Shown here: one piece after another, positions 1 through 64,000 of the stretch | Layout of the letters: each line of letters starts with the position of its first letter | Position numbering within the stretch: position 1 is the stretch's first letter | Assembly: GCF_000737315.1 (NCBI RefSeq) | Contig: NZ_JMCB01000007.1 | Span: 62,001 to 126,000 of the forward strand | Reading direction: 5' to 3' | DNA length: 64,000 bases | Source of the DNA: Hyalangium minutum | GTDB taxonomy: Bacteria; Myxococcota; Myxococcia; Myxococcales; Myxococcaceae | Translations under genes and position numbers: made by a program | Notes under the pieces: model-generated | Databases searched by the model: none | What the model saw: the letters and a program-made list of their open reading frames with translations, nothing else | What the model was told of the DNA's origin: nothing

Positions 1-954
<954 letters not shown>

Positions 955-1001
955 CGGCAGGGCGTAGCGCCTCTCGGTCCCGTGCTAGCTTCGCGCCCCC
1001 T

Positions 1002-3806
1002 TTGACCGTGGAGGCTCTCGTGCGTCGCTCGCCGTTGCTCGCTGCATTGGGTGTGATGGGGCTCGTCTGGCTGGGAGGCGCGAGCGGTTGCAGCTCGGGA
1101 GACTCGCCCACGCCGCAGCCTCCCGTGGAGCCTCCCCAGGCATCTGGAGAGAAGCTGGCGGGGCTCGAGGGGCCGGTGGAGGTCGTGGTGGATGACCGTG
1201 GGATGCCACACATCTATGCGTCGTCGCTGCATGACGCCGCGCTCGTGCAGGGCTACCTGATGGCGCGCGACCGGTTCCCGCAGATGGAGTTTCTCAAGCG
1301 GAATGTGACGGGGCGGCTGGCCGAGTTCCTCGGCTCGCTGTCCTCCACGTCGGTGGAGAATGACGTCAGCGCCCGGGTGATTGGCTTCAAGCGGGTGGCG
1401 GATCGCGTCTATGCGTCGCTGCCCGTGGGCTCTCCGGAGAAGGCCGCGCTGGATGGCTTCGCTGCGGGCGTCAACGTGTACCTCGGCGAGCTGCGCACCG
1501 GAAAGGCGAAGCTGTCTTCGGGCGCGGAGCTGCTCGGGTTCCTGCTGTCCAACCCCGCGGCGTTCACGGATTGGACGCCGCAGGACTCGGTCGCGATCGG
1601 GCGGTACCTGTCTTACTCGCTGTCGTACGAGGCGGAGCAGGATGTGGCGCTGACGAAGGCGCGCGGGGCTGCTGCTGCGGCGTTCCCGGCGGGCAACCCG
1701 CGCGCGGGTCTCTTCCGTGACTTCTGGTCGTTCGCCCCGTCGCGCGATGTGTTCACGCGCGAGGGCCAGTCGAACGGTGGGCCTGCTCCGAAGCGCAGCC
1801 TGAGCCAGACGCGGCTGCCGGACGTGGAGCTGCTCTCCCAGGCGCAGGGGTTCCTCGATGGGGCCCGGCGGCTGCGGGAGGTGTTCGGTGATGACAACCG
1901 TGGCTCGAACAACTGGGTGGTGTCCGGGGCGAAGACGGCCTCGGGAGCGCCGCTGCTGGCGAATGACCCGCACCTGTCGCTGCCGAGCCCTCCGCTCTTC
2001 TGGTACTCGCACCTGAACACGAAGCGGGCGGGAGGGAACCTGGATGCGCAGGGCATCTCGCTGGTCGGCGTGCCCGGCATCCTCCTGGGGTTCAATGATC
2101 GCATCGCGTGGGGCTCCACGACGGCGAAACACGATGTGACGGACGTGTACGAGGAGACCATCACTGCGGGCCAGAGTGGGGCTCCGGACACGGTGCTCTT
2201 CAAGGGCCAGCAGGTGCCCATCGAGATCATCACCGAGACCATCAAGGTCGCGGGCAAGCCCAATGTGGTGCTCAAGCTGGAGAACGTCCCGCACCACGGT
2301 GTCGTCATCCCCACGATTCAGAACGGCGCGGTGGTGCCTCGGACCGCGAGCAAGGCGTTCTCCGTGCGGTGGACGGGCAACGAGGTGTCGAACGAGTTCG
2401 GTGCGTTCCTCGGGCTGAACGTCGCGGCGAACCTGGCGGAGGCGCAGGAGGCGCTGACGAAGTTCAAAGTCGGCGCCCAGAGCTTCGTGGTGACGACGCG
2501 CGAGGGGGACATCTTCTGGTCCACGCAGTCCCGGCTGCCAGTGCGCGATCCTCGGGCGCTGACGTATGACCCGGTGACCCAGACGGGGCTGTCGCCCGCG
2601 ATGGTGCTGCCAGGGGATGGCAGCTGTGAGTGGATCGGCGACGAGGAGAGCCGCTTCCTGCCGCAGGACCTGAACCCCTCCAAGGGCTTCATCGCCACGG
2701 CCAACAACGACCTGATCGGCACGACGCGTGACGGCAACCCGTTCAACGATGCGCACTACATCGGGTGGGACTACGACATCGGCCACCGGATCGCCCGCAT
2801 TACGGAGCGGCTCCAGGCGCTCGTGGACAAGGGTGGCGTGAAGCCCGAGGACATGATGGTGCTCCAGGGCGATCACCGCTCGCCACTGGGCGCGCTGTTG
2901 GCGCCGAAGTTCGTGGCTGCGGCGCGGCGAGTGCAGGAGGAGCGGCGGCAGCCGGGCACGTACCCTGATCTCTCAGGCCTGGTGCAGCGGGTCTCCGCGG
3001 CGGATCTGGAGCTGCTCGTGCAGGTGGCGGGCCGGCTGGAGGCATGGTCGTTCGAGACGCCTCCTGGGGTGGACATCGGGGACGGCGCACCGTCCGCCTC
3101 GGAGGTATCCGACTCCATCGCGGCCTCGATCTTCAACGCGTCGATGGTGCGGCTGGTGAAGCTCGCTTTTGATGACGAACTCACCGCCATGGGGCAGAGC
3201 CCGGGCACCAAGAGCCTGGGGCGGCTGGTGCAGTTCGCCATGCTGGAGCCCACCCGGCTCGCGACGTACAGCGCCGCCAAGGGGGACACCGTGCTGTGGG
3301 ACAACCTCACGACGGCGGAGGTGGAGACTCGGGACGAGCGCATCGCCGCCGCGATGCTGCAGGGAGCGCTCTACCTGCGGGAGCGGCTCGGGACGGACAT
3401 GGCGCAGTGGCAGTGGGGCAAGCTGCACACGCTGACCCTGGTGTCCCTGGTGCCTCCTACGAGCGGAGAGAGCCCGGTGACGCTCCCCGCGCCCGGCAAC
3501 GCGAAGTTCCCGGTGGGTTTCCCGCGTCCCGGTGACAACTTCGGAGTGGATGCCTCGAACTCCGGGCTGACGAACCCGGAGAAGTTCTCCTACGAGAACG
3601 GTCCGGTGCAGCGGCTGGTGGTGGAGATGACGCCCTCGGGGCCTCGCGCCTGGAACGCGCTGCCAGGTGGGCAGGCCTTCGATCCGAAGAGCCCGCACCA
3701 CGCGGACGAGGCGGAGCATTGGCGCCGGAACAAGGCGCCGCCTCTGTACTTCACCGATGCGGACGTGAACGCGCACAAGGCATCGAGCGCCGCCTACGAG
3801 CCGTGA
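1002..3806 (+). CDS. Penicillin acylase family Ntn-hydrolase, probable lipoprotein
   Basis: Alpha-subunit motifs DDRGMPHIYA and QGYLMARDR; beta-subunit nucleophile GSNNWVV; LANDPHL; lipobox-like GASGC. Start codon uncertain. Confidence 0.9.
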   Translation: MTVEALVRRSPLLAALGVMGLVWLGGASGCSSGDSPTPQPPVEPPQASGEKLAGLEGPVEVVVDDRGMPHIYASSLHDAALVQGYLMARDRFPQMEFLKRNVTGRLAEFLGSLSSTSVENDVSARVIGFKRVADRVYASLPVGSPEKAALDGFAAGVNVYLGELRTGKAKLSSGAELLGFLLSNPAAFTDWTPQDSVAIGRYLSYSLSYEAEQDVALTKARGAAAAAFPAGNPRAGLFRDFWSFAPSRDVFTREGQSNGGPAPKRSLSQTRLPDVELLSQAQGFLDGARRLREVFGDDNRGSNNWVVSGAKTASGAPLLANDPHLSLPSPPLFWYSHLNTKRAGGNLDAQGISLVGVPGILLGFNDRIAWGSTTAKHDVTDVYEETITAGQSGAPDTVLFKGQQVPIEIITETIKVAGKPNVVLKLENVPHHGVVIPTIQNGAVVPRTASKAFSVRWTGNEVSNEFGAFLGLNVAANLAEAQEALTKFKVGAQSFVVTTREGDIFWSTQSRLPVRDPRALTYDPVTQTGLSPAMVLPGDGSCEWIGDEESRFLPQDLNPSKGFIATANNDLIGTTRDGNPFNDAHYIGWDYDIGHRIARITERLQALVDKGGVKPEDMMVLQGDHRSPLGALLAPKFVAAARRVQEERRQPGTYPDLSGLVQRVSAADLELLVQVAGRLEAWSFETPPGVDIGDGAPSASEVSDSIAASIFNASMVRLVKLAFDDELTAMGQSPGTKSLGRLVQFAMLEPTRLATYSAAKGDTVLWDNLTTAEVETRDERIAAAMLQGALYLRERLGTDMAQWQWGKLHTLTLVSLVPPTSGESPVTLPAPGNAKFPVGFPRPGDNFGVDASNSGLTNPEKFSYENGPVQRLVVEMTPSGPRAWNALPGGQAFDPKSPHHADEAEHWRRNKAPPLYFTDADVNAHKASSAAYEP

Positions 3807-3815
3807 GACCCGCGG

Positions 3816-3839
3816 CGGGGGCCCAGTCGTGGGCCCCCG
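3816..3839. terminator. Hairpin between convergent genes, possible bidirectional terminator
   Basis: Perfect 10-bp inverted repeat CGGGGGCCCA-gtcg-TGGGCCCCCG; no U-tract. Confidence 0.45.
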
Positions 3840-3841
3840 TG

Positions 3842-4780
3842 CTACAGGCCGGCGTAGCTCAGGGTCTTGAGCAGCCAGGACTTCACGTTCTCTCGCGAGG
3901 GGCTGTTGCCTGAGTCCAGCGTCCAGGTGAGGAGCGCGCCGGCGAACTCGCCAGCCGTGCGGTAGCGGCTGTCCAGGTCCGGCGTGAGCGCCTTGCGGAT
4001 GATCTGTCCCAGCCCTTTGTCCACTGTGTCCGGCAGGCTCACCTTTGCCGCGCGGATGGCCTCCATCACCACCTCGTCGTCCGTCTCGTTGCGGAGGAAC
4101 GGGTGGGTGCCCACCACCAGCTCGTGCAGCACGATGCCCAGGGAGAACAGGTCCGACGCGGGCGTGAGGGACTCGCCCAGCGTCTGCTCGGGCGAGAGGT
4201 AGTGCAGCTTCCCGGCGGCGACGCCGTCCTGGGGGCCGATGTTCGCCGCGCTCCCCTTGGCCACCCCGAAGTCGCCCAGCTTCACGTCCGCTTCGCCCGA
4301 GAAGAAGATGTTCGACGGGTTCACGTCCCCGTGCACCAGCTCCAGGGGCCGGCCACTGCGCGTGCGCAGTTGGTGGAAGTAGGACAGCGCCCGGAGCACC
4401 TCGATGCAGACGTGGACGGCGATGCCCACGGGGATGCGCCGCTTCAGCGTCTCGTGGGCATCCATCAGCCGCTTGAGGTCCCCGCCGTCGAGGAACTCCA
4501 TGGCGATGTAGGGCCGCCCGAAGGCCTCTCCGGACTCCAGCATGCGCACGAGGTTGGGGTGGTCCAGCAGCCCCATCAAGTCCACCTCGTCCGCGAAGGC
4601 CTCGAGGGGTACTCCCTTGCGCATCAGCTTCAGGGCCACCGAGAACTTGTCACCCCGGGGCGGAATGGCGTCCGCGAGGAACACCTCGGCCATCCCGCCC
4701 TCGCCCACGCGCGAGCGGATGATGTAGCGGCCGTAGCGCCGCGAGGGGAACTCCACGGTTCTGGCGGACCCGACTTCCAC
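3842..4780 (-). CDS. Hanks-type Ser/Thr protein kinase, catalytic domain only
   Basis: GEGGMAEVF, VALK, HGDVNPSNI, DFG, GKLHYLSPEQ, SDLFSLG. Confidence 0.92.
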   Translation of the reverse strand: MEVGSARTVEFPSRRYGRYIIRSRVGEGGMAEVFLADAIPPRGDKFSVALKLMRKGVPLEAFADEVDLMGLLDHPNLVRMLESGEAFGRPYIAMEFLDGGDLKRLMDAHETLKRRIPVGIAVHVCIEVLRALSYFHQLRTRSGRPLELVHGDVNPSNIFFSGEADVKLGDFGVAKGSAANIGPQDGVAAGKLHYLSPEQTLGESLTPASDLFSLGIVLHELVVGTHPFLRNETDDEVVMEAIRAAKVSLPDTVDKGLGQIIRKALTPDLDSRYRTAGEFAGALLTWTLDSGNSPSRENVKSWLLKTLSYAGL

Positions 4781-4836
4781 GGTCCCAGTCTACGCCACGA
4801 CCCGTGCAAGGCCACAACCCACCGCAGCCCGAGGGC

Positions 4837-5085
4837 TCAGTTCTCCTCTTCCTTGGAGAGCTCCAGGAGCAGGTCCAGGTCCTCCGCTGTGTCCATGCTC
4901 TCGAGCAGCTCGAGGTTCTCCACCACCTCCCGGTCCTCCGCCGAGAGCTTGGGCTCGGCGGGCTTGGCCTTGGACGGCTCGGAGGTCCGCGGGGGAGGAG
5001 GGGGCGACGAAGGTTGCGGTTCCGCCGCCGAGGCCGTGCCGGCATAGAGGCCAGAGGCCAGCAGGATGACGAGGAAGCGGCTCAC
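4837..5085 (-). CDS. Small secreted protein (82 aa) with acidic C-terminal motif
   Basis: Signal peptide ending TASA-A, Pro-rich linker, tail EDREVVENLELLE; 4-nt overlap with upstream gene. Confidence 0.7.
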   Translation of the reverse strand: MSRFLVILLASGLYAGTASAAEPQPSSPPPPPRTSEPSKAKPAEPKLSAEDREVVENLELLESMDTAEDLDLLLELSKEEEN

Positions 5086-5576
5086 CGGCGCCGCCTCTCA
5101 CGCATGCGCTCGCGCAGGTCCTGGCGCTGCTCGGGCGTCATCTGCCTCCAGCGCCGCATGTTCTCCATCATCTGCTCGCGGCGCTCCGGGTGCGCGCGCA
5201 GGTACTCGCGCATGCGCTTGCGCAGCTCCGCCTTGCGCTCCGGGTCCATGTTGCGGAACTCGCGGAAGCGCTCGCGCAGCAGCTGGCGCTCCTCCGGGCT
5301 CAGCCGCTGGAACTCCCGCAGGTTGGCGCGGATGCGCTCGCGCTCCTCGGGCGGCAGCTTCCGGAAGCGCTCCAGGTTGCCGCGGATGCGCTCCTGCTCC
5401 TCCTTGGGCAGCGCCTTGAACTCGCGCAGCTTGGCGCGCAGCGCTTCCTTCTGCTCCGGCGAGAGCTTCTCGAAGCGCTCGGCCGCCGTCTGGCCCCGGG
5501 CGGAGTCCTGCGCCCGAGAGGGCACTCCGAGCAGCAGTGCCACCACCACGCCGATGATCGCCAGGTTGCGTCCCAT
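5082..5576 (-). CDS. DUF3106-like secreted Arg/Glu-rich helical repeat protein
   Basis: ATG at 5576 overlaps the anti-sigma stop; signal peptide; about 7 x 18-aa repeats of type F-x-x-L-x-P-E-E-x-x-x-I/L-R. Confidence 0.78.
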   Translation of the reverse strand: MGRNLAIIGVVVALLLGVPSRAQDSARGQTAAERFEKLSPEQKEALRAKLREFKALPKEEQERIRGNLERFRKLPPEERERIRANLREFQRLSPEERQLLRERFREFRNMDPERKAELRKRMREYLRAHPERREQMMENMRRWRQMTPEQRQDLRERMRERRRR

Positions 5577-6046
5577 CACTGCACCTCCAGCTCGTGGAGG
5601 TTTTCGATGACCTCCAGGTCCTCGGAGCTGTCCAGGCCGACGATGTCGTAGTCCTCGACCAACTCCAGGTTGGCTGCGAGCTCCAGCGTGCCCGCGTCCG
5701 TCACATCCACGCTCTGCGTCTCCTGGCCGGTGACGAGGACGGCCACGCCCATCGCCGCCGCCAGCCCCAGCGAGGGCACCAGCACCGAGGGCCTCAGCAG
5801 CGCCTTCAACCGCTCCCGCAGCGGCAGCGGCAGTGCGTCCACCTTGGCCAGCACCGCCCGGCGCGTGTCGGGCGAGGGCTTGAACTCCGGCAGCGCGGGC
5901 AGGCTCGTCAGGGTCCGGCGCAGCAGTGCCTCGGTCTGGCGGCACTCCGCGCACGTGCCCAGGTGCGTCTCCACCTCAGCCCGGCGTGCCGGGGGCAGTT
6001 CCCCGTCGACATAGGCCGTCAGGTCTTCTTCAAACATACAGCTCAT
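5576..6046 (-). CDS. Zinc-finger (zf-HC2/ZAS) anti-sigma factor
   Basis: LTAYVDGEL...HLGTCAECR (HxxxCxxC), one TM segment, short acidic tail; overlaps the sigma stop. Confidence 0.88.
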   Translation of the reverse strand: MSCMFEEDLTAYVDGELPPARRAEVETHLGTCAECRQTEALLRRTLTSLPALPEFKPSPDTRRAVLAKVDALPLPLRERLKALLRPSVLVPSLGLAAAMGVAVLVTGQETQSVDVTDAGTLELAANLELVEDYDIVGLDSSEDLEVIENLHELEVQ

Positions 6047-6654
6047 GCCCTGCTCCTCGCGGGCAAGGTGCCCGCCTGCAACTCTTCAATCTTCTTCGCC
6101 ACCGCCAGCGTGGCCCGGTGGATGAGGCTCTTCACCGCCGCCTCGCTCGCCTCGAGTGCCTCCGCGATGTCCCGGTACGCCATGCCCTCGAAGCGGCACA
6201 TGGTGAAGGCCGCCCGCTCCCGCTCGCTCATTCCCTTGAGGGCCTCGCCCACGGCCCGCTCCAGCTCCCGCCCCGCCACCGCCTCGTCCGGCCGATCGCC
6301 TTCGGGCGCCGCGACGTCTACGCCGCCTTCCTCGGCGTCCTCCTGGGGCGAGGTGGGGGTGTGAGACACTCGATACTCTCCGCGCCGCACTTCGTTGAGG
6401 CAGTGGTTGGTGGCCACCCGGAACAGGAACGTCTTGAACTGCGCCGTGGGCTTGTAGGCCTTCGCGTTCCGGTACAGCTTCACGAAGATGTCCTGCGTCA
6501 GCTCTTCCGCCCGTGCTGGATCCCCCACGAAGCGGAAGGCAAACCGCGCCACGCTGGCGTGGTAGCGGTCGAACAGCAGGGCAAACGCCTTCCGGTCGCC
6601 CGCTGCCACCCGCTGCATGATGTGTGCGTCCGATTCCGGCTCCACGAAATTCAT
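6043..6654 (-). CDS. ECF (sigma-70 family) RNA polymerase sigma factor
   Basis: Region 2 AFALLFDRY...AEELTQDIF...FLFRVATNHCLN; region 4 GMAYRDIAEALEASEAAVKSLIHRA. Alternative start at 6690. Confidence 0.92.
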   Translation of the reverse strand: MNFVEPESDAHIMQRVAAGDRKAFALLFDRYHASVARFAFRFVGDPARAEELTQDIFVKLYRNAKAYKPTAQFKTFLFRVATNHCLNEVRRGEYRVSHTPTSPQEDAEEGGVDVAAPEGDRPDEAVAGRELERAVGEALKGMSERERAAFTMCRFEGMAYRDIAEALEASEAAVKSLIHRATLAVAKKIEELQAGTLPARSRA

Positions 6655-6732
6655 CAACCCAGGGGCCTTAAAGAAGTTGCGGGCCCTCATGCGCTTTGAA
6701 CCGCAGGGGCACTCCTGGGTACAGTTTTCGGC

Positions 6733-7794
6733 GTGGCGACCATGTCCGGCATACGTCCCCCCACCTTGGGGGAAGCATCCAGCGCCTCGGAAGGCGAGGG
6801 AGGCCAGGATCTTCCGATCGCGGATGTGGCGGACTGGGGACATTCCGTCCCCGAGGCCCCTCTTGAGCGGCCCGTTCCTCCCGCGCCGCCCCGGTCCATC
6901 GAGCTGGAAATCCAGGCAGTCGAGCCCGAGCTCCCAGCTGCTCGAGCCCAGGCCAGCATTCCCTCGGCCGTGCTCCCGGTAGACGAGCACCCCGTGGTCT
7001 TGGCCCCTGAGCTGGAGCCACAGGCTCCCCCTCTGAGTTCGTGGGTGATGAGGGACGCGTTCCTAGAGGTGGGGAACGATGGCCCCACCATCCAGGATGA
7101 TCCGGCGCAGATCACCGTTCATCCCAGTACGCCGTCGCTGCCCGGGACGAAGACGCCGCCTCCGGAGACGCCGCTGCCGGTGCTGTTGCTGGTGGACCAG
7201 GCCCGGAGCGCGGAGGGGCCGGAGCGGCAGGAACTCTCGCGGCGCATCAACCGTTGGTTGGACGAGATGGTGCGAGAGGGAGGCTCACGGCACGTGGCGG
7301 ACTGGTTCCACCACCTTATTGAGAGCGGACGGCTGGAGGGGCTGGCGGACGCTGCGGGCCACGCCTGCCACGAGACGGCGGTGCGGGGGCTGCTGGCCAT
7401 GGGCTTTCCGTACGCGCTGGAGGTTCGCCCCGAGGACCTGGAGCGCATCCAGCCGCGGAAGCATCAACTGCGGACCCGGAAGAGAGACCGGGATTTCAAG
7501 GCTGGGGCGGCGGGCGTCATGGTGGGAGGGGCCCTGACGGAGATGGTGCTGAACCTGCTGCGTTTCCAGCCGGCGACGGGGCTCCTCACGGTGGAGGTAG
7601 GCTTGGCGCTGATGGCCACGGCGGCCTTGCTGCTCAGCAAGCCTCGTTCGCCGCTGCGGAACATGGGGCTGGCGGTGCTGCTGGTGGTGTCGGGGCTGTC
7701 TCTTTCCCTAAGTCTTCTGGGGGGTTATGCAGGGCTGGTGTCCGGGCTGGCGGGGCTGGTGGCCACTCTCCTGTTTGCTCTCCATCGGAGCTGA
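6733..7794 (+). CDS. Hypothetical membrane protein (Pro-rich N-terminus, about 4 C-terminal TM helices)
   Basis: Long ORF divergent from the sigma gene; hydrophobic C-terminal segments. Confidence 0.6.
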   Translation: MATMSGIRPPTLGEASSASEGEGGQDLPIADVADWGHSVPEAPLERPVPPAPPRSIELEIQAVEPELPAARAQASIPSAVLPVDEHPVVLAPELEPQAPPLSSWVMRDAFLEVGNDGPTIQDDPAQITVHPSTPSLPGTKTPPPETPLPVLLLVDQARSAEGPERQELSRRINRWLDEMVREGGSRHVADWFHHLIESGRLEGLADAAGHACHETAVRGLLAMGFPYALEVRPEDLERIQPRKHQLRTRKRDRDFKAGAAGVMVGGALTEMVLNLLRFQPATGLLTVEVGLALMATAALLLSKPRSPLRNMGLAVLLVVSGLSLSLSLLGGYAGLVSGLAGLVATLLFALHRS

Positions 7795-7868
7795 GGAGCC
7801 GGGACAACATGGGTGTGTCAGAGGGGTGGACTACGGTCTACCCGTCGCGTAGTAATAGGCCTCGCGTT

Positions 7869-7885
7869 CTGAACGCGGGTTCAGG
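7869..7885 (+). promoter_or_regulatory. LexA (SOS) box upstream of recA
   Basis: CTGAACGCGGGTTCAGG matches the M. xanthus LexA consensus CTRHAMRYBYGTTCAGS at 16/17 positions, about 40 nt before the recA ATG. Confidence 0.8.
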
Positions 7886-7926
7886 TGGGCCGGGGTGGCT
7901 CACCGCATACGACTGGAGGAGTAGAG

Positions 7927-9012
<1,086 letters not shown>

Positions 9013-9041
9013 GCCTGAGCCCGTTCCGCTGAAGGAAGTGA

Positions 9042-9082
9042 CAGGGGCTGCTCGCCGCGAGGTGGGCAGCCCCTGGTTTTTT
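9042..9082 (+). terminator. Rho-independent terminator of recA
   Basis: CAGGGGCTGC/GCAGCCCCTG stem extended by wobble pairs around a GCGA loop, followed by GTTTTTT. Confidence 0.85.
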
Positions 9083-9179
9083 CCCAGGCTGGGACGTGGA
9101 ACACCCCTCCGTACGGGTGGCCTCCTGGTACGGTGCCAGGAGCCTTGGGAGGAACGGATACGTGAGGGGTGTGCGCTGG

Positions 9180-9528
9180 ATGTGGCTGTGTCTGCTGCCG
9201 CTGGTGGCCCTGGGCGGTACTGGAGAGACTCCTCGGACCGAGCAGAAGCCGCAGCCGGTGAAGTTCAACTACCTATAAGGAGTCCGGCTGTAATCCGGTG
9301 AAAGAGCTGAAGTGCCTCTGCGTGGGGGACCCTGGCCCTGCGGCGGCAGCGCTCGAAGAGATTGGCTTGGAGCGGAGCGTGGTCCAGACGAGCGGATCGC
9401 CGTGCATCAAGGGGGACTTCGATTCTGGGGGGCAGCCAAACAGGGAGGCGACGGCGCGTGGCTGGATCAGTGCACCGCAAGAATGCGGCCCTGCCCATCA
9501 ACGGCATACTCTGCTCCCGCATCCATGA
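9180..9528 (+). pseudogene. Frameshifted, probably 3'-truncated secreted Cys-containing protein
   Basis: MWLCLLPLVALGG...VKFNY stops at 9276-9278; the frame starting at 9274 continues YKESGCNPVKELKCLC...CIKGDFD. Confidence 0.5.
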
Positions 9529-9910
9529 TGGTGGAGTCGTCAAGGCCACAGCGGGCGAGGATGGGCGAGAACTGGATGAAGAAGAGGTCGTCCGTGGCCC
9601 GGAGAATGGAGATGTCATAGGTCTCCCAGCGGGAGAGGCACCTGGCGACAGGTGGATTCTCCCCTTTGAGACTTCTGCCCGGTGGCAGGAAGTCGTTCAT
9701 GGCCACCGCGAGCGCCCGGGTCGCGGCTCCTTCCGTGCGGACGCTGCCGTCGTACGAATCCGGGAACCGCACCGGCTCGGACAGCGCGGTGGGCACCCTG
9801 ACGGCCTGCTCGTATTTGTAATATCCAAAATACGAGCAGTGGGTCATGAAGAGGGAACAGCAGACAAGGAGCGCGGTGGGCCGAGCCTTGGGGGTGTGCT
9901 TACGCGTCAT
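9467..9910 (-). CDS. Hypothetical lipoprotein-like protein
   Basis: ATGA overlap with the upstream gene's stop; hydrophobic stretch ending in Cys (LFMTHC); C-terminal DAGAEYAVDGQGRIL. Confidence 0.7.
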   Translation of the reverse strand: MTRKHTPKARPTALLVCCSLFMTHCSYFGYYKYEQAVRVPTALSEPVRFPDSYDGSVRTEGAATRALAVAMNDFLPPGRSLKGENPPVARCLSRWETYDISILRATDDLFFIQFSPILARCGLDDSTIMDAGAEYAVDGQGRILAVH

Positions 9911-10481
9911 GGTATCCATTCCTCCCCCTCAAACAGGTGAACGTCTCCGTCGTCCTCGGCTTTGCCAATGGGAAACCATTGGCCCTCCCTGAGTGCAGAG
10001 ACTACCCGCGTTGCATTGTTGTAGTCGTAAGCCATGCAGGACCCTGTTCTGCCCCGGAAGAAGACCATGAGCTGGCGATCCCATACCTGTCCCGTCACAG
10101 GGTCCGCGAACCGGACGGGGAACCAGTGGGCTCTGACGCTGGTGTCTCTTCGGGAGAATGCGCGGGGGTAGGGATGCGTATGGGCGCCACCGAGTCGGAG
10201 AGGTAGCTGAGGAAGAACCCGCCATCTTGATGCGAGAAATAATGTAGCGCGCAGTACTCGAAGCCGTACGCGCCGCTGGAGGCACCGGCCTGACTCGTCA
10301 TCAATTCGCATGCGCTCGTGGCCAGGTTCTCCAGCGTGCGAAAGGGACCGGCCAGAGGGCCGTATACCTCCAAGCGCCCATCCGGAAGCCTGTGTACCCT
10401 CACGTTCGGATTGGAGGCGCCGCATCCCAACATCGCACTCAGCACCCACAGTGCTCTTGTTCTGTACATCCTCGCAAACAT
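9907..10481 (-). pseudogene. Frameshifted lipoprotein with JAB/MPN-like (DUF4329-like) HTH-P motif
   Basis: N-part MFARMY...MLGC...FEYCALHY...FFLSYLSD and C-part LGGAHTHPYPRAFSRRD...EEWIP lie in different frames, joined near 10194. Confidence 0.62.
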
Positions 10482-10572
10482 GCCGTCCCCCAATGTTCGT
10501 CACGGTGCCCGAGGTGAGTGCCGAGAGAGCATGAAGGCCCCTCCTGTGGGCAGGCTCCTGCCTGGACGGACG

Positions 10573-11352
10573 TTACCTCCCGAGCCCCCGGAGGATGGCG
10601 AGTTCGACGGGGGAATAGGCTCCATCATCGCGATGGAGCTGGAGCGGTTGGGCGGGATGGAGCGGTGGCTGGGCCATGAAGCGCGGCTGGGTGCCGCGGT
10701 GTGGCTGAGCCGCGTGGACCAGGAAGGGATGGCAGAGGAAGACCGTGCCAGCTTCACCCTGGGCGAGCGCGACGGGACGGCTCGCTGTCGTGTCGAGCCT
10801 CTGCGCCATCTCGATAAATGACAAGCCCGCATCGCCCTCCGGTTCGAGGAGCCGGGCCACATCCAGGTGGGAGCCGACTCGGAGGCGCGTCGGCGCGTCG
10901 TCCTGGCCCACGTCCGAGAACAGGAAGAGCATCAGCAGGGCACGGCCTCGCGAGGCTACATTCACCCGCCAGGAGAAGAACGAGTTCGGGTCTTCTCCCG
11001 GGAAGCTGGCGTCGATGTGCCACCCGTCATCTCCTGGAGCATCCGGGCTCGGGAAGCGGATGGGGAACGTGCCGACATCAGCGCGAGGCAACCAGCGCCC
11101 CGGTCCCACCAGCTGATCGAAGGCCGCATGAAGCCGAGGGGTATTCACCGCGCGGCGGAACGGCTCCTGTCCCAGGTAGCCCAGGCGGACGACGGCTTGA
11201 GTCCACGTGGCCGGATTGCCCGGGTCGCATCCCGTGCCGCGCCAGAGGAACTCACGGCATTCGTCCGCCAACTCTCGAGGGAAGGCGTGCTCGAGGCGGA
11301 TGTAGCCCTGTTCGATGAACTGATCGATCTCCGCAGGTGAGAGTTCCGCCAT
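10573..11352 (-). CDS. Phytanoyl-CoA dioxygenase (PhyH) family 2OG-Fe(II) oxygenase
   Basis: GWHIDAS (HxD), APTRLRVGSH, HPFLVHAA distal His. Confidence 0.85.
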   Translation of the reverse strand: MAELSPAEIDQFIEQGYIRLEHAFPRELADECREFLWRGTGCDPGNPATWTQAVVRLGYLGQEPFRRAVNTPRLHAAFDQLVGPGRWLPRADVGTFPIRFPSPDAPGDDGWHIDASFPGEDPNSFFSWRVNVASRGRALLMLFLFSDVGQDDAPTRLRVGSHLDVARLLEPEGDAGLSFIEMAQRLDTTASRPVALAQGEAGTVFLCHPFLVHAAQPHRGTQPRFMAQPPLHPAQPLQLHRDDGAYSPVELAILRGLGR

Positions 11353-11541
11353 GGCGTGCACCCTAGTCATTCAGTTCCTCCGCTGACGACAAGCAACACT
11401 CCTTGTGACGTTCCTCCACCGCGAATCTCAGGCGCGCTGCGTCATGAGCTCTTTGAAGGATGGTTGCCCGAGCCGCGGAGATCCACCGTAGACTTCGCGC
11501 CCGCCGCAGGCCCGCAGGCCCGGCTTATTTGGAGGGGTCCT

Positions 11542-13659
11542 TTGTCCCAGAAACTGCACCGTCGCACCATCCTGCAGTCCATCGTCGCGGTCGCGGCGAC
11601 GACTGCGTTCGGATGCAGCGAAGAAGAGACGACCGAGCAGCAGGCAGCGCAGTCTCGCGCCTATTTCCCTCAGTCCGTGGCCTCCGGTGATCCGCGCCCC
11701 GACAGCGTGGTGCTGTGGACGCGCGCCGTGGATGAGGAGCATGGCGGAGACGTCACCCTGTCGCTCGAGGTCTCCACCGAGGAGAGCTTCGGCACGCTGA
11801 TCGCCAACCCCAAGGGTCTCCAGGCGCAGGTCGCGCACGACAACGCCCTCAAGGTGAAGGTGACGAACCTGTCGCCGCGCACCACCTACTACTACCGCTT
11901 TGTCTACGAGCACGACGGCGAGCGCTTCGTCTCCCCCGTGGGCCGCACCAAGACCGCCCCCGCGCCGGGTGACGCTGTCCCCGTGAAGTTCGTCGTCGGC
12001 AACTGCCAGGACTACGTCGGCCGCTACTACAACGCATGGCAGCGCTTGCTGCAGCTGAACGCGGACGTGGATGCCATCATCTTCCTCGGCGACTACATCT
12101 ACGAGACCACCGGCGACCCGGCCTTCCAGTCCTCCAACACCACGCGCGGCGTCACCTTCAGCAAGCCCGAGGAGGCGCTCGTCCAGAAGAACGGCGTCTT
12201 CCAGTACTACGCCGCTCAGTCGCTCTCCAACTACCGCGACATCTACAAGACCCTGCGCACGGACCCCCTCATCCAGAAGGTCCACGAGCGCTACCCCTTC
12301 ATCAACGTCTGGGACGACCACGAGTTCTCGGATGACTGCTGGGGCTCGAACGCCACCTACGAGGACGGCCGCCGCTCCGAGAAGCAGGATGACCGCCGCC
12401 GCAACGCCGAGCAGGCCTTCTTCGAGTTCCTGCCCATCGACACCGCGGGCACCGCCGGCGAGGGCTCCATCAACGTGGACTCCGAGCCCAAGTACCCGGA
12501 CACCCGCATCTACCGGGACTTCGAGTTCGGCAAGCACGTGAAGCTCATCGTCACCGACTACCGTACCTACCGACCCGACCACCTCATCCCCGAGGACGGC
12601 TATCCGGGCACCGTGGTCATGGACGAGGCGGTACTGACGGCGATCGGCGCGGCTCCGGCCTTCGCGAGCGACTTGTTCGCGTACGTGGACGTGGATGCCG
12701 CGGAGCTGGCCGCTGTGAAGGGAGCCCTCTCGCAGGCGTATGTGGCCCAAGCCATGAAGGCCGGGCTGACTCAGGCGGAGGCCACGGCCAAGGCAGGCAC
12801 CTGGGTGAAGGGCAAGCTCGCGCTCGCCTACGTCAACCAGACCCTGGCCGCCCTCGGCCAGGCGCCCATCTCCGCCGCGGGCAAGCCGCGCGGTCTGGCC
12901 TACGTCCATATGGGCAAGGTGGATCTCTTCAACATTCGCGGCTCGCGCTACGTGGTGGTGAAGGACACCTTCGATCTCTACGCGGGGTATCGCTACCTCT
13001 CCTCCGGGAAGGCCAGCGAGAACGTGTGGGGCGCCACCCAGGAGGACTGGTTCAATCAGCAGGTGCAGGCCACGAACACCTGGAAGGTGGTCGTCAGCTC
13101 CGTGTCCTTCACCTCGCTGGTGTGGGACCTGCGCCAGAAGGCGGACATCCCTGATTCGACGCTGCGCCAGCGCTTCTACTTCAACGTGGATCAGTGGGAT
13201 GGTTTCCCCACCAAGCGCAAGGAGCTGCTGAGCACCCTGAAGGCCAAGAACGTCAACGCGCTGGTGCTGTCCGGCGACATCCACGCCTCGTACGCGTCGG
13301 TGGAGGAGGGCATCCCCATGTTGACCGGTCCGGCCATCTCCTCCGGCACGGTGCAGGAACTGGCCGGCAATGCCGTGCTCGGCGCTGGCTACTACTCGGG
13401 CAGCGCCATCTACAAGTACGTGGTCGCCCAACTGGATGCCACCCTGAAGGCGGGCAACGACAAGCTCGTCTTCTCCAACTCGACGCAGCACGGCTTCCTC
13501 ATGGTGGAGGTGCAGGCGGATCAGGCCGTGGCCACCTACCACCTGATCCCCAGCAGCGAGATCGACAAGGACTACTCGCAGCGGACGCCCGACGAGCTGC
13601 AGCGGAAGTTCACCACCCAGTCCCTCCGCGTCCAGAACGGCGCCATTACCGCCGCGTAG
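11542..13659 (+). CDS. phoD: Alkaline phosphatase D family protein, Tat-exported lipoprotein
   Basis: TTG start after GGAGG; HRRTILQ twin-Arg; TAFGC lipobox; SVASGDP, LGDYIYE, WDDHE, DQWDGF, SGDIH. Confidence 0.9.
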   Translation: MSQKLHRRTILQSIVAVAATTAFGCSEEETTEQQAAQSRAYFPQSVASGDPRPDSVVLWTRAVDEEHGGDVTLSLEVSTEESFGTLIANPKGLQAQVAHDNALKVKVTNLSPRTTYYYRFVYEHDGERFVSPVGRTKTAPAPGDAVPVKFVVGNCQDYVGRYYNAWQRLLQLNADVDAIIFLGDYIYETTGDPAFQSSNTTRGVTFSKPEEALVQKNGVFQYYAAQSLSNYRDIYKTLRTDPLIQKVHERYPFINVWDDHEFSDDCWGSNATYEDGRRSEKQDDRRRNAEQAFFEFLPIDTAGTAGEGSINVDSEPKYPDTRIYRDFEFGKHVKLIVTDYRTYRPDHLIPEDGYPGTVVMDEAVLTAIGAAPAFASDLFAYVDVDAAELAAVKGALSQAYVAQAMKAGLTQAEATAKAGTWVKGKLALAYVNQTLAALGQAPISAAGKPRGLAYVHMGKVDLFNIRGSRYVVVKDTFDLYAGYRYLSSGKASENVWGATQEDWFNQQVQATNTWKVVVSSVSFTSLVWDLRQKADIPDSTLRQRFYFNVDQWDGFPTKRKELLSTLKAKNVNALVLSGDIHASYASVEEGIPMLTGPAISSGTVQELAGNAVLGAGYYSGSAIYKYVVAQLDATLKAGNDKLVFSNSTQHGFLMVEVQADQAVATYHLIPSSEIDKDYSQRTPDELQRKFTTQSLRVQNGAITAA

Positions 13660-13703
13660 GGTTGTTCCAGCCAGGGAGGCGCAGGCTGTACGCTGCGCCT
13701 CCC

Positions 13704-14249
13704 ATGAGCCCTCCGGAAGTGAAGCTCGTCCCCGCGTTGCCCGAGCACCTCGATGCTTGGATCGCCATGCGGAACGGCCCCACCTCGCGGCGCCTGTTGC
13801 CCTTGGACGACAACAACCGCGAGTCCCTGCTCAAGCGCTTGCGCGAGGCGAGCAGCGATGTGACCGATCCCCACGCCAAGGGCTTCCGGTGGATGGTGGA
13901 GGTGGAAGGGCGCATTGCGGGCACGGTCGCCGCGCGCGAGTTCTCCCGGTTCCACGGCCGCGTCGAGGTGGGCTACATGCTCGCCGAGGAGTTCATCGGC
14001 CGAGGCATCGGTACCCGCGCGGTGGCGATGATGCTGGAGCGCCTGTTCTCCACTCCCGAACTCCATCGCATCTGGCTCACCACCACGCCGGAGAACCTCG
14101 CCTCGCAGGCCGTGGCGCGCAAGCTGGGGTTCGTCCTGGAGGGGCTGTGGCGTGGGCACTGCATCGTCCAGGGACAGCGTAGGGATCAACAGATTTGGGG
14201 CCTCTTGCGGCCCGAGTGGGAAGCGCGGCACGGAGTGAAAGATCGATGA
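13704..14249 (+). CDS. GNAT N-acetyltransferase (RimJ/RimL-like)
   Basis: VEVGYMLAEEFIGRGIGTRAV, NLASQAVARKLGFVLEG. Confidence 0.88.
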   Translation: MSPPEVKLVPALPEHLDAWIAMRNGPTSRRLLPLDDNNRESLLKRLREASSDVTDPHAKGFRWMVEVEGRIAGTVAAREFSRFHGRVEVGYMLAEEFIGRGIGTRAVAMMLERLFSTPELHRIWLTTTPENLASQAVARKLGFVLEGLWRGHCIVQGQRRDQQIWGLLRPEWEARHGVKDR

Positions 14250-17200
14250 GACATCTGCTGAAGGGAACCCTCCTGGCGCTGTGTGCGCTGGTCTTCTCCT
14301 TGAGCGTCGCGAGCTGTCACGGCGGCGAGTCCCCTGCGAATCCCTGTGAAGGCGTGGTCTGTGGCGCTGGGCACTGCATGGCCAGCGACGGACGGCCCGC
14401 CTGTATGTGTGATGCGGGCTACCACGCGGACGGGCTCACCTGCGTCAAGGACAACGAGCCTCCAAAGAACCCCTGTGAGCCGAATCCGTGCCTCCAGCCA
14501 GGCCGCCGGATCTGCCTCGTCGTGGCAGACCGGGCCGTCTGTGGATGCGATCCGGGGACTGTGGAAGGACCGGGAGGCACGTGCGTCGTCCCCAACCCGT
14601 GCGATCCCAATCCCTGCACCCTGCCGAACAAGACGGACTGCAGTGTGTCCAATGGCCAGGCTGTCTGCTCGTGCGTGAGCGGCTATGAGCCGGACGGGGA
14701 GGAGTGCAAGCCGGAGCAGACCGTCACCTGCACGGGCCAGCATACGGAGGGAGACTCGTTCGAGCCCGATGAGTGCCCGGCGCTCGCGCGCGCCGTGGAC
14801 GCGGGTGGGACGCAGAACGAGGCGCACACGCTGAGCCCCTTGGGTGACGAGGACTGGCTGAAGCTCACCGCCTCGGCGGGGCACATCTACGAGGTGGTGG
14901 CCACGAGTGCGGCGAGCGAGCGGCTGGATCTGGACTTGTATGCCGCAGACGGCACCACGGTGCTGGCCTCGGATCACAGCGGACAGACTCCCGTGCAGCT
15001 CGTCCACAAGGCCACGGTCGCCGGTGAGCTGTACTTCCGGATCCGCTCCTCCGTGAGCGGCGATGCGGGCGCCTACACCCTGTCCATCGTGGACCTCGGC
15101 GTGGATGACTTCGCGGATGAGCCGGCGCTTGCCACCGTCCTGACGACTCCGAGCGGAACTCCGGTGGCGGGAGCGCTGCAGTTCGACGGAGATCGGGACG
15201 TGGTGAAGCTCCCGCTCACGGCGGGCCACAGCTACCGCTTCGAGGCGGCCTGGAGCGCCACGAGCACGGCCTCGCTGAAGCTCGAGCTCATCGCGCCGGA
15301 TCGCACGACGGTGGTGGTCTCCAGCCAGCAGGTGGCGCCGCAGGGGCTCACGCGCATCACCAGCTCGGGGGACTACTATCTGCGGGTCCAGGAGGCCACG
15401 GGGAAGGTGCGTGCGGCCTACTCCTTTACCGTGACGGACCTGGGCGTGGATGACCACGGGGATGGGGCCTCGGAGTCTTCTCCCGTGATCATCGGTGCGC
15501 CGCCCGCGGATGGCGGCTTCGAGCGCCCCGATGACGTGGACGTCCTCTCGTTCCAGGCGCAGGCGGGCCACATCTATGCCTTCACCTGCAACCCGGCCGG
15601 AGGTGTCTCGGACTGCCACGTGAGTCTCTCCAACGCGGCGGGCACCGTGCTGGCCACCGACAACAACGGGGGCACGGGCTTCATCGTCTATGAGTACACC
15701 CAGGCGGGGACGTATTTCTTCCGGCTCTCTTCGGGCGGCGTGGGCAGCTACACGTACCGGCTGGAGGACCTGGGCTTCGATGACTACGGCGACACTCTCG
15801 CCACGGCCACGGCGGTCACTCCGGCGGCCACGCCCACCAGCGCCCGGCTGGAGGTGCCCGGGGATGTGGACTTCCTGAAGCTCGAGGTCCAGGCCGACTT
15901 CGTCTATGCGTTCACCTGCGCCTCGACGGCCTTCACGTGCACCCTGGAGCTGCAGGACGGCGCGGGCACGGTGCTGGCCTCCGGCTCGGCGAGCTCGGAC
16001 TCCGTGCGGCTCAGCCACACCTTCCTCTCCGCGGGTACGGCCTACCTGCGCATCTCCGCGAGTTCAGCGGCCGCCATGGGCTCGTACACGTGGCAGGTGG
16101 AGTCCCAGTACGTGGATGACCACGGCAACACGATCGATACGGCCACGGCCATCACCCCGGGGGCGGCGTCCAGCGCTGGCCAGCTGGAGGTCGCGGGCGA
16201 CGTGGATGTCTTCCGTTTCTCCGCGACCGCGAGCCACATCTACCGGTTCACGTGCAGCAGCAGCGCGTTGGACTGCGATGCCGAGCTGCTCGACGCCAGC
16301 GGCTCCGTCATCGTGAGCGCCACCGGCCCCGAGACGACGGCTGTCATCACCTACGAGTTCAACTCGGGCGGCACGTACTACTTCCGGGTGCAGACCGACT
16401 CCGGGGCGGCCGGGGGATATACGTACTCGCTGGAGGAGCTCGGCGTGGACGACCACGGAGATACCTCCGGCACCGCGACGGCTCTCACCGTACCGATGTC
16501 TGGCTCGGGCCAACTGGAGACCCCGGGCGATGTGGACGTGTTCTCCTTCAGCGGCGCCGCCGACGAGGTCTTCGAGTTCACCTGCACGGGGACCTCGGTC
16601 GACTGCAATGTGCTGTTGGTGAACTCCAGCGGAGGCACGGTGGCGTCCGACACGTCCTCGAGCGCCAACGCGCGAATCCTCTACCGGCTGCCTCAGGCGG
16701 GGACCTGGTTCCTGCACGTGAAGAGCACTCCGGTAGCCACCGGGAGCTACGGCTATCAGCTCGTGTCCCTGGGGACCGATGAGCACGGGGATACACCCGC
16801 GACTTCGACCCCGGTCGTCGTGGACGCTCCCGTGGCGGGCGGCCGGATCGACACGTCTGCGGATGTCGACGTGTTCTCCTTCGAGGCGCTGGCAAACCAC
16901 ATCTATGAGATCACCTGCACCAGCGCCAACTTGAGCTGCGATCTGCAGCTGATGACCGCAGCGGGGACGGTGCTCGCCTCCAACAGCGGCGCTAACGCGC
17001 GGGTCGTCTACGAGGTGGGCACTGCAGGGACCTACTACTTCCGGATCGCCAGCGTCTCCAGCACAGCGGGGACGTACTCGTATCGCGTGGTGGATCTGGG
17101 GATGGATGACCACGGCGATGACCTGGCGAGTGCCACGGCCATCACTGCCGGAGCGCCTGCGGCCAACGGCACCCTGGAGATCTCGGGGGATGTGGACGTG

Positions 17201-20200
17201 TTCTCGTTCTCCGCCGCGGCCAACCACCTCTACGAGTTCACCTGCACGGGCACCACCATCGATTGCAACGTGGAACTGGTGCACGCGACCGGCACGGTGC
17301 TGGCCTCGGATACCTCTTCCAACACCCTGGCGAGGGTTCGCCTCCAGCTCACGGCGGCTGGTACGTACTCCCTGCGTGTGGTGGGTGGCAGCTCGGGCAA
17401 CCCGACGGGCACCTACAGCTACCAGCTGCTGGACCTTGGGCTGGATGACCATGGCAACACGCCCGATACCTCCACGGGTGTGACGCCGGGTGCGCCTCCG
17501 GCGAACGGGACGATCGACAACGCCAGCGATGTGGATGTCTTCGGCTTCGATGCCGTGGCCGGCCACATCTACCAGTTCACCTGCTCGGCGAGCTTCGACT
17601 GCAATGTGCTGCTCACGACCGCGTCCGGGACGGTGGTGGCCTCGGACACCGGGCCGTCGTCGGACGCGCTCGTCGTATTCGAGTTCTCCGCTTCGGGAAC
17701 CTTCTACTTCAAGGTCTCGAGCGGAAACGGCGTCCTGGGGCCCTATACCTATGAGCTCCGGGACCTCGGGGTAGATGACCACGGCGACGTGATGGCCGCC
17801 GCTACTCCGATTGCCCCCTCCACCACCACCAGCACGGGCCGGGTGGAGACGTTCGGTGACGTGGACTTCTTCTCGTTCTCCGGAGCCGCGAGCACCACCT
17901 ACGAGTTCAGCTGCACCACCACCGCCATCGACTGCAACGTGGTGTTCTATGATTCCAGCGGGAACGTTCTGCAGTCCGACACGGGCGCCAGCACCAATGC
18001 CCGGGTGACCTATGTGGTGCGCTCGGCTGGCACCTTCTATGTGAAGGTCTCCAGCGGGACAGCGACGATCGGTGGCTACTCGTACCAGCTGCAGAGCCTG
18101 GGAGAGGACGACCACGGCAACACGATCAACGATGCCACGCCCGTGTCTCCGTCGAGCTCCTACAGCAACGCGACGATCGAGGTTTCCACGGACGTGGACG
18201 TGTTCTCGTTCACCGCTGTGGCCGGGCACATCTACGAGATCGAGTGCACCAGCTCCGCCATCGACTGCGACGTGGTGCTGATGGACTCGGCGGGGACGGT
18301 GATTGCCTCCGACACCGGTCGTTCCACCTCCGCTGCGGTGCGCGTGGAGCTGAACACGGCAGGCACCTACTACTTCCGCATCCAGCCGGGCACGGCGTCC
18401 ATTGGCAGCTACTCGTATCGGGTGAGGGATCTGGGAGTGGACGACTTCGGGGACACGATCGCCACGGCCGCGCCCATCTCGCCCATGGCGAGCAGCGCCC
18501 CCGGCCAGATCGAGACCTCGGGGGATTTTGACGTGTTCTCCTTCAGCGCCACCGCGGGTCACATCTACCGGTTCACCTGCACGGGGGCCGCGGGCGACTG
18601 CGACCTCGATCTCGTGGACGAGGCCGGGACGCTGCTGGCCCGGGACAACGCCCCCGCTTCGTCCGCGACGCTCCTCTATGAGATCGGCGCCGCAGGCACC
18701 TACTACGTGAAGCTGTTCTTCGGGAACGCTTCGACCACCGTCATCGGCGGGTACAGCTACCGGCTCGAGGACCTCGGGGTGGATGACCATGGGGACACCG
18801 CCGCCACGGCGACGCCCATCACCGTGTCCACCACCGCCAGCACGGGCCGTGTGGAGACGCTCGGTGACGTGGACTTCTTCTCGTTCTCCGGAGCCGCGAA
18901 CACCACCTACGAGTTCAGCTGCAACACCACCGCCATCGACTGCAACGTGGTGCTCTATGACTCCAGCGGGAACGTGCTGCTGTCGGACACCGGCCTCAGC
19001 CCCAACGCGCGGGTGACGTATCTGGCGCGCACGGCGGCCACCTTCTTCCTCAGAGTCTCCAGCGGGACCGCGACGATCGGCGACTACACGTACCAGCTGA
19101 GCAACCTGGGCACGGATGACCACGGCAACACGAACGAAAGCGCCACGCCTGTTACGCCGTCCACCACCTACAGCAATGCCAGGATCAACGCCTCCACAGA
19201 TGTGGACGTGTTCTCGTTCACCGCTGTGGCTGGCCACATCTACGAGGTCGAGTGCTCCACCTCGGCCTTTGACTGCAACCTGGTGCTGATGGACGCAACG
19301 GGGGCGACGATTGCCTCCGATCTGGGCACTGGCGCCATCGCTCGGGTGCGCGTGGAGCTGAATACGGCGGGCACCTACTACTTCCGCATCCAGCCGGGCA
19401 CGGCGGCCTTCGGAAACTACACGTACCGGGTGCAGGACCTGGGTTTGGATGACCACGGAGATACGCTCGCCACGGCCACGCTCCTCACGCCCATGACGAG
19501 CACCGCCACTGGCGCGATTGAGGCCTCCGGCGATGTCGACGTCTTCGCCTTCAGCGCCACGGCAGGCGGCATCTACGAGTTCTCCTGCACCGGAACGGGC
19601 GACTGCGACCTCGATCTGGTCGACGGCGCTGGAGCCCTCCTGGTCCGGGACAACACCTCCTCCACCTCCGCCAAGGTCGTCTACGAGTTCGACACCGCCG
19701 GCACCTACTACGTGCGCCTGCGCTACGGGACTGGCTCGACCACGGTGACCGGGAACTACACCTACCAGCTCAAGGATCTCGGCGTGGATGACCACGGCGA
19801 CACGCCCGCCACGGCGACGCCCATCACCCCGTCCACCACCACCAGTACCGGCAAGATCGAGACGCTGGGAGACCTGGACCACTTCTCGTTCTCGGGGGCG
19901 GTCAACACCACCTATGAGTTCAGCTGCACCGGCAGCGGCATCGACTGCAACGTGGTGCTCTATGACTCCAGCGGCACGGTGGTGCAGTCCGACACCGGTA
20001 CCAGCACCACCGCTCGGGTGACGTACCTGGTGCGGGTCGCCGGGACCTTCTACGTGAGGGTCTACAGCGGCACGGCGGCGATCGGTGCCTATACCTACCA
20101 ACTGAAGAACCTGGGCACGGACGACCACGGCAACACGCTGTCCGATGCCACGCCCGTCACGCCGTCCACCTCCTTCTCCAGCGCTCGGATCGACGCGGCG

Positions 20201-22444
20201 GGTGATGTGGATGTGTTCTCCTTCACGGCGGTGGCCGGTCACATCTACGAGGTGGCGTGCAGCACCTCGGCCTTCGACTGTGACCTGGTGCTGATGGATG
20301 CGGCGGGGACGACGATTGCCTCCGATACAGGGAGCTCCACCTCCGCGTCGGTGCGCGTGGAGCTGAACACTGCGGGCACGTATTACTTCCGCATCCAGCC
20401 AGGGGGTTCGACCTTCGGGAACTACACATACCGGGTTCAGGATCTGGGCGTGGATGACCACGGAGACACGCTGGCCACGGCGACGCCCATCGCCGCGTCC
20501 ACCACGTACACCCCTGCGAAGTTCGAAGTGGCAGGGGACGTGGACTGGTTCTCGTTCACGGCCGCTGCGGGCCACATCTACGAGTTCCATTGCAGCAGCG
20601 GGGGGAGCTCGGACTGCGACGTGTACCTGACAGATGCGGCTGGAGTGACGGTGGTGGCGGACACTGCATCGACCCTGTCGGCACGGGTGCGGTGGGAGTT
20701 CAACACGGGCGGCACGTACTACGTGCGTGCGTTGGTGGCGACGGGGAGCTGGAGCACCTCCAACAGCTACTCGTACCGGCTGGAGGACCAGGGCGTGGAT
20801 GACCACGGGGACACCCTGGCCACAGCGACACCCATCGCCGCGTCCACCACGTACACCCCTGCGAAGTTCGAAGTGGCGGGGGACGTGGACTGGTTCTCGT
20901 TCACGGCGGTGGCAGGCCACGTCTACGAGTTCCATTGCAGCAGCGCGGGGAACGTGGACTGCAACGTGTACCTGACGGACGCGGCCGGGACGACCATCGT
21001 GGCGGACACTGCGTCGACCCTATCGGCGCGGGTGCGGTGGGAGTTCAACACGGGCGGCACGTACTACGTGCGCGCGGTGGTGGCGGATTGGAACATCTCC
21101 AACGGCTACTCGTACCGGCTGGAGGACCAGGGCGTGGATGACCATGGAGACACCCTGGCCACGGCGACGCCCATCGCAGCGTCCACCACGTATACCGGCG
21201 CGAAGTTCGAGGTGGCGGGGGACGTGGACTGGTTCTCGTTCACGGCGGTGGCAGGCCACATCTACGAGTTCCACTGCAGCAGCGCGGGGAACGTGGACTG
21301 CAACGTGTACCTGACGGACGCGGCCGGGACGACCATCGTGGCGGACACTGCGTCGACCCTATCGGCGCGGGTGCGGTGGGAGTTCAACACGGGCGGCACG
21401 TACTACGTGCGCGCGGTGGTGGCGGATTGGAACATCTCCAACAGCTACTCGTACCGGCTGGAGGACCTGGGACTGGATGACCACGGGGACACCTTGGCCT
21501 CGGCGACGCCCATCGTGCCTTCCACTGCGTACACCAGCGCGAAGATTGACGTGTCTGGGGACGTGGACTGGTTCTCGTTCACGGCCGCTGTGGGCCACAT
21601 CTACGAGTTCCACTGCAGCAGCGCGGGGAACATCGACTGCGACGTGTACCTGACCGACGCGGCGGGGGCGACCATCGTGGCGGACACTACGTCGACCCTG
21701 TCGGCGCGCGTGCGGTGGGAGTTCAACACGGGCGGCACGTACTACCTGCGAGTGGTGTCGGGGAACTGGAACCTCTCCAACGGCTACTCGTACCGGCTGG
21801 AAGACATGGGCGTGGATGACCACGGGGACACCCTGGCCACGGCGACGCCTGTCGTGCCTTCCACCACGGCCACCAGCGCGTCCCTTGAGACCTCCGGGGA
21901 TGTGGACTGGTTCTCCTTCTCGGCAGCCGCAGGCCAGGCCTTCGACTTCTTCTGCAACACCAGCAACTTCGACTGTGACTTGTACCTGTATGACGCGTCC
22001 GGCACCCTGCTCACACAGGACACGTCCAGCGCGACGAGCGCGCGGGTGACGCCCAGATTCGCCGTCGCCGGCACCTACTTCGTGAAGGTCGTCGGCGGGG
22101 TTGGCGCGTACTCCTACCGCTTGAATGATCGCGGCGTGGACCAGCACTCGGACACGTTCACGGGGGCCACCGTGCTCACCCTGGGCACGGCCACCGCGGG
22201 CAACATCGAGATCGCGACGGACATCGACTTCTTCGCTGTCACGCTGGAGGCTGGCACCCCGTACACGGTGACGCCGACGGGCATCACCCTCACGCTCACC
22301 GTGTACGCCCCGAACCAGACGACGACGCTCTACACCGGCGCGGGGCCTGGAACCTTCACCGCCAACGCGGGAGCGGGCACCTATTACGTCCGCGTGGCGG
22401 GAGCCTCTTCGAGCACCGGTGCTTATACGGTGAGGATCCAGTAG
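14246..22444 (+). CDS. Giant (2732 aa) lipoprotein: 3 EGF-like modules plus 23 tandem PPC-like beta-sandwich domains; putative adhesin
   Basis: Lipobox VASC (Cys24); Cys-rich N-terminal modules; repeats DDHG(D/N)T...GD(V/F)DxFSF...(C-x4-6-C)...AGTYY; no catalytic domain recognised. Confidence 0.85.
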   Translation: MRHLLKGTLLALCALVFSLSVASCHGGESPANPCEGVVCGAGHCMASDGRPACMCDAGYHADGLTCVKDNEPPKNPCEPNPCLQPGRRICLVVADRAVCGCDPGTVEGPGGTCVVPNPCDPNPCTLPNKTDCSVSNGQAVCSCVSGYEPDGEECKPEQTVTCTGQHTEGDSFEPDECPALARAVDAGGTQNEAHTLSPLGDEDWLKLTASAGHIYEVVATSAASERLDLDLYAADGTTVLASDHSGQTPVQLVHKATVAGELYFRIRSSVSGDAGAYTLSIVDLGVDDFADEPALATVLTTPSGTPVAGALQFDGDRDVVKLPLTAGHSYRFEAAWSATSTASLKLELIAPDRTTVVVSSQQVAPQGLTRITSSGDYYLRVQEATGKVRAAYSFTVTDLGVDDHGDGASESSPVIIGAPPADGGFERPDDVDVLSFQAQAGHIYAFTCNPAGGVSDCHVSLSNAAGTVLATDNNGGTGFIVYEYTQAGTYFFRLSSGGVGSYTYRLEDLGFDDYGDTLATATAVTPAATPTSARLEVPGDVDFLKLEVQADFVYAFTCASTAFTCTLELQDGAGTVLASGSASSDSVRLSHTFLSAGTAYLRISASSAAAMGSYTWQVESQYVDDHGNTIDTATAITPGAASSAGQLEVAGDVDVFRFSATASHIYRFTCSSSALDCDAELLDASGSVIVSATGPETTAVITYEFNSGGTYYFRVQTDSGAAGGYTYSLEELGVDDHGDTSGTATALTVPMSGSGQLETPGDVDVFSFSGAADEVFEFTCTGTSVDCNVLLVNSSGGTVASDTSSSANARILYRLPQAGTWFLHVKSTPVATGSYGYQLVSLGTDEHGDTPATSTPVVVDAPVAGGRIDTSADVDVFSFEALANHIYEITCTSANLSCDLQLMTAAGTVLASNSGANARVVYEVGTAGTYYFRIASVSSTAGTYSYRVVDLGMDDHGDDLASATAITAGAPAANGTLEISGDVDVFSFSAAANHLYEFTCTGTTIDCNVELVHATGTVLASDTSSNTLARVRLQLTAAGTYSLRVVGGSSGNPTGTYSYQLLDLGLDDHGNTPDTSTGVTPGAPPANGTIDNASDVDVFGFDAVAGHIYQFTCSASFDCNVLLTTASGTVVASDTGPSSDALVVFEFSASGTFYFKVSSGNGVLGPYTYELRDLGVDDHGDVMAAATPIAPSTTTSTGRVETFGDVDFFSFSGAASTTYEFSCTTTAIDCNVVFYDSSGNVLQSDTGASTNARVTYVVRSAGTFYVKVSSGTATIGGYSYQLQSLGEDDHGNTINDATPVSPSSSYSNATIEVSTDVDVFSFTAVAGHIYEIECTSSAIDCDVVLMDSAGTVIASDTGRSTSAAVRVELNTAGTYYFRIQPGTASIGSYSYRVRDLGVDDFGDTIATAAPISPMASSAPGQIETSGDFDVFSFSATAGHIYRFTCTGAAGDCDLDLVDEAGTLLARDNAPASSATLLYEIGAAGTYYVKLFFGNASTTVIGGYSYRLEDLGVDDHGDTAATATPITVSTTASTGRVETLGDVDFFSFSGAANTTYEFSCNTTAIDCNVVLYDSSGNVLLSDTGLSPNARVTYLARTAATFFLRVSSGTATIGDYTYQLSNLGTDDHGNTNESATPVTPSTTYSNARINASTDVDVFSFTAVAGHIYEVECSTSAFDCNLVLMDATGATIASDLGTGAIARVRVELNTAGTYYFRIQPGTAAFGNYTYRVQDLGLDDHGDTLATATLLTPMTSTATGAIEASGDVDVFAFSATAGGIYEFSCTGTGDCDLDLVDGAGALLVRDNTSSTSAKVVYEFDTAGTYYVRLRYGTGSTTVTGNYTYQLKDLGVDDHGDTPATATPITPSTTTSTGKIETLGDLDHFSFSGAVNTTYEFSCTGSGIDCNVVLYDSSGTVVQSDTGTSTTARVTYLVRVAGTFYVRVYSGTAAIGAYTYQLKNLGTDDHGNTLSDATPVTPSTSFSSARIDAAGDVDVFSFTAVAGHIYEVACSTSAFDCDLVLMDAAGTTIASDTGSSTSASVRVELNTAGTYYFRIQPGGSTFGNYTYRVQDLGVDDHGDTLATATPIAASTTYTPAKFEVAGDVDWFSFTAAAGHIYEFHCSSGGSSDCDVYLTDAAGVTVVADTASTLSARVRWEFNTGGTYYVRALVATGSWSTSNSYSYRLEDQGVDDHGDTLATATPIAASTTYTPAKFEVAGDVDWFSFTAVAGHVYEFHCSSAGNVDCNVYLTDAAGTTIVADTASTLSARVRWEFNTGGTYYVRAVVADWNISNGYSYRLEDQGVDDHGDTLATATPIAASTTYTGAKFEVAGDVDWFSFTAVAGHIYEFHCSSAGNVDCNVYLTDAAGTTIVADTASTLSARVRWEFNTGGTYYVRAVVADWNISNSYSYRLEDLGLDDHGDTLASATPIVPSTAYTSAKIDVSGDVDWFSFTAAVGHIYEFHCSSAGNIDCDVYLTDAAGATIVADTTSTLSARVRWEFNTGGTYYLRVVSGNWNLSNGYSYRLEDMGVDDHGDTLATATPVVPSTTATSASLETSGDVDWFSFSAAAGQAFDFFCNTSNFDCDLYLYDASGTLLTQDTSSATSARVTPRFAVAGTYFVKVVGGVGAYSYRLNDRGVDQHSDTFTGATVLTLGTATAGNIEIATDIDFFAVTLEAGTPYTVTPTGITLTLTVYAPNQTTTLYTGAGPGTFTANAGAGTYYVRVAGASSSTGAYTVRIQ
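17774..20452 (+). repeat. Higher-order intragenic repeat: three-domain unit A-B-C with 1005-1008 bp period
   Basis: DD(H/F)G codons at 17774/18782/19787 (A), 18107/19115/20120 (B), 18440/19448 (C). Confidence 0.85.
20453..21814 (+). repeat. Four near-identical tandem domain copies (339-345 bp)
   Basis: Unit starts 20453, 20798, 21137, 21476; long identical DNA tracts such as gtgcggtgggagttcaacacgggcggcacgtactac. Confidence 0.9.
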
Positions 22445-22528
22445 AAGGCTCCAAGGTCTGACGCTGGACCTTGTACCGCGGGAGGAGAGCAGGCACGGCG
22501 GGCGGTGGGTGATAGGGTGCCGCCTGCC

Positions 22529-24856
22529 ATGCATGCCTACGCCGTCGAGCTGTCTCAGGAGCTGGGCCTCAAGCCCGAGCAGGTGGACAAGACCCTCGCG
22601 CTCAATGCCGAGGGCGCCACCGTCCCCTTCATCGCCCGCTACCGCAAGGAGGCCACCGGAGGCCTGGATGAAGTGCAAATCCAGACCATCTTGGATCGCG
22701 CCGCCGAGCGCTCTGAGTTCGACGCCCGCCGGGAGACCATTCTCCGCACCATCGAGGGCCAGGGGAAGCTGACGCCGGAGCTGGTCAAGGCCATCCAGCG
22801 TGCCAAGACGCGTACCGAGCTGGAGGACCTCTACCTCCCGTACAAGCCCAAGCGCCGCACCCGCGCCGCCATCGCCCGGGAGCGCGGGCTGGAGCCGCTC
22901 GCGGACCTCATCTGGAAGCAGGAGGTGCCTCGCGGCGAGGACAAGGCCGCCCGGGTGCGCCCCTACGTGAATCCGGAGAAGGAGGTGCCCGACGTGGAGG
23001 CGGCGCTCGCGGGCGCGCGCGACATCTGCGCCGAGCGCGTCTCCGAGGACGCGGGCCTGCGCCGCACCGCGCGCGAGCTGTGCGTCCAGAAGGGGCGCCT
23101 GCGTTCGGAGGTGGTCCCCGCCAAGAAGAACGAGACCACCAAGTTCGAGTCCTACTACGAGCACGAGGAGACGCTCGCCCAGGCGCCCTCGCACCGCGTG
23201 CTGGCGTTGCTGCGCGGCGAGGCCGAGCAGGTGCTCCGTGTGAAGGTCCTCTTCCCGGATGACGAGGCCAAGGGCCTGCTCACCTCGCGCGTGGTGACGA
23301 AGCACCAGGCGCTCTTTGCTCCGGAGCTGCGCGCCGCCGCTGAGGATGCCTGGGAGCGGCTGCTGGGTCCCTCGCTGGAGTCCGAGCTGCGCGCGGAGCT
23401 GAAGGAGCGCGCGGACCGGCAGGCCATTGGCGTGTTCGGCGAGAACCTGCGTCACCTGCTGCTGGCGGCTCCGGCGGGCACGCGGCCCGTGGTGGCGTTG
23501 GATCCAGGCCTGCGCACCGGCGTGAAGATGGTGATGCTGGATGCCACCGGCAGCGTGGCGGCCACGGCCACCCTCTACACCGAGCGCTCGCCGGATGAGC
23601 GCGCCCGCGCCGCCCGGCAGCTCGCCGAGGTGGTGCAAAAGCACAAGCCCGAGCTGATCGCCGTGGGCAACGGCACCGGCAGCCGCGAGGCCGAGGGCTT
23701 CGTGCGCGAGGTGCTCGAGAAGCTCGAGGCGAAGGTTCCCGTCGTCTCCGTGAGCGAGCAGGGCGCCTCCGTGTACTCGGCCTCAGAGGTGGCTCGTGAG
23801 GAGTTCCCCGAGATGGACGTGTCCCTGCGTGGAGCGGTGTCCATCGGCCGCCGCCTGCAAGACCCGCTGGCCGAGCTGGTGAAGATCGATCCCAAGAGCA
23901 TTGGCGTGGGCCAGTACCAGCACGACGTGGACCAGGGCCTGCTCAAGAAGAAGCTGGGCGAGGTGGTGGACTCGTGCGTGAACGCCGTGGGCGTGGACGT
24001 GAACACCGCGTCTCCGCAGCTCCTGGAGCACGTGTCCGGCGTGGGCCCTTCTCTGGCGAAGAAGCTGGTGGCCCACCGCAGCAAGAAGGGCGCCTTCACC
24101 ACGCGCCGCGAGCTGCTCAAGGTGAGCGGTCTGGGGCCCAAGACGTTCGAGCAGGCCGCCGGCTTCCTGCGCGTGCGAGGCCCCGAGCCGCTGGACGCGA
24201 GCGCCGTGCACCCCGAGCGCTACGCCGTCGTCGAGCGCATGGCGAAAGACTTGGGCGTGGAGGTGAGCGCGCTGGTGGGCAACGCCTCGCTGGTGCGGAA
24301 GATCGATCCGAAGCGCTACCTGGGGCCTGACCTCGGAGAGCTGACGCTCCAAGACATCCTCTCCGAGCTGGAGAAGCCGAGCCGCGACCCGCGAGGAGAC
24401 TTCTCCGCGCCGTCGATGCGGGAGGACCTGAAGACGCTGGAGGACGTGAAGGAGGGCATGGTGCTCCAGGGCGTGGTGACCAACGTCACCGCGTTCGGCG
24501 CCTTCGTGGACGTGGGTGTGCACCAGGATGGGCTCGTGCACGTGTCCCAGCTCGCCACGCGCTTCGTGAAGGACCCGGCCGAGGTCGTGAAAGTGGGCGA
24601 CCGGCTTACGGTGAAGGTTCTCTCCGTGGATCTGGCCCGCAAGCGGTTGGCGCTCTCGGTGCGCGCGGTGCAGGAGGGTGGGGCGGCGCAGGCGTCTCCG
24701 GGCCGGCCTCCCGCGGCCAACACCGGGCGCATGACGGAGCGGCCTTCGGGCGGGAGGGACAGCGCGCCGAGCCGTGCGCCCAGTGGCAAGCCGGCGCCCT
24801 CGGAGAAGAAGGGCCCCGAGCCCTTCAACAACCCGTTCCGCAACCTCAAGCGCTGA
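22529..24856 (+). CDS. tex: Tex family transcription accessory protein with S1 RNA-binding domain
   Basis: GATVPFIARYRKEATGGLDE, LDPGLRTGVK, ELVKIDPKSIGVGQYQHD, HhH repeats, S1 domain GVVTNVTAFGAFVDVGVHQDGLVHVS. Confidence 0.96.
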   Translation: MHAYAVELSQELGLKPEQVDKTLALNAEGATVPFIARYRKEATGGLDEVQIQTILDRAAERSEFDARRETILRTIEGQGKLTPELVKAIQRAKTRTELEDLYLPYKPKRRTRAAIARERGLEPLADLIWKQEVPRGEDKAARVRPYVNPEKEVPDVEAALAGARDICAERVSEDAGLRRTARELCVQKGRLRSEVVPAKKNETTKFESYYEHEETLAQAPSHRVLALLRGEAEQVLRVKVLFPDDEAKGLLTSRVVTKHQALFAPELRAAAEDAWERLLGPSLESELRAELKERADRQAIGVFGENLRHLLLAAPAGTRPVVALDPGLRTGVKMVMLDATGSVAATATLYTERSPDERARAARQLAEVVQKHKPELIAVGNGTGSREAEGFVREVLEKLEAKVPVVSVSEQGASVYSASEVAREEFPEMDVSLRGAVSIGRRLQDPLAELVKIDPKSIGVGQYQHDVDQGLLKKKLGEVVDSCVNAVGVDVNTASPQLLEHVSGVGPSLAKKLVAHRSKKGAFTTRRELLKVSGLGPKTFEQAAGFLRVRGPEPLDASAVHPERYAVVERMAKDLGVEVSALVGNASLVRKIDPKRYLGPDLGELTLQDILSELEKPSRDPRGDFSAPSMREDLKTLEDVKEGMVLQGVVTNVTAFGAFVDVGVHQDGLVHVSQLATRFVKDPAEVVKVGDRLTVKVLSVDLARKRLALSVRAVQEGGAAQASPGRPPAANTGRMTERPSGGRDSAPSRAPSGKPAPSEKKGPEPFNNPFRNLKR

Positions 24857-24886
24857 GCCGGGAGCGCCCGGCCTTCCACCCGGGGC

Positions 24887-26077
24887 TCAGGGCTGCTTTT
24901 GCTGGAACTTGCCCGACTCGAGGTCGGCACGGAACTCCTTGAGCTTTTCGAAGCTCGGCGAGGCGATGGAGAGCAGGATTCCCACCATGTGCCTCTTGGC
25001 ATACGCGCCGGGCAAGCTGCTGGGCCAGTCCACCTGGCTCTGGATGAGCGGATCGGGGTTCTCCTCCAGCACCGTCACCCCCCGCTCCCAGAGCATTGGC
25101 ACGAGCGAGTTGGCGCAGGGGCGCTCCGCGAGCTCCTGGGCGAATGCGTCGTAGACGTCCCGGTACTTGTCCTTGGCCAGCGGCCGCAGGTACGTCGCGA
25201 AGGAGGAGGCCTCCGTGAGCGCCGCGCAGCGCGTCACCACCGGCTCGCCACAGCTCCGGGCCTTTTGAGCCACCTCCAGGGGAGCCGAGAGCTGCGAGAA
25301 GGAGGGGCTCGTCATGGTGAGGACCCGCAGCCGCTCGGGTTGCTCGAGGCTCATGGGCTGCCAGTCCGCCGGAGGATCCTTCATCGAGTCATAGGCCTGA
25401 CGCTCGAACTTGAGCAGCAAGGACGCCACAGCGCCGCCCAGGAGCGTGTCCGTGCGGTAGGTCAGCCAGGCCAGTTGGCGCACGTCCCGGGCTGCCTCGG
25501 TGGGTGCCCCTGTCCTCAGCCCGTGCAGCAGCCGGAACTTCCCCCACACGAGCAACGGGACGAAGTGGGGGATGCGCATCGTGGCCCAGTTGATGCGCTG
25601 TGGTACCGCCACGGGCGGGTTCTGGACGATGTCCCAGCGGTCATACCCATGGAGCTGGCGCATCCAGCCAAAGTCCAGGGTGGAGACGTCCACGTTCGAG
25701 GTGAGCCAGTCCTGGAAGTCCATGTGCTTCTGCGGCAGGCCCGCGGGGATGAGCAGCGGCGAGCCCTTGGGGAGCGGCGGTGACGGATCCCACGCCATCC
25801 ACGCGTTCAGCAGCGTCCCCGCGTCCCCCGGGGTGCGCGGCTCGTGGAACCACGGATCCGCAGCGAGTGTCGCCTGTTGCTCGCAGAAGAAGTCCACCCA
25901 GCTGGCGGTCTCCCTCTGGTGCTGGCCGAGCACTGGCTCGTACTTCTGGCGGAGCATCCAGTCGAACACCGTGAACGCTCCGGCCCCCAGGAGCAGCACA
26001 ATGCTAACAACCCACACCAAGACGCGGAGGACAGCACCTCGGGAAGCGCTTCGAAAGGAATGATGGATCGGTGACAT
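24887..26077 (-). CDS. Hypothetical protein with N-terminal membrane anchor
   Basis: 396-aa ORF with one N-terminal hydrophobic helix; no family recognised; start uncertain. Confidence 0.6.
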   Translation of the reverse strand: MSPIHHSFRSASRGAVLRVLVWVVSIVLLLGAGAFTVFDWMLRQKYEPVLGQHQRETASWVDFFCEQQATLAADPWFHEPRTPGDAGTLLNAWMAWDPSPPLPKGSPLLIPAGLPQKHMDFQDWLTSNVDVSTLDFGWMRQLHGYDRWDIVQNPPVAVPQRINWATMRIPHFVPLLVWGKFRLLHGLRTGAPTEAARDVRQLAWLTYRTDTLLGGAVASLLLKFERQAYDSMKDPPADWQPMSLEQPERLRVLTMTSPSFSQLSAPLEVAQKARSCGEPVVTRCAALTEASSFATYLRPLAKDKYRDVYDAFAQELAERPCANSLVPMLWERGVTVLEENPDPLIQSQVDWPSSLPGAYAKRHMVGILLSIASPSFEKLKEFRADLESGKFQQKQP

Positions 26078-26168
26078 GGCGGAGCTCGGCCTACGGTTTT
26101 ACTGCACTTCCGAACCCCACTTCTTATACAGAGCCCCCCATCCAACCCTTTCATTGGAGATGCTGGCC

Positions 26169-26771
26169 ATGAAGCTCTACTACGCCCCCGGTGCTTGTTC
26201 GCAGAACCCGCACATCATGCTGCGTGAGGCCGGTCTGAAGTTCGACCTCGTGAAGGTGGATCTCGGCACGCACAAGACCGAGAAGGGCGCGGACTTCTAC
26301 GGCATCAACCCCAAGGGCTATGTGCCGGCGCTGGAGCTCGACAACGGCCAGGTGCTGACCGAGAACATCGCCATCGTGCAGTACATCGCCGACCAGAAGC
26401 CCGAGACGAAGCTGGCGCCCGCCGCTGGCTCGTTCGATCGCTACCGCCTGCAGGAGTGGCTGGCCTTCATCAGCACGGAGATCCACAAGACCTTCGGCCC
26501 GCTGTGGAACCCGAACCTGCCCGAGGCCGAGAAGAAGGCCACGCAAGACAAGATCGGCAAGCGCTTCGACTACGTCGCCAAGAACCTGGAGGGCAAGCAG
26601 TTCATCATGGGCGACCACTTCACCGCCGCCGACGCCTATATGTTCGTGATGCTGCAGTGGGCCAACCACCACAAGCTGCAGGTGCCGGCCGCGCTGAAGT
26701 CCTATGGCGAGCGGCTCGCTGCCCGGCCCGCCATCAAGGCCACGCTCGAGGCCGAGTTCGGCAAGCAGTAA
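26169..26771 (+). CDS. gstA: Glutathione S-transferase, beta class
   Basis: MKLYYAPGACS, INPKGYVPAL, LTENIAIVQYIAD, LAFISTEIHK, FTAADAY. Confidence 0.93.
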   Translation: MKLYYAPGACSQNPHIMLREAGLKFDLVKVDLGTHKTEKGADFYGINPKGYVPALELDNGQVLTENIAIVQYIADQKPETKLAPAAGSFDRYRLQEWLAFISTEIHKTFGPLWNPNLPEAEKKATQDKIGKRFDYVAKNLEGKQFIMGDHFTAADAYMFVMLQWANHHKLQVPAALKSYGERLAARPAIKATLEAEFGKQ

Positions 26772-26804
26772 GCCCGGAGCTCCCCGCCGGAGGGCTGGGC
26801 GCGC

Positions 26805-27521
26805 TCAGTCGCGGCGCACCTGGAAGGGAATGCTCAGCTCTCCGAACGGCTGGTTCGTTTTCGCATCCACCAACTGCGCCTGAAGGATGACCTGGCGCTC
26901 GCGGTTACCCACGCCCTGGAAGTAGAGGAAGCCGGACACCGTGCCTCCATCCTCCAGGGTGCCCTCGGGCAGCGCACGATCCATCATGTCCTGCGTGGGC
27001 AGCGGTTCCTCGCACCGCACGTAGGAGCGGGGCCCGTAGAACGGATCATAGAAGGGATCGTAGTAGGGGTTCGGCCACCAGGCGCGCTGCCGGTACCAGC
27101 CCCGGCGAGGACCCCACGTGGCACCCACGCTCCAATACGGCCGGGGCATGTACCCCGCGACGCAGGTGGGACCCTGAGCGTTCGCCTCCTGCATGAGCAT
27201 GGGAGAGAGCGCGGCGTAGTGGAACTTCGACGCCCCCACGAGATCGAAGTCCGCGTAGCGGATGCTCAGCGTCCGGCCGCTGTGGTTCTCCACGCGGAGC
27301 TCTACCGGAGTCAGGCGGGTCTCGAGGTTGCGGGGGCTCCCCTTCCACGCGGTGCCATCCGCGATGAGCTGCACACCCTGGGCCTCGGCCACGACGGCGG
27401 TCGGCTCCCCAGCGGGTGAGCGGGCATCCGGGGTGGGCCGGAGCTGGGTCTCTGGAATGCAGCCGGCCAAGGCCAGCACCACCACCGCTCCAAGGAGTCC
27501 AAGTCGTGCGCGTGCATGCAT
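26805..27521 (-). CDS. Hypothetical lipoprotein
   Basis: Lipobox LAGC; internal W/Y/P-rich segment (PYYDPFYDPFYGP). Confidence 0.7.
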   Translation of the reverse strand: MHARARLGLLGAVVVLALAGCIPETQLRPTPDARSPAGEPTAVVAEAQGVQLIADGTAWKGSPRNLETRLTPVELRVENHSGRTLSIRYADFDLVGASKFHYAALSPMLMQEANAQGPTCVAGYMPRPYWSVGATWGPRRGWYRQRAWWPNPYYDPFYDPFYGPRSYVRCEEPLPTQDMMDRALPEGTLEDGGTVSGFLYFQGVGNRERQVILQAQLVDAKTNQPFGELSIPFQVRRD

Positions 27522-27669
27522 GGGAGGGATCCTCAAAGAGGAAGATATGCACCGCCCCGAGCGCGGGAGGCCCTCCTTGTGCCCAAGGGAACACTTCCAT
27601 CACCCGTGACGGCGTCTTTCCATGATGCAAGCACCTCGCCTGAAATGATGACCTTTCCGGAGGGAGTTC

Positions 27670-29211
27670 ATGGCTGAGGTGATGGGTAAGTCCTTTGTGG
27701 ATGAAGTCTCCTTGCTGCTCGAGCAGGTGCAGCAGGAGAGGGCGCTGGACCTGCTCCAGGAGGAGCAGGCGCGCATGCGCGTGAGCGTCCAGATCCTCTC
27801 GGAGCGGCACGCCGCCGGTGAGCGCATCTATGGAGTCACTCAGGGATTTGGTCCGCTCGTCACCTACGAGGCGAGCAGCTCTGGCCACGAGCAGGGAATG
27901 AACCTGCTGGCGCACCTGGGCACCTCGCAGGGCCCAGCGCTGTCACCGGACGTGACCCGGTTGCTCTTCTGGCTGCGGCTGCAGGGGCTGCGCCGAGGGT
28001 ACTCGGCAGTGGAGCCGGCGATCTGGCGGCGGCTGGCCGAGGCGTGGAATCGGGGCTTCGTGCCGGTGGTGTGCCGCGAAGGCACAGTGAGCGCGAGCGG
28101 AGATCTCCAGCCCCTGGCTCAAGCCGCGCTCGCGTTGGCGGGTGTGGGCGAGGCGTGGCACCTGAGCGAAGGCGGGGCGTGGGAGCGGGTACCGGCCGCG
28201 CGGAAGCTCGAGGTGCTGGGGCTGCCGCGCATGGAGTGGGGGGCTCGGGAGGCGCTGGCGTTCGTCAATGGGACAACGGCGAGCCTGGCCGCCACGTGCT
28301 TCAATCACCAGGCGTTGCTGCGCATGGCGCGCGCGCTGGCGGCCATCACAGGGCGCATGGCGCGGCTGCTGGGCGCCAACCCCGAGGCCTATCATCCCCA
28401 CCTCTCCGCCGTGCGAGGACAGGAGGGGCAGCGGCTCGCCGCCGCGTGGATCCGCGAGGAGTGTGCCGGGCTGAAGGAGCGCGCCCAGGGCCGGCCGCTG
28501 CAGGAGCCGTACAGCCTGCGCTGCGCGCCGCAGGTGATTGGCGCCGTGCTCGGGGAGCTGCGCTTGCATGGCGAGGTGCTCGCAGCCGAGGCACGGGGGT
28601 GTACGGACAACCCCGTGGTGGTGGACGGGCAGGTGCTGCACGGCGGCAACTTCCACGCGATGCCGGTAGCGCTGGCCTCGGACATGTATGGGCTGTGCGT
28701 GCAGCAGCTGGCCTTCTTGGCGGAGCGGCAGCTCGCCGTGCTGTTGACGCCGGAGACGAATGGCGGACTTCCGCCCATGCTCACGCCTCGGCCTGGAGCC
28801 TTCAGCGGATTGGCGGGGGTGCAGGTCTCCGCCACCTCCTTCGTGGCTCGCATCCGCCAGTTGGTGTACCCCGCCTCGCTCACGGCGCTGCCCACGAACC
28901 TCTACAACCAGGACCATGTGCCCATGGCGCTCAATGGCGCCAACGCCGTGCACGATGCGCTCGAGTTCGGCGGGTGGGTGCTGGGCTCGCTGGCGCTGGC
29001 CGTCAACCAGTTCTCGCATCTTGTGGGGGGGCGTGCTCAGGAAGGGGAGGGCCCGCTGTGGGCCGAGCTGCACGAGCGGTTCCCGCCGCTCTCCACGGAT
29101 CGTCCGTTCGCGCCCGAGGTGCGTGAGGCCGCGGCGCTCGTGGAGCGGTGGGCGGCGGAGGCCTTGTCCTCCTCGGCGGGGCGGAGTGAGTGGGAGAGCG
29201 CCTCGGCATGA
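27670..29211 (+). CDS. MIO-dependent aromatic amino acid ammonia-lyase/aminomutase (tyrosine-type signature)
   Basis: IYGVTQGFG, GTVSASGDL (ASG cofactor), ALAFVNGT, QEPYSLRC, DNP, GGNFHA, NQDHV. Confidence 0.9.
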   Translation: MAEVMGKSFVDEVSLLLEQVQQERALDLLQEEQARMRVSVQILSERHAAGERIYGVTQGFGPLVTYEASSSGHEQGMNLLAHLGTSQGPALSPDVTRLLFWLRLQGLRRGYSAVEPAIWRRLAEAWNRGFVPVVCREGTVSASGDLQPLAQAALALAGVGEAWHLSEGGAWERVPAARKLEVLGLPRMEWGAREALAFVNGTTASLAATCFNHQALLRMARALAAITGRMARLLGANPEAYHPHLSAVRGQEGQRLAAAWIREECAGLKERAQGRPLQEPYSLRCAPQVIGAVLGELRLHGEVLAAEARGCTDNPVVVDGQVLHGGNFHAMPVALASDMYGLCVQQLAFLAERQLAVLLTPETNGGLPPMLTPRPGAFSGLAGVQVSATSFVARIRQLVYPASLTALPTNLYNQDHVPMALNGANAVHDALEFGGWVLGSLALAVNQFSHLVGGRAQEGEGPLWAELHERFPPLSTDRPFAPEVREAAALVERWAAEALSSSAGRSEWESASA

Positions 29212-30797
29212 GCGAGCTGCCCCTGACGTTGGCGCTCATGCTGCACCGGGCGATGCGGCTTGGAGGCTCCAAGCGGGTGGTCACCGCTCGGCGGGATGGA
29301 GCGGAGCGACACACCTGGGCGCAGGTGGCCGAGCGCACCCTGCGCCTGTGCCGCGTGCTGCAGCGGCTCGGAGTCCGCCCAGGTGAGCGGGTGGCCACGT
29401 TCGCCTGGAACCACCACCAGCACCTGGAGCTGCTGCTGGGCGTGCCGCTGCTGGGCGCCACCGTTCATCCCATCAACGTGCGTCTCCACTCGGACGACGT
29501 AGTGCACGTGTCGCGCGAGGCGGAGGATGTGGTGGTCTTCGTGGATGCCTCGCTCACGCCACTGCTGGCGGAGCTGCATCCTCGGCTCGCCCACGTCCGC
29601 CACTGGGTGGTGATGGGAGAGGAGGCCGAGGTGGCGCCGGCCTTCGAGGGAGCACTGCGCTACGAGGAGCTGCTCGCGGGTGAGGCTCCCCTGCCGCTAG
29701 AGCACCTGCCCGAGGTGGACGAGCGAGCCCCCGCGAGTCTCTGCTACACGAGCGGGACGACGGGCCGGCCCAAGGGTGTGGCGTACTCACACCGCTCGCT
29801 GGTGCTGCATGCCATGGGGGCGCTGATGGTGGACTCCATGGCCGTGTCCGAGCGGGACGTGGTGCTTCCCCTGGCGCCCTTCTTCCACGCCAATGGGTGG
29901 GGGCTCCCATACTCGACGGCCTTCGCGGGCGCGGAGCTGGTGCTGCCCGGCCCTCGGCTCGACGCGGTCTCCGTGGCCCGGCTCATCGAGCGCGAGCGGG
30001 TGACGCTGGCCGCCGCAGTGCCCACCGTGTGGGACTCCTTCGAGCCGGTGCTGCGCGAGGGCAAGTACCCGCTGGGCTCGCTCAAGCGCATCCTCTGTGG
30101 AGGCGCGCCCCTGCCGCTGCGCACCATCCTGCGCTTCGCCGAGCATGGCATCGTGTTCCTGCACGCCTGGGGCATGACGGAGCTGGGGCCGAGCGGCACG
30201 ATGGCCCGTGCGCGGGAGGAGGGCCCTCTGGAGGAGCGGCTGGCGCCGCTGGCGCTGCAGGGCGCGGCCGTGCCGGGAGTGGAGCTGCGGCTCGTCGACA
30301 GGGAGGGGCGTGAGCTGCCTTGGGATGGTGTGGCCGTGGGAGAGCTGGAGGCCCGGGGCGTGTGGGTGGTGGAGCAGTACTTCCAGGGAGCGGGGAGCGA
30401 GGAGCGCTTCCGGGATGGCTGGCTGCGCACGGGCGACGTCGCCACGATCGATGGAAGCGGGGCGCTGCGCATCGTGGACCGGACGAAGGACCTGGTGAAA
30501 TCAGGAGGGGAGTGGATCAGCTCCGTCGAGCTGGAGCATCACCTGATGGACCACCCGGGTGTGAAGGAGGTGGCGGTCATCGCCGTGCCCCACCCGCATT
30601 GGGGCGAGCGCCCCGCGGCCGTGGTGGTCTGTCAGCCTGACGCTTCCCTCTCGCTGGAGGTGCTGCGGGAGCACCTGCGTCCCCGGGTGGTGAGCTGGTG
30701 GCTGCCAGACGCGGTGCACTTCGTGGCGGAGCTGCCCAAGACGGCCACCGGCAAGGTGGACAAGAAGGCCCTGCGCCAGGCCTACGCGCCGCGCTAG
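29208..30797 (+). CDS. Acyl-CoA ligase (AMP-forming, long-chain/AlkK-like)
   Basis: YTSGTTGRPKGV, AWGMTE, GWLRTGD, DRTKDLVKSGGEWISS, LPKTATGK; ATGA overlap with the lyase. Confidence 0.92.
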   Translation: MSELPLTLALMLHRAMRLGGSKRVVTARRDGAERHTWAQVAERTLRLCRVLQRLGVRPGERVATFAWNHHQHLELLLGVPLLGATVHPINVRLHSDDVVHVSREAEDVVVFVDASLTPLLAELHPRLAHVRHWVVMGEEAEVAPAFEGALRYEELLAGEAPLPLEHLPEVDERAPASLCYTSGTTGRPKGVAYSHRSLVLHAMGALMVDSMAVSERDVVLPLAPFFHANGWGLPYSTAFAGAELVLPGPRLDAVSVARLIERERVTLAAAVPTVWDSFEPVLREGKYPLGSLKRILCGGAPLPLRTILRFAEHGIVFLHAWGMTELGPSGTMARAREEGPLEERLAPLALQGAAVPGVELRLVDREGRELPWDGVAVGELEARGVWVVEQYFQGAGSEERFRDGWLRTGDVATIDGSGALRIVDRTKDLVKSGGEWISSVELEHHLMDHPGVKEVAVIAVPHPHWGERPAAVVVCQPDASLSLEVLREHLRPRVVSWWLPDAVHFVAELPKTATGKVDKKALRQAYAPR

Positions 30798-31927
30798 CTG
30801 GACTCCTGCGCCACGTCGATGGGGAACGCTCGCACGTCCTGGAGCAGCCCGCGGGTGCGCTCCAGCAGCTTCTGGAATCGATCCGTGCCGTTGCGCGTGT
30901 CGAAGCGCACCGAGATGTCCCGCGCCTGCGCGTCCACCCAGCCGTGCAGCTCCTTCGCCGCGTAGGTTCCCTTGGACTGATGGAGCGGAAACGCCTTGGG
31001 CAGACGCAGGCTCACCGTGTCGCGGTCCTCGGTCACCACTTGGGCGAGCAGGAAGCTGGCCGCCGCGTGGAAGGTGAACCGGTCGCGCCAGCTCGCGTGG
31101 TCCAGCGCCCACCCGAGGTGCTTCTCGAAGAGCGTGAGCCCTCGCGCCAGGTTGCCCGTCAGCGCCAGGAACTCGATGTGCTCGCCCACCGTGGCGAGAA
31201 AGTCCCGGTTCCGCGACACCATCGGGTAGCCGCGCAGATGGCAGTCCCGGGCCTCCTCCAGCTGCCCCAGCTTGAAGAGCGGATAGAGCACGCTGCCGTA
31301 CGTCAGGTGAGGAATCTCCGCGCACCGGCTGCGGCCCTCGAGGATGGGTCGCGCCTTCGCGAGTGCCTTGGCGTACTCGCCTAGGTCGATGTGGTGATCA
31401 ATCTCATCGTCCAGGTCACACGCTTGGCAGTCGGTGAGATGGTCTCTCGGAGCGGTAATCCACTGATCCCAGTACCGCTGGGCCTCGGCCTCTTCACCCA
31501 TGTCTCGCGCCGTCTGGTAGCGCAGCTTGAGGATGGCCCGCTTTCCCGCGTCCACCCGGGCGTAGGTTTGCTCGATGTCGAGCAGGGCGTCTTGGATCTG
31601 CTTGCGGGAGATGTGCGGGAAGTCGTCCAGCCGGCCCACCACCCACTTCTGCTTCCACAGCAGCATGTCCGACTCGAACCGCTCCGGGTTCTTCTTCGCC
31701 TGCCCTCGGCACCAGGCGAAGGCCACCAACGCCTTGTCCGGGAAGCCGCCGAAGGTGGCTGCGTCAATCAGCTCGTCGCGCACCTCGAAGGCCAGCTCGA
31801 CATCCGCGTGGGTGTCGGCCAGGCGCACGGCCTCCTCGAGCGCCATGACCTTGGCCTCGCCGTGCTTCATGCGGCCCGCGCGCGCCAGGAGTTCCTGTAC
31901 CTGCTCTTGCCAGTCCTGCGCGGTCAA
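30794..31927 (-). CDS. Helical (TPR-like) hypothetical protein with DCxxC motif
   Basis: TTG start overlapping the HSP90 stop after GGAGG; HLTDCQACDLDDEI and RCAEIP motifs. Confidence 0.72.
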   Translation of the reverse strand: MTAQDWQEQVQELLARAGRMKHGEAKVMALEEAVRLADTHADVELAFEVRDELIDAATFGGFPDKALVAFAWCRGQAKKNPERFESDMLLWKQKWVVGRLDDFPHISRKQIQDALLDIEQTYARVDAGKRAILKLRYQTARDMGEEAEAQRYWDQWITAPRDHLTDCQACDLDDEIDHHIDLGEYAKALAKARPILEGRSRCAEIPHLTYGSVLYPLFKLGQLEEARDCHLRGYPMVSRNRDFLATVGEHIEFLALTGNLARGLTLFEKHLGWALDHASWRDRFTFHAAASFLLAQVVTEDRDTVSLRLPKAFPLHQSKGTYAAKELHGWVDAQARDISVRFDTRNGTDRFQKLLERTRGLLQDVRAFPIDVAQESS

Positions 31928-33762
31928 TGCATGCCTCCCCGGCCCGAGTCCTCGCCGCCACCGTCCAGCTGCGCCGCGATGAGCCCCAGCAGCCCCTGGT
32001 TGAGCAGCGCCATCTCCTTCGCGCTCAGGGGCCGATGGCCGAGCAGCAGCGCCTGCACATACAGCATCTCCACCGACACCTTCATCAGGGCGCGGTCTTT
32101 CACTCCCGCCAGCTTGCGCACCACCGGGTTCAGGAAGTTGAAGGTGAGCAGCGGCCGATCGCTGCCCGGCGCGGCGCCGAGCATGCTGTCCATCATGGAG
32201 CCGTACAGATCGTCGCTCTCGTCACGGGCGCGCTCGGCGTCGCGCCGGAAGGCGCCCTCCGCATCCGAGCTGTAGAGCGTGGGCACTTCCTTGGGGCGGA
32301 ACTTCTTCACCGCCACGTCGCAGCGGAACGGCTGGAGCGCCAGCTCGGCGGCCCGGATCAGCGGGAAGACGGACTCTCGCTCGTCCAGCGTCAGCTCCTC
32401 GAAGCTCTGGGGCAGCTCGGCTGCGGAGAAGGGCTCCACCTGTGCGTCCGGGAAGACGCGCGCCAGCTTCTCGATCAGATCCGTGTCGTAGGTGTACGCG
32501 GCGTTCACCACGCACAGTCCCTGGGCCGCCGCCACCCGAGCCACCTGCCGGAAATCATCCAGCGAGGAGACGTAGCGCACGGTGGAGTTCTGCTTGCGGT
32601 AGTCCGCCAGTGTCATCATGCCCAGCGAAGTCTCAAAGGGCAGCCAGCCGATGACGAGCCGGTAGAAGTCATCGTCATCCAGCGCCAGCGCCTTCACCGA
32701 GAGCCCGTGCAGGGAGATGAGGCGCTGCAGGGCGCGCGGGTCGTCCTTGGCCAGCTCCGTGAGGTAGCGCCGCAGCGCCTGGCCCAGGGACTCGCGGGCC
32801 TTGGCCAGGGTGTCGTTCTCGTAGAAGGACTCGCGGCTGGCGGTGGGACGCAGCTCGTTCGCGTTCACCACGCACTTCACGAAGAAAGCCCAGTCCGGGA
32901 GCAGGTTCTCCGCGCTCTCGGACAGCAGCATGTTCTTCAGGTACACGCGGTGCTTCTGCTTGGCGTTGTAGTGCGGGCTGAAGGGCAGCACGAAGGCCAC
33001 GCCCTCCACGTCTCCAGAAGAGGCCTTCAGCGGGATGCAGTCGATGAAGTCCGAGCCGAACACCTCGCGCCCGTAGGCAAGCAGCGCTGCCCGGCGGTCA
33101 CTGGAGCTCTCGTACTGGCGGCGCCAGGGCGCGCCCTCCGTGTTGATGCGCGAGGTGGAGCCGTCTGCCGTGAGCAGGATGGGGAAGGGCAGCAGCCCGC
33201 CATAGTGCAGGGCGAGCTGGCGGACGCGCTCGGGGGTGAAGAGCTCGACCGTGTCCTGCCGGGCAACGAGGAACACCTGGGTGCCCGGTTGAGCGAGCGG
33301 GTGCTCGGAGGGCCGCACGGAGTAGGTGCCGTCATGCCGGCCACGCCACTCCATGGTCCGGCCGTCGCCCTTCACCGAGCGCGTCACCACGAGCAGCTCG
33401 TCGCAGACCATGAAGCAGGAGAGCAGGCCGATGCCGAACTGGCCGATGAAGTCGTTGCGGCGCTCCGCGAGGGCCTCGCGCTTGGAGCTCTCACCGATGG
33501 TGGCCAGGAAGCGGTGGATCTCCTCCTCCGTCAGGCCCACGCCGTCATCGCTGAAGAGGAGCGTGGGAGGGCCGCCGTCCTGCTTCTCGATGAGCTCGAC
33601 GCGGACGGTGCCGGTGTGGCCGGGCTCCAAGAGTTGCCGGGCACGGATGGCGTCCGTGGCGTTCTGTAGAAGCTCCCGAACGTAGACGCCGGGCGAGCTG
33701 TACAGGTGGTGGGACAGGAGGTCGATGACCCCACGGAGGTTGATCTGGAATCGATGGTCCAC
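31924..33762 (-). CDS. HSP90 (HtpG-like) family protein
   Basis: FQINL, YVRELLQNATDA, DDGVG, IGQFGIG, middle-domain PTASRE, C-terminal FNFLNPVV. GTG start at 33762 (alternative 33774). Confidence 0.9.
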   Translation of the reverse strand: MDHRFQINLRGVIDLLSHHLYSSPGVYVRELLQNATDAIRARQLLEPGHTGTVRVELIEKQDGGPPTLLFSDDGVGLTEEEIHRFLATIGESSKREALAERRNDFIGQFGIGLLSCFMVCDELLVVTRSVKGDGRTMEWRGRHDGTYSVRPSEHPLAQPGTQVFLVARQDTVELFTPERVRQLALHYGGLLPFPILLTADGSTSRINTEGAPWRRQYESSSDRRAALLAYGREVFGSDFIDCIPLKASSGDVEGVAFVLPFSPHYNAKQKHRVYLKNMLLSESAENLLPDWAFFVKCVVNANELRPTASRESFYENDTLAKARESLGQALRRYLTELAKDDPRALQRLISLHGLSVKALALDDDDFYRLVIGWLPFETSLGMMTLADYRKQNSTVRYVSSLDDFRQVARVAAAQGLCVVNAAYTYDTDLIEKLARVFPDAQVEPFSAAELPQSFEELTLDERESVFPLIRAAELALQPFRCDVAVKKFRPKEVPTLYSSDAEGAFRRDAERARDESDDLYGSMMDSMLGAAPGSDRPLLTFNFLNPVVRKLAGVKDRALMKVSVEMLYVQALLLGHRPLSAKEMALLNQGLLGLIAAQLDGGGEDSGRGGMH

Positions 33763-33906
33763 GTGCCGGGGCACAGTAGCGCACCCTCCGCCTTGACTGG
33801 CGTGTCAGATGAGGGGCGGGGGGCGGTCTCCCTGCGCCAGACGAGGCTCTGGCCCTTCGAGTCCCTGCCCGCCCACACTTCGGGTGCAGTGCGACAGCGA
33901 GGGACT

Positions 33907-34392
33907 TCAGCGGCTTCGGGAGTCCAGCCCATCCCGGCCGCAGGGCAGCCTCGCGAAGCCTGCGTCCGTCCGCCGGTAGAGCGGATCACACACCTCGGGC
34001 ATGAGCGGGCCCACCCAGTCGAACACCTTGCGGCCCGCGTAGTACGGCGGGAGGTGGGGCAAAACACAGCCCGCGCCGCCTTGCACGTCGATGGCTCCGA
34101 AGACGACCCGGCCCACCCCGTGCAGCAGCAGCGCCCCCATGCACATGACGCAGGGCTCCAGCGTGGAGTAGCAGGTCATCTCTCCGGCTCGGGGCCACAG
34201 CGCCTTGTCCACCGCCGCGATCGCGCTCGTCTCAGCGTGCGCGCCCGGGTTGTAGACGGGGTGGAGCACCGTGCTCATCCCCTCCGCGATGACCTGACCG
34301 TCCAGCACGATCAGTGCCCCCACGGGCAGGTTCCCCTCGCGTTCGGATTGGAGCGCGAGCTCGACGGCGCGCTGGAGGTAGGTGTGATCCAT
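33907..34392 (-). CDS. Zinc-dependent nucleoside deaminase (CDA/TadA fold)
   Basis: PVGAL, HAETSAI, STLEPCVMC. Confidence 0.88.
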   Translation of the reverse strand: MDHTYLQRAVELALQSEREGNLPVGALIVLDGQVIAEGMSTVLHPVYNPGAHAETSAIAAVDKALWPRAGEMTCYSTLEPCVMCMGALLLHGVGRVVFGAIDVQGGAGCVLPHLPPYYAGRKVFDWVGPLMPEVCDPLYRRTDAGFARLPCGRDGLDSRSR

Positions 34393-34445
34393 GGGATGCA
34401 TTCTCAGGGGGGACTTGCGGTGCCCACCGCTCTTCCGTTACTTCT

Positions 34446-34575
34446 AGCCCAGGTGCCGAGGGGCGCCTGCACCCGAAAAAGACGACGTCACCCTCGCTTC
34501 ACCCCGCAGCTCGACATGTTTCCAAGAGTTCCTTCGACGGCCCACGATTCGGGTAAGGGCTGGCACCGAGGGACT
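34446..34575 (+). promoter_or_regulatory. Candidate structured 5' leader RNA with mutually exclusive or pseudoknotted helices
   Basis: GGTGCC(34452)/GGCACC(34562); ACCCGAA(34471)/TTCGGGT(34548); CCCTCG(34491) can pair with CGAGGG at 34457 or at 34567 (RBS). Confidence 0.4.
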
Positions 34576-34579
34576 TGTC

Positions 34580-35149
34580 ATGGGAACCGTCGTGCACGCT
34601 GCCTCGCCCGCCACCCTCCAAGAGTACAAGGTCCGAGCCTCCATCCTCCTCAAGGAGCTGCTCTCCTCGGACTCCGCGCGCGCCACCCGCGCCGCTGAGC
34701 GCCTGCGCGTGCTGCCCGCCTTCTCCGGGCTCTCTCCTGCCGAGCTGCTCGCTCGAAGGGACTCCGTGCAGCGCAAGCATGCGCTGGCCGTCATCGCCCA
34801 GGAGCAGGGGTATGGCTCCTGGGCCGAGCTGAAGCAGGCCCTCGGCGAGGAGAAGGAGGGCCCTCGGTTCGGCCCCGAGGCCTTCTTCATCCGCCCCATG
34901 AGCCCCTTCCTCAACCGTTGGTGCTCCTCCTATGAGGAGGCGCTCGGGGCACTTCAGACCGGCGGCGGCTACCTCTTTCCCTACCGCACGCAGTTCTTCG
35001 TCTGCGACGCCACCTTCCTGCAAGCGCTCGGAGTGGATGCCGCGGATCCCGACTGGGAGCGGATCGGACGCAACTGGGTGAAGCCGTTGGATTTGGCCGC
35101 CCACGCGCGGCTCGAGCAGAAGCTCATCGCGCTCGGCTTCACCCGCTGA
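34580..35149 (+). CDS. Hypothetical protein
   Basis: 189-aa ORF with GAGGG RBS; K...A..L...ALAVIAQEQGYGSWAELK helical motif; no confident family. Confidence 0.7.
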   Translation: MGTVVHAASPATLQEYKVRASILLKELLSSDSARATRAAERLRVLPAFSGLSPAELLARRDSVQRKHALAVIAQEQGYGSWAELKQALGEEKEGPRFGPEAFFIRPMSPFLNRWCSSYEEALGALQTGGGYLFPYRTQFFVCDATFLQALGVDAADPDWERIGRNWVKPLDLAAHARLEQKLIALGFTR

Positions 35150-35191
35150 GCTGCCCCTCGCCTCACTGTCCCCACAACCCAGGAGTACCCC

Positions 35192-35587
35192 ATGTCCTCT
35201 TCCTCGGATTCTTCCGAGACGCGGGGCGGCCGCAGCCGCCGCGCCGAACTCAAGCGCCACTACAAGGAGAAGCCCCCGCCCATGGGCATGTTCGCCGTCC
35301 GCAACCGCGCCAACGGCAAGGTGCTGGTGGGCACCAGCATCAACCTCCCGGGCGCCCTCAACCGGATCCGCTTCCAACTGGAGCTGGGCGCACACGAGAA
35401 CCCCGCGCTCCAGCAAGACTGGCAGCGTCATGGCGCCGACAATTTCTCCTTCGAGGTGCTCGACGAGCTACCCCCCTCGGAGGAGCCGCGCGAGGACCCT
35501 CGGGCGGAGCTCGAGGTGCTGGAGGCGCTCTGGCTCGAGCGGCTCAAGCCCTACGGTGAGGCGGGCTACAACACGCCACCTCCCTAG
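35192..35587 (+). CDS. GIY-YIG nuclease family protein
   Basis: GMFAVRN...GKVLVGTS, LQQDWQRHGADNFSFEVLDE, GYN. Confidence 0.75.
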   Translation: MSSSSDSSETRGGRSRRAELKRHYKEKPPPMGMFAVRNRANGKVLVGTSINLPGALNRIRFQLELGAHENPALQQDWQRHGADNFSFEVLDELPPSEEPREDPRAELEVLEALWLERLKPYGEAGYNTPPP

Positions 35588-35628
35588 AAGGGTTCTTCTC
35601 TCGGGCCATCCGCGAGGGCGCCTTCTTT

Positions 35629-35640
35629 GGTGGTACAGCC
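35629..35640 (+). promoter_or_regulatory. Motif GGTGGTACAGCC upstream of vgrG-1
   Basis: Identical 12-mer also precedes vgrG-2 (37958-37969). Confidence 0.4.
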
Positions 35641-35682
35641 CTGGGCCTTCCGCGCTGCCACCCTCGCCTGAGGGGGATGTGA

Positions 35683-37920
35683 ATGGCACGAACGCAGAAG
35701 CCTGCCTTTTCGCTCGGGGTGGGGAGTCACGCGGCGGACACCCTCGTGGTGGTCCGCTTCACCGGCCGGGAGGCGCTGTCATGCCCGTACGACTTCCAGC
35801 TCGAGTTCTTCGCCCGGGATGGGCAGGTGCTCGAGCTGGCGGAGCTCTCGAACACCCAGGTGCTGCTGACGATTCGGCTTGGGGAGGTGCCGCTGCGCCA
35901 CGTGCACGGGTGGGTGCGGCAGGCCGAGGCGCTGGGCCGCATCGGAGGCCGCTGGCACTACCGAGTGCGGGTGAGGCCAAAGCTCGAGCGTCTGCGCCAG
36001 ACCCAGGACAGCCGTATCTTTCAGGAGCTGACGGTGCCCGACATCGTCAAGGCCCTGCTGGGGGAGTGGCGCGTGGAGCACCGCTTCCTGCTGAGCCGCT
36101 CCTACGCCGTGCGCGAGTACTGCGTGCAATACCGTGAGTCGGACTTCGCCTTCATCTCCCGGCTGCTGGAGGAGGAGGGCATCTTCTACTTCTTCGAGCA
36201 CGCCGAAGATGGCCACACGCTGGTGCTGGGGGACGTTTCGAATGCCCACGTGGCGTTGCCCGGAGGGCCGGTCCTGCCCCTGCGGCCGGAAGATGGGCGT
36301 GCCCACGACGAGGAGTTCATCTCCCGGCTGGAGCGGGTGCACCGGCTGCGGCCGGGAGAGGTGATGCTGCGCGACTTCGACTTCAAGAAGCCGGGGTTGG
36401 ACCTCTCCACGCGGAGCTCCAGTGTGGAGGGCCTGCGAGTGCTGGAACTGTACGACTACCCGGGAGCGTACGTGGCGCCGGGGGAGGGCCAGGGCCTGGT
36501 GCGCACGCGCATGGAGGAGAAGGCCCAGGGGGCACGGACGTACACGGGGCGCAGCGTGTGCCCGCGGCTGGCGCCGGGCTACCTCTTCGAAGCGGAGAGC
36601 CCCGGGGAGGGCACCTGGGCCGGGTTCTACCTCGTGGAAGAGGTGGTGCACTCCGGCCAGCAGCCCGACACGCTGGGGGCCCCCGAGACGCTGGGCGAGG
36701 TGTATCACAACGACTTTCGAGCCCTGCCCAAGGGAGTGCCCTTCCGGCCCATGCGGGTGACGCCTCGGCCTCGCATCCCCGGGATACAGACGGCGACGGT
36801 GAGCGGCCCCGCGAGCGAGGAGATCCACACGGACGAGTACGGCCGCATCAAGGTGCAGTTCCACTGGGACCGGGAGGGGCAGCACAACGAGCGCTCCTCG
36901 TGCTGGATGCGGGTGGGCCAGGGCTGGGGCGGGCTCGGCTGGGGCGCCGTGTACCTGCCCCGCATCGGCCAGGAGGTGGTGGTTCGCTTCCTGGAGGGCG
37001 ATCCCGACCGGCCGCTGATCGCGGGCACCGTCTACAACGGAGGCAACGCGGCGCCGTACGGGCTGCCGGGCGACAAGACGAAGACCACGCTCAAGAGTTC
37101 CTCCAGCCTGGGCGGCGCGGGTTTCAACGAGGTGCGGAGCGAGGACTCAGCGGGCAAGGAGGAGATCTTCACCCACGCCCAGAAGGACGAGTCCCTCATC
37201 ACGGAGAACGACAAGAGCCAGGAGGTGCGCGGGTACGAGGACCTCCTGGTGAAGAAGGACCGCAGCCTCTGTGTGGAGTGGAACCAGGAGCTCACCGTGG
37301 AGCTCAACGACAGCAACCTCATCGAAGGCAACCAGAGGCTGCGGGTGAGTGGGAATCGCTCCACCACGACTCACGAGAACCATGGGGAGTCCGTGCAGGG
37401 CAACCAGGGCATCACCGTGGGCAGCAACTTCACGTCGATGGTCAATCAGGCCACCACGGAGGGGGTGGGGGCCGCCAAGGCTCTGACGATTGGAGGGGGC
37501 TACTCCATCAATGTGGGCCTGGGGATGGCCGAGACCACCGGAGGCCTCAAGGCCGTCGAAGTGGGCGCCGCCATGATCGAACTGGTGGGCATCCGTCGCG
37601 AGGAGAGCGTGGGGCAGAACAAGCAGACCCTGGTGGGCCTGGACTTCGAGTCGCAGTGCGGCGGCGGAATGACGCAGGCGGCGGGCCAGTCGCTCCAGGA
37701 GAACGTGGGTGGCAAGACCTCCGTGAGCGCGAAGGAAGGTGCTGGCTGGCTGGCCAAGAAGTTCGTGCTGACGGCGGAGGACACCTTCACGCTCCTGGTG
37801 GGCGGCCAGCTGATCCTGAAGCTCGAGAAGTCTGGCGCGGTGACCTTCATGGGGAAGACCCTCACCATCGACAGCAAGGAGACGCAGTTCCGCGGCGGCA
37901 CGGTGCATTCGCGGCCCTGA
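35683..37920 (+). CDS. vgrG: Type VI secretion spike protein VgrG (copy 1)
   Basis: FTGREALS, SRIFQ, REYCVQYRESDFAFISRLLEEEGIFYFFEH, IHTDEYGRIKVQFHWDR, PRIGQEVVVRFLEGDPDRP, gp5-type beta repeats. Confidence 0.95.
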   Translation: MARTQKPAFSLGVGSHAADTLVVVRFTGREALSCPYDFQLEFFARDGQVLELAELSNTQVLLTIRLGEVPLRHVHGWVRQAEALGRIGGRWHYRVRVRPKLERLRQTQDSRIFQELTVPDIVKALLGEWRVEHRFLLSRSYAVREYCVQYRESDFAFISRLLEEEGIFYFFEHAEDGHTLVLGDVSNAHVALPGGPVLPLRPEDGRAHDEEFISRLERVHRLRPGEVMLRDFDFKKPGLDLSTRSSSVEGLRVLELYDYPGAYVAPGEGQGLVRTRMEEKAQGARTYTGRSVCPRLAPGYLFEAESPGEGTWAGFYLVEEVVHSGQQPDTLGAPETLGEVYHNDFRALPKGVPFRPMRVTPRPRIPGIQTATVSGPASEEIHTDEYGRIKVQFHWDREGQHNERSSCWMRVGQGWGGLGWGAVYLPRIGQEVVVRFLEGDPDRPLIAGTVYNGGNAAPYGLPGDKTKTTLKSSSSLGGAGFNEVRSEDSAGKEEIFTHAQKDESLITENDKSQEVRGYEDLLVKKDRSLCVEWNQELTVELNDSNLIEGNQRLRVSGNRSTTTHENHGESVQGNQGITVGSNFTSMVNQATTEGVGAAKALTIGGGYSINVGLGMAETTGGLKAVEVGAAMIELVGIRREESVGQNKQTLVGLDFESQCGGGMTQAAGQSLQENVGGKTSVSAKEGAGWLAKKFVLTAEDTFTLLVGGQLILKLEKSGAVTFMGKTLTIDSKETQFRGGTVHSRP

Positions 37921-37957
37921 GCCCGCGCGTGGGTGCGCTCAGCGCTCTTACCGCTCG

Positions 37958-37969
37958 GGTGGTACAGCC
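37958..37969 (+). promoter_or_regulatory. Motif GGTGGTACAGCC upstream of vgrG-2
   Basis: Identical to 35629-35640. Confidence 0.4.
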
Positions 37970-38038
37970 AAGGTCCAGCCCCCGCCCTACAGTGTTTTCT
38001 ACCCGACGTTGCCACATGGATTCAGAGGCGGACTGTTT

Positions 38039-40303
38039 ATGGTGGCCCCTGCCGCACTTCATGCCAATCAAGCGGAGTTCGAGTTCGAGACCGCGGCCCA
38101 CGCACCCGGTGAGCTGGCGGTCGTGGAGTTCCGCGCGGAGGAGGGGCTCTCCGAGCTCTACTCGCTCGAGATCGCCCTGGCCGCGCCCGCGCATGTGGTC
38201 GTGGACGAGAAGGGCCTGGTGGGCCAGAGCGCGCTGCTGACGGTGCACCTGGGAGGTGGAGCGGCCTGCTACTTCCACGGAATGATTTCACGCGTGGCGC
38301 GCTGGGACGCCGGCAAGGGCCCGGAGCGCCAGCGCTACCGCGTCACCGTGGTGCCTCGGCTGTGGGCGCTGCGCCATATCCACCGCAGCCGCATCTTCCA
38401 GGAGCTGTCCGTCCCGGAGATCGTCTCCCAGGTGCTCAGCGAGGGCGGGGTGCGGCATGTCCTCTCTCTGAAGGCGGCCTACCCCAAGCGCGAGTACTGC
38501 GTGCAGTACCGCGAGTCGGATCTCGACTTTGTCTCCCGGCTGCTCGAAGAGGAGGGCATCTTCTATTCTTTCGAGCACTCCGAGGACGCGCATGTCCTGG
38601 TGCTCAACGACGCCTCCATCACCTGCCCGGCCCTGAGCGGCGATTCGCACCTCGTGTTTCGTGAGCCCTCGAGGATGGTGGCGGGCGGCGAGGCCGTGCA
38701 GGAGTTCTCCGCGAGGCTGCAGGTCCAGCCCGGTGCCGTGGTGCTGCGGGACTACAACTTCGTCCAGCCCCGGCTGGACCTGACCGTGGGCTCCGCCACG
38801 CAGGAGGGGGAGCGGGCGCTCGAGATCTACGACTACCCCGCCCGCTACGAGGAGCCGGGCGTGGGCCGGGGCCGCGCGAAAGTCCGCCTGGAGGAGCTGC
38901 GCTCACACGTGGAGCGGATGACGGGGGTCAGCACCTGCCGGCGGCTGCGCTCGGGCCACACCATCGAGCTGGACGAGCACCCAGTGGCCTCCTTCAACCA
39001 GGACTACCTGCTCCTCTCGGTGCGGCACATCGGCCGCCAGCCAGAGGCGCTCACGGTCGAGCAGGCCCACTCCGGTGTCCGGGAGGGCTACCGCAACGAG
39101 TTCGTCTGCATGCCCGCGAAGGTGCCCTACCGCCCCCCGCCGGACACCCCGCGCCCCATCATCCCCGGCGCGCAGACCGCCATCGTCGTGGGGCCTGGAG
39201 GCGAGGAGATCCACACGGATCCGCACGGCCGCATCAAGGTGCAGTTCCACTGGGACCGCGAGGGCCAGCGCAACGAGCGCAGCTCCTGCTGGATCCGTGT
39301 GAGCCAGGCCTGGGCAGGCCAGGGCTGGGGAGCGCTCTACCTGCCGCGCATTGGGCACGAGGTGGTGGTGGAGTTCCTCGAGGGAGACCCCGACCGGCCC
39401 CTGGTGACCGGCAGCGTCTACAACGGCCAGAACCCCTCACCCATCGGCCTGCCGGGGGACAAGACGCGGAGCACGCTCAAGAGCTCCTCCAGCCTGGGGG
39501 GCTCCGGCTCCAACGAGCTGCGCTTCGAGGACTCCGCGGGCCGCGAAGAGGTCTACCTGCACGCCCAGAAGGACTTCAACATCGTCGTCGAGAACGACAA
39601 GACGCAGGAGGTCCGTGGCTACGAGAAGCTGCTGGTCAAGAAGGACCGCAGCCGCACCATCGAGGGCCATCAGTCCCTGGAGGTGAAGAAGAACGACGAC
39701 ACCGCGGTTGGCGGTAACCAGACCCTGGCGGTCGTCCAGAACCGTTCGACGACCGTTCTGGGCAACCACACCGAGGACGTGGGGGCCAACCAGACCATCC
39801 AGGTGGATGGCAACCAGAGCGTGAAGGTGGCCATGGCCTCCTCGGAAACGGTGGGGCTCGGGAAGATGCTCAACATCGGTGGCGGCTATGCCATCACCGT
39901 GGGCGCCGCCCTCAACCAGCTCGTGGGCGGCCTCATGGCCGAGCAGGTCGGTCTGAGCAAGATGGAGACGGTGGGCCTGCACAAGTCCGAGACCGTGATG
40001 GGTTCGCGCAACCTCAAGGTGGGCGCTGATCTCTCCGAGCAGGTGGGCAGCAACCGGACCCTCCAGGTGGGCAAGGATCTGCTGGTGAGCGTGGGGGGCC
40101 CGCTCGATCACACGGCAAAGGAGACGTACACGCTGACCGCCAAGGAGATCACCCTCGAGGCCCAGGAGGAGTTCCTCCTCAAGGTGGGCGCCGCGACGCT
40201 CCAGGTACAGAAGAGCGGAGACGTGGTCCTCAAGGGCGCCACTATCCAGATCACAGGACGTGAGTCCGTCGTCGTCGAGGGCTCCAAGATCACGGAGAAC
40301 TGA
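38039..40303 (+). CDS. vgrG: Type VI secretion spike protein VgrG (copy 2)
   Basis: EEGLSELY, REYCVQYRESDLDFVSRLLEEEGI, IHTDPHGRIKVQFHWDR, PRIGHEVVVEFLEGDPDRP, NELRFEDSAGREE. Confidence 0.95.
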   Translation: MVAPAALHANQAEFEFETAAHAPGELAVVEFRAEEGLSELYSLEIALAAPAHVVVDEKGLVGQSALLTVHLGGGAACYFHGMISRVARWDAGKGPERQRYRVTVVPRLWALRHIHRSRIFQELSVPEIVSQVLSEGGVRHVLSLKAAYPKREYCVQYRESDLDFVSRLLEEEGIFYSFEHSEDAHVLVLNDASITCPALSGDSHLVFREPSRMVAGGEAVQEFSARLQVQPGAVVLRDYNFVQPRLDLTVGSATQEGERALEIYDYPARYEEPGVGRGRAKVRLEELRSHVERMTGVSTCRRLRSGHTIELDEHPVASFNQDYLLLSVRHIGRQPEALTVEQAHSGVREGYRNEFVCMPAKVPYRPPPDTPRPIIPGAQTAIVVGPGGEEIHTDPHGRIKVQFHWDREGQRNERSSCWIRVSQAWAGQGWGALYLPRIGHEVVVEFLEGDPDRPLVTGSVYNGQNPSPIGLPGDKTRSTLKSSSSLGGSGSNELRFEDSAGREEVYLHAQKDFNIVVENDKTQEVRGYEKLLVKKDRSRTIEGHQSLEVKKNDDTAVGGNQTLAVVQNRSTTVLGNHTEDVGANQTIQVDGNQSVKVAMASSETVGLGKMLNIGGGYAITVGAALNQLVGGLMAEQVGLSKMETVGLHKSETVMGSRNLKVGADLSEQVGSNRTLQVGKDLLVSVGGPLDHTAKETYTLTAKEITLEAQEEFLLKVGAATLQVQKSGDVVLKGATIQITGRESVVVEGSKITEN

Positions 40304-40329
40304 CAAGCCTTTCACCCAGGAGCCACACC

Positions 40330-40794
40330 ATGGCCGCACGCCGTTCCTCACTCGGGATTGCTCCCGCCACCCCCAGTTCGTCTCTTCCTTCGGCCCTCCT
40401 GGGCTGGATCACCGGCTATGAGCCGGGGGAGGGGCCTCTCGTGGACTATCCTGGCAACCCGTCCGGGCCCCTGCGGGCCCGGTTGCTCGTCGACACCGGC
40501 GCACAGGCATTGCGCTCGGCGGCCGCGTCTCGCTGCCCCGTCGCGCTGCTCTTCGAGAATGGAGACCCCGCGCTTCCGCTCGTTGCCGGGCTGGTGTGGC
40601 CGCCCGGTGAGCGTGAGGCGCAGGTAGATGGAGAGCGGATCGTCCTGACGGGGGAGAAGGAGATCGAGCTGCGCTGTGGCGCCGCATCCATTTCCCTGAC
40701 CCGGAACGGGAAGGTCGTGATTCGAGGGGCCTACGTCGAAACTCGGGCGAAGGGCACGAACCGGATCAAGGGCGGAGCGGTCCAGATCAACTGA
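40330..40794 (+). CDS. DUF6484-like protein; resembles a minimal gp5/gpV spike (OB-fold plus beta-strand tail)
   Basis: VALLFENGDPALPLVAGLV and ELRCGAASISLTRNGKVVIRG...IKGGAVQIN align by eye with VgrG segments. Confidence 0.75.
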   Translation: MAARRSSLGIAPATPSSSLPSALLGWITGYEPGEGPLVDYPGNPSGPLRARLLVDTGAQALRSAAASRCPVALLFENGDPALPLVAGLVWPPGEREAQVDGERIVLTGEKEIELRCGAASISLTRNGKVVIRGAYVETRAKGTNRIKGGAVQIN

Positions 40795-40813
40795 AAGGCG
40801 AGCGGCTGAAGCC

Positions 40814-42070
40814 ATGCTCTTTTGGGATGTCATTGAGCGGCACTTCGATGAGGCGGACTTCCTGTGGGGTGTCTGGGAGCAGAGCCTCGTGTCGCCCAAC
40901 CACACCCTCGAACAAGTCGAGAGAGGTCCCGAGGCACGGCTGCTGGCCCACCTCGACGGGCTCGTGGCCAATGGCCCCGAGGTGGCGCGGCGGCTGCTGC
41001 TGCCGGCGCTGGAGAAGGATGATCCACCTCAGGTGAGTGCGGCGGCCGCCGCGTTGTTGCAGAGCCCGGGTGAGGCGGGGATCGAGGCCGTGCTCGTCGC
41101 GCTGCGCATGCGGCCAGTCCAGGGCGGCGCTCTGGTGCGGGCGCTGGCGTGCTCGGGCCGGGCGGACTTGCTGGACCGCATGCGGGGATTGCTGGGGGCC
41201 TCAGAGGAGGGCGTCGTCACAGCCGCGGCGGAAGTTCTGGTGTTCCACCACGCCTCCGTGGGGGACGCGCTGCCAAGGCTCTTGAAGAGCGGCAACCCGA
41301 TGGCACGGGCGCTGGGGCTCAGGGCGCTGCTGAACGAGCCGGCCGGGGCTCGGCACAGCGCCGCGGTACAGGAAGGTCTGAAGGAGCAGAACTCCTGGGT
41401 GGTTGCGGCCGCCATGGAGGTGGGCTGCCGCCTGGGGTTGGATGCGGCCTGGCGGCGCGTGCGCGAGCGCGCGGTGGAGGGGGACAGGGAGGCGATGCTG
41501 CTGCTTGCGCTCGGCGGGGGCCCTGCCGAATACAAGGAGCTGACGGCGGCACTCGCCGCTCCGGCTCGCCGGCCCGGAGCGCTGTGGGCGCTGGGCTTTG
41601 CTGGTACCCCCGAGGGGGTCGACGCCAGCCTCGAGTGGCTGGACGACACGCGGGCAGGGCCGCTGGCGGGCGAGGTGTTCACGGCGGTGACGGGAGTCGG
41701 CCTCAGGGAAGCGGGGCTGACAGCGCCCTGGGAGCGGCGGCCGAAACTCACGCATACGCCAGAGGATGAGCTGCCTCGCCCGGATGCGGCGAAGGTGAGG
41801 GATTGGTGGAGCCGACACCACGTTCGCTTTGTGTCCCGCCAGCGGTACCTCCAGGGAGAGCCGCGCGCTCTCTCGGGAATCAAGGCCGCGCTTGTTCAGG
41901 GGCCCATGCGCCGCCGCGCGGCCCTCCTCTTGGAGCTTCAGCTTCGCGTCCCCGTGAGGCGCGCCCCACGTCTTCAGCCCCGGGCTCCCACACGCCAGCA
42001 GTACGCCGAGCTGTCGGCGATGGCCTCATTCGAGGACGCTGGCCTTCACCTGAGCCGCTCGCTTCTGTGA
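40814..42070 (+). CDS. TIGR02270-like helical repeat protein
   Basis: WDVIERHFDEADFLW, RLLAHLDGL, ALWALGFAG, AGEVFTAVTG; position in the vgrG cluster. Confidence 0.8.
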   Translation: MLFWDVIERHFDEADFLWGVWEQSLVSPNHTLEQVERGPEARLLAHLDGLVANGPEVARRLLLPALEKDDPPQVSAAAAALLQSPGEAGIEAVLVALRMRPVQGGALVRALACSGRADLLDRMRGLLGASEEGVVTAAAEVLVFHHASVGDALPRLLKSGNPMARALGLRALLNEPAGARHSAAVQEGLKEQNSWVVAAAMEVGCRLGLDAAWRRVRERAVEGDREAMLLLALGGGPAEYKELTAALAAPARRPGALWALGFAGTPEGVDASLEWLDDTRAGPLAGEVFTAVTGVGLREAGLTAPWERRPKLTHTPEDELPRPDAAKVRDWWSRHHVRFVSRQRYLQGEPRALSGIKAALVQGPMRRRAALLLELQLRVPVRRAPRLQPRAPTRQQYAELSAMASFEDAGLHLSRSLL

Positions 42071-42100
42071 GCTTCGCTCCTTGCAATCGCTCTGCTCTCC

Positions 42101-43231
42101 ATGGAACTCGTCAACAAGTCCCGCCTCCCTCTGGAAGTGACGACGGCGCTCGACAAGGGCGGAAAGGAGCACCTGCTCCTCGTGGCGAAGGCGACCTACC
42201 GCTTCGGTGAGGGCCGCCGCATGCCAGAGCGCGTGGAGGAATCTCTTCCCATTGCCTACGCCGACACCTTCATAGGGGAGCCGGGCCTCTCTTCTCCGCT
42301 CTACGAGGCGGACATGGCGATGACGAAGCGGTGGTGCGACGTGCTCGTGGACGCGACGGCCCATGCCCCGGAGGGCCGGCCCGTGAAGGAACTGGAGGTG
42401 GCCGTTCGCGTGGGCACCTTCGAGAAGCAGTTCCTCGTCGTGGGAGACCGGGTGTGGCAGCAGGGGCTGTTACGCGTGTCCGCCAGCACGCCCGAGCCCT
42501 TCACCTCGATGCGGATCCACTATGGCCGTGCCTTTGGCGGCAGTCCGAAGCTCTCCTCGAAAGAAGGACAGGAAACCTACCTTTCCAATCCTGTCGGCCG
42601 GGGCTATTGCCCGGATCCACGCGCACACATCGTCGACCAGATGCCGCTGCCCAACACGGAGGACGCCGGGCAGCGTGTCACCTCTCCCAGCGCTCAGGTC
42701 CAGCCGCTCTCGCTGGGACCCATTGGCCGGAGCTGGAATCCCCGAAGCGCCTACGCGGGGACTTACGATGCGCGCTGGAGGGAGCACGTCTTCCCCCTGC
42801 TCCCCGAGGACTTCGATGAGGCCTTCTTCCAGGCCGCGCCTCCGGATCAGCAGATCGACTTCATTCGAGGCGGAGAGCCCGTGGTGCTGCGCAATCTGGT
42901 GCCCGGCGAGCCGCACGTCACCTTCAAGCTGCCCAGGCCCGAGCTGGTGGTGCGGCTGCTCTACGCCTCGCACCGGACCATCGAGCTGTCGCCTGTGGTC
43001 GACACGGTGTTCCTGGAGCCCGACGCGAAGCGCTTCACGATGGTGTATCGCACCGCGCTGCCGCTCGATCGGAGGGGGCTCTTCGGGATCAGCCTGATGG
43101 CGGCGGGCCCCGTGTGCAAGCGCTGGTGGGAGTCCAAGGTTCTCGGGACCGAGGACTGCGGGTGTGGGGGAGACAGTTCCAAGGACGAGACGCCGGCGTC
43201 GCTGATGGACATGGAGGAACTGGAGCCATGA
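42101..43231 (+). CDS. DUF2169 family T6SS adaptor/chaperone
   Basis: LLVAKATY, K..CDVLVDATAHAP, VVGDRVW, YGRAFGG, NPVGRG, AGTYDARW, FFQAAP.DQQ, DTVFLEPD. Confidence 0.9.
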   Translation: MELVNKSRLPLEVTTALDKGGKEHLLLVAKATYRFGEGRRMPERVEESLPIAYADTFIGEPGLSSPLYEADMAMTKRWCDVLVDATAHAPEGRPVKELEVAVRVGTFEKQFLVVGDRVWQQGLLRVSASTPEPFTSMRIHYGRAFGGSPKLSSKEGQETYLSNPVGRGYCPDPRAHIVDQMPLPNTEDAGQRVTSPSAQVQPLSLGPIGRSWNPRSAYAGTYDARWREHVFPLLPEDFDEAFFQAAPPDQQIDFIRGGEPVVLRNLVPGEPHVTFKLPRPELVVRLLYASHRTIELSPVVDTVFLEPDAKRFTMVYRTALPLDRRGLFGISLMAAGPVCKRWWESKVLGTEDCGCGGDSSKDETPASLMDMEELEP

Positions 43232-44250
43232 GGACTCAGCTGCGCATCGCCGCCTCCGGGATGTGCTGCGCGGTGGGCGGCTTTGCCCGTGCCGCGCGTG
43301 CGGCCATCCGCGCGGGGCTCAACCGCTTCGAGGAGTCAGAATTCGTGGATGCCAGGGCCGAGCCGCTCATCGTCTCGCGCATGCCCCTAGAGAACCTGTG
43401 GGGGCCCCGGCGCATCGCGACGATGTTCGAGGCCGCCGTGAAGGACTGCATCTCGGAGGCCCCTGCTTTCAGCCCCAAGACCACGGCCCTGCTGTTGCTG
43501 GTCGCGGAGCAGGGACGCCCTGGCTATCAGGACTCGTGGGCAGAGGCCTGCGTGGCCGCCTACGAGAAGCTGACAGGGATGGCTCCTTCCACGGAGGTGC
43601 GGACTCTTGCGCTCGGACGGGCGGGGATTGTGAGTGCGCTGCGGGAGGCCCACTCGCTGCTCGTGCACCGCTACGCCCGGCAGGTCCTGGTGGTGGGCGT
43701 GGACAGCTACCTCAACGCGGAGGCAATCACTCACCTGCTCCGGAAGAGGCGGCTCATGACCGAGGAGGTCAGCGAGGGCTTCATCCCAGGGGAGGGCGCC
43801 GGCGCGCTGCTGCTGGAGCTCCCTCCACGTGAGCCAGTGGGGCTCCACGTGCTGGGAACCGGAGCCGCCGAGGAGACGGCTACCCTCGATAACGACGAGC
43901 CCGTGCGTGCGTTGGGGCTGACTCGAGCGCTGCGCGAAGCGCTCGCGGCGAGTGGGTACCACATGAATGATCTCCACTTCCGCATCACGGATCTCAATGG
44001 GGTGCCTCTCGCCTTCCGCGAAGCCGCCCTGGCGGACACTCGCCTGCTTGATCACCGCGCGGGCCGTTTCCCACTCCTGCACCTCGCGGACTGCATTGGA
44101 GAGACTGGCGCTGCGGTGGGGCCCCTGTCTCTCGCGTACCTCGCCGACGCCATGGCTCGGGGATACGTGCCAGGCACACGGGCCGTGCTCCACTGTGCCA
44201 ACGATGGTCCGGAGCGTGCCGCCGTGGTGGCCGAATGCTTCCCGTCGTGA
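43228..44250 (+). CDS. Ketoacyl-synthase-like (PRK06147-like) T6SS-associated protein
   Basis: GMCCAVG, VGVDSYL, GFIPGEGAGALLL, DLNG, IGETGAA; ATGA overlap with DUF2169. Confidence 0.82.
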   Translation: MRTQLRIAASGMCCAVGGFARAARAAIRAGLNRFEESEFVDARAEPLIVSRMPLENLWGPRRIATMFEAAVKDCISEAPAFSPKTTALLLLVAEQGRPGYQDSWAEACVAAYEKLTGMAPSTEVRTLALGRAGIVSALREAHSLLVHRYARQVLVVGVDSYLNAEAITHLLRKRRLMTEEVSEGFIPGEGAGALLLELPPREPVGLHVLGTGAAEETATLDNDEPVRALGLTRALREALAASGYHMNDLHFRITDLNGVPLAFREAALADTRLLDHRAGRFPLLHLADCIGETGAAVGPLSLAYLADAMARGYVPGTRAVLHCANDGPERAAVVAECFPS

Positions 44251-44283
44251 TTCGCACTTTCCTTCTTCCCTCTACGGAGCGCC

Positions 44284-45882
44284 ATGCAAACGCATGTGTA
44301 CGCCAACGGGCGTGAGATCTGCAGCCAGGCGGCGGATGGCAAGTCCTCCGCAGCCTTCCCTGACGTGTGCTGGAGTCCACCGGCTCCCCCCGCTGGCCCC
44401 ATCCAGCTCCCGTACCCCAATACGGCTTTCGCGAAAGACCTCGCGAACGGGACCAACACAGTCTTCATCTGTGGCTCCATCGTCGCACGCAAGGACGAGA
44501 GCTACATCTCCACCAGCACGGGCAATGAGCCGGCCACGAGGCAGTTTCCCAAGGGCGTCAACACGGGGGCGCTCAAGGGGAAAGCCTATTTCACGAGCTG
44601 GTCCATGAACGTGATGGTGGAGGGCTCGAATGTCCCGCGCCATCAGGACCTGATGACGCACAACCATGCAAGCCCGGGCGGCCAGACTCCCGCACACACC
44701 TACGTCGATGACGCACTGAAGGACTTCCCGAAGGACTGCAAGAAAGAGCGGAAGGCGATCTTGCAGGAGTGTGGCCCGGAGCCCAAGGAATCCGAGCAGG
44801 CCAAGAACATCCGCAAGGCCCGCAGGAAGTTCCTGTCGAAGGTGGGAGAGCGCTTCAACAAGGTTCTTGGAGGCGCCAATGGATCCTCCAAGGGCGGTAA
44901 CACCGCTTGGATGGAGCACTGCGATGGGCTGTGGATCAAGCCTTCCGCAGACTATCACTCGCAGATGGAGAAGCTCGCGGGAGAGATTCAAGACATCAAG
45001 AATGATCTGGGCGGTATTGCTGCCACGGTGGTCAAGCCGGCGATCGAGTCGCTGGGACGGGAGTTGCTCGAGAGAGCTGCCAGGGAGGCGGCGGAGCGGG
45101 CTGTCAAGCTCGGGGCCCGCAGCGCGGCCCGCTGGGGCGTGGGTGCTGCGGGCGCCGCGGTCGCGGGCGTTGGCGTGATTGTGACGGAGACCATCGCGAC
45201 CGCGTGGAACGTCTATGACATGGCCTCGACTGCTTACGAAGGATATCAGCTCACCAGCCAGATGATGGACTCTCTGAACGAGATCAAAGACGTGATGGGG
45301 CACTTCGACAATGCCCTCCAGGGGTTGGACTCCGCGTGGCAGGACGCCAAGTCCAATCCCCAGAAGGCCATCGCGAACTTGATGCAGGTCATCGCCCGTC
45401 TCAACTCTTGCGTCCGCGCGCGGAGATGCAATCTCGTTCCCTTCAAGAACACCGATTCCGCCAAGGCTCTGGGCGGTAGCGGGTGTTGCCCGGGGCAGAC
45501 GGGCCATCACGTGCTTCCTCATTCTATGACCGAGGGCAATTGCCCCGGATACAAAGAGGATGAGGCCCCTACGCTCTGCGTCGAGGGCGTCAATTGGTCT
45601 CATGGCTCACATGGGATGATGCATCGGGCCCTGAAGGCGCGGATGGACGATTACAAGAATGGCTGGTTCGGCTCCAAGACGGAGATCAGCTATGAGAAGG
45701 CGCGTGACTTGGGGATCAAGAGCATCACGGATACTTTCCCAGAGTCGAAGTGCAGCGAGGATTGTCTGAAGGCTCAGCTCGATAAGTATTACAAGGACAA
45801 GTGCAAGTCCCCACTGCCTCCTGTCTCCGGCATGCCAGGGAGAAGTCAGAAGATCCCGTCGCCCAAGAGCCGGAGCGAGTGA
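44284..45882 (+). CDS. T6SS effector: DUF4150/PAAR-like N-terminus plus C-terminal GHH-type HNH nuclease
   Basis: VYANG...FPDVC.SPP...LPYPN...GKAYF...NV.RH.D..T.N; C-terminal CCPGQTGHHVLP...PTLCVEG...HG.MH. Confidence 0.85.
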   Translation: MQTHVYANGREICSQAADGKSSAAFPDVCWSPPAPPAGPIQLPYPNTAFAKDLANGTNTVFICGSIVARKDESYISTSTGNEPATRQFPKGVNTGALKGKAYFTSWSMNVMVEGSNVPRHQDLMTHNHASPGGQTPAHTYVDDALKDFPKDCKKERKAILQECGPEPKESEQAKNIRKARRKFLSKVGERFNKVLGGANGSSKGGNTAWMEHCDGLWIKPSADYHSQMEKLAGEIQDIKNDLGGIAATVVKPAIESLGRELLERAAREAAERAVKLGARSAARWGVGAAGAAVAGVGVIVTETIATAWNVYDMASTAYEGYQLTSQMMDSLNEIKDVMGHFDNALQGLDSAWQDAKSNPQKAIANLMQVIARLNSCVRARRCNLVPFKNTDSAKALGGSGCCPGQTGHHVLPHSMTEGNCPGYKEDEAPTLCVEGVNWSHGSHGMMHRALKARMDDYKNGWFGSKTEISYEKARDLGIKSITDTFPESKCSEDCLKAQLDKYYKDKCKSPLPPVSGMPGRSQKIPSPKSRSE

Positions 45883-45898
45883 TATCGGAAGGCCGGAT

Positions 45899-46894
45899 AT
45901 GCTGATTGACAAGAACGACTACGAAGAATGCCTCCGTGGGTTCACGGTGACGGACTGTGCTGTTCGCAGCCGGACCATGTTCTATCTCGTGGCCATGTCA
46001 GACCCGGGCTCGGAGGGGCCGCCCCCGCCGGAGACCGAGCTGGTCACCCGGGTGATCAGCTATTTCGCGCACAAGGCGCCTGAGGAGCGCTGGGGCTACT
46101 CCGCTTTTCGTGGCATCGATGGCCTGGTGGCAGGGTCTAGCCAGAAGCCGCTCTCGCAGTTCGTCGGCGTCGACGGGAGTGGCCAGGTGGTGGCCATTGG
46201 CAGCGGCTTCGAGGACCTCGAGGAGACGATCCCCTCAGGCCGGAAGGGCCCTTTGCGGGGGGGCGTCCGGAAGCTACGGACCATCGACGGCTGGCTGCAC
46301 TTATCCTCGGGGTATCGAGGGCTGGGCCGCCGCGACGAGCGCAACCAGTGGAGCTCGCTCTGCGCGGGGCTCGAGTTCACTCCGGATCCTGACGAGGACT
46401 CGGCCACCTACGGCTTTGACGACCTCGACGCCTTCGGGCCGGAGGACTGGTACTGCGTGGGGGGACGAGGAGACGTCTGGCGCTTCAGCGGCAAGAAGTG
46501 GGAGCACCTCGAGTTCCCCAGCAATATGCGGCTCCACACAGTCTGTTGCGGAGGCGATGGCTGGGTGTACGTCAGCGGCTCGAGCGGACACATCTGGAAG
46601 GGCCGCCGCGATGAGTGGCGGCTCATCCACAGCGATCACATGGTCCTGCCCTTCAAGGACATGGTCTGGTTTCAGGACCGCGTGTACTGCACCTCGGACT
46701 ATGGGCTGTGGGAGATTGCCGGGGACGAGCTGCGTGAGAGTGAGGTGCCCCCCGAGATCAAGATCTGCTCCGGGAACCTGTCCGTAGCGGATGGCGTGAT
46801 GCTGCTGGCGGGCGTGTATGGCGCCTCGTATCACGATGGCAGCGGCTGGAAGCACCTCTACAACACGGCCGCGTTCTCGCCGGTCACGCTGTAG
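45899..46894 (+). CDS. Putative cognate immunity protein (acidic, Trp/Gly-rich, beta-propeller-like)
   Basis: 16 nt downstream of the effector; no signal peptide; repeated GxVW.F.GxxW-type motifs. Confidence 0.65.
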   Translation: MLIDKNDYEECLRGFTVTDCAVRSRTMFYLVAMSDPGSEGPPPPETELVTRVISYFAHKAPEERWGYSAFRGIDGLVAGSSQKPLSQFVGVDGSGQVVAIGSGFEDLEETIPSGRKGPLRGGVRKLRTIDGWLHLSSGYRGLGRRDERNQWSSLCAGLEFTPDPDEDSATYGFDDLDAFGPEDWYCVGGRGDVWRFSGKKWEHLEFPSNMRLHTVCCGGDGWVYVSGSSGHIWKGRRDEWRLIHSDHMVLPFKDMVWFQDRVYCTSDYGLWEIAGDELRESEVPPEIKICSGNLSVADGVMLLAGVYGASYHDGSGWKHLYNTAAFSPVTL

Positions 46895-46900
46895 CTCAAG

Positions 46901-46925
46901 AGAGGGGAGCGCTTGCTCCCTTTCT
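46901..46925 (+). terminator. Hairpin after the T6SS effector cluster
   Basis: AGAGGGGAGC-gctt-GCTCCCTTTCT stem with G-U pairs. Confidence 0.5.
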
Positions 46926-47052
46926 GGGCACTCCCCGTGTCAGTCACTCTTACCTGGGAACACCCTTTCCATGCCGGTGGGTGGCGTCCGCGCCGCAGGT
47001 AGGTTATTCCCAGGAGGACGCAGGCAGTGCGGCGTCTCGGGTAGGACACGGT

Positions 47053-48483
47053 ATGGATCTCGGCAAGGCGGGCTGGCTCTCCTCTCTCCTCGAGGAGGCG
47101 GTGGTCACACATCGGAGTGTGTCCGCGCCTGCCGTGATGCCCGGCCTGTCCGAGATCAGTTCCTCGGGCCGCGCCCGCGCTCGCGACTACCTGCGCCGCA
47201 CCCTCCGCGCCTCGGGCCTGCTCTACGGCACTCCGGCCGAGAAGACGCCGCCCCTGGCAGAAGACTTCACCACAAGTGGATCCAGCGGCACCACGCGCGC
47301 ACCTGAGGAGCAGCTCTTCCTCGCGGTGGTGCGCACCCTGGCGCGCATGGCGCTGGACATCGCGCTCCTCACCGCGGCGCCCACCCCGCCCACAGAGGAT
47401 CACCTCCTGCTGCTGTTCGCCGTCTTCACCAACGAGCTGGATGTGGCCGAGTCCATCGCCGCCAAGCTCCAGGAAGGCGCCAAGGCCACCCGGCGGCACC
47501 AGTCGAAGGTGGAGAGCGCGCTGGAGAAGCGGGCCATCTCGCTGGCAGGAGACCCCGTCTACGGGCTGGTGCTCCACAACGGGGCGCTGTACGCGGACGC
47601 GCAGATGTTCGGGCGGCAGGCCATCGACTACTTCGCGCGCGAGCGGTTCCAGCGCGCGGAGGCTCAGCGCCGCATCGACTTCGCTGCTCGGCAGAAGGCC
47701 CTGCTGGTGAAGGTGCTGGCGGGGCTGTCATGCGCGGATCGCGAGCCCAGCTACGCCTCGCGCCGAGCCATCCTCCGGCAGGTGGAGGATCTGGCGCTGC
47801 CCTCGGATGTCGAGTCGGACCTGAAGGCCGCGGTGAAGAAGTCCTTCGAGCACCGGCTGCCGGTGCGCACCATGGTGGCCGAGGTGCGCAGCAAGGACAT
47901 GCAGCACTTCATCCTGGAGCAGACGCTGCTGGCCTCGCTGGTGGACGGGCAGCGCTCCCGGGGCGAGCGGGCCTTCATCCAGGAGCTGGCCCATGCGCTG
48001 AGCGTGCCTGACGCCGAGCTGCACCGGCTGGAGCTGGAGATGGCCGAGTTCTACGCCCGTCACCGCTCCGTGGTGGACGTGTTCACGGTGACGGCCGCTG
48101 CGGGGCTGATGGGAGAGGATTTTGTCAGCCGCATCCAGGAGACGCTGGAGAAGAACCTCGGCCGGTTGATGCAGGAGGCCCGCGAGACGGGCGACCTGGC
48201 GGTGCTGCTGGCCAAGGCGGCGCGAGGCCAGCGCCTGTCGGGAGACGAGCGCCGGCGGATGCGGGCGCAGCTCATTGACGTGGCCAAGGCCATCCCCGCG
48301 CTGGCCATCTTCGCCGCGCCGGGCGGGGTGCTGCTGCTCATCGCCCTGTCCAAGGTGCTGCCCTTCAGCCTGCTGCCTAGCGCCTTCCAGGACGAGCCTG
48401 CGCTGCCCCCCGAGTTCGCGGACGGCAAGCAGGAGACCAAGCTCGCCGCACTCCCCGAGAACACCGAGCGCCGGGTGGGGTAG
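47053..48483 (+). CDS. LETM1-like C-terminal motif / TerB-like protein
   Basis: C-terminal LIDVAKAIPALAIFAAPGGVLLL...LLPSAF resembles the LETM1-related bacterial motif; start uncertain. Confidence 0.65.
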   Translation: MDLGKAGWLSSLLEEAVVTHRSVSAPAVMPGLSEISSSGRARARDYLRRTLRASGLLYGTPAEKTPPLAEDFTTSGSSGTTRAPEEQLFLAVVRTLARMALDIALLTAAPTPPTEDHLLLLFAVFTNELDVAESIAAKLQEGAKATRRHQSKVESALEKRAISLAGDPVYGLVLHNGALYADAQMFGRQAIDYFARERFQRAEAQRRIDFAARQKALLVKVLAGLSCADREPSYASRRAILRQVEDLALPSDVESDLKAAVKKSFEHRLPVRTMVAEVRSKDMQHFILEQTLLASLVDGQRSRGERAFIQELAHALSVPDAELHRLELEMAEFYARHRSVVDVFTVTAAAGLMGEDFVSRIQETLEKNLGRLMQEARETGDLAVLLAKAARGQRLSGDERRRMRAQLIDVAKAIPALAIFAAPGGVLLLIALSKVLPFSLLPSAFQDEPALPPEFADGKQETKLAALPENTERRVG

Positions 48484-48524
48484 CGCGCGGACGCGATATG
48501 CTTGTCCGCTGCGTGGAGGTTCTC

Positions 48525-49052
48525 ATGAGGGACGGCCCCTTCCGCCGCCTCATCAAGAAGATTGCGCGGGTGCGCTACACCATTGATCTGGGCTTCACCC
48601 GCTGGGTGCTCCGGCGCCAGGGCGAGCCGCGCTACCGGCTGGCGGGCTCGTGCAACGGCTGCGGCAAGTGCTGCGAGTCCCCGATGATTCCGGTGAGCTG
48701 GCCCGTGTTCCGCCTGCGCTCGCTGCGCTGGCTGGCATTGACGTGGCACCGGGTCATCAACGGGTTCGAGTTCATCAGCGAGGTGCGGCGGCAGAAGGTC
48801 TTCATCTTTCGCTGCACGCACTACGATCCCGTCACGAAGCAGTGCGACTCGTATGACAGCCGGCCGGGCATGTGCCGGGACTATCCTCGCAACCTGCTGT
48901 ACGCCGCGCTCCCGGAGTTCCTGCCCGAGTGTGGCTACTCGGCCGTGTACAAGAAGGCCGAGGGCCTGCGGAAGTCTCTGGAGCGCGCCAACCTCCCGCC
49001 CGAGAAGCTCCAGGAGATGCTCAAGAAGCTCCACCTCGAAGACAAGGAGTGA
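48525..49052 (+). CDS. YkgJ family cysteine-cluster (putative Fe-S/Zn) protein
   Basis: CNGCGKCC...C...C..YDSRPGMCRDYP. Confidence 0.85.
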   Translation: MRDGPFRRLIKKIARVRYTIDLGFTRWVLRRQGEPRYRLAGSCNGCGKCCESPMIPVSWPVFRLRSLRWLALTWHRVINGFEFISEVRRQKVFIFRCTHYDPVTKQCDSYDSRPGMCRDYPRNLLYAALPEFLPECGYSAVYKKAEGLRKSLERANLPPEKLQEMLKKLHLEDKE

Positions 49053-49072
49053 GCCGTGGGGAGCCGCGCCAC

Positions 49073-50371
49073 ATGAGCGCTCCGGAGACGGAGCAGGATC
49101 CGATTGGCGCCGCGGGGAACATCAACGCGCGGCTGCTGCGGTTCATCCTCCTCGCCGTCGTCATCACCCACCTGTTGCTCATCGCCTCCGTGTGGGGGCA
49201 GTGGAAGACCATCGCCATCATCACGGGGACCTTCTTCCTCGTGGTGTGCCTCAACCTGACGCTGGCCCGGCCTGTCTTCTCGGAGCAGACGCGCCTCACC
49301 GAGACGATCCGGCTGATGGGCAACATGCTGGCCAACCTCGTCTATGGGCACGTCACCGGGTGGCAGTTGCCGATGTGGCTCTACCTGCCGCTCGATGCCA
49401 TCTGGGTCGACACGCGCCAGGAGCGCCAGGGGCTCTATGTCCTGTTCGGGCCGTTCTTGGTGGTGGGGGCGGTGGCCATCCTGGATGGATGTCCTCCGCT
49501 CGTGCCGCTCGTCTTCATCATCCTGTCGGTGATCGCCCATGCCATCTCGAGGGTACGGATGCACCTGCTGCACCAGGTGCTGTCACGGCTGGCCTACCGC
49601 CACCGGGAGCTCGCACGTGCCCACGAGGAGCTGGCCCAGGCCCACGAGCGGGCGCGTGAGCAGGATCGGCTCTCCAGCCTCGGCATGCTCGCCGCGGGCG
49701 TGGCGCACGAGATCAACAACCCGCTCGCCTACGTGAAGAGCAACGTGAACTCCCTCTACCGGGATCTCCGAGAGGAGAAGAAGCTGTCACCCGTGCTGAG
49801 CGAGTACGTCACGGAGGTGCTGCCGGCGACGATGGAGGGAATCCAGCGCATCGCCACCATCGTCTCGGACCTGCGCCGCTTCGCCCGGGGAGACCCCGAG
49901 CCTCTGGCTGCGTACGACCTGAACGACGAAATCCAAGCCGCCCTGCGCATCACCCACAGCCGCATCGAGGCGCGGTGCCGGGTGGTGCTGAAGCTGCGCC
50001 CGCTGCCCCGGATGCTGGGCAGGCCGCAGCAGATGGCCCAGGTGGTGGTGAACCTCCTCATCAACGCGGCCCAGGCCACGTCCGACGAGGGGCAGATCTC
50101 CCTCTCCACCCGTCAGGAGGGAGAGCAGGTGGTGCTGGTGGTGCAGGACACCGGGCAAGGCATGACGCCCGAGGTGAAGGAGAAGCTCTTTCAGCCCTTC
50201 TTCTCCACCAAGCCTATTGGCGAGGGGACGGGCATGGGGCTGGCAGTGGTGCACGGCATCGTCTCCGCTCACGGCGGGCGGATCGAGGTGGAGAGCCAGC
50301 CCGGCAAGGGGAGCACCTTTACGATCCGTCTGCCGCTGGCCGCGCCTGCGCCGCGCGCGCCCGGGGTGTAG
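49073..50371 (+). CDS. Membrane sensor histidine kinase (orphan)
   Basis: Several N-terminal TM helices; AGVAHEINNPL; NLLINAAQA, DTGQG, FQPFFSTK, GTGMGL. Confidence 0.92.
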   Translation: MSAPETEQDPIGAAGNINARLLRFILLAVVITHLLLIASVWGQWKTIAIITGTFFLVVCLNLTLARPVFSEQTRLTETIRLMGNMLANLVYGHVTGWQLPMWLYLPLDAIWVDTRQERQGLYVLFGPFLVVGAVAILDGCPPLVPLVFIILSVIAHAISRVRMHLLHQVLSRLAYRHRELARAHEELAQAHERAREQDRLSSLGMLAAGVAHEINNPLAYVKSNVNSLYRDLREEKKLSPVLSEYVTEVLPATMEGIQRIATIVSDLRRFARGDPEPLAAYDLNDEIQAALRITHSRIEARCRVVLKLRPLPRMLGRPQQMAQVVVNLLINAAQATSDEGQISLSTRQEGEQVVLVVQDTGQGMTPEVKEKLFQPFFSTKPIGEGTGMGLAVVHGIVSAHGGRIEVESQPGKGSTFTIRLPLAAPAPRAPGV

Positions 50372-51101
50372 CCGCCGGGGCACTCGCAGACCGCATGCGG
50401 TAGGCCCCCGACTTCGGATCCACGGACACCCGTGGAGGACGCTGTGTCTCCTCGAAGAGCCGCCAACCCGGCTCCAGTCCTCGCCAGAAGGCCATGAGCG
50501 CCTCGGTGGACTGCGGCAGCTTCTGCAGCTCGGCCAGCCCTGCGGCGTCGAGGCGGCGCGGGAAGATGTGGATGGGCACGTTGCGGCCCATCTTCGCGCG
50601 CGAGTCCATCGTCAGGAGGTACAGCTCTTCGATGGGGTCATCCTCGATGGCGATGCAGCCAATGCTCACGCAGTTGCCGTGCACCATGATGGCGCCGCCG
50701 AGCGGCCGCTTACCGAGGATCCGATCCGACTCGTTCGGATAGCTCACCCGGATGGACAGGTGGTACGCGCTGTTCGGGTTGAAGAGATCGATGGTGTAGA
50801 AGCCCTCGGGGACCTGCAGGTCGCCCTCTTGGCGCTTGGGCCCCAGCTCGCCTGACGCCGCGCAGAAAGGGTACGTCTTCACCTTCTTCAGCGGCTGTCC
50901 CTGGGCACCCGCCCAGACCTCCAGCTCCCGCTCGTGCTTGAAGGCACGCAGGTAGAGCTCCTCCGGGGGGTAGGCCACCCCCGCGGCGGCGAAGAGCTGA
51001 GTGAGAACAGTGGCTTTGCTTTGACGCGCGGCGGCAACGCGATCCTCCGCGTGCGCGGTGACGGCACAAGCCAGCAGGAGACAGACCAGAGGGATCTTCA
51101 C
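50319..51101 (-). CDS. L,D-transpeptidase (YkuD; YafK/DpaA-like) secreted protein
   Basis: Signal peptide; KRQEGDLQVPEGFY, IMVHGNCVSIGCIA catalytic motif. Confidence 0.85.
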   Translation of the reverse strand: MKIPLVCLLLACAVTAHAEDRVAAARQSKATVLTQLFAAAGVAYPPEELYLRAFKHERELEVWAGAQGQPLKKVKTYPFCAASGELGPKRQEGDLQVPEGFYTIDLFNPNSAYHLSIRVSYPNESDRILGKRPLGGAIMVHGNCVSIGCIAIEDDPIEELYLLTMDSRAKMGRNVPIHIFPRRLDAAGLAELQKLPQSTEALMAFWRGLEPGWRLFEETQRPPRVSVDPKSGAYRMRSASAPAATPRARAAQARPAADGS

Positions 51102-51252
51102 AGCGTCATTGGACCCCGCTGGAGTGCGCTGCGTTCCTCCACTTGTTAACAGAGTCTGACGGGTTTGCAGTCCGCTCGTCCGGCGACCTACCCTCCGGGT
51201 CCCGCAGGCGCTTCCGGTTTTCACCCCCGCAGCACGAAAGGCAGGTCCATCG

Positions 51253-52782
<1,530 letters not shown>

Positions 52783-52805
52783 GCCGCAGTCAGGAGGGAG
52801 GCACC

Positions 52806-53195
52806 ATGAGCGTGGCGCGAGTGTCCGTGACGCCTGAAGCCGAGGCCTTGCTGCTCAAGCTGCAGGGGATTCACGGCCCGTTGATGTTCCACCAGTCGGG
52901 GGGCTGCTGCGATGGCAGCGCGCCGATGTGCTTCCCGAGGGGTGAGTTCAAGGTCGGCCAGCAGGACGTGTTCCTGGGGACGATCGTGGACACGCCCTTC
53001 TACATCTCCGGTCCGCAGTTCGAGTACTGGCAGCACACCCACCTGACGGTGGACGTGGTGAAGGGGCGGGGGAGCGGCTTCTCGGTGGAAGCACCCGAGG
53101 GCGTTCGCTTCCTCATCCGCTCGCGCGTCTTCGAGGACGCCGAGTACCAGACGCTCCAGCAGGCGGGACCGCCGCCTCGCGGACCTCAGCACTGA
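52806..53195 (+). CDS. DUF779 domain protein
   Basis: HGPLMFHQSGGCCDGSAPMCFP, QFEYWQHTHL.VDVV.GRG.GFS.E; usual partner of AldB-type genes. Confidence 0.9.
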   Translation: MSVARVSVTPEAEALLLKLQGIHGPLMFHQSGGCCDGSAPMCFPRGEFKVGQQDVFLGTIVDTPFYISGPQFEYWQHTHLTVDVVKGRGSGFSVEAPEGVRFLIRSRVFEDAEYQTLQQAGPPPRGPQH

Positions 53196-53204
53196 GTGAG
53201 CCTC

Positions 53205-53245
53205 GACGGGGGCTCGGGATTCGCTCCCGAGCCCCTTCGTCTTTT
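53205..53245. terminator. Terminator hairpin between convergent genes
   Basis: GGGGCTCGGGA-ttcgc-TCCCGAGCCCC followed by TTCGTCTTTT. Confidence 0.75.
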
Positions 53246-53251
53246 CCGAGG

Positions 53252-53602
53252 CTAGTGGTTGTTCTCCAGCGGGCCCACGCCGTCCTTGAGCGGGTTGTTC
53301 TTCCCGCGCTGATCGTGCTGCTCGAACGGGCCCTCGCCGTCGTTGATGACGCCCTCGTGCTCGCCGATCTTTCCGTCGCCGATCTTCTTGTCGGTGCCGG
53401 AGCCGCCGTAGCCGTCGCGGAGGCCGTCCGCGGTCTCCTTGGCGGCGTTCTCCACGTCCTTGGCGGCCTCACCCACCTGCTGGCCGGCTTGGCGCAGCTC
53501 CTCGTTCACCTCGGCCTTGGTGGTATCGGAGCAGCCCGTGGCGAGCCCCGTCAGCCCCAGAAGACCCGCTACCACGAAGCCCTTCCATCCCTGCCGTGCC
53601 AT
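53252..53602 (-). CDS. Small hypothetical lipoprotein
   Basis: Lipobox ATGC; helical then Gly/Asp-rich tail. Confidence 0.75.
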   Translation of the reverse strand: MARQGWKGFVVAGLLGLTGLATGCSDTTKAEVNEELRQAGQQVGEAAKDVENAAKETADGLRDGYGGSGTDKKIGDGKIGEHEGVINDGEGPFEQHDQRGKNNPLKDGVGPLENNH

Positions 53603-53727
53603 GGTTCCTCCCAGGTCTCTCGAATCGTTCTGGGGGGAAACCTAGGCATTCATTCCCGGACGGGAGGCGGGGGCAGGCAGGGGAGCGAGCCGCTGCTCTC
53701 CTGCCCAGGCCTTCGTCTGATGCCGCC

Positions 53728-55320
53728 CTAGGCTCTCTCGAGGCGGAAGGCGAGCCGGCGCAGGTCCTCGTTCACCTTGATGAAGGTGGAGTTGCCCTTC
53801 TCGTCGGCGAGCTGGCTCTGGATCTTCGGCAGCGCCTCGCGCGCCTTCACTGCAGCCTCCTTCGAGTCACTCACCAGCCAGTCCAGCGACTGGATGAGGG
53901 CGAAGCGCGCGTCCAAGTCCTTCTCGGAGAGCCGCTCGGCCAGCGCCGCGGCGTGCTGCGGGTTGCGCGAGCGCCCCAGCTTCAGCGCCGCCCGCTCCAC
54001 CACGCTCGCCTCCTTGTCCGCCAGCTTCCGCGACCAGCAGCCATCGTCCACGCCGCACGTCTTCACTGCCTCCGGCACCTTGGCGTAGCGGAGAATGACT
54101 TCGGCCCGCTTCATGCCCAGCGCGTCCGGGTTCTCGCAGCCGTCTCCGCCAGAGTCCTGGCACTCCTTCGCCGTGACGGCGGGCTCGGCCTGGGCCCACT
54201 TGGTGAAGAGGGGCTGCTCCTGCGCCTCGCTCAAGAGCGCCACGCCGCGCATCGCCACCTCGCGGGCGTACCAGTCACCCTTCTCCGCGGCCTTCTGCAG
54301 CGCGGGAACCGCGTCATGGCTGCCCAGCAACACCAGCGCGCGCACGTACGAGGAGCGCACCGTCGGGTCTTCCTCGGTGAGCAGGGCCGAGATCGGCCGC
54401 ACCGCCGCCTGCGAGCGCATCCGCCCCAGCGCCTCGGCCGCCTGCATCCTCACCAGCGCCTGGATGCGCGGATCCGCGTTCGTGAAGCCCAGCTGCTTGA
54501 TGAGCACCGCCTCGCCGCGCGGATCCCTCAAGTCTCCGAGAATCTGGGCGCCCTTCATCGCGTAGCTGGCCGGGTTCACGCCGTTGTCCTGTGCCCACTT
54601 CGCCAGTGCCGCGTCCCGGTTCTCCATGGCGGCGATGACTGCCTCGGCCGCAGGCGCGCCCACCTGGTAGAGCGCGTAGGAGCTCTCTACATAGAAGGAG
54701 ATGCCCTGGCGTTCCTTCGTCAGCATCTGCATCAGCAGGGGCACCGCCCGCGCATCCCCAATCCGGCCCAGCGCCTCAATGGCCTTTTTGTGGAGGAACG
54801 GCTCGGTGGCCTCATTCGAGGCGAGCTTCAGCAGCGGCTCCACGGCTTCCGGGGCGCGGAGCAGGCCCAGCGCCTGGATGGCCTCGATGCGGGTGTAGCT
54901 GTCCTTGGCCTTCAGCATCCCCGTCAGCGCGGGCGCGGCCTTCGGGTCCCCCAGCTTGCCCAGGGCCGCCACCAGCTCCTTGTTGGCCAGGGCGGTGTCG
55001 GTGTCCGTGGCCTCCGGGTCCAGTGCGGCCTGCAGCGGCTGCAGCGAGGAGGGGCTCTTCAGGTCACCCACGGCTCGGGCCAGCGCGGCCTTCACCTCGG
55101 GCCGCTTCTGCGTGGTGAGCTGCTGGTGCAGCATGGGCAGGAAGCTCTCTTTCAGGTTGCCGGAGGTGCGCAGCGCCTCCACCACCTGGATCTTGGCGTC
55201 GCCCCTCTTCGCGTCGCTGAGCTTCTTTTCCCAGTACTCCGGGGTGTTCGGGTCGCTCTTGCACCCCGAAAGCAGGGCAAGGGCGAGCGCTAGGCTCAGC
55301 GTGGCGCGGAAGCGGAGCAT
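53728..55320 (-). CDS. HEAT-repeat lipoprotein
   Basis: Lipobox LSGC; repeats such as ALGKLGDPKAAPAL, ALGRIGDARAVPLL, ALGRMRSQAAVRPI. Confidence 0.85.
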   Translation of the reverse strand: MLRFRATLSLALALALLSGCKSDPNTPEYWEKKLSDAKRGDAKIQVVEALRTSGNLKESFLPMLHQQLTTQKRPEVKAALARAVGDLKSPSSLQPLQAALDPEATDTDTALANKELVAALGKLGDPKAAPALTGMLKAKDSYTRIEAIQALGLLRAPEAVEPLLKLASNEATEPFLHKKAIEALGRIGDARAVPLLMQMLTKERQGISFYVESSYALYQVGAPAAEAVIAAMENRDAALAKWAQDNGVNPASYAMKGAQILGDLRDPRGEAVLIKQLGFTNADPRIQALVRMQAAEALGRMRSQAAVRPISALLTEEDPTVRSSYVRALVLLGSHDAVPALQKAAEKGDWYAREVAMRGVALLSEAQEQPLFTKWAQAEPAVTAKECQDSGGDGCENPDALGMKRAEVILRYAKVPEAVKTCGVDDGCWSRKLADKEASVVERAALKLGRSRNPQHAAALAERLSEKDLDARFALIQSLDWLVSDSKEAAVKAREALPKIQSQLADEKGNSTFIKVNEDLRRLAFRLERA

Positions 55321-55421
55321 GAAACCTCCAGGGGTGGGCTGCGGGTAGGAGGCGAGTCGTACCGCCCCTCGAAAGAAGGGGTCAAACCCCTCCGGTCTGA
55401 TGCGGTAGTCTGGTCAACGAC

Positions 55422-56003
55422 ATGGCCTCGGACACTGTTCTGGATTCACAGAAACGCGCCTGGAAGCGCCGCACGTACCTCATCGATCGAGAGTTCCAGC
55501 TCAAGTACATCTTCATGTTGGCCGCCATCGGCGCGGGCAGCATGGGTCTGTTCGGAGCACTGGCCTGGTGGGCGCACACCGCGGCGCTCGAAGCAGGCTC
55601 GGGCTCCGAGGGAATCGCCGGCATGACGATTCTCTGGCTCACCGTGTTGGCGGTGGTGGGCGTGGCGGTGGCACTCGGATTGTTCGGGTTGGTCTTCACC
55701 CACCGTGTGGCGGGCCCCGTGTACGTGATGAACCTGTACCTGGAGGCACTGGCGGCGGGGCACTACCCGCGGCTGCGTCCGCTGCGCCGCTATGACGAGC
55801 TGAAGAAGTTCTTCGATCGCTTCGGCCACGCGGTGGAGCGCATCCGCGCGCGCGAGGCGGAAGAGGCCCAGGCGCTGGCCCAGGCCCTGGCGGTCTTTCA
55901 ACCCCTGGCTCAGTCCGAGGAGGCGCGCGCCGCGCTAAAGATCTTGGAGGAACTGCACCAGCGCAAGCGCGAGGCCGTGGACAGGCCTTCGAGTCCTGCT
56001 TAG
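55422..56003 (+). CDS. Two-TM membrane protein with HAMP-like segment
   Basis: Two hydrophobic helices then THRVAGPV...LRRYDEL. Confidence 0.7.
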   Translation: MASDTVLDSQKRAWKRRTYLIDREFQLKYIFMLAAIGAGSMGLFGALAWWAHTAALEAGSGSEGIAGMTILWLTVLAVVGVAVALGLFGLVFTHRVAGPVYVMNLYLEALAAGHYPRLRPLRRYDELKKFFDRFGHAVERIRAREAEEAQALAQALAVFQPLAQSEEARAALKILEELHQRKREAVDRPSSPA

Positions 56004-56015
56004 GAGTCATTTCCA

Positions 56016-56969
56016 ATGAGCCGACCCCGCATCGTTTTCATGGGCACGCCCGAGTTCGCCGTGGCGTCGCTCCAGGCCTGCTTCGACATTGGCGAGGTGG
56101 TGGCCGTTGTCACCCAGCCGGACAAGCCCAAGGGCCGTGGCAACGCCCTGTCCATCTCCCCCGTGAAGGCGCTGGCGCTCGAGCGCGGTGTGACGGTGCT
56201 CCAGCCCGCGAAGCTGCGCACCCCGCCGTTCTCCGAGGAGCTGCGCAAGCTGGCGCCCGACGTGTGCGTGGTGACGGCCTACGGGAAGATCCTCCCCAAG
56301 GACGTGCTGGAGGTGGCCCCTCACGGCAGCGTCAACGTGCATGCCTCGCTGTTGCCTCGCTTCCGGGGAGCGGCGCCCATCCAGTGGGCCATTGCTCACG
56401 GGGACACGGAGACGGGCGTGGCCCTCATGCGCATGGACGAGGGGCTCGACACCGGCCCGGTGATTGCGGTGAAGCGCCTGCCCATCGAACCCGAGGACAC
56501 GAGCGCCATCCTGCACGAGAAGCTCTCCAAGCTCGGTGGGGAGGTGCTGCGCGAGTCGCTCCCGGCGTACCTGCGCGGTGAGCTGAAGCCCGTGCCTCAG
56601 CCCACGGAGGGCGTGGTGCTCGCGCCCATCATCCAGAAGGAGGATGGGCTGCTGGACTTCACGAAGCCGGCGGTGGAATTGGAGCGCCGGCTGCGCGCCT
56701 TCACGCCGTGGCCGGGGGCCTTCACCGGGCTGAATGGGGCTCGCCTCAAGGTGCACCGGGTGAAGGTGGGCACGGGGCATGGGGCTCCGGGCACTGTGCT
56801 CGCGGCGGGTCTGGGTGGAATCGAGGTGGCGTGCGGCGAGGGCTCGCTCGCCCTGCTGGAGATCCAGCCGGAGGGCAAGCGGGTGATGAAGGCGGCGGAG
56901 TTTCTCTCGGGCCATAAGCTGGCGCCGGGCAGCCAGCCGTTCTCGGCCCCGGTGGAGAGCAAGAGCTGA
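56016..56969 (+). CDS. fmt: Methionyl-tRNA formyltransferase
   Basis: IVFMGTPEFA, VVTQPDKPKGRG, VTAYGKILP, NVHASLLPRFRGAAPIQ, LDTG, AFTPWPGA. Confidence 0.98.
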   Translation: MSRPRIVFMGTPEFAVASLQACFDIGEVVAVVTQPDKPKGRGNALSISPVKALALERGVTVLQPAKLRTPPFSEELRKLAPDVCVVTAYGKILPKDVLEVAPHGSVNVHASLLPRFRGAAPIQWAIAHGDTETGVALMRMDEGLDTGPVIAVKRLPIEPEDTSAILHEKLSKLGGEVLRESLPAYLRGELKPVPQPTEGVVLAPIIQKEDGLLDFTKPAVELERRLRAFTPWPGAFTGLNGARLKVHRVKVGTGHGAPGTVLAAGLGGIEVACGEGSLALLEIQPEGKRVMKAAEFLSGHKLAPGSQPFSAPVESKS

Positions 56970-57001
56970 GCGCTGTTGGAGCGAACAGAGGAGAGACGCG
57001 G

Positions 57002-57943
57002 ATGGGCATGAAACTCCTGGTGCTGCACGGGCCGAACCTGAACCTCCTGGGAGAGCGGGAAGGCACCTCGGGCAGACGGTTCGAAGACCTCAACAGCGCG
57101 TTGCGCGCTCGCGCCGCCAGCCACGGCATCGAGTTGAAGATCGTCCAGTCCAACCACGAGGGGCTGCTCATCGACACGCTCCACGCCGAGCGCCGGAACA
57201 TCGCCGGCGTAGTAGTGAACCCCGCGGGCCTGTTCGGCTCGTACCCGCTCAGGGACGCGCTGGAGGCGGTGGGTGTGCCCGCCGTCGAGGTCCACCTGGA
57301 TGGGGCGCGCGCGAAGCAGTCCGTGCTGAAGGAAGTCTGCGCGGCGCAGCTCTCTGGCAAGGGCTTTGATTCCTACCTGCAGGCCCTCGAGCGCTTCGCC
57401 CAGGGCGAGTTCACTGGCGGCCGTGAGTCCGCAAAGGATCCGGCGCCCGGGAAGCAGAAGACGATTGGCCGCAAGGCGGAGGCTTCCTCCGAGGAGGAGG
57501 AGGAGACCGAGGCTCCCGCCAAGACGATTGGCCGGAAGACCGATGCCCTGGCTACCGCTCCCGCGAAGGCGCTGGCGCGCACGGCGGAGGCAGGAGGCGG
57601 GGGCAAGACGCTGGGCCGCAAGCCTCAGGAGGACAAGCCCGCCAAGGCCGGGAAGGGGAAGACGCTGGGCCGGGGCTCGAAGGAGACCCCTGCGGCGGAC
57701 ATGCTCACGCGTGCGCTGGTGCGCGAGAAGATCGCGGATCGGCTCTCTGGGAAGCTGACCTCGGGGGCTCTGGCGAGCTGGGCCCGCTCGCAGTGGCTGG
57801 AGGTGCAGCGCGGCGCGCCCGCCGAGAGCGGCTACCGGGACATGCTCGAGGACAGCCTGCAGACCCTTACCCTCTCCACGATGCCCGCGAGCCGCCTGAC
57901 GGATGAGCAGCTCGTGGACATGATGACCCAGCTCGAAGAATGA
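57002..57943 (+). CDS. Type II dehydroquinase (AroQ)-like domain, probably inactive, plus charged repeat linker and C-terminal helical domain
   Basis: LHGPNLNLLGERE, QSNHEG.LID, LRDAL, VEVHL; lacks the loop Tyr, the THTS His and the SN..AREEFR segment. Confidence 0.8.
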   Translation: MGMKLLVLHGPNLNLLGEREGTSGRRFEDLNSALRARAASHGIELKIVQSNHEGLLIDTLHAERRNIAGVVVNPAGLFGSYPLRDALEAVGVPAVEVHLDGARAKQSVLKEVCAAQLSGKGFDSYLQALERFAQGEFTGGRESAKDPAPGKQKTIGRKAEASSEEEEETEAPAKTIGRKTDALATAPAKALARTAEAGGGGKTLGRKPQEDKPAKAGKGKTLGRGSKETPAADMLTRALVREKIADRLSGKLTSGALASWARSQWLEVQRGAPAESGYRDMLEDSLQTLTLSTMPASRLTDEQLVDMMTQLEE

Positions 57944-59256
57944 GTGCGCGAACCCTCGCTATCCAGGTGCTCGCGCGCGTGCGCGCCACCGACGCCTACC
58001 TCAACGTCGTGCTCGACACGATGCTGTCCGAGTCTCCGCTGAAGGATCCGCGGGACACGGCGCTCGCGACGGAGCTGACCTATGGGGCCACCCGGCGGCA
58101 GCTCGCGCTGGACTACGCCATCACCCGCTTCGCGGACCGCAAGCTGGACTCGATGGAGGATCGGGTGCTGGCGGCCTTGCGGATTGGGGCCTACCAGATC
58201 TTCCACACCCGCGTGCCCGCGCGCGCGGCGGTGGGAGAGACGGTGCAGGCGCTCAAGGAGCTGGGCATGTCGCGGGCGGCGGGCTTCGTCAACGCCATCC
58301 TCCGCAAGCTGGCGGACCTGCCGGGGCCTCCGCTGCCGCCCGAGAGCGACACCGTCGAGTACCTCTCCGTCCGCGAGAGCCACCCCAAGTGGCTGGTGGA
58401 GCGGTGGATCCGCCACTTCGGCCGCGAGCGCGCCGAGGCGATGCTCGTGGCGGACAACCAAACGCCTCCCATCGTGGTCCGCGTGAACACCACGAAGGTG
58501 ACGCGCGACGCGCTGCTGGCCCAACTCCGCGACGTGGGGCTGGAGGTGCAGCCCACGACCGTGTCTCCGGTGGGCATCGTCCTGCCCCCGGTGGGGCGGC
58601 TGGAGGATGTGTACGGCTACCGCGAGGGCCTCTGGCAGGTGCAGGACGAGGCCGCGCAGCTGGTGGGGGTGTACGGAGCCATTCCGGAGACGGCGCGGGT
58701 GCTGGACGCGTGTGCGGCGCCGGGCGGCAAGGCGTGCCACCAGGCCGAAGGGCACGAGGTGGTGGCCACGGATCTGCACGCCAACAAGCTGCCGAAGATC
58801 GAGTCCGAGGCGAAGCGGCTGGGCCTCGCCGGGAAGCTGCGTGCGGTGGCACATGACGCGACGCAGCCGCTGCCGGAGGAGTTGGGCGAGTTCCACGCGG
58901 TGCTGGTGGACGCGCCGTGCTCGGGGCTGGGGACGCTGAGGCGCCACCCGGAGCTGCGCTACCGGCGCAAGGAGGAGGACATCGGCCGGCTGGCCTCGCT
59001 CCAGCGCCGCATTCTGGAGAACTGCCAGGAGGCGGTGCCGCCCGGAGGGCTGCTGGTGTACGCGGTGTGCACCACGGAGCCGCAGGAGGGGCAGGACCAG
59101 GTGGACATGTTCCTGCGAAGCCACCCCGAGTGGACGGCGGAGCCTCCCGTGTTGCCGGGAGTGAAGCTGCCGCAGAGTCAGGCGTGGCTGCGCACCCTGC
59201 CAGGGCCCGAGGGCTGGGATGGTTTCTTCGCCGCCCGCCTGCGTAAGCTGTACTGA
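57940..59256 (+). CDS. rsmB: 16S rRNA (cytosine967-C5) methyltransferase with NusB-like domain
   Basis: NusB-like N-terminus (ELTYGATR, GFVNAILRK), VQDEAAQ, LDACAAPGGK, DAPCSGLG.LRRHPE, YAVCT. Confidence 0.96.
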   Translation: MSARTLAIQVLARVRATDAYLNVVLDTMLSESPLKDPRDTALATELTYGATRRQLALDYAITRFADRKLDSMEDRVLAALRIGAYQIFHTRVPARAAVGETVQALKELGMSRAAGFVNAILRKLADLPGPPLPPESDTVEYLSVRESHPKWLVERWIRHFGRERAEAMLVADNQTPPIVVRVNTTKVTRDALLAQLRDVGLEVQPTTVSPVGIVLPPVGRLEDVYGYREGLWQVQDEAAQLVGVYGAIPETARVLDACAAPGGKACHQAEGHEVVATDLHANKLPKIESEAKRLGLAGKLRAVAHDATQPLPEELGEFHAVLVDAPCSGLGTLRRHPELRYRRKEEDIGRLASLQRRILENCQEAVPPGGLLVYAVCTTEPQEGQDQVDMFLRSHPEWTAEPPVLPGVKLPQSQAWLRTLPGPEGWDGFFAARLRKLY

Positions 59257-59273
59257 AGAGGGAGGCCTGCCGG

Positions 59274-60323
59274 ATGCTCTGGAGGAGACGCGCCTGGGGG
59301 CGAGCCGCGCTGCTCGCGCTGACGTTGCTGGCGTTGCCCGTGGCGGCGCAGGGGAAGAAGCCTGCGGCGAGCGCCAGCGCCTATGTCCCGCCGCCTGCGG
59401 ATCAGATCCCCGGGTACTCCGCGAAGGCGATGCCCTGCGAGATCATCCAGGAGCTCATTCCTCCGCGCATCACCTGCGAGGGAGACTGGCTGGAGGGCAA
59501 GTCGCTGCGGGAGCTGGCCATCCTGCGCAACACCATCTTCGCCCGCTATGGCTGGGCGGGCTTCCGCAAGCCCTGGCTGCGGGAGCACTTCCAGAAGCAG
59601 CCCTGGTTCAAGCCGAACCCGAAGTTCACCTACAAGCTGCTGTCGGACGCGGACCGGAGGAACGTGCACTTCATCGCCGTGCGCGAGCAGTCCTTCACCG
59701 AGCGCGAGCTGCGCTCCATGGAGGACACCCTCTACGCGAAGGCAGGGAAGGTGTGGAACGACGCCTACGAGTGGAAGCTGAAGAACGGCCGTACGGTGCG
59801 CTCGTGCACGGAGCCCAAGGATGTGGACTACGAAGAGGGCTGCTCGGGTTCCGAGTGTGAGGGCTCGTACTCCCGGGACTGCACCTTTCAGGCGGAGGCG
59901 TGGTACCGGCCGGATCCGAAGTTCAGCGAGGACAAGCTGCCCGCCGAAGCGCGCATCGAGCTGGGCCTCATCAGCCGCGCGCTGGGGAGCTTCGCCAGTG
60001 ACACCGGGAAGCTGGAGAAGGGCTCGCAGGCGTCGCTGGACCGCATCCTCTCCGTTCAGGAGCTGCGCCAGCTCTCGCTGAGAGACCTGCGGCTGCTGCG
60101 CAACACCCTCTATGCGCGGCGCGGACGGCCCTTCAAGTCGAAGATCCTCCAGGCGCACTTCAAGGCGATGAGCTGGTACCGCGAGGACCCGAGCTACACG
60201 GACGCGCGCCTGACGGAGAACGACAAGCGCAACATCGGGTTGATTCGCTCGGTGGAGGATGAGTTCGGCGGGCCCCTCAAGGACGAAGACTGGCTGATAG
60301 ACCCAGCGACGGACGCGGCCTGA
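59274..60323 (+). CDS. Secreted protein with two YARHG domains
   Basis: Signal peptide; LRNTIFARYG...F.KQPWF and LRNTLYARRG..F.S..LQAHF...SWY. Confidence 0.85.
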   Translation: MLWRRRAWGRAALLALTLLALPVAAQGKKPAASASAYVPPPADQIPGYSAKAMPCEIIQELIPPRITCEGDWLEGKSLRELAILRNTIFARYGWAGFRKPWLREHFQKQPWFKPNPKFTYKLLSDADRRNVHFIAVREQSFTERELRSMEDTLYAKAGKVWNDAYEWKLKNGRTVRSCTEPKDVDYEEGCSGSECEGSYSRDCTFQAEAWYRPDPKFSEDKLPAEARIELGLISRALGSFASDTGKLEKGSQASLDRILSVQELRQLSLRDLRLLRNTLYARRGRPFKSKILQAHFKAMSWYREDPSYTDARLTENDKRNIGLIRSVEDEFGGPLKDEDWLIDPATDAA

Positions 60324-60452
60324 TAAGGCCACAGCCGCCCCGGGTGGGTGGCAGAAAAGCAGAACGGCAGCGCGGTCAAGGGGCCCACCCGTTGGGTTAC
60401 CCACATGCACCGACTTTCCGTCGGGCCCTTTGGCGCGTTATGTCATGTGTCG

Positions 60453-61316
60453 ATGGGCGTTGGACTTCGGACAGTGGTGGTGATGCTCGCAGGGCTCGCC
60501 TCGGCCTGCGGCGCGGTGGTCCTGCCTCCTGAGGTGGTTCCTGCTCCGAAGCAGGAGAAGGTGGAGCCCCAGCCCGTCGCGTCCTTCGTGACCCCCGTCG
60601 TGCACAGCGGCCCCCGCGACGAGATGCGCATCGCGCTCACGTTCGACGCGTGCCCCACCGCCTCCGCGTACGACGAGCGCATCACGAAAACCCTTACCGA
60701 GACGAAGACGCCCGCGACGCTCTTCCTCAGCGGCTCTTGGGTGAAGCACCGGCCGCAGTCCGCGCTGGAGCTGGCCAACAACCCGCTGTTCGAGCTGGGC
60801 AACCACTCGTACACGCACAAGCACATGCCGCAGCTCAAGAAGGATGGCGATGTGCTGGACGAACTGCTCCGGACGCAGGAGGAGATCTACAACCTCACCG
60901 GCCGCATCCCCGCGTACTTCCGCCCGCCCTTTGGTGAGTTCGACACGCGCCTGGCGTACCTGGTGGGCAAGGCGGGGCTGACCACCATCGAGTTCGATCT
61001 CGCCTCGGGAGACCCCGATGAGCACGCCACCAAGCAGAAGCTGGTGAATTGGGTGCTCAAGCAGGCCAGGCCCGGCGGCATCGTGGTCATGCACATCAAC
61101 CACAGGCAGTTCCCCACCGCGGAAGCCCTGCCGGAGATCATCCAGGGCCTGCGCAAGCGGGGCTACGAGCTGGTGACCGTGGGGCAGCTCCTGAACGAGC
61201 GTCCGCCGCCGCTGTGCAGCGATCCGCTGCGCGTCAGCCCGCCCGCCGCCCCTGTCGCCCCGGCCGTGGCGCTCAGCGCGCTGGAGGGCGCGGTTTCCAG
61301 TATATCCGTTCCGTGA
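60453..61316 (+). CDS. Polysaccharide deacetylase (CE4/NodB), probable lipoprotein
   Basis: ALTFDAC, GNHSYTH, YFRPPFG, IVVMH; lipobox ASAC; start uncertain. Confidence 0.88.
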   Translation: MGVGLRTVVVMLAGLASACGAVVLPPEVVPAPKQEKVEPQPVASFVTPVVHSGPRDEMRIALTFDACPTASAYDERITKTLTETKTPATLFLSGSWVKHRPQSALELANNPLFELGNHSYTHKHMPQLKKDGDVLDELLRTQEEIYNLTGRIPAYFRPPFGEFDTRLAYLVGKAGLTTIEFDLASGDPDEHATKQKLVNWVLKQARPGGIVVMHINHRQFPTAEALPEIIQGLRKRGYELVTVGQLLNERPPPLCSDPLRVSPPAAPVAPAVALSALEGAVSSISVP

Positions 61317-61785
61317 CGCCCTTCGCGGCGAAGTCCGGCAGCAGGCCCACCTCCCGGTAGCCGTGGCGTTCGTAGAAGCGGTGCGCACCCGTGTTGAAGT
61401 CCGACGCGAGCAGGAACCAGCCACCCGGGGGATCGCCGCTCCCGTCCTCGTAGCCTCGGAGCAATTCCACGCCGAGCCCCTTTCCCTGGAGCCCCTCCTT
61501 CACCGCCAACGTGCGCAGGTAGGCCCCTGTCCCAAACGCGCCGCGCGTGATGAACCAGCACACGCCCACCGGAGCCCCCTCCAACTCCGCCAGCAGCAAC
61601 CCCTCTCCTCGCTGGAGCGCCGCCTCGAAGCGCTGCGTCAGGGCAGCAGCGGTGAGCCCATACGCTTGGAAGAGTGAGAGCGGCGCGAGTGCTGTCCCCA
61701 GCGCGGAGAGATCAGCAGGTGTGGCAGGGCGGATGATGGACACGGGCGTCTCCAGAAAGAATCCGGTGGGTTCACCCTGCGCCAT
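61273..61785 (-). CDS. GNAT N-acetyltransferase
   Basis: YLRTLAV...QGKGLG.ELL, NTGAHRFYERHGY. Confidence 0.85.
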   Translation of the reverse strand: MAQGEPTGFFLETPVSIIRPATPADLSALGTALAPLSLFQAYGLTAAALTQRFEAALQRGEGLLLAELEGAPVGVCWFITRGAFGTGAYLRTLAVKEGLQGKGLGVELLRGYEDGSGDPPGGWFLLASDFNTGAHRFYERHGYREVGLLPDFAAKGVTERIYWKPRPPAR

Positions 61786-61846
61786 GGACTCGCAGGGCAA
61801 CGTGGCCATCTTCCAGCAGTGAGCAGCTGCTGGCGCCGGGCGGCGG

Positions 61847-62740
61847 TTACTCCTCCTGCGCCGCCGCCAGCTTGAAGGCGTCGAGCACCGCCGCCGAGGC
61901 GCGATCCAGGTACTTGCCCTTGCGGATGAGCAGGCCGATGGGCCGGGACACGGGGCCCTCGGCGAAGGGTTTCACCACCACCGTGCCTGCCTTCTCCTCG
62001 GCCCGGCAGCTCGACAGCGGGAGGATGGCCACACCCAGCCCCATCTCCACCGCGCGCTTGATGGTCTCGACGTTGTCCATCTCCATCACCGGGTTGAGAT
62101 CCAGGTTCTTCTCCCGGAACAGCCGGTCCAGCGCCTTCCGGGTGGGTGCCTCGCGGTCAAACGCGATGAAGGGTACTCCCGACAGCGCCGCGAGGCTCAC
62201 CTTCGACTTGCTGGCGAACGCGAAGCCGGGCGCGCACACCACCCCGAGCTTGTCGTCGCGGAATGGGAGGATGTCCACGCCTGCGCGCGGCTGCGGGTAG
62301 GCGACGATGCCAATCTCCGCCGCCCCGAGGATGACGTCGTCGTACACCTGATCATTGCGCCGGTAGTTCAGGCGCATGTTCACCTTGGGGTGCGTCTTCA
62401 GCAGCTGCTTCTGCACGGTCTGCAGCTCATGCAGGCCCACCGAGTAGATGGTGGACACCGTGCTGGTGCCCTGCACCTCGGTGGACTGCTCGCGGATCTC
62501 CGCCTCCACCTCGGCGAAGCGGGCGAGGATCTCCTTGCACCCCCGGAACAGCCGCTCGCCCGCGGGCGTCGGCGTCACCTGGCGGGCGCTGCGCGACAGC
62601 AGCTTCTGCTCGTACCGGTTCTCCAGCGCGCGGATCTGCTGGCTCACCGCTGACTGCGTCACGTGGTTGAGCTGGGCGGCGCGAGAGAAGGAACCCGTCT
62701 CCACCACATCACAGAACATCTTCAGGGATTCGAGCTGCAT
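61847..62740 (-). CDS. LysR family transcriptional regulator
   Basis: LKMFCDVVETGSFSRAAQLNHVTQSAVSQQIRALE, VEMGLGVAILP. Confidence 0.95.
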   Translation of the reverse strand: MQLESLKMFCDVVETGSFSRAAQLNHVTQSAVSQQIRALENRYEQKLLSRSARQVTPTPAGERLFRGCKEILARFAEVEAEIREQSTEVQGTSTVSTIYSVGLHELQTVQKQLLKTHPKVNMRLNYRRNDQVYDDVILGAAEIGIVAYPQPRAGVDILPFRDDKLGVVCAPGFAFASKSKVSLAALSGVPFIAFDREAPTRKALDRLFREKNLDLNPVMEMDNVETIKRAVEMGLGVAILPLSSCRAEEKAGTVVVKPFAEGPVSRPIGLLIRKGKYLDRASAAVLDAFKLAAAQEE

Positions 62741-62785
62741 AAGGGCGCCTCCTATACTGGAGCCGAAGCATTAGGCCAGAGGTAA

Positions 62786-62798
62786 TTAGCTGTTCTTA
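62786..62798. promoter_or_regulatory. Possible LysR autoregulatory T-N11-A site
   Basis: TTAG-ctgtt-CTTA inside an AT-rich patch about 45 nt upstream of the lysR start. Confidence 0.3.
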
Positions 62799-62890
62799 CG
62801 CTGCCTCGCCACGAATGCGCCATGGCCCTGTCCTGGAGGGCAGCTCGGTGCTCTGCCTCGGAGTGAAGGGGATGGCTCCCTGACTGGCGC

Positions 62891-63199
62891 TCAGGGGCGG
62901 GCGTCCGGTGCGCGAGGCGTGAGGTAGGGGCGCAGCAGCACGTAGAGCGCCAGCGCCAGGGCGATGAGCGCGCCCCCGCACAGCGTCTGCACCTTGCCGA
63001 TGTGGGCGTTGGCCGCGGTCAGCAGCTCGCACTCGTTGGGGCTGAGCAGGCCGCAGTCCGTCTTGCCGAACAGGCCGCGCAGGCCCAGCACCAGCAGCCA
63101 CACTCCGCCCAGCACCATGCCTGTCGCGAGCCCGACGAAGGCGGCGCGGCCCACGGAGGAGACGGAAGGCGGGGGTGAGCCGGTGGGGGGTTCGCTCAT
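62891..63199 (-). CDS. Small two-TM membrane protein
   Basis: Two hydrophobic helices flanking a C-x7-C loop. Confidence 0.65.
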   Translation of the reverse strand: MSEPPTGSPPPSVSSVGRAAFVGLATGMVLGGVWLLVLGLRGLFGKTDCGLLSPNECELLTAANAHIGKVQTLCGGALIALALALYVLLRPYLTPRAPDARP

Positions 63200-63258
63200 G
63201 CCCTGGGAGCTATCACCGCGCGGGCACGCGCGCCACAACCTGCGTATGCTCTGGGGCC

Positions 63259-64000
63259 ATGCGAATCCTCTATGGTGTCGTTGGCGAGGGCATGGGGCAT
63301 GCGACCCGCTCGCGGGTGCTGCTCGAGGAGCTCACGAAGGAGCACGAGGTTCACATCGTCGTCTCCGGACGCGCCCGGGACTACCTGGCCAAGCGCTTCC
63401 AGAACGTGCACGGCATCTGGGGCTACACCCTGGCCTATGAGGGCAACTCGGTGAGCAAGTGGCAGACGCTCCTGCAGAACCTGCAGGGCGCCGTCACCGG
63501 CTGGCCTCAGAACATCCGCCAGTACTTCGAGCTGGTGGAGAAGTTCCAGCCGGACGTGGTGGTCAGCGACTTCGAGTCCTTCAGCTACATGTTCGGCAAG
63601 GTGCACCGGCTGCCGGTGATCAGCGTGGACAACATGCAGATCATCAACCGCTGCAAGCACGAGCCGGAGCTGCTGGCCGGCTGGGAGGATGCCTACGAGA
63701 CGACGCGCACCATCGTCAAGGCGAAGCTCCCTGGGGCCTTCCACTACCTCATCACCACGTTCTTCTACCCGCCGGTCCGCAAGGAGCGCACCACGCTGGC
63801 GCCCTCCATCCTCCGGCCGGAGATCCTCGAGGCGAAGTCCGAGCCCGGCAACCACCTGCTCGTGTACCAGACGTCCACGACGAACACGGAGCTGCCCAAC
63901 ATCCTCAAGAAGAGCGGCCTGGAGTGCCGCATCTACGGCCTGCGCCGGGACATCACCTCGGACGTGGTGGACGGCAACCTGATGTACCGGCCGTTCAGCG
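63259..64000 (+). CDS. GT-B glycosyltransferase (MJ1255/VC2487-like), truncated by window end; absent from the ORF track
   Basis: Manual translation: MRILYGVVGEGMGHATRSRV...FQPDVVVSDFE...RLPVISVDN. Confidence 0.85.
   Translation, partial: MRILYGVVGEGMGHATRSRVLLEELTKEHEVHIVVSGRARDYLAKRFQNVHGIWGYTLAYEGNSVSKWQTLLQNLQGAVTGWPQNIRQYFELVEKFQPDVVVSDFESFSYMFGKVHRLPVISVDNMQIINRCKHEPELLAGWEDAYETTRTIVKAKLPGAFHYLITTFFYPPVRKERTTLAPSILRPEILEAKSEPGNHLLVYQTSTTNTELPNILKKSGLECRIYGLRRDITSDVVDGNLMYRPFS

Follow-up and report, generated by a model that had tools for sequence, protein, structure and literature searches.

What purpose might a lipoprotein of 2,732 residues serve when nearly all of it is made of PPC-type domains and none of it resembles an enzyme? 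The question arises from a single gene of Hyalangium minutum (ORF 14246–22444, + strand; stop codon 22442–22444), which lies in a 64,000-nucleotide stretch of DNA analysed here as a whole (the window). The longest variant of this ORF begins at TTG 14195. We favour the ATG at 14246, which is preceded by GGAG and yields the 2,732-aa product, a choice supported by the identical placement of the start and signal peptide in six orthologs. The 8.2-kb frame is uninterrupted and has a GC3 of 0.88, and orthologs are intact at a dN/dS of ~0.3, confirming that this giant lipoprotein gene is real and not a chance frame. The 60 cysteines in its composition and the mature pI of 4.16 (314 Asp and Glu against 108 Lys and Arg, in a protein of ~281 kDa) fit an oxidising, extracytoplasmic compartment.

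Domain composition and fold

Judged from its sequence, the product is an enzyme-free lipoprotein with three EGF-like modules followed by 23 head-to-tail PPC domains (Table 1). The original prediction, of a non-catalytic lipoprotein consisting almost entirely of PPC-type domains, was borne out by the Pfam and NCBIfam scan, the lipobox and the count of 23 repeats.

Table 1. Features of the gene, with positions in the window
Feature	Position	Strand	Basis
Signal peptide and lipobox, aa 1–24, VAS before lipidated Cys24	14246..14317	+	Read from sequence, PS51257-type rule
Three 6-Cys EGF-like modules and a Cys162–Cys177 pair leading to R1	14318..14755	+	Cys invariant in orthologs
EGF-like modules at aa 34–66, 77–113 and 119–154	within 14318..14755	+	
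R1, R2: divergent PPC-like, without Cys pair, membrane-proximal	14756..15448	+	Sub-threshold Pfam PPC, fold match
R3–R9: seven PPC with Cys pair, one-to-one positional orthologs	15449..17773	+	Pfam PPC, ortholog identities
R10–R17: higher-order three-domain blocks (R10,11,12)(R13,14,15)(R16,17)	17774..20452	+	Identity matrix
R18–R21: recently amplified 'GDVDWF' repeats, lineage-specific distal block	20453..21814	+	TRF, identities
R22: last PPC with Cys pair	21815..22138	+	Pfam PPC, 37.7 bits
R23: C-terminal PPC 'cap', Cys-less, and stop codon	22139..22444	+	Pfam PPC, 33.1 bits

The lipobox, MRHLLKGTLLALCALVFSLSVAS ahead of the cysteine, obeys the PROSITE PS51257 rule on reading, and Cys24 with the following C-x-G-G-E-x-P is kept in six orthologs, so this part of the prediction stands. 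In mature lipoprotein numbering the +2 residue is His and the +7 residue Pro. Sorting in Myxococcus xanthus associates Lys at +2 with the inner membrane, while the cue for export to the extracellular matrix is Ala at +7, which is needed for matrix sorting of FibA (PMC3222651). Read by these rules, the sequence would predict only 'not inner membrane' (PMC3222651); because the +7 Ala is absent, the default prediction extends only to 'outer membrane', and the protein may face the periplasm.

The three Cys-rich modules that had been noted each contain six cysteines, and all 18 are invariant among six orthologs. Pfam EGF_3 scored 22.6 bits against a cut-off of 28.5, and matches to Pvs28 and cEGF were also sub-threshold. 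AF2 modelled the modules as paired β-hairpins (pLDDT about 75–84), and on both counts they are EGF-like.

The 23 domains are 101–116 aa long, with boundary motifs of the form D(D/E/Q)(H/F)(G/A/S)(D/N) (n = 22). Pfam PPC matched 21 stretches significantly (E = 5e-109), leaving R1 and R2 below threshold at 19.2 and 13.5 bits; the model of these two found as its top Foldseek match the tandem collagen-binding domains (CBDs) s3a–s3b of ColG (PDB ID: 5iku, E = 8.7e-9), which upholds the predicted number of 23. Pfam and structure prediction, which had been proposed as checks, thus returned PPC domains and the ColG collagen-binding-domain fold, respectively. In the repeat alignment D1, G4, D29, D31, C47 and C54 are invariant across 20 repeats and the His of the DDHGD motif is near-invariant. 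The acidic junction motifs were therefore correctly recognised, as were the two Asp of GDxDxF, but the remaining positions of the latter vary. Similarly, the Cys pair expected in most domains is present in 20 of the 23 (R3–R22), but with a spacing of x5–x8 rather than x4–6.

The AF2 model of R10–R12 (pLDDT 89.7) shows every repeat as an eight-strand β-sandwich, and DSSP places its terminal strand (residues 100–111) against the next DDHGD without a linker. With this model Foldseek ranked 5iku, the Ca2+-bound tandem CBD of ColG, second among PDB matches and first among bacterial ones (E = 1.4e-8), though with a poor superposition (TM 0.28, rmsd 16.5 Å), and Ca2+-binding CUB arrays were also among the matches. 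By sequence, similarity to the solved Ca2+-binding CBDs is weak (E ~0.1), with HMMER pairing GDVDVFSF of the repeat with SDQDYFYF of ColH s3.

As foreseen, no peptidase or other catalytic family was among the Pfam and NCBIfam matches of the protein, and Pfam gave no match to an RTX or BIg domain. The absence of a C-terminal sorting motif was also called correctly, NCBIfam finding no sorting domain and R23 being a plain PPC domain without a T9SS match. Matches to T9SS tails elsewhere (best: TIGR04183, 25.8 bits, in R22) were rejected as internal cross-hits.

Conservation and repeat turnover

Syntenic orthologs occur in related Myxococcaceae in the gene order PhoD–GNAT–gene–Tex, shown for P0002, P0003 and P0007, which are intact at 1,520–3,281 aa. 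All orthologs are lipoproteins and carry the NCBI name 'pre-peptidase C-terminal domain-containing protein'; the genome scan found none in Myxococcus. Against a dN/dS of ~0.3 for this gene, the neighbouring RecA and Tex are 89–95% identical. The neighbours are housekeeping genes (RecA, PhoD, GNAT, Tex and GST), with no secretion partner, usher, regulator or export machinery encoded in the neighbourhood.

Repeat number ranges from 12 to 28 among the full-length relatives P0002–P0005 and P0007, and the variation is unevenly placed. R2–R9 match one-to-one by position between species: R2, among the best-conserved repeats, is 80–85% identical to its counterparts in four orthologs (dN/dS 0.21–0.28), and for R3–R9 the same-index ortholog repeat is the best match (60–83%, against 41–55% within the protein). 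Corresponding units of the R10–R17 blocks are 63–79% identical in the identity matrix, and the blocks are ~79% identical at the DNA level. R18–R21 behave oppositely to R3–R9, being 77–95% identical to one another in the multiple alignment and finding their best match within the protein (81–96%) rather than in any ortholog repeat (65–72%). TRF reports this region as 20439–21849, with a period of 339, 4.1 copies and 90% matches, and R19 and R20 share 95.3% DNA identity. By these identities, the distal R18–R21 block is a lineage-specific amplification, homogenised within the lineage. In all complete family proteins that were read (P0002–P0005, P0007–P0010), the C-terminal domain is an R23-type cap. 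Variable repeat number, a homogenised distal block and a dN/dS of ~0.3 together suggest evolution typical of exposed adhesins.

Proposed role and its alternatives

The closest structural relatives, ColG s3a–s3b and ColH s3 of Hathewaya (Clostridium) histolytica (PDB IDs: 5iku and 3jqw), belong to the same Pfam family and share the β-sandwich fold, but end a secreted M9 protease in one or two copies, whereas here 23 copies are enzyme-free and lipid-anchored. Their motif is of the E-x-E-x-N-D or EPND type, in place of DDHGD in the Hyalangium repeats, which add an intradomain Cys pair and are about 15–18% identical to them. An acidic N-terminal segment and a D-x-D on an early strand are common to both, and in ColG these elements bind Ca2+ (PMC4356367), which turns the s3a–s3b linker from helix to strand and confers hyperstability (PMC4356367). 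In the crystal the tandem ColG CBDs pack side by side, not as a rod. Ca2+ is not required by every PPC domain, since the C-terminal segment of Grimontia collagenase, PPC included, binds collagen despite EGTA (PMC6168687). For the repeats studied here, the predicted metal binding at the junctions is supported by the invariant D1, G4, D29 and D31, by domains that follow one another without linkers and by the structural match to the Ca2+-bound tandem domains of ColG; given the near-invariant His in DDHGD, the metal may also be a transition metal. The proposed working principle is shared, by analogy only, with RTX adhesin extenders, cadherins and the CUB arrays found among the fold matches. In RTX adhesins (MpIBP, LapA-type BIg) and cadherins, junction Ca2+ stiffens tandem β-sandwiches, which project a binding tip outward from the cell (PMC7493085, PMC4083281). 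These differ in having a BIg or cadherin fold rather than PPC, and RTX adhesins use type I secretion, C-terminal RTX repeats and an N-terminal plug where this protein has a Sec/lipoprotein signal.

We consider it most likely, with roughly even confidence, that the protein forms a Ca2+-stiffened fibre in the cell envelope or matrix, with an adhesive or structural function, and is tethered by lipid to the outer membrane. The N-terminal lipid would hold an acidic, non-enzymatic, extracytoplasmic chain at that membrane, running outward from three disulfide-knotted EGF-like modules through a conserved proximal stalk (R1–R9), a block-duplicated middle (R10–R17) and a rapidly amplifying stretch (R18–R21) to R22 and the R23 cap. 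A disulfide would pin a hairpin in 20 of the 23 repeats. The last strand of each domain is predicted to pass directly into the invariant DDHGD with which the next one begins. There DDHGD and the early-strand D-x-D would most likely chelate a divalent cation, by homology Ca2+, at each of 22 junctions and so lock the chain into an extended fibre that resists proteases. Such a fibre would most likely bind an insoluble polymer, either as a multivalent adhesin or as a structural tether, candidates being the cell's own matrix, spore coat, prey or substratum material, and repeat number would tune its reach and avidity.

Lipoproteins that lack an inner-membrane retention signal pass by Lol to the outer membrane by default and usually face the periplasm. 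The protein could accordingly be a periplasmic envelope component, held by its lipid in the outer membrane's inner leaflet, stretched out along the periplasm and serving as spacer, as scaffold or as a buffer of divalent cations without ever being surface-exposed. We regard this as rather unlikely: the Lol default, the missing +7 Ala (PMC3222651), the lack of export machinery encoded nearby, the periplasm as the site of disulfide formation and about 200 net acidic residues that would buffer cations are in its favour, but a chain of 23 domains far exceeds the width of the periplasm, and fast lineage-specific amplification of distal repeats, with 12–28 copies, is typical of exposed proteins. PPC domains studied so far work extracellularly (PMC4356367, PMC3236237), and in the relatives P0009 and P0010 the same EGF-like and PPC modules are accompanied by Cys-rich repeats and a segment resembling a lamin tail (by eye; precomputed Pfam annotation lists only cEGF and PPC). 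Alternatively, the chain may be exported and shed by proteolysis, the whole or its fragments self-assembling into matrix or spore coat. This would follow FibA (MXAN_6106), a lipoprotein whose two-PPC C-terminal fragment is the spore-cuticula Protein C, a dominant protein of cuticula and matrix in M. xanthus (PMC3236237, PMC3222651). The two proteins have domain family, lipoprotein status and bacterial group in common, and the PPC part of FibA does reach matrix and spores (PMC3222651, PMC3236237). FibA, however, has an M4 metalloprotease, two PPC domains and the +7 Ala needed for its matrix sorting, whereas the Hyalangium protein has 23 PPC domains, EGF-like modules, Pro at +7 and no protease domain for self-processing; with no Myxococcus ortholog in the genome scan, it cannot be a general cuticula component. 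A precursor of this sort seems unlikely.

Binding by PPC or CBD domains of ColG, ColH and Grimontia collagenase to insoluble collagen (PMC4356367, PMC6168687), together with the fold match to the ColG CBD, would also suit a scaffold for predation or feeding, on which the array binds insoluble protein or polysaccharide and holds prey debris or hydrolases at the surface. At the ortholog locus L004 the second gene upstream encodes an S8 peptidase that also carries ricin lectin domains, but this gene is absent from the 64-kb window and from L008, leaving no conserved enzyme partner, and no tool applied suggested a ligand; we judge the scaffold quite improbable. TraA carries Cys-rich modules, and this likeness, with the fast evolution and variable distal repeats, is circumstantial evidence for a polymorphic kin-recognition receptor acting by homotypic binding. 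Kin recognition, one of the roles originally proposed, is not supported, as Pfam and NCBIfam found neither a PA14 domain nor MYXO-CTERM in the protein, no TraB-like partner lies nearby, and it is copy number that varies rather than one recognition domain; such a receptor is very improbable. An assembly artefact or a decaying repeat pseudogene is barely credible. R19 and R20 share an identical run of 168 bp, so a short-read assembly might have gained or lost one copy, and the H. gracile ortholog has one repeat truncated to 88 aa, but the intact frame, its GC3 and dN/dS, three intact syntenic orthologs and the invariance of all structural Cys and Asp argue otherwise.

Poly-PPC proteins in the databases

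That PPC domains are as a rule accessories of proteases is true of the literature but not of sequence space. The repeat profile retrieved 24,383 representative proteins, and many of these are peptidase-free giants built as PPC arrays, which makes the architecture much less unusual than the original prediction assumed. At E ≤ 1e-30 the profile found 1,796 representative proteins, some peptidase-free and with up to 53 repeats (P0025, 6,725 aa, 53 repeats; P0095, 33; P0044, 29; P0054, 28). No peptidase was present in P0024, P0029 or P0054, and precomputed Pfam annotation lists none for close family members. These giants and the myxobacterial family of EGF-like and PPC lipoproteins (314–3,281 aa) share the repeat type and the DDHG(D/N)T...DxD motifs of the Hyalangium protein, and many of them begin with a lipoprotein-type signal. 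Within the myxobacterial family, the protein described here is exceeded in size by two members only, the jgi protein P0002 with 28 repeats and one from a Myxococcaceae MAG with 24. The poly-PPC build is common in databases, yet no such protein has been studied or functionally assigned. The Hyalangium gene thus adds a new, expanded member to a class of proteins that is known though uncharacterised, and whose architecture is not in itself rare.

Gene model and predicted lipoprotein signal

The PPC lipoprotein is encoded by a single open reading frame running from a TTG at 14195 to a stop codon at 22442–22444, within which the ATG at 14246, with GGAG ahead of it, gives a protein of 2,732 residues. 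The G+C content of the window is 62–72% (∼67% overall), and the GC3 of the reading frame (0.88) is like that of the neighbouring genes. The N-terminus, MRHLLKGTLLALCALVFSLSVAS followed directly by Cys at position 24, combines basic residues (R2 and K6) and a hydrophobic core with the lipobox V-A-S-C. We defined a lipoprotein signal as a positive n-region, a hydrophobic h-region and an [LVI][ASTVI][GAS]C lipobox with its Cys at position 15–35; read from the sequence, the h-region is LLALCALVFSLSV and the lipobox VAS-C24, and the protein is predicted to be a bacterial lipoprotein with a Sec signal. The start site is common to six orthologs, and Cys24 is invariant in all six.

In this family, public gene calls place the start too far downstream. 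The database entry of the PPC lipoprotein (P0001, 2,627 residues) is called from an internal GTG at residue 106 and therefore lacks a signal peptide, and the RefSeq entry from Hyalangium gracile (P0004), which starts at about residue 45, is likewise truncated. With these late starts both entries lose the lipoprotein signal, along with one or two of the EGF-like modules (window 14246–14560).

A C-x-G-G-E-(E/S)-P motif beginning at the predicted lipid-bearing Cys is kept in all six orthologs, with G26, E28 and P30 invariant (window 14315–14338, residues 24–31). It agrees with neither the +2 Lys nor the +7 Ala sorting rule of Myxococcus xanthus, and could be a sorting cue.

Domain architecture and modelled fold

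Behind Cys24 lie three six-Cys modules, as the original prediction of a lipobox and three Cys-rich modules had it; 18 of their 18 Cys residues are invariant across the six orthologs. Their Pfam scores are below cut-off for EGF_3 (22.6 bits) and cEGF (20.0 bits), and Pvs28 is also sub-threshold; in the structural model they form hairpins in pairs. Judged by the Cys pattern, these sub-threshold matches and the modelled paired hairpins, the modules are probably EGF-like.

The remainder of the protein is made up of 23 units of 101–116 residues (R1–R23, from the N- to the C-terminus), bounded by 22 D(D/E/Q)(H/F)(G/A/S)(D/N) motifs, in agreement with the 23 domains of ∼110 residues originally described. 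Pfam identifies them as PPC (PF04151), with 357.8 bits on the whole protein against a cut-off of 25.9 and 21 significant stretches. R22 and R23 are individually above cut-off (37.7 and 33.1 bits), and R1 and R2 fall under it (19.2 and 13.5 bits); for a model covering the first 410 residues, R1–R2 among them, the top Foldseek match in the PDB is 5iku (E = 8.7e-9), the Ca2+-bound tandem collagen-binding domain (CBD) of ColG, a Hathewaya (Clostridium) histolytica collagenase. A Cys pair is present in each of R3–R22 and in none of R1, R2 and R23, so the pair originally noted in most domains stands, with its spacing corrected from x4–6 to x5–x8. When the 20 repeats with a Cys pair are aligned, D1, G4, D29, D31, C47, C54, G63, T87 and Y102 prove invariant, with D2, H3, V30, F33, F35, Y43 and Y104 nearly so. 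The mature protein (281.5 kDa) is strongly acidic, with a pI of 4.16 and 314 Asp and Glu against 108 Lys and Arg, and contains 60 Cys residues.

Structure prediction, which had been proposed as a check together with Pfam, gave a model of R10–R12 with a pLDDT of 89.7 and a pTM of 0.64 (AlphaFold2, with the protein's own repeats as alignment input). Each unit is modelled as an eight-strand β-sandwich with both Cys residues flanking one hairpin loop, and a long last strand (residues 100–111) leads directly into the DDHGD motif of the next unit, so that the model has no flexible inter-domain linker. Searched against the PDB with Foldseek, R10–R12 matched a cubilin CUB array first (3kq4_B, E = 6.7e-9) and 5iku second (E = 1.4e-8, 18% identity), followed by more Ca2+-binding CUB arrays. 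The repeats are thus modelled with the β-sandwich fold of the solved CBDs of ColG and the related collagenase ColH.

Position C-terminal to a secreted peptidase gave the PPC family its name, although the domain model does not require it. Scanned whole against Pfam and NCBIfam, the protein showed no peptidase family, hence no PPC domain in that position, and scans of the whole protein and of its non-repeat parts found no other enzyme family; a catalytic domain, the finding that the original prediction had named as counting against it, did not appear. Small scores for SCP2, Lipase_C, SatRNA_48 and DUF5008 came without any individually significant stretch and arise by summation over the repeats. 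Likewise, the type IX secretion (T9SS) sorting model TIGR04183 reached 156 bits on the whole protein in NCBIfam, and we rejected a C-terminal sorting domain (TIGR04183/PF18962) because all matches are internal (the best at residues 2574–2624, in R22, window 21815–22138), the terminal domain R23 has none, and the same model cross-matches an unrelated giant poly-PPC protein (P0029) with 367 bits and zero individually significant stretches. Such cross-matching to PPC arrays probably gives rise to false ‘T9SS substrate’ annotations. The C-terminal domain is a plain PPC domain ending ...GAYTVRIQ, and the claim that the protein carries no peptidase and no C-terminal sorting motif holds. Pfam matched no Big, HemolysinCabind or RTX family on the whole protein, which differs from RTX/type I giant adhesins (LapA, MpIBP) in having an N-terminal Sec/lipoprotein signal in place of BIg extenders, C-terminal RTX nonapeptides and a T1SS signal.

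Relatives, repeat evolution and gene neighbourhood

Close relatives occur in H. gracile (71% identity), H. rubrum, H. versicolor (two paralogs) and several Myxococcaceae and Archangiaceae metagenome-assembled genomes, and Archangium and Cystobacter have shorter ones, in which a single EGF-like module is combined with one to three PPC domains. Every complete member starts with a lipoprotein signal, and the long forms have 12, 17, 23, 23, 24 and 28 repeats. The PPC lipoprotein is an expanded member of this myxobacterial EGF-like/PPC-array lipoprotein family, which in turn falls within a very large, annotated and functionally unstudied poly-PPC class. Orthologs are named ‘pre-peptidase C-terminal domain-containing protein’ by NCBI, and a search of 1.84 billion representative proteins with the repeat profile matched 24,383 at E ≤ 1e-3, with 1,796 of them at E ≤ 1e-30. 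Among the best matches are arrays of 53, 33, 29, 28, 26 and 25 repeats, the proteins being as long as 6,725 residues; four giants were inspected in full and three Pfam-scanned, with no peptidase found and a dockerin at the end of one. Enzyme-free poly-PPC giants are therefore common in sequence space, and the rarity first attributed to such proteins does not hold. The literature that we found on tandem PPC proteins covers only protease-attached PPC domains and the work on FibA, an M. xanthus M4 protease lipoprotein with two PPC domains, and its spore-cuticula fragment, Protein C.

The repeats fall into zones. Each of R2–R9 pairs with the ortholog of the same index in three other species (60–85% identity), against 37–55% to other repeats of its own protein. 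R10–R17 form a higher-order repeat of three-unit blocks (63–79% identity in protein, ∼79% in DNA). R18–R21 form a tandem array (period 339 bp, 4.1 copies, 90% matches in DNA), and are 81–96% identical within their own protein versus 65–72% to any ortholog repeat, a pattern that marks them as a recent tandem amplification. Since the anchor is N-terminal, this fast-changing block would be the membrane-distal end. R19 and R20 share 95.3% DNA identity, including a 168-bp identical run (window 20798–21475), and the copy number of the block could therefore be off by one unit in a short-read assembly; in the H. gracile ortholog, one truncated repeat of 88 residues may be an assembly collapse or a real deletion. 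Over residues 25–1176, dN/dS is 0.30–0.34 against two syntenic orthologs at 71–72% amino-acid identity, while the flanking RecA and Tex are 89–95% identical, and we therefore regard the gene as functional yet fast-evolving. Since the frame is intact, as are the orthologs, and in view of dN/dS, we reject an artefact or pseudogene as an account of the whole gene.

The chromosomal slot (RecA)-PhoD-GNAT-gene-Tex is occupied by three relatives, and the H. rubrum and H. versicolor copies, located elsewhere, are paralogs. The locus of the H. rubrum paralog (L001 14390–19531) shows no synteny with that in the window; next to it are genes for a large TPR protein and for an AHH nuclease toxin, the latter accompanied by an Imm11 immunity gene. 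The genes adjoining the PPC gene are housekeeping genes, and its neighbours include no conserved secretion, usher or regulatory partner; an S8-ricin peptidase beside one ortholog (locus L004) was considered as an operon partner and rejected, being absent from the window. At window 14246–14249 the start codon shares the sequence ATGA with the stop codon of the GNAT gene (Acetyltransf_3) just upstream, an overlap that suggests co-transcription. The GNAT and PPC genes are also neighbours in four ortholog loci, there with gaps of 70–280 bp, and most likely the cytoplasmic GNAT protein is a neighbour only through conservation of gene order. In this DNA of 67% G+C, scans for promoters and terminators yielded nothing usable. 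The recA-phoD slot is variable, with the S8 peptidase with ricin domains in L004 and nothing in another ortholog locus (L008), and GC around it in the window is slightly lower (0.644–0.651 in the 8001–12000 profile bins). Further downstream, window 35683–43231 resembles an islet of type VI secretion genes for spike and effector, unrelated to the PPC lipoprotein.

Features of the recA-phoD slot (window 9013–11355) and of the VgrG islet
Feature	Window position	Strand	Remarks
Small ORF, lipoprotein-like N-terminus	9467–9919	minus	recA-phoD slot
Small ORF, lipoprotein-like N-terminus	10095–10493	minus	recA-phoD slot
PhyH-like dioxygenase	10573–11370	minus	recA-phoD slot
VgrG gene 1	35683–37920		Phage_GPD, Phage_base_V and Gp5_trimer_C domains
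VgrG gene 2	37844–40303		Tandem with first; Phage_GPD, Phage_base_V and Gp5_trimer_C domains
Unknown ORF	40721–42070		After VgrG pair
DUF2169 gene	42071–43231		After unknown ORF

Proposed metal binding, location and role

The candidate metal ligands D1, D2, D5, D29 and D31, compared by sequence alone, are invariant or nearly so. In the CBDs of ColG and ColH, Ca2+ is reportedly chelated by acidic residues of the N-terminal segment and an early strand. Against PDB sequences the PPC profile matched ColH s3 no better than weakly (E ∼ 0.1), in an alignment that begins after DDHGD and pairs GDVDVFSF with SDQDYFYF (DxD with DQD); an EPND-type repeat of P0025, the 53-repeat giant, found no match. In ColG, Ca2+ turns the s3a–s3b linker from helix to strand and hyperstabilises the domains, and Tyr970, Tyr994 and Tyr996 of s3b form an aromatic collagen-binding hot spot (PMC4356367). 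Ca2+ is not required by all PPC domains (PMC6168687), and the near-invariant His in DDHGD makes a transition metal possible at the junction site. We propose metal binding on the strength of the invariant acidic positions as in ColG/ColH, the ColG Ca2+ precedent and the strong acidity. The PPC lipoprotein would then be a lipid-anchored, disulfide-stabilised fibre with a metal bound at each domain junction, forming a rod ∼100 nm long at ∼4 nm per domain and acting as an adhesin or structural tether.

In M. xanthus, Lys at +2 marks inner-membrane lipoproteins, and Ala at +7 is required for FibA export to the matrix (PMC3222651). The PPC lipoprotein has His at +2 (Pro or Ser in orthologs) and Pro at +7, for which this rule predicts ‘outer membrane’ only, inward- or outward-facing alike. 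An extracellular structural or adhesive role is favoured by three points: a FibA fragment with two PPC domains counts among the major proteins of the matrix and spore cuticula (PMC3236237), collagenase CBDs bind insoluble polymers, and copy-number change and distal homogenisation match the pattern of exposed adhesins. The main alternative, a periplasm-facing outer-membrane lipoprotein serving as a spacer or cation buffer, is in our judgement unlikely. Of two variants of the fibre idea, a substrate-capture scaffold seems improbable, and a shed matrix or spore-coat precursor has a slim chance of being correct. Kin recognition, put forward in the original prediction, finds no specific support, as no partner was found and Pfam/NCBIfam scans detected neither PA14 nor MYXO-CTERM; TraA-type receptors and MYXO-CTERM proteins carry a PA14 variable domain and a C-terminal MYXO-CTERM tag, whereas the C-terminus here is a PPC domain. 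Otherwise the first description was accurate save for small corrections, and its structural inference is reasonable.

As things stand, the PPC lipoprotein is well formed and ordinary for its family, which is annotated but uncharacterised. The protein's practical value lies chiefly in a corrected gene model, worth having because public calls miss the lipoprotein signal, and in a candidate for adhesion, matrix and spore-coat work in Hyalangium-like myxobacteria. A bolder reading, in which we place little confidence, is that EGF-like/PPC lipoproteins are an unrecognised class of myxobacteria-specific, lipid-anchored, cation-stiffened surface fibres that cross the outer membrane by an unknown lipoprotein-export route, possibly cued by C-x-G-G-E-E-P, and mediate cell–cell, cell–matrix or spore cohesion through rapidly amplifying distal repeats. 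If true, this class would give diderm bacteria a third way to a ∼100-nm surface adhesin, after autotransporters and the RTX adhesins of type I secretion. If surface-exposed, the protein would be a tractable example both of how a very large lipoprotein is transported to the myxobacterial surface or matrix and of what enzyme-free poly-PPC proteins, present by the thousand in genomes and metagenomes, do; it would also carry the Ca2+-junction principle, known from cadherins and from RTX adhesins, over to the PPC fold.

What the first reader, a model, noticed from the sequence alone, without database searches (positions are those of the whole stretch)
40330..40794. DUF6484-like protein looks like a miniature VgrG/gpV spike
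Seen: VALLFENGDPALPLVAGLV (40540-40596) parallels the VgrG-2 OB-fold segment VVVEFLEGDPDRPLVTGSV (39362-39418). Its C-terminus RIVLTGEKEIELRCGAASISLTRNGKVVIRGAYVE...IKGGAVQIN parallels the VgrG-2 tip EITLEAQEEFLLKVGAATLQVQKSGDVVLKGATIQ...VEGSKITEN. Known: phage P2 gpV/Mu gp45 spikes consist of just an OB-fold plus a trimeric beta-helix. Inference: a third, hub-less spike that may extend the tip, or hold the PAAR-like effector before hand-over to VgrG. With the TIGR02270-like, DUF2169 and KS-like proteins it would form a multi-component tip-loading machine.
Basis: partly seen in the sequence, partly recalled or inferred. Interest (0 to 1): 0.72.

Follow-up and report, generated by a model that had tools for sequence, protein, structure and literature searches.

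The report
Hub-less VgrG mimic (TvpC, DUF6484)
This small gene encodes a cut-down copy of the type VI secretion spike (its OB-fold plus the last 54 residues of its tip), a protein family described in 2026 as TvpC, which is thought to hold a PAAR-like toxin ready before it is passed to the real spike.

Summary
ORF 40330-40794(+) encodes a 154-aa Pfam DUF6484 protein. Its OB-fold motif and its last 54 residues are homologous to the adjacent VgrG-2: BLASTP E 3e-6, profile-profile E 4e-11, and an alignment that runs end to end onto a shared C-terminal Asn. An AlphaFold2 model gives a confident OB-fold followed by beta strands. The top 34 Foldseek matches in the PDB are all central spikes of contractile injection systems (Afp8, PVC spike, R2 pyocin spike, VgrG, P2 gpV, Mu gp45). 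There is no gp27 hub.

The gene lies in a vgrG-vgrG-DUF6484-TIGR02270-DUF2169-PRK06147-(DUF4150+GHH2 nuclease)-immunity island. This is the "synteny type A" cluster of Sachar et al. 2025 and the "Class II Tvp system" of Monlezun et al. (bioRxiv/EMBO J 2026). Those authors already describe DUF6484 proteins (TvpC, e.g. PA0096) as trimeric partial VgrG mimics that assemble a PAAR pre-complex, after which VgrG replaces TvpC.

The "extends the tip" alternative is disfavoured. The mechanism has been shown experimentally only for the Class III (DUF3540) TvpC.

Three points here go beyond those papers:
- The tip mimicry is exactly end-anchored.
- It matches VgrG-2 and not VgrG-1.
- The TIGR02270 gene, missing from the published Class II model, is the most constant neighbour of DUF6484.

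The parts
35683..37920 (+). vgrG-1: full-length VgrG/TssI, 745 aa, ending ...FRGGTVHSRP. Probably not the cognate carrier of the downstream effector.
   Evidence: TIGR03361 E 7e-180. The TvpC family profile hits it only weakly (E 1.6e-3). The TvpC tip scores at most 30 anywhere in it.
38039..40303 (+). vgrG-2: full-length VgrG/TssI. The ORF opens at TTG 38009, and ATG 38039 is the likely start. It ends ...VVVEGSKITEN. It is the likely cognate spike whose tip TvpC copies.
   Evidence: TIGR03361 E 7e-194. Its last 54 aa are the best ungapped match to the TvpC tip in the whole protein (score 75, next best 26). BLASTP E 3e-6. Start codon.
40330..40794 (+). tvpC-like gene: 154-aa DUF6484 protein, the finding itself.
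   Evidence: Pfam PF20093 E 1.2e-17. 416 homologues, all PF20093. 4524 clusters at 50% identity.
40330..40392 (+). N-terminal tail, aa 1-21. Predicted disordered; it takes the place of the gp27 hub.
   Evidence: pLDDT 48-58 and no secondary structure. Poorly conserved and variable in length. A 16-aa unstructured tail is reported for S. marcescens TvpC.
40393..40596 (+). OB-fold, aa 22-89 (b1-b2-b3, helix, b4-b5). It ends in the gp5/gpV signature V.LLFE.GDP.LPL..G.
   Evidence: pLDDT above 90; strands 22-31, 35-39, 70-75 and 83-88, helix 58-66. hhalign to the VgrG OB motif gives probability 86.8%, E 4e-6. Foldseek matches spikes.
40630..40791 (+). Short beta-prism (tip mimic), aa 101-154. About 6-7 repeats of roughly 8 residues, ending ...GTNRIKGGAVQIN-COOH. 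This is the most conserved part of the family and lies outside the Pfam model.
   Evidence: Conservation. hhalign to the last 54 aa of 19 cognate VgrGs is end to end, probability 97.2%, E 4.4e-11. The end-anchored score is +67, against -31 to -78 for register shifts of 1-6, and the terminal Asn is identical in 28/28 pairs. Weak Pfam DUF2345 hits in 12/54 members.
40814..42070 (+). TIGR02270-family HEAT/ARM-like protein, 418 aa, 19 bp downstream of tvpC.
   Evidence: TIGR02270 E 3.4e-63, 214 bits against a cut-off of 206.8. Immediately downstream of DUF6484 in 46 of 74 loci.
42101..43231 (+). DUF2169 protein (TvpA / Tap-type chaperone of DUF4150 PAAR-like domains).
   Evidence: PF09937 E 1.9e-93. 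Role taken from the literature.
43228..44250 (+). PRK06147 beta-ketoacyl-synthase-like protein (TvpD). Its start, ATG 43228, overlaps the DUF2169 stop (ATGA).
   Evidence: NF004798 E 1.2e-81. Start codon and RBS. Literature.
44284..45882 (+). Effector of the Tse7 type: N-terminal Tox-PAAR-like (DUF4150/PIPY) domain plus C-terminal Tox-GHH2 HNH/EndoVII nuclease.
   Evidence: PF13665 E 2.3e-27 (aa 22-130) and PF15635 E 1.2e-11 (aa 420-502).
45899..46894 (+). Probable cognate immunity protein, 331 aa. The assignment is inferred from position only.
   Evidence: No family match. It follows the effector in the same order in L001 (67% identity), L002 (65%) and L071 (25%).

Best explanation
The gene encodes a DUF6484-type TvpC, the 'pre-spike' of a Class II Tvp accessory system of the type VI secretion system. 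The protein has a short disordered N-terminal tail, a gp5/gpV-type OB-fold, and a roughly 54-residue beta-prism. That prism is an exact, end-anchored copy of the last 54 residues of the neighbouring VgrG-2. By homology it should form a trimer whose blunt end offers the same platform as the VgrG-2 tip. It has no gp27 hub, so it cannot nucleate an Hcp tube.

Inferred mechanism, based on the S. marcescens Class III system and on published AlphaFold models of P. aeruginosa PA0096-PA0099:
1. The DUF4150 (PAAR-like) domain of the GHH2 nuclease effector folds onto the TvpC tip.
2. DUF2169 (TvpA) and the PRK06147 protein (TvpD) shield its hydrophobic surface. The TIGR02270 HEAT-like protein probably takes part as well.
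3. This pre-complex is transferred to VgrG-2, which displaces TvpC.
4. The loaded VgrG-2/PAAR-toxin spike is built into a T6SS encoded elsewhere in the genome and fired. TvpC stays in the cell.

Shown here: family membership, the OB-fold, homology of the tip to VgrG and its exact register, absence of a hub, and conserved synteny. Inferred: trimer formation, PAAR binding, hand-over, and non-secretion.
For: - **Family:** Pfam DUF6484 at E 1.2e-17. All 416 homologues carry PF20093.
- **Fold:** the AF2 model has an OB-fold at pLDDT above 90 followed by C-terminal strands. Foldseek PDB ranks 1-34 are all contractile-injection central spikes: Afp8 at 2.5e-5, R2 pyocin spike, VgrS, VgrG1, P2 gpV, Mu gp45. 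The top BFVD hits are phage gp5/Vgr OB-fold spikes.
- **Homology to VgrG:** shown. The tip aligns end to end with the last 54 aa of cognate VgrGs at E 4.4e-11. The register is exact and the terminal Asn is identical in 28/28 pairs. The match is to VgrG-2 and not VgrG-1.
- **No hub:** no VgrG/gp27 model matches, and the protein is only 154 aa.
- **Synteny:** the locus carries vgrG, DUF2169, PRK06147 and a DUF4150-GHH2 effector, and this is repeated across Myxococcota, Gammaproteobacteria, Acidobacteriota and Planctomycetota.
[quoted passage not shown] In S. marcescens, pull-downs show a TvpC-TvpAB-TvpB-Paar1 pre-complex that excludes VgrG1 and is required for the VgrG1 complex. An AF model places the Tse7 PAAR domain on the PA0096 prism. 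Per Sachar et al., transposon mutants of each gene of the P. mirabilis type A cluster lose killing.
Against: - No experiment exists for any DUF6484 protein. The pre-complex and hand-over have been shown only for the DUF3540-type TvpC, and hmmscan finds no similarity between DUF6484 and DUF3540 (no DUF3540 hit among the 54 members).
- My structure model is a monomer. The last 20 residues have pLDDT of only 66-72, so neither the trimeric prism nor PAAR binding was modelled.
- TvpC tips do not co-vary with their own VgrG tips more than with others (67.5 vs 65.5, permutation p 0.065). There is therefore no pair-specific signal of a shared ligand.
- The published Class II model says PA0096 barely contacts TvpA or TvpD, and it leaves out the TIGR02270 protein.
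Confidence: 0.7

Rival explanations
1. Tip extension, or a third fired spike. A TvpC trimer stacks on the VgrG-2 tip (or between VgrG and PAAR), lengthens the needle, and is secreted with it.
For: It has the same fold as the distal part of a spike. The VgrGs of Tvp systems differ widely in prism length.
Against: In the one system tested, TvpC and VgrG1 never co-purify, and each binds the same partners. The TvpC prism copies the VgrG-2 tip in exact register, so the two would compete for the PAAR-like domain rather than stack. The OB-fold base of gp5/gpV-type proteins sits on a gp27-type hub, not on a beta-helix end (established knowledge of T4 gp27-gp5 and P2/Mu baseplates). No interface for stacking is known.
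Confidence: 0.06
2. Split spike. TvpC is the gp5-like half of a two-piece spike and assembles on a separate gp27-only hub protein, giving an alternative spike that carries the DUF4150 toxin without either VgrG.
For: Phages such as T4 (gp27 + gp5) and P2/Mu (hub + gpV/gp45) use separate hub and spike proteins. Foldseek matches gpV-type spikes of similar size, such as the R2 pyocin spike and P2 gpV.
Against: No gp27-only gene lies in the locus or in the 13 kb upstream. A full-length VgrG lies directly upstream in 28 of 74 loci, and the tip copies that VgrG. P. aeruginosa Tse7 delivery depends on VgrG1b.
Confidence: 0.05
3. Decoy or brake. TvpC sequesters the PAAR-toxin away from VgrG, as a negative regulator or storage form, rather than promoting loading.
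For: As a tip mimic it must compete with VgrG for the PAAR-like domain. The TvpC tip is far more conserved than VgrG tips, as expected for a high-affinity holder.
Against: Deleting tvpC in S. marcescens abolishes the VgrG1 complex and its pathway. Inactivating each gene of the P. mirabilis type A cluster abolishes killing. Both show a positive requirement.
Confidence: 0.07
4. Relic of a phage, tailocin or eCIS gpV-type spike gene, with no role in the T6SS.
For: Fold matches include the pyocin, P2, Mu and eCIS spikes.
Against: There are no baseplate, sheath or tube genes nearby. Linkage to vgrG, DUF2169 and DUF4150 genes is constant across phyla. There are 4524 sequence clusters with a near-invariant C-terminus. 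The prism lacks the His-rich apex domain of gpV-type spikes: there is no His in its last 54 residues.
Confidence: 0.02

Closest known systems
TvpC of Class II Tvp systems (DUF6484), e.g. P. aeruginosa PA0096 in the vgrG1b-tse7 cluster and V. parahaemolyticus VP1395 (Monlezun, Earl & Coulthurst, bioRxiv 10.64898/2026.02.23.707444; EMBO J 2026, doi 10.1038/s44318-026-00820-1)
   Same: Same Pfam family. Same architecture: a short tail, an OB-fold and a very short beta-prism (about 28 A in PA0096; about 6-7 eight-residue repeats here). Same partners in the locus: vgrG, DUF2169/TvpA, PRK06147/TvpD and a DUF4150+GHH2 effector like Tse7.
   Different: The host is a myxobacterium (closest match Hyalangium versicolor, 80%). 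There are two tandem vgrG genes. The TIGR02270 gene sits directly after tvpC, rather than after the effector/immunity pair as in the gammaproteobacterial loci L059 and L079 (L071 and L073 have the same gene order but no TIGR02270 match was detected). Like every DUF6484 protein, it has not been tested experimentally.
TvpC of Class III Tvp systems (DUF3540), S. marcescens Db10
   Same: An OB-fold plus beta-prism trimer without a gp27 domain. It is encoded next to vgrG, DUF2169 and DUF4150 genes. Experiments show it forms a PAAR pre-complex that excludes VgrG.
   Different: A different Pfam family with no detectable sequence similarity. It has a much longer prism (81 A), works with pentapeptide-repeat TvpAB/TvpB instead of PRK06147, and serves a small PAAR without a toxin domain.
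VgrG/TssI (T4 gp27-gp5 fusion), in particular the adjacent VgrG-2
   Same: Homologous OB-fold motif, and a homologous final 54 residues ending in the same C-terminal Asn.
   Different: It lacks the whole gp27-like hub and most of the beta-helix (154 aa against about 755), so it cannot seat on Hcp or the baseplate.
Phage and tailocin gpV-type central spikes (P2 gpV 3qr8, R2 pyocin spike 4s37, Mu gp45 9ki1_V; Pfam Phage_base_V)
   Same: Similar size and the same order of domains, an OB-fold followed by a trimeric beta-helix. These are among the top Foldseek matches.
   Different: There is no metal-binding apex domain to sharpen the tip; the protein ends in a blunt VgrG-type platform for a PAAR-like cap. 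It is not encoded in a baseplate module. Pfam Phage_base_V is matched only weakly, by 4 of 54 members.

Membership tests
DUF6484 / TvpC of Class II Tvp systems | Match to Pfam PF20093 above the gathering score | tested here: met
   E 1.2e-17, 64.7 bits against 27.6, covering the full profile 1-61. All 54 aligned relatives match.
DUF6484 / TvpC of Class II Tvp systems | OB-fold followed by a very short beta-prism, with no gp27 domain | tested here: met
   OB-fold at pLDDT above 90. Only spike proteins match by fold. The prism is homologous to the last 54 aa of VgrG. No VgrG or hub model matches. The prism was modelled only as a monomer.
DUF6484 / TvpC of Class II Tvp systems | Encoded downstream of vgrG, together with DUF2169 (TvpA), PRK06147 (TvpD) and a DUF4150 PAAR-like effector | tested here: met
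   All are present in one co-directional array, 35683-46894. The same set recurs in related loci.
DUF6484 / TvpC of Class II Tvp systems | Forms a homotrimer | not testable with these tools
   The structure tool models single chains only. Trimer formation is inferred from homology to the trimeric VgrG beta-helix and from published models of PA0096.
DUF6484 / TvpC of Class II Tvp systems | Forms a PAAR/TvpA/TvpD pre-complex that excludes VgrG and is needed for effector delivery | not testable with these tools
   Shown only for the DUF3540 TvpC. For Class II it has been modelled, not measured.
VgrG / TssI | N-terminal gp27-like hub domain (TIGR03361/TIGR01646) | tested here: not met
   No match, whereas both neighbouring VgrGs match at E below 1e-120. 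The protein is only 154 aa.
VgrG / TssI | gp5-type OB-fold and C-terminal trimeric beta-helix | tested here: met
Phage gpV/gp45-type central spike (Phage_base_V) | Match to Pfam PF04717 | tested here: not met
   The window protein does not match. Only 4 of 54 relatives match, with best E 0.054.
Phage gpV/gp45-type central spike (Phage_base_V) | C-terminal apex domain with His-coordinated metal that sharpens the tip (P2 gpV, phi92 gp138; recalled from the structural literature) | tested here: not met
   There is no His in residues 101-154. The chain ends where the blunt VgrG tip ends.
Phage gpV/gp45-type central spike (Phage_base_V) | Encoded within a baseplate or tail module | tested here: not met
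   The neighbours are T6SS accessory and housekeeping genes.

The most novel reading that the evidence does not exclude
The TIGR02270 HEAT/ARM-like protein (40814-42070) is a dedicated fifth component that acts on TvpC itself, for example by capping its hub-less OB-fold base or by driving release of TvpC when VgrG-2 takes over the PAAR-toxin. If so, the published four-part Class II pre-complex model is incomplete. The basis is as follows. It is the most constant neighbour of DUF6484, lying immediately downstream in 46 of 74 loci, which is more frequent than the presence of a vgrG, DUF2169, PRK06147 or PAAR-like match anywhere within 8 kb. It lies 19 bp after tvpC here. It is occasionally fused to PRK06147. 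It is not mentioned in the Tvp paper. A second, smaller novel point is that the exact end-anchored tip copy matches only VgrG-2, so the TvpC tip may be a readable marker of which of several VgrGs carries a given DUF4150 effector.
Probability: 0.35. Interest if true: 0.5.

Novelty: new member of a known kind. Interest (0 to 1): 0.3.

Why it matters
This result shows that the two-step, "dummy spike" route for loading PAAR-like toxins onto the T6SS is not confined to Proteobacteria. The full Class II gene set is intact in a myxobacterium, and relatives occur in Acidobacteriota and Planctomycetota. For annotation, DUF6484 genes can now be named TvpC-like, and their C-terminal 54 residues, which Pfam does not cover, should be recognised as the functional tip. 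For the field, the exact end-to-end copy of the cognate VgrG tip gives a simple sequence rule for pairing effectors with one of several VgrGs. The tight DUF6484-TIGR02270 pairing also points to a component missing from the current model. None of this changes the basic picture, which is already published.

Tried and rejected
- **Pair-specific co-variation.** I tested whether each TvpC tip resembles its own upstream VgrG tip more than other VgrG tips. It does not do so significantly (67.5 vs 65.5, permutation p 0.065). TvpC tips are almost invariant, so the test has little power.
- **Other Pfam families.** I looked for matches to the window protein at E up to 10 and found none other than DUF6484. 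Among relatives there were only weak DUF2345 (12/54) and Phage_base_V (4/54) hits, and no DUF3540 hit.
- **NCBIfam.** The only hit on the protein was a spurious sub-threshold match to BagN/FevL (16.5 bits against a cut-off of 1000), which I ignored.
- **T6SS core genes and a gp27-only hub.** I looked in the window and found none. The island is an orphan vgrG island among housekeeping genes such as recA, tex, an aromatic amino acid lyase and an HSP90-family gene.
- **Opposite-strand ORFs.** Those overlapping 40330-40794 (for example 40348-40971, minus strand) were rejected as artefacts of a high-GC genome. Homologues across phyla support the plus frame.
- **Trimer or complex prediction.** Not attempted. 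The structure tool takes one chain and accepts only window or database sequences, and I did not try to get round that limit with artificial concatenations.

Full report
**1. What is there**

The coordinates given match an ORF exactly: 40330-40794, plus strand, 154 aa, ATG start, with an AGGAG 9 nt upstream. The window has 67% GC, and the closest relative of the protein is from Hyalangium versicolor (80% identity), so the source is a myxobacterium of the Archangium/Hyalangium group.

The ORF is the third gene of a co-directional array:
- vgrG-1, 35683-37920
- vgrG-2, 38039-40303 (the ORF opens at 38009)
- the DUF6484 gene
- a TIGR02270 HEAT-like gene, 40814-42070
- a DUF2169 gene, 42101-43231
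- a PRK06147 ketoacyl-synthase-like gene, 43228-44250, whose start overlaps the previous stop
- an effector with an N-terminal Tox-PAAR-like (DUF4150) domain and a C-terminal Tox-GHH2 nuclease, 44284-45882
- a probable immunity gene, 45899-46894

None of the flanking genes I scanned (about two-thirds of the predicted genes outside the island) encodes a T6SS core component. The neighbours are housekeeping genes, so this is an orphan vgrG/effector island.

**2. Check of the observation**

- BLASTP of the protein against VgrG-2 aligns residues 102-154 with 712-764, the very end of VgrG-2, at E 3e-6. It aligns the motif 71-90 with 452-471 at E 0.008. VgrG-1 matches more weakly.
- A profile built from 54 family members (alignment A1) was searched against all 664 six-frame segments of the window. 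It finds only the ORF itself, VgrG-2 (E 3.7e-9) and VgrG-1 (E 1.6e-3).
- Searched against every PDB sequence, the same profile finds seven entries, all of them VgrG-type or Pvc8 spikes. In the three printed alignments the match falls into two colinear pieces, the OB motif and the tip.

**3. Structure**

An AlphaFold2 model built with the 54-sequence alignment has mean pLDDT 79. It shows four regions:
- residues 1-21 are disordered;
- residues 22-88 form a canonical OB-fold (three strands, a helix, two strands) at pLDDT above 90;
- residues 90-103 are a low-confidence linker;
- residues 111-132 form strands, followed by a lower-confidence end. This is expected when an intertwined trimeric beta-helix is modelled as a single chain.

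Foldseek against the PDB returns, at ranks 1-34, nothing but central spikes of contractile injection systems. They include Afp8 (2.5e-5), PVC spikes, the R2 pyocin spike, Salmonella VgrS, P. aeruginosa VgrG1, the phage P1 baseplate spike, P2 gpV and Mu gp45. Generic OB-fold proteins appear only from rank 35 on. Against predicted viral structures, the best matches include small phage proteins annotated as gp5/Vgr OB-fold or baseplate proteins.

**4. The tip is an exact copy of the VgrG tip**

The most conserved part of the family is not the Pfam DUF6484 region (residues 24-89). It is the last ~55 residues, with consensus ...LRCGeASIsLkkNGKlVIRGAYVETRAKGTNRIKGGSVQIN-COOH.

I extracted the VgrGs encoded directly upstream of DUF6484 genes in other genomes. 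Twenty-nine of the 33 also end in ...KG.K(I/V)..N-COOH. Three tests confirm the match:
- Profile-profile comparison of the family with 19 such VgrGs aligns the last 54 columns of one with the last 54 columns of the other, end to end (probability 97.2%, E 4.4e-11).
- An ungapped alignment anchored at the C-terminus scores +67 on average. Shifting the register by 1-6 residues gives -31 to -78. The terminal Asn is identical in 28 of 28 pairs.
- Within the window, the best 54-residue match to the TvpC tip anywhere in VgrG-2 is its very last 54 residues (score 75, next best 26). VgrG-1, which ends ...RGGTVHSRP, has no comparable match.

The OB-fold motif also aligns profile to profile (probability 86.8%, E 4e-6).

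The 54 residues show a period of about 8 residues marked by glycines, which gives six to seven strands per chain. At 4.8 A per strand this comes to about 30 A. That agrees with the 28 A reported for PA0096; the length estimate is my inference.

**5. Context elsewhere**

The family is large. It has 4524 clusters at 50% identity with E <= 1e-3, and 3190 with E <= 1e-10. Most of the best 150 are 155-200 aa long, and in nearly all the match runs to the last residue.

A scan of species-representative genomes found 400 loci. The best 80 are mostly Myxococcota, with Gammaproteobacteria (Povalibacter, Steroidobacter, Thiodiazotropha, Sedimenticola, Methylomicrobium), Acidobacteriota, Planctomycetota, Desulfobacterota and others.

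Within 8 kb of the DUF6484 gene, tblastn with the window's proteins finds:

| Neighbour | Loci out of 80 |
|---|---|
| TIGR02270 | 59 |
| DUF2169 | 44 |
| VgrG | 39 |
| PRK06147 | 35 |
| PAAR-like domain | 34 |

Directly upstream is a VgrG in 28 of 74 loci and a PAAR-like gene in 12 of 74. Directly downstream is the TIGR02270 gene in 46 of 74.

**6. What it is**

This locus is the "synteny type A" DUF2169 cluster of Sachar et al. (J Biol Chem 2025, PMC11883445). It is also the "Class II Tvp system" of Monlezun, Earl and Coulthurst (bioRxiv 10.64898/2026.02.23.707444, EMBO J 2026, PMC13373197).

Those authors name DUF6484 proteins TvpC. [quoted passage not shown] They also model the PAAR domain of Tse7 sitting on its prism, with PA0097 (DUF2169, TvpA) and PA0098 (PRK06147, TvpD) shielding it.

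The experimental basis comes from the Class III system of S. marcescens, whose TvpC belongs to DUF3540:
- tagged TvpC and tagged VgrG1 each pull down TvpAB, TvpB and Paar1, but never each other;
- the TvpC complex forms without VgrG1;
- the VgrG1 complex does not form without TvpC.

According to Sachar et al., transposon inactivation of each gene of the P. mirabilis type A cluster abolishes killing by its DUF4150 effector. Liu et al. 2020 had earlier proposed PRK06147 as an adaptor.

**7. Mechanism and rivals**

The best-supported reading is that the window's protein is a TvpC. It would be a hub-less trimer offering the VgrG-2 tip surface, on which the DUF4150 domain of the nuclease effector is assembled with its chaperones. 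VgrG-2 then takes its place. Only the VgrG complex can nucleate Hcp and be fired, because only VgrG has the gp27 domain.

What I showed is family membership, the fold, the absence of a hub, the exact tip copy and the synteny. Trimerisation, PAAR binding, hand-over and non-secretion are inferred.

The rivals are each unlikely:
- **Tip extension.** This conflicts with the mutually exclusive complexes seen in S. marcescens, and with the fact that the two tips are equivalent and would therefore compete.
- **Split spike on a separate hub.** There is no hub gene, and it conflicts with the dependence of Tse7 on VgrG1b.
- **Decoy.** This conflicts with the loss-of-function phenotypes.
- **Phage relic.** This conflicts with the synteny and the strong conservation.

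The remaining uncertainty is that no DUF6484 protein has been tested. DUF6484 and DUF3540 share no detectable sequence similarity. I also found no pair-specific co-variation between TvpC and VgrG tips.

**8. Novelty and verdict**

The protein is a new, uncharacterised member of a known kind.

Three points here are not in those papers as far as I could read them:
- The mimicry is exact in register, down to the C-terminal Asn, and the conserved tip lies outside the Pfam model.
- In a tandem-vgrG locus the tip matches only one VgrG, which suggests a rule for pairing an effector with its VgrG.
- The TIGR02270 HEAT-like gene is the most constant neighbour of DUF6484, yet it is absent from the published Class II model. 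It is sometimes fused to PRK06147.

These are modest leads. Interest is low to moderate.

Noticed in passing
window 40814-42070 (+); loci L001-L080: The TIGR02270 HEAT/ARM-like gene is the most constant neighbour of DUF6484. It lies immediately downstream in 46 of 74 loci, and 19 bp downstream here. The published Class II Tvp model does not mention it, and Liu et al. 2020 report it fused to 3.8% of PRK06147 proteins.
   Followed up: partly
window 35683-37920 and 38039-40303 (+): There are two tandem vgrG genes. The TvpC tip copies only VgrG-2 (ending ...KGSKITEN) and not VgrG-1 (ending ...RGGTVHSRP). VgrG-1 therefore probably serves a different cap or effector encoded elsewhere. Tandem vgrG pairs recur in L001, L018, L019, L026, L027 and L046.
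   Followed up: partly
window 40330-45882: Third-position GC falls from 0.90 in the two vgrG genes to 0.78-0.79 in tvpC, the KS-like gene and the toxin gene (0.83-0.85 in the TIGR02270, DUF2169 and immunity genes). The toxin gene has 61% GC against 67% for the window. This suggests the accessory/effector module was exchanged horizontally, separately from the vgrG genes.
   Followed up: no
window 35192-35587 (+): A 131-aa ORF directly upstream of vgrG-1 resembles GIY-YIG / group I intron homing endonucleases (TIGR01453 E 9e-8, below its cut-off; PADLOC HEase E 4e-7). The 189-aa ORF before it (34580-35149) matches nothing.
   Followed up: partly
window 30794-33774 (-): An HSP90-family protein (PRK14083, E 9e-242, 616 aa) is followed by an unannotated 377-aa ORF that overlaps it by 4 nt. 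It also has weak similarity to the sacsin-like ATPase head of the TmtA defence proteins.
   Followed up: no
window 14195-22444 (+): A giant 2749-aa ORF carries 12 PPC (pre-peptidase C-terminal) domains and has no clear catalytic domain.
   Followed up: no
window 46981-48483 (+): A 500-aa protein directly after the immunity gene shows sub-threshold LETM1-related and TerB/DUF533-like matches. Whether it belongs to the island is unknown.
   Followed up: no
window 44284-45882 (+), aa 38-46: The DUF4150 domain of the effector reads ...GPIQLPYPN... where Sachar et al. describe a P(I/V)P(Y/F) 'PIPY' core motif. This looks like a variant of the motif and was not analysed further.
   Followed up: no
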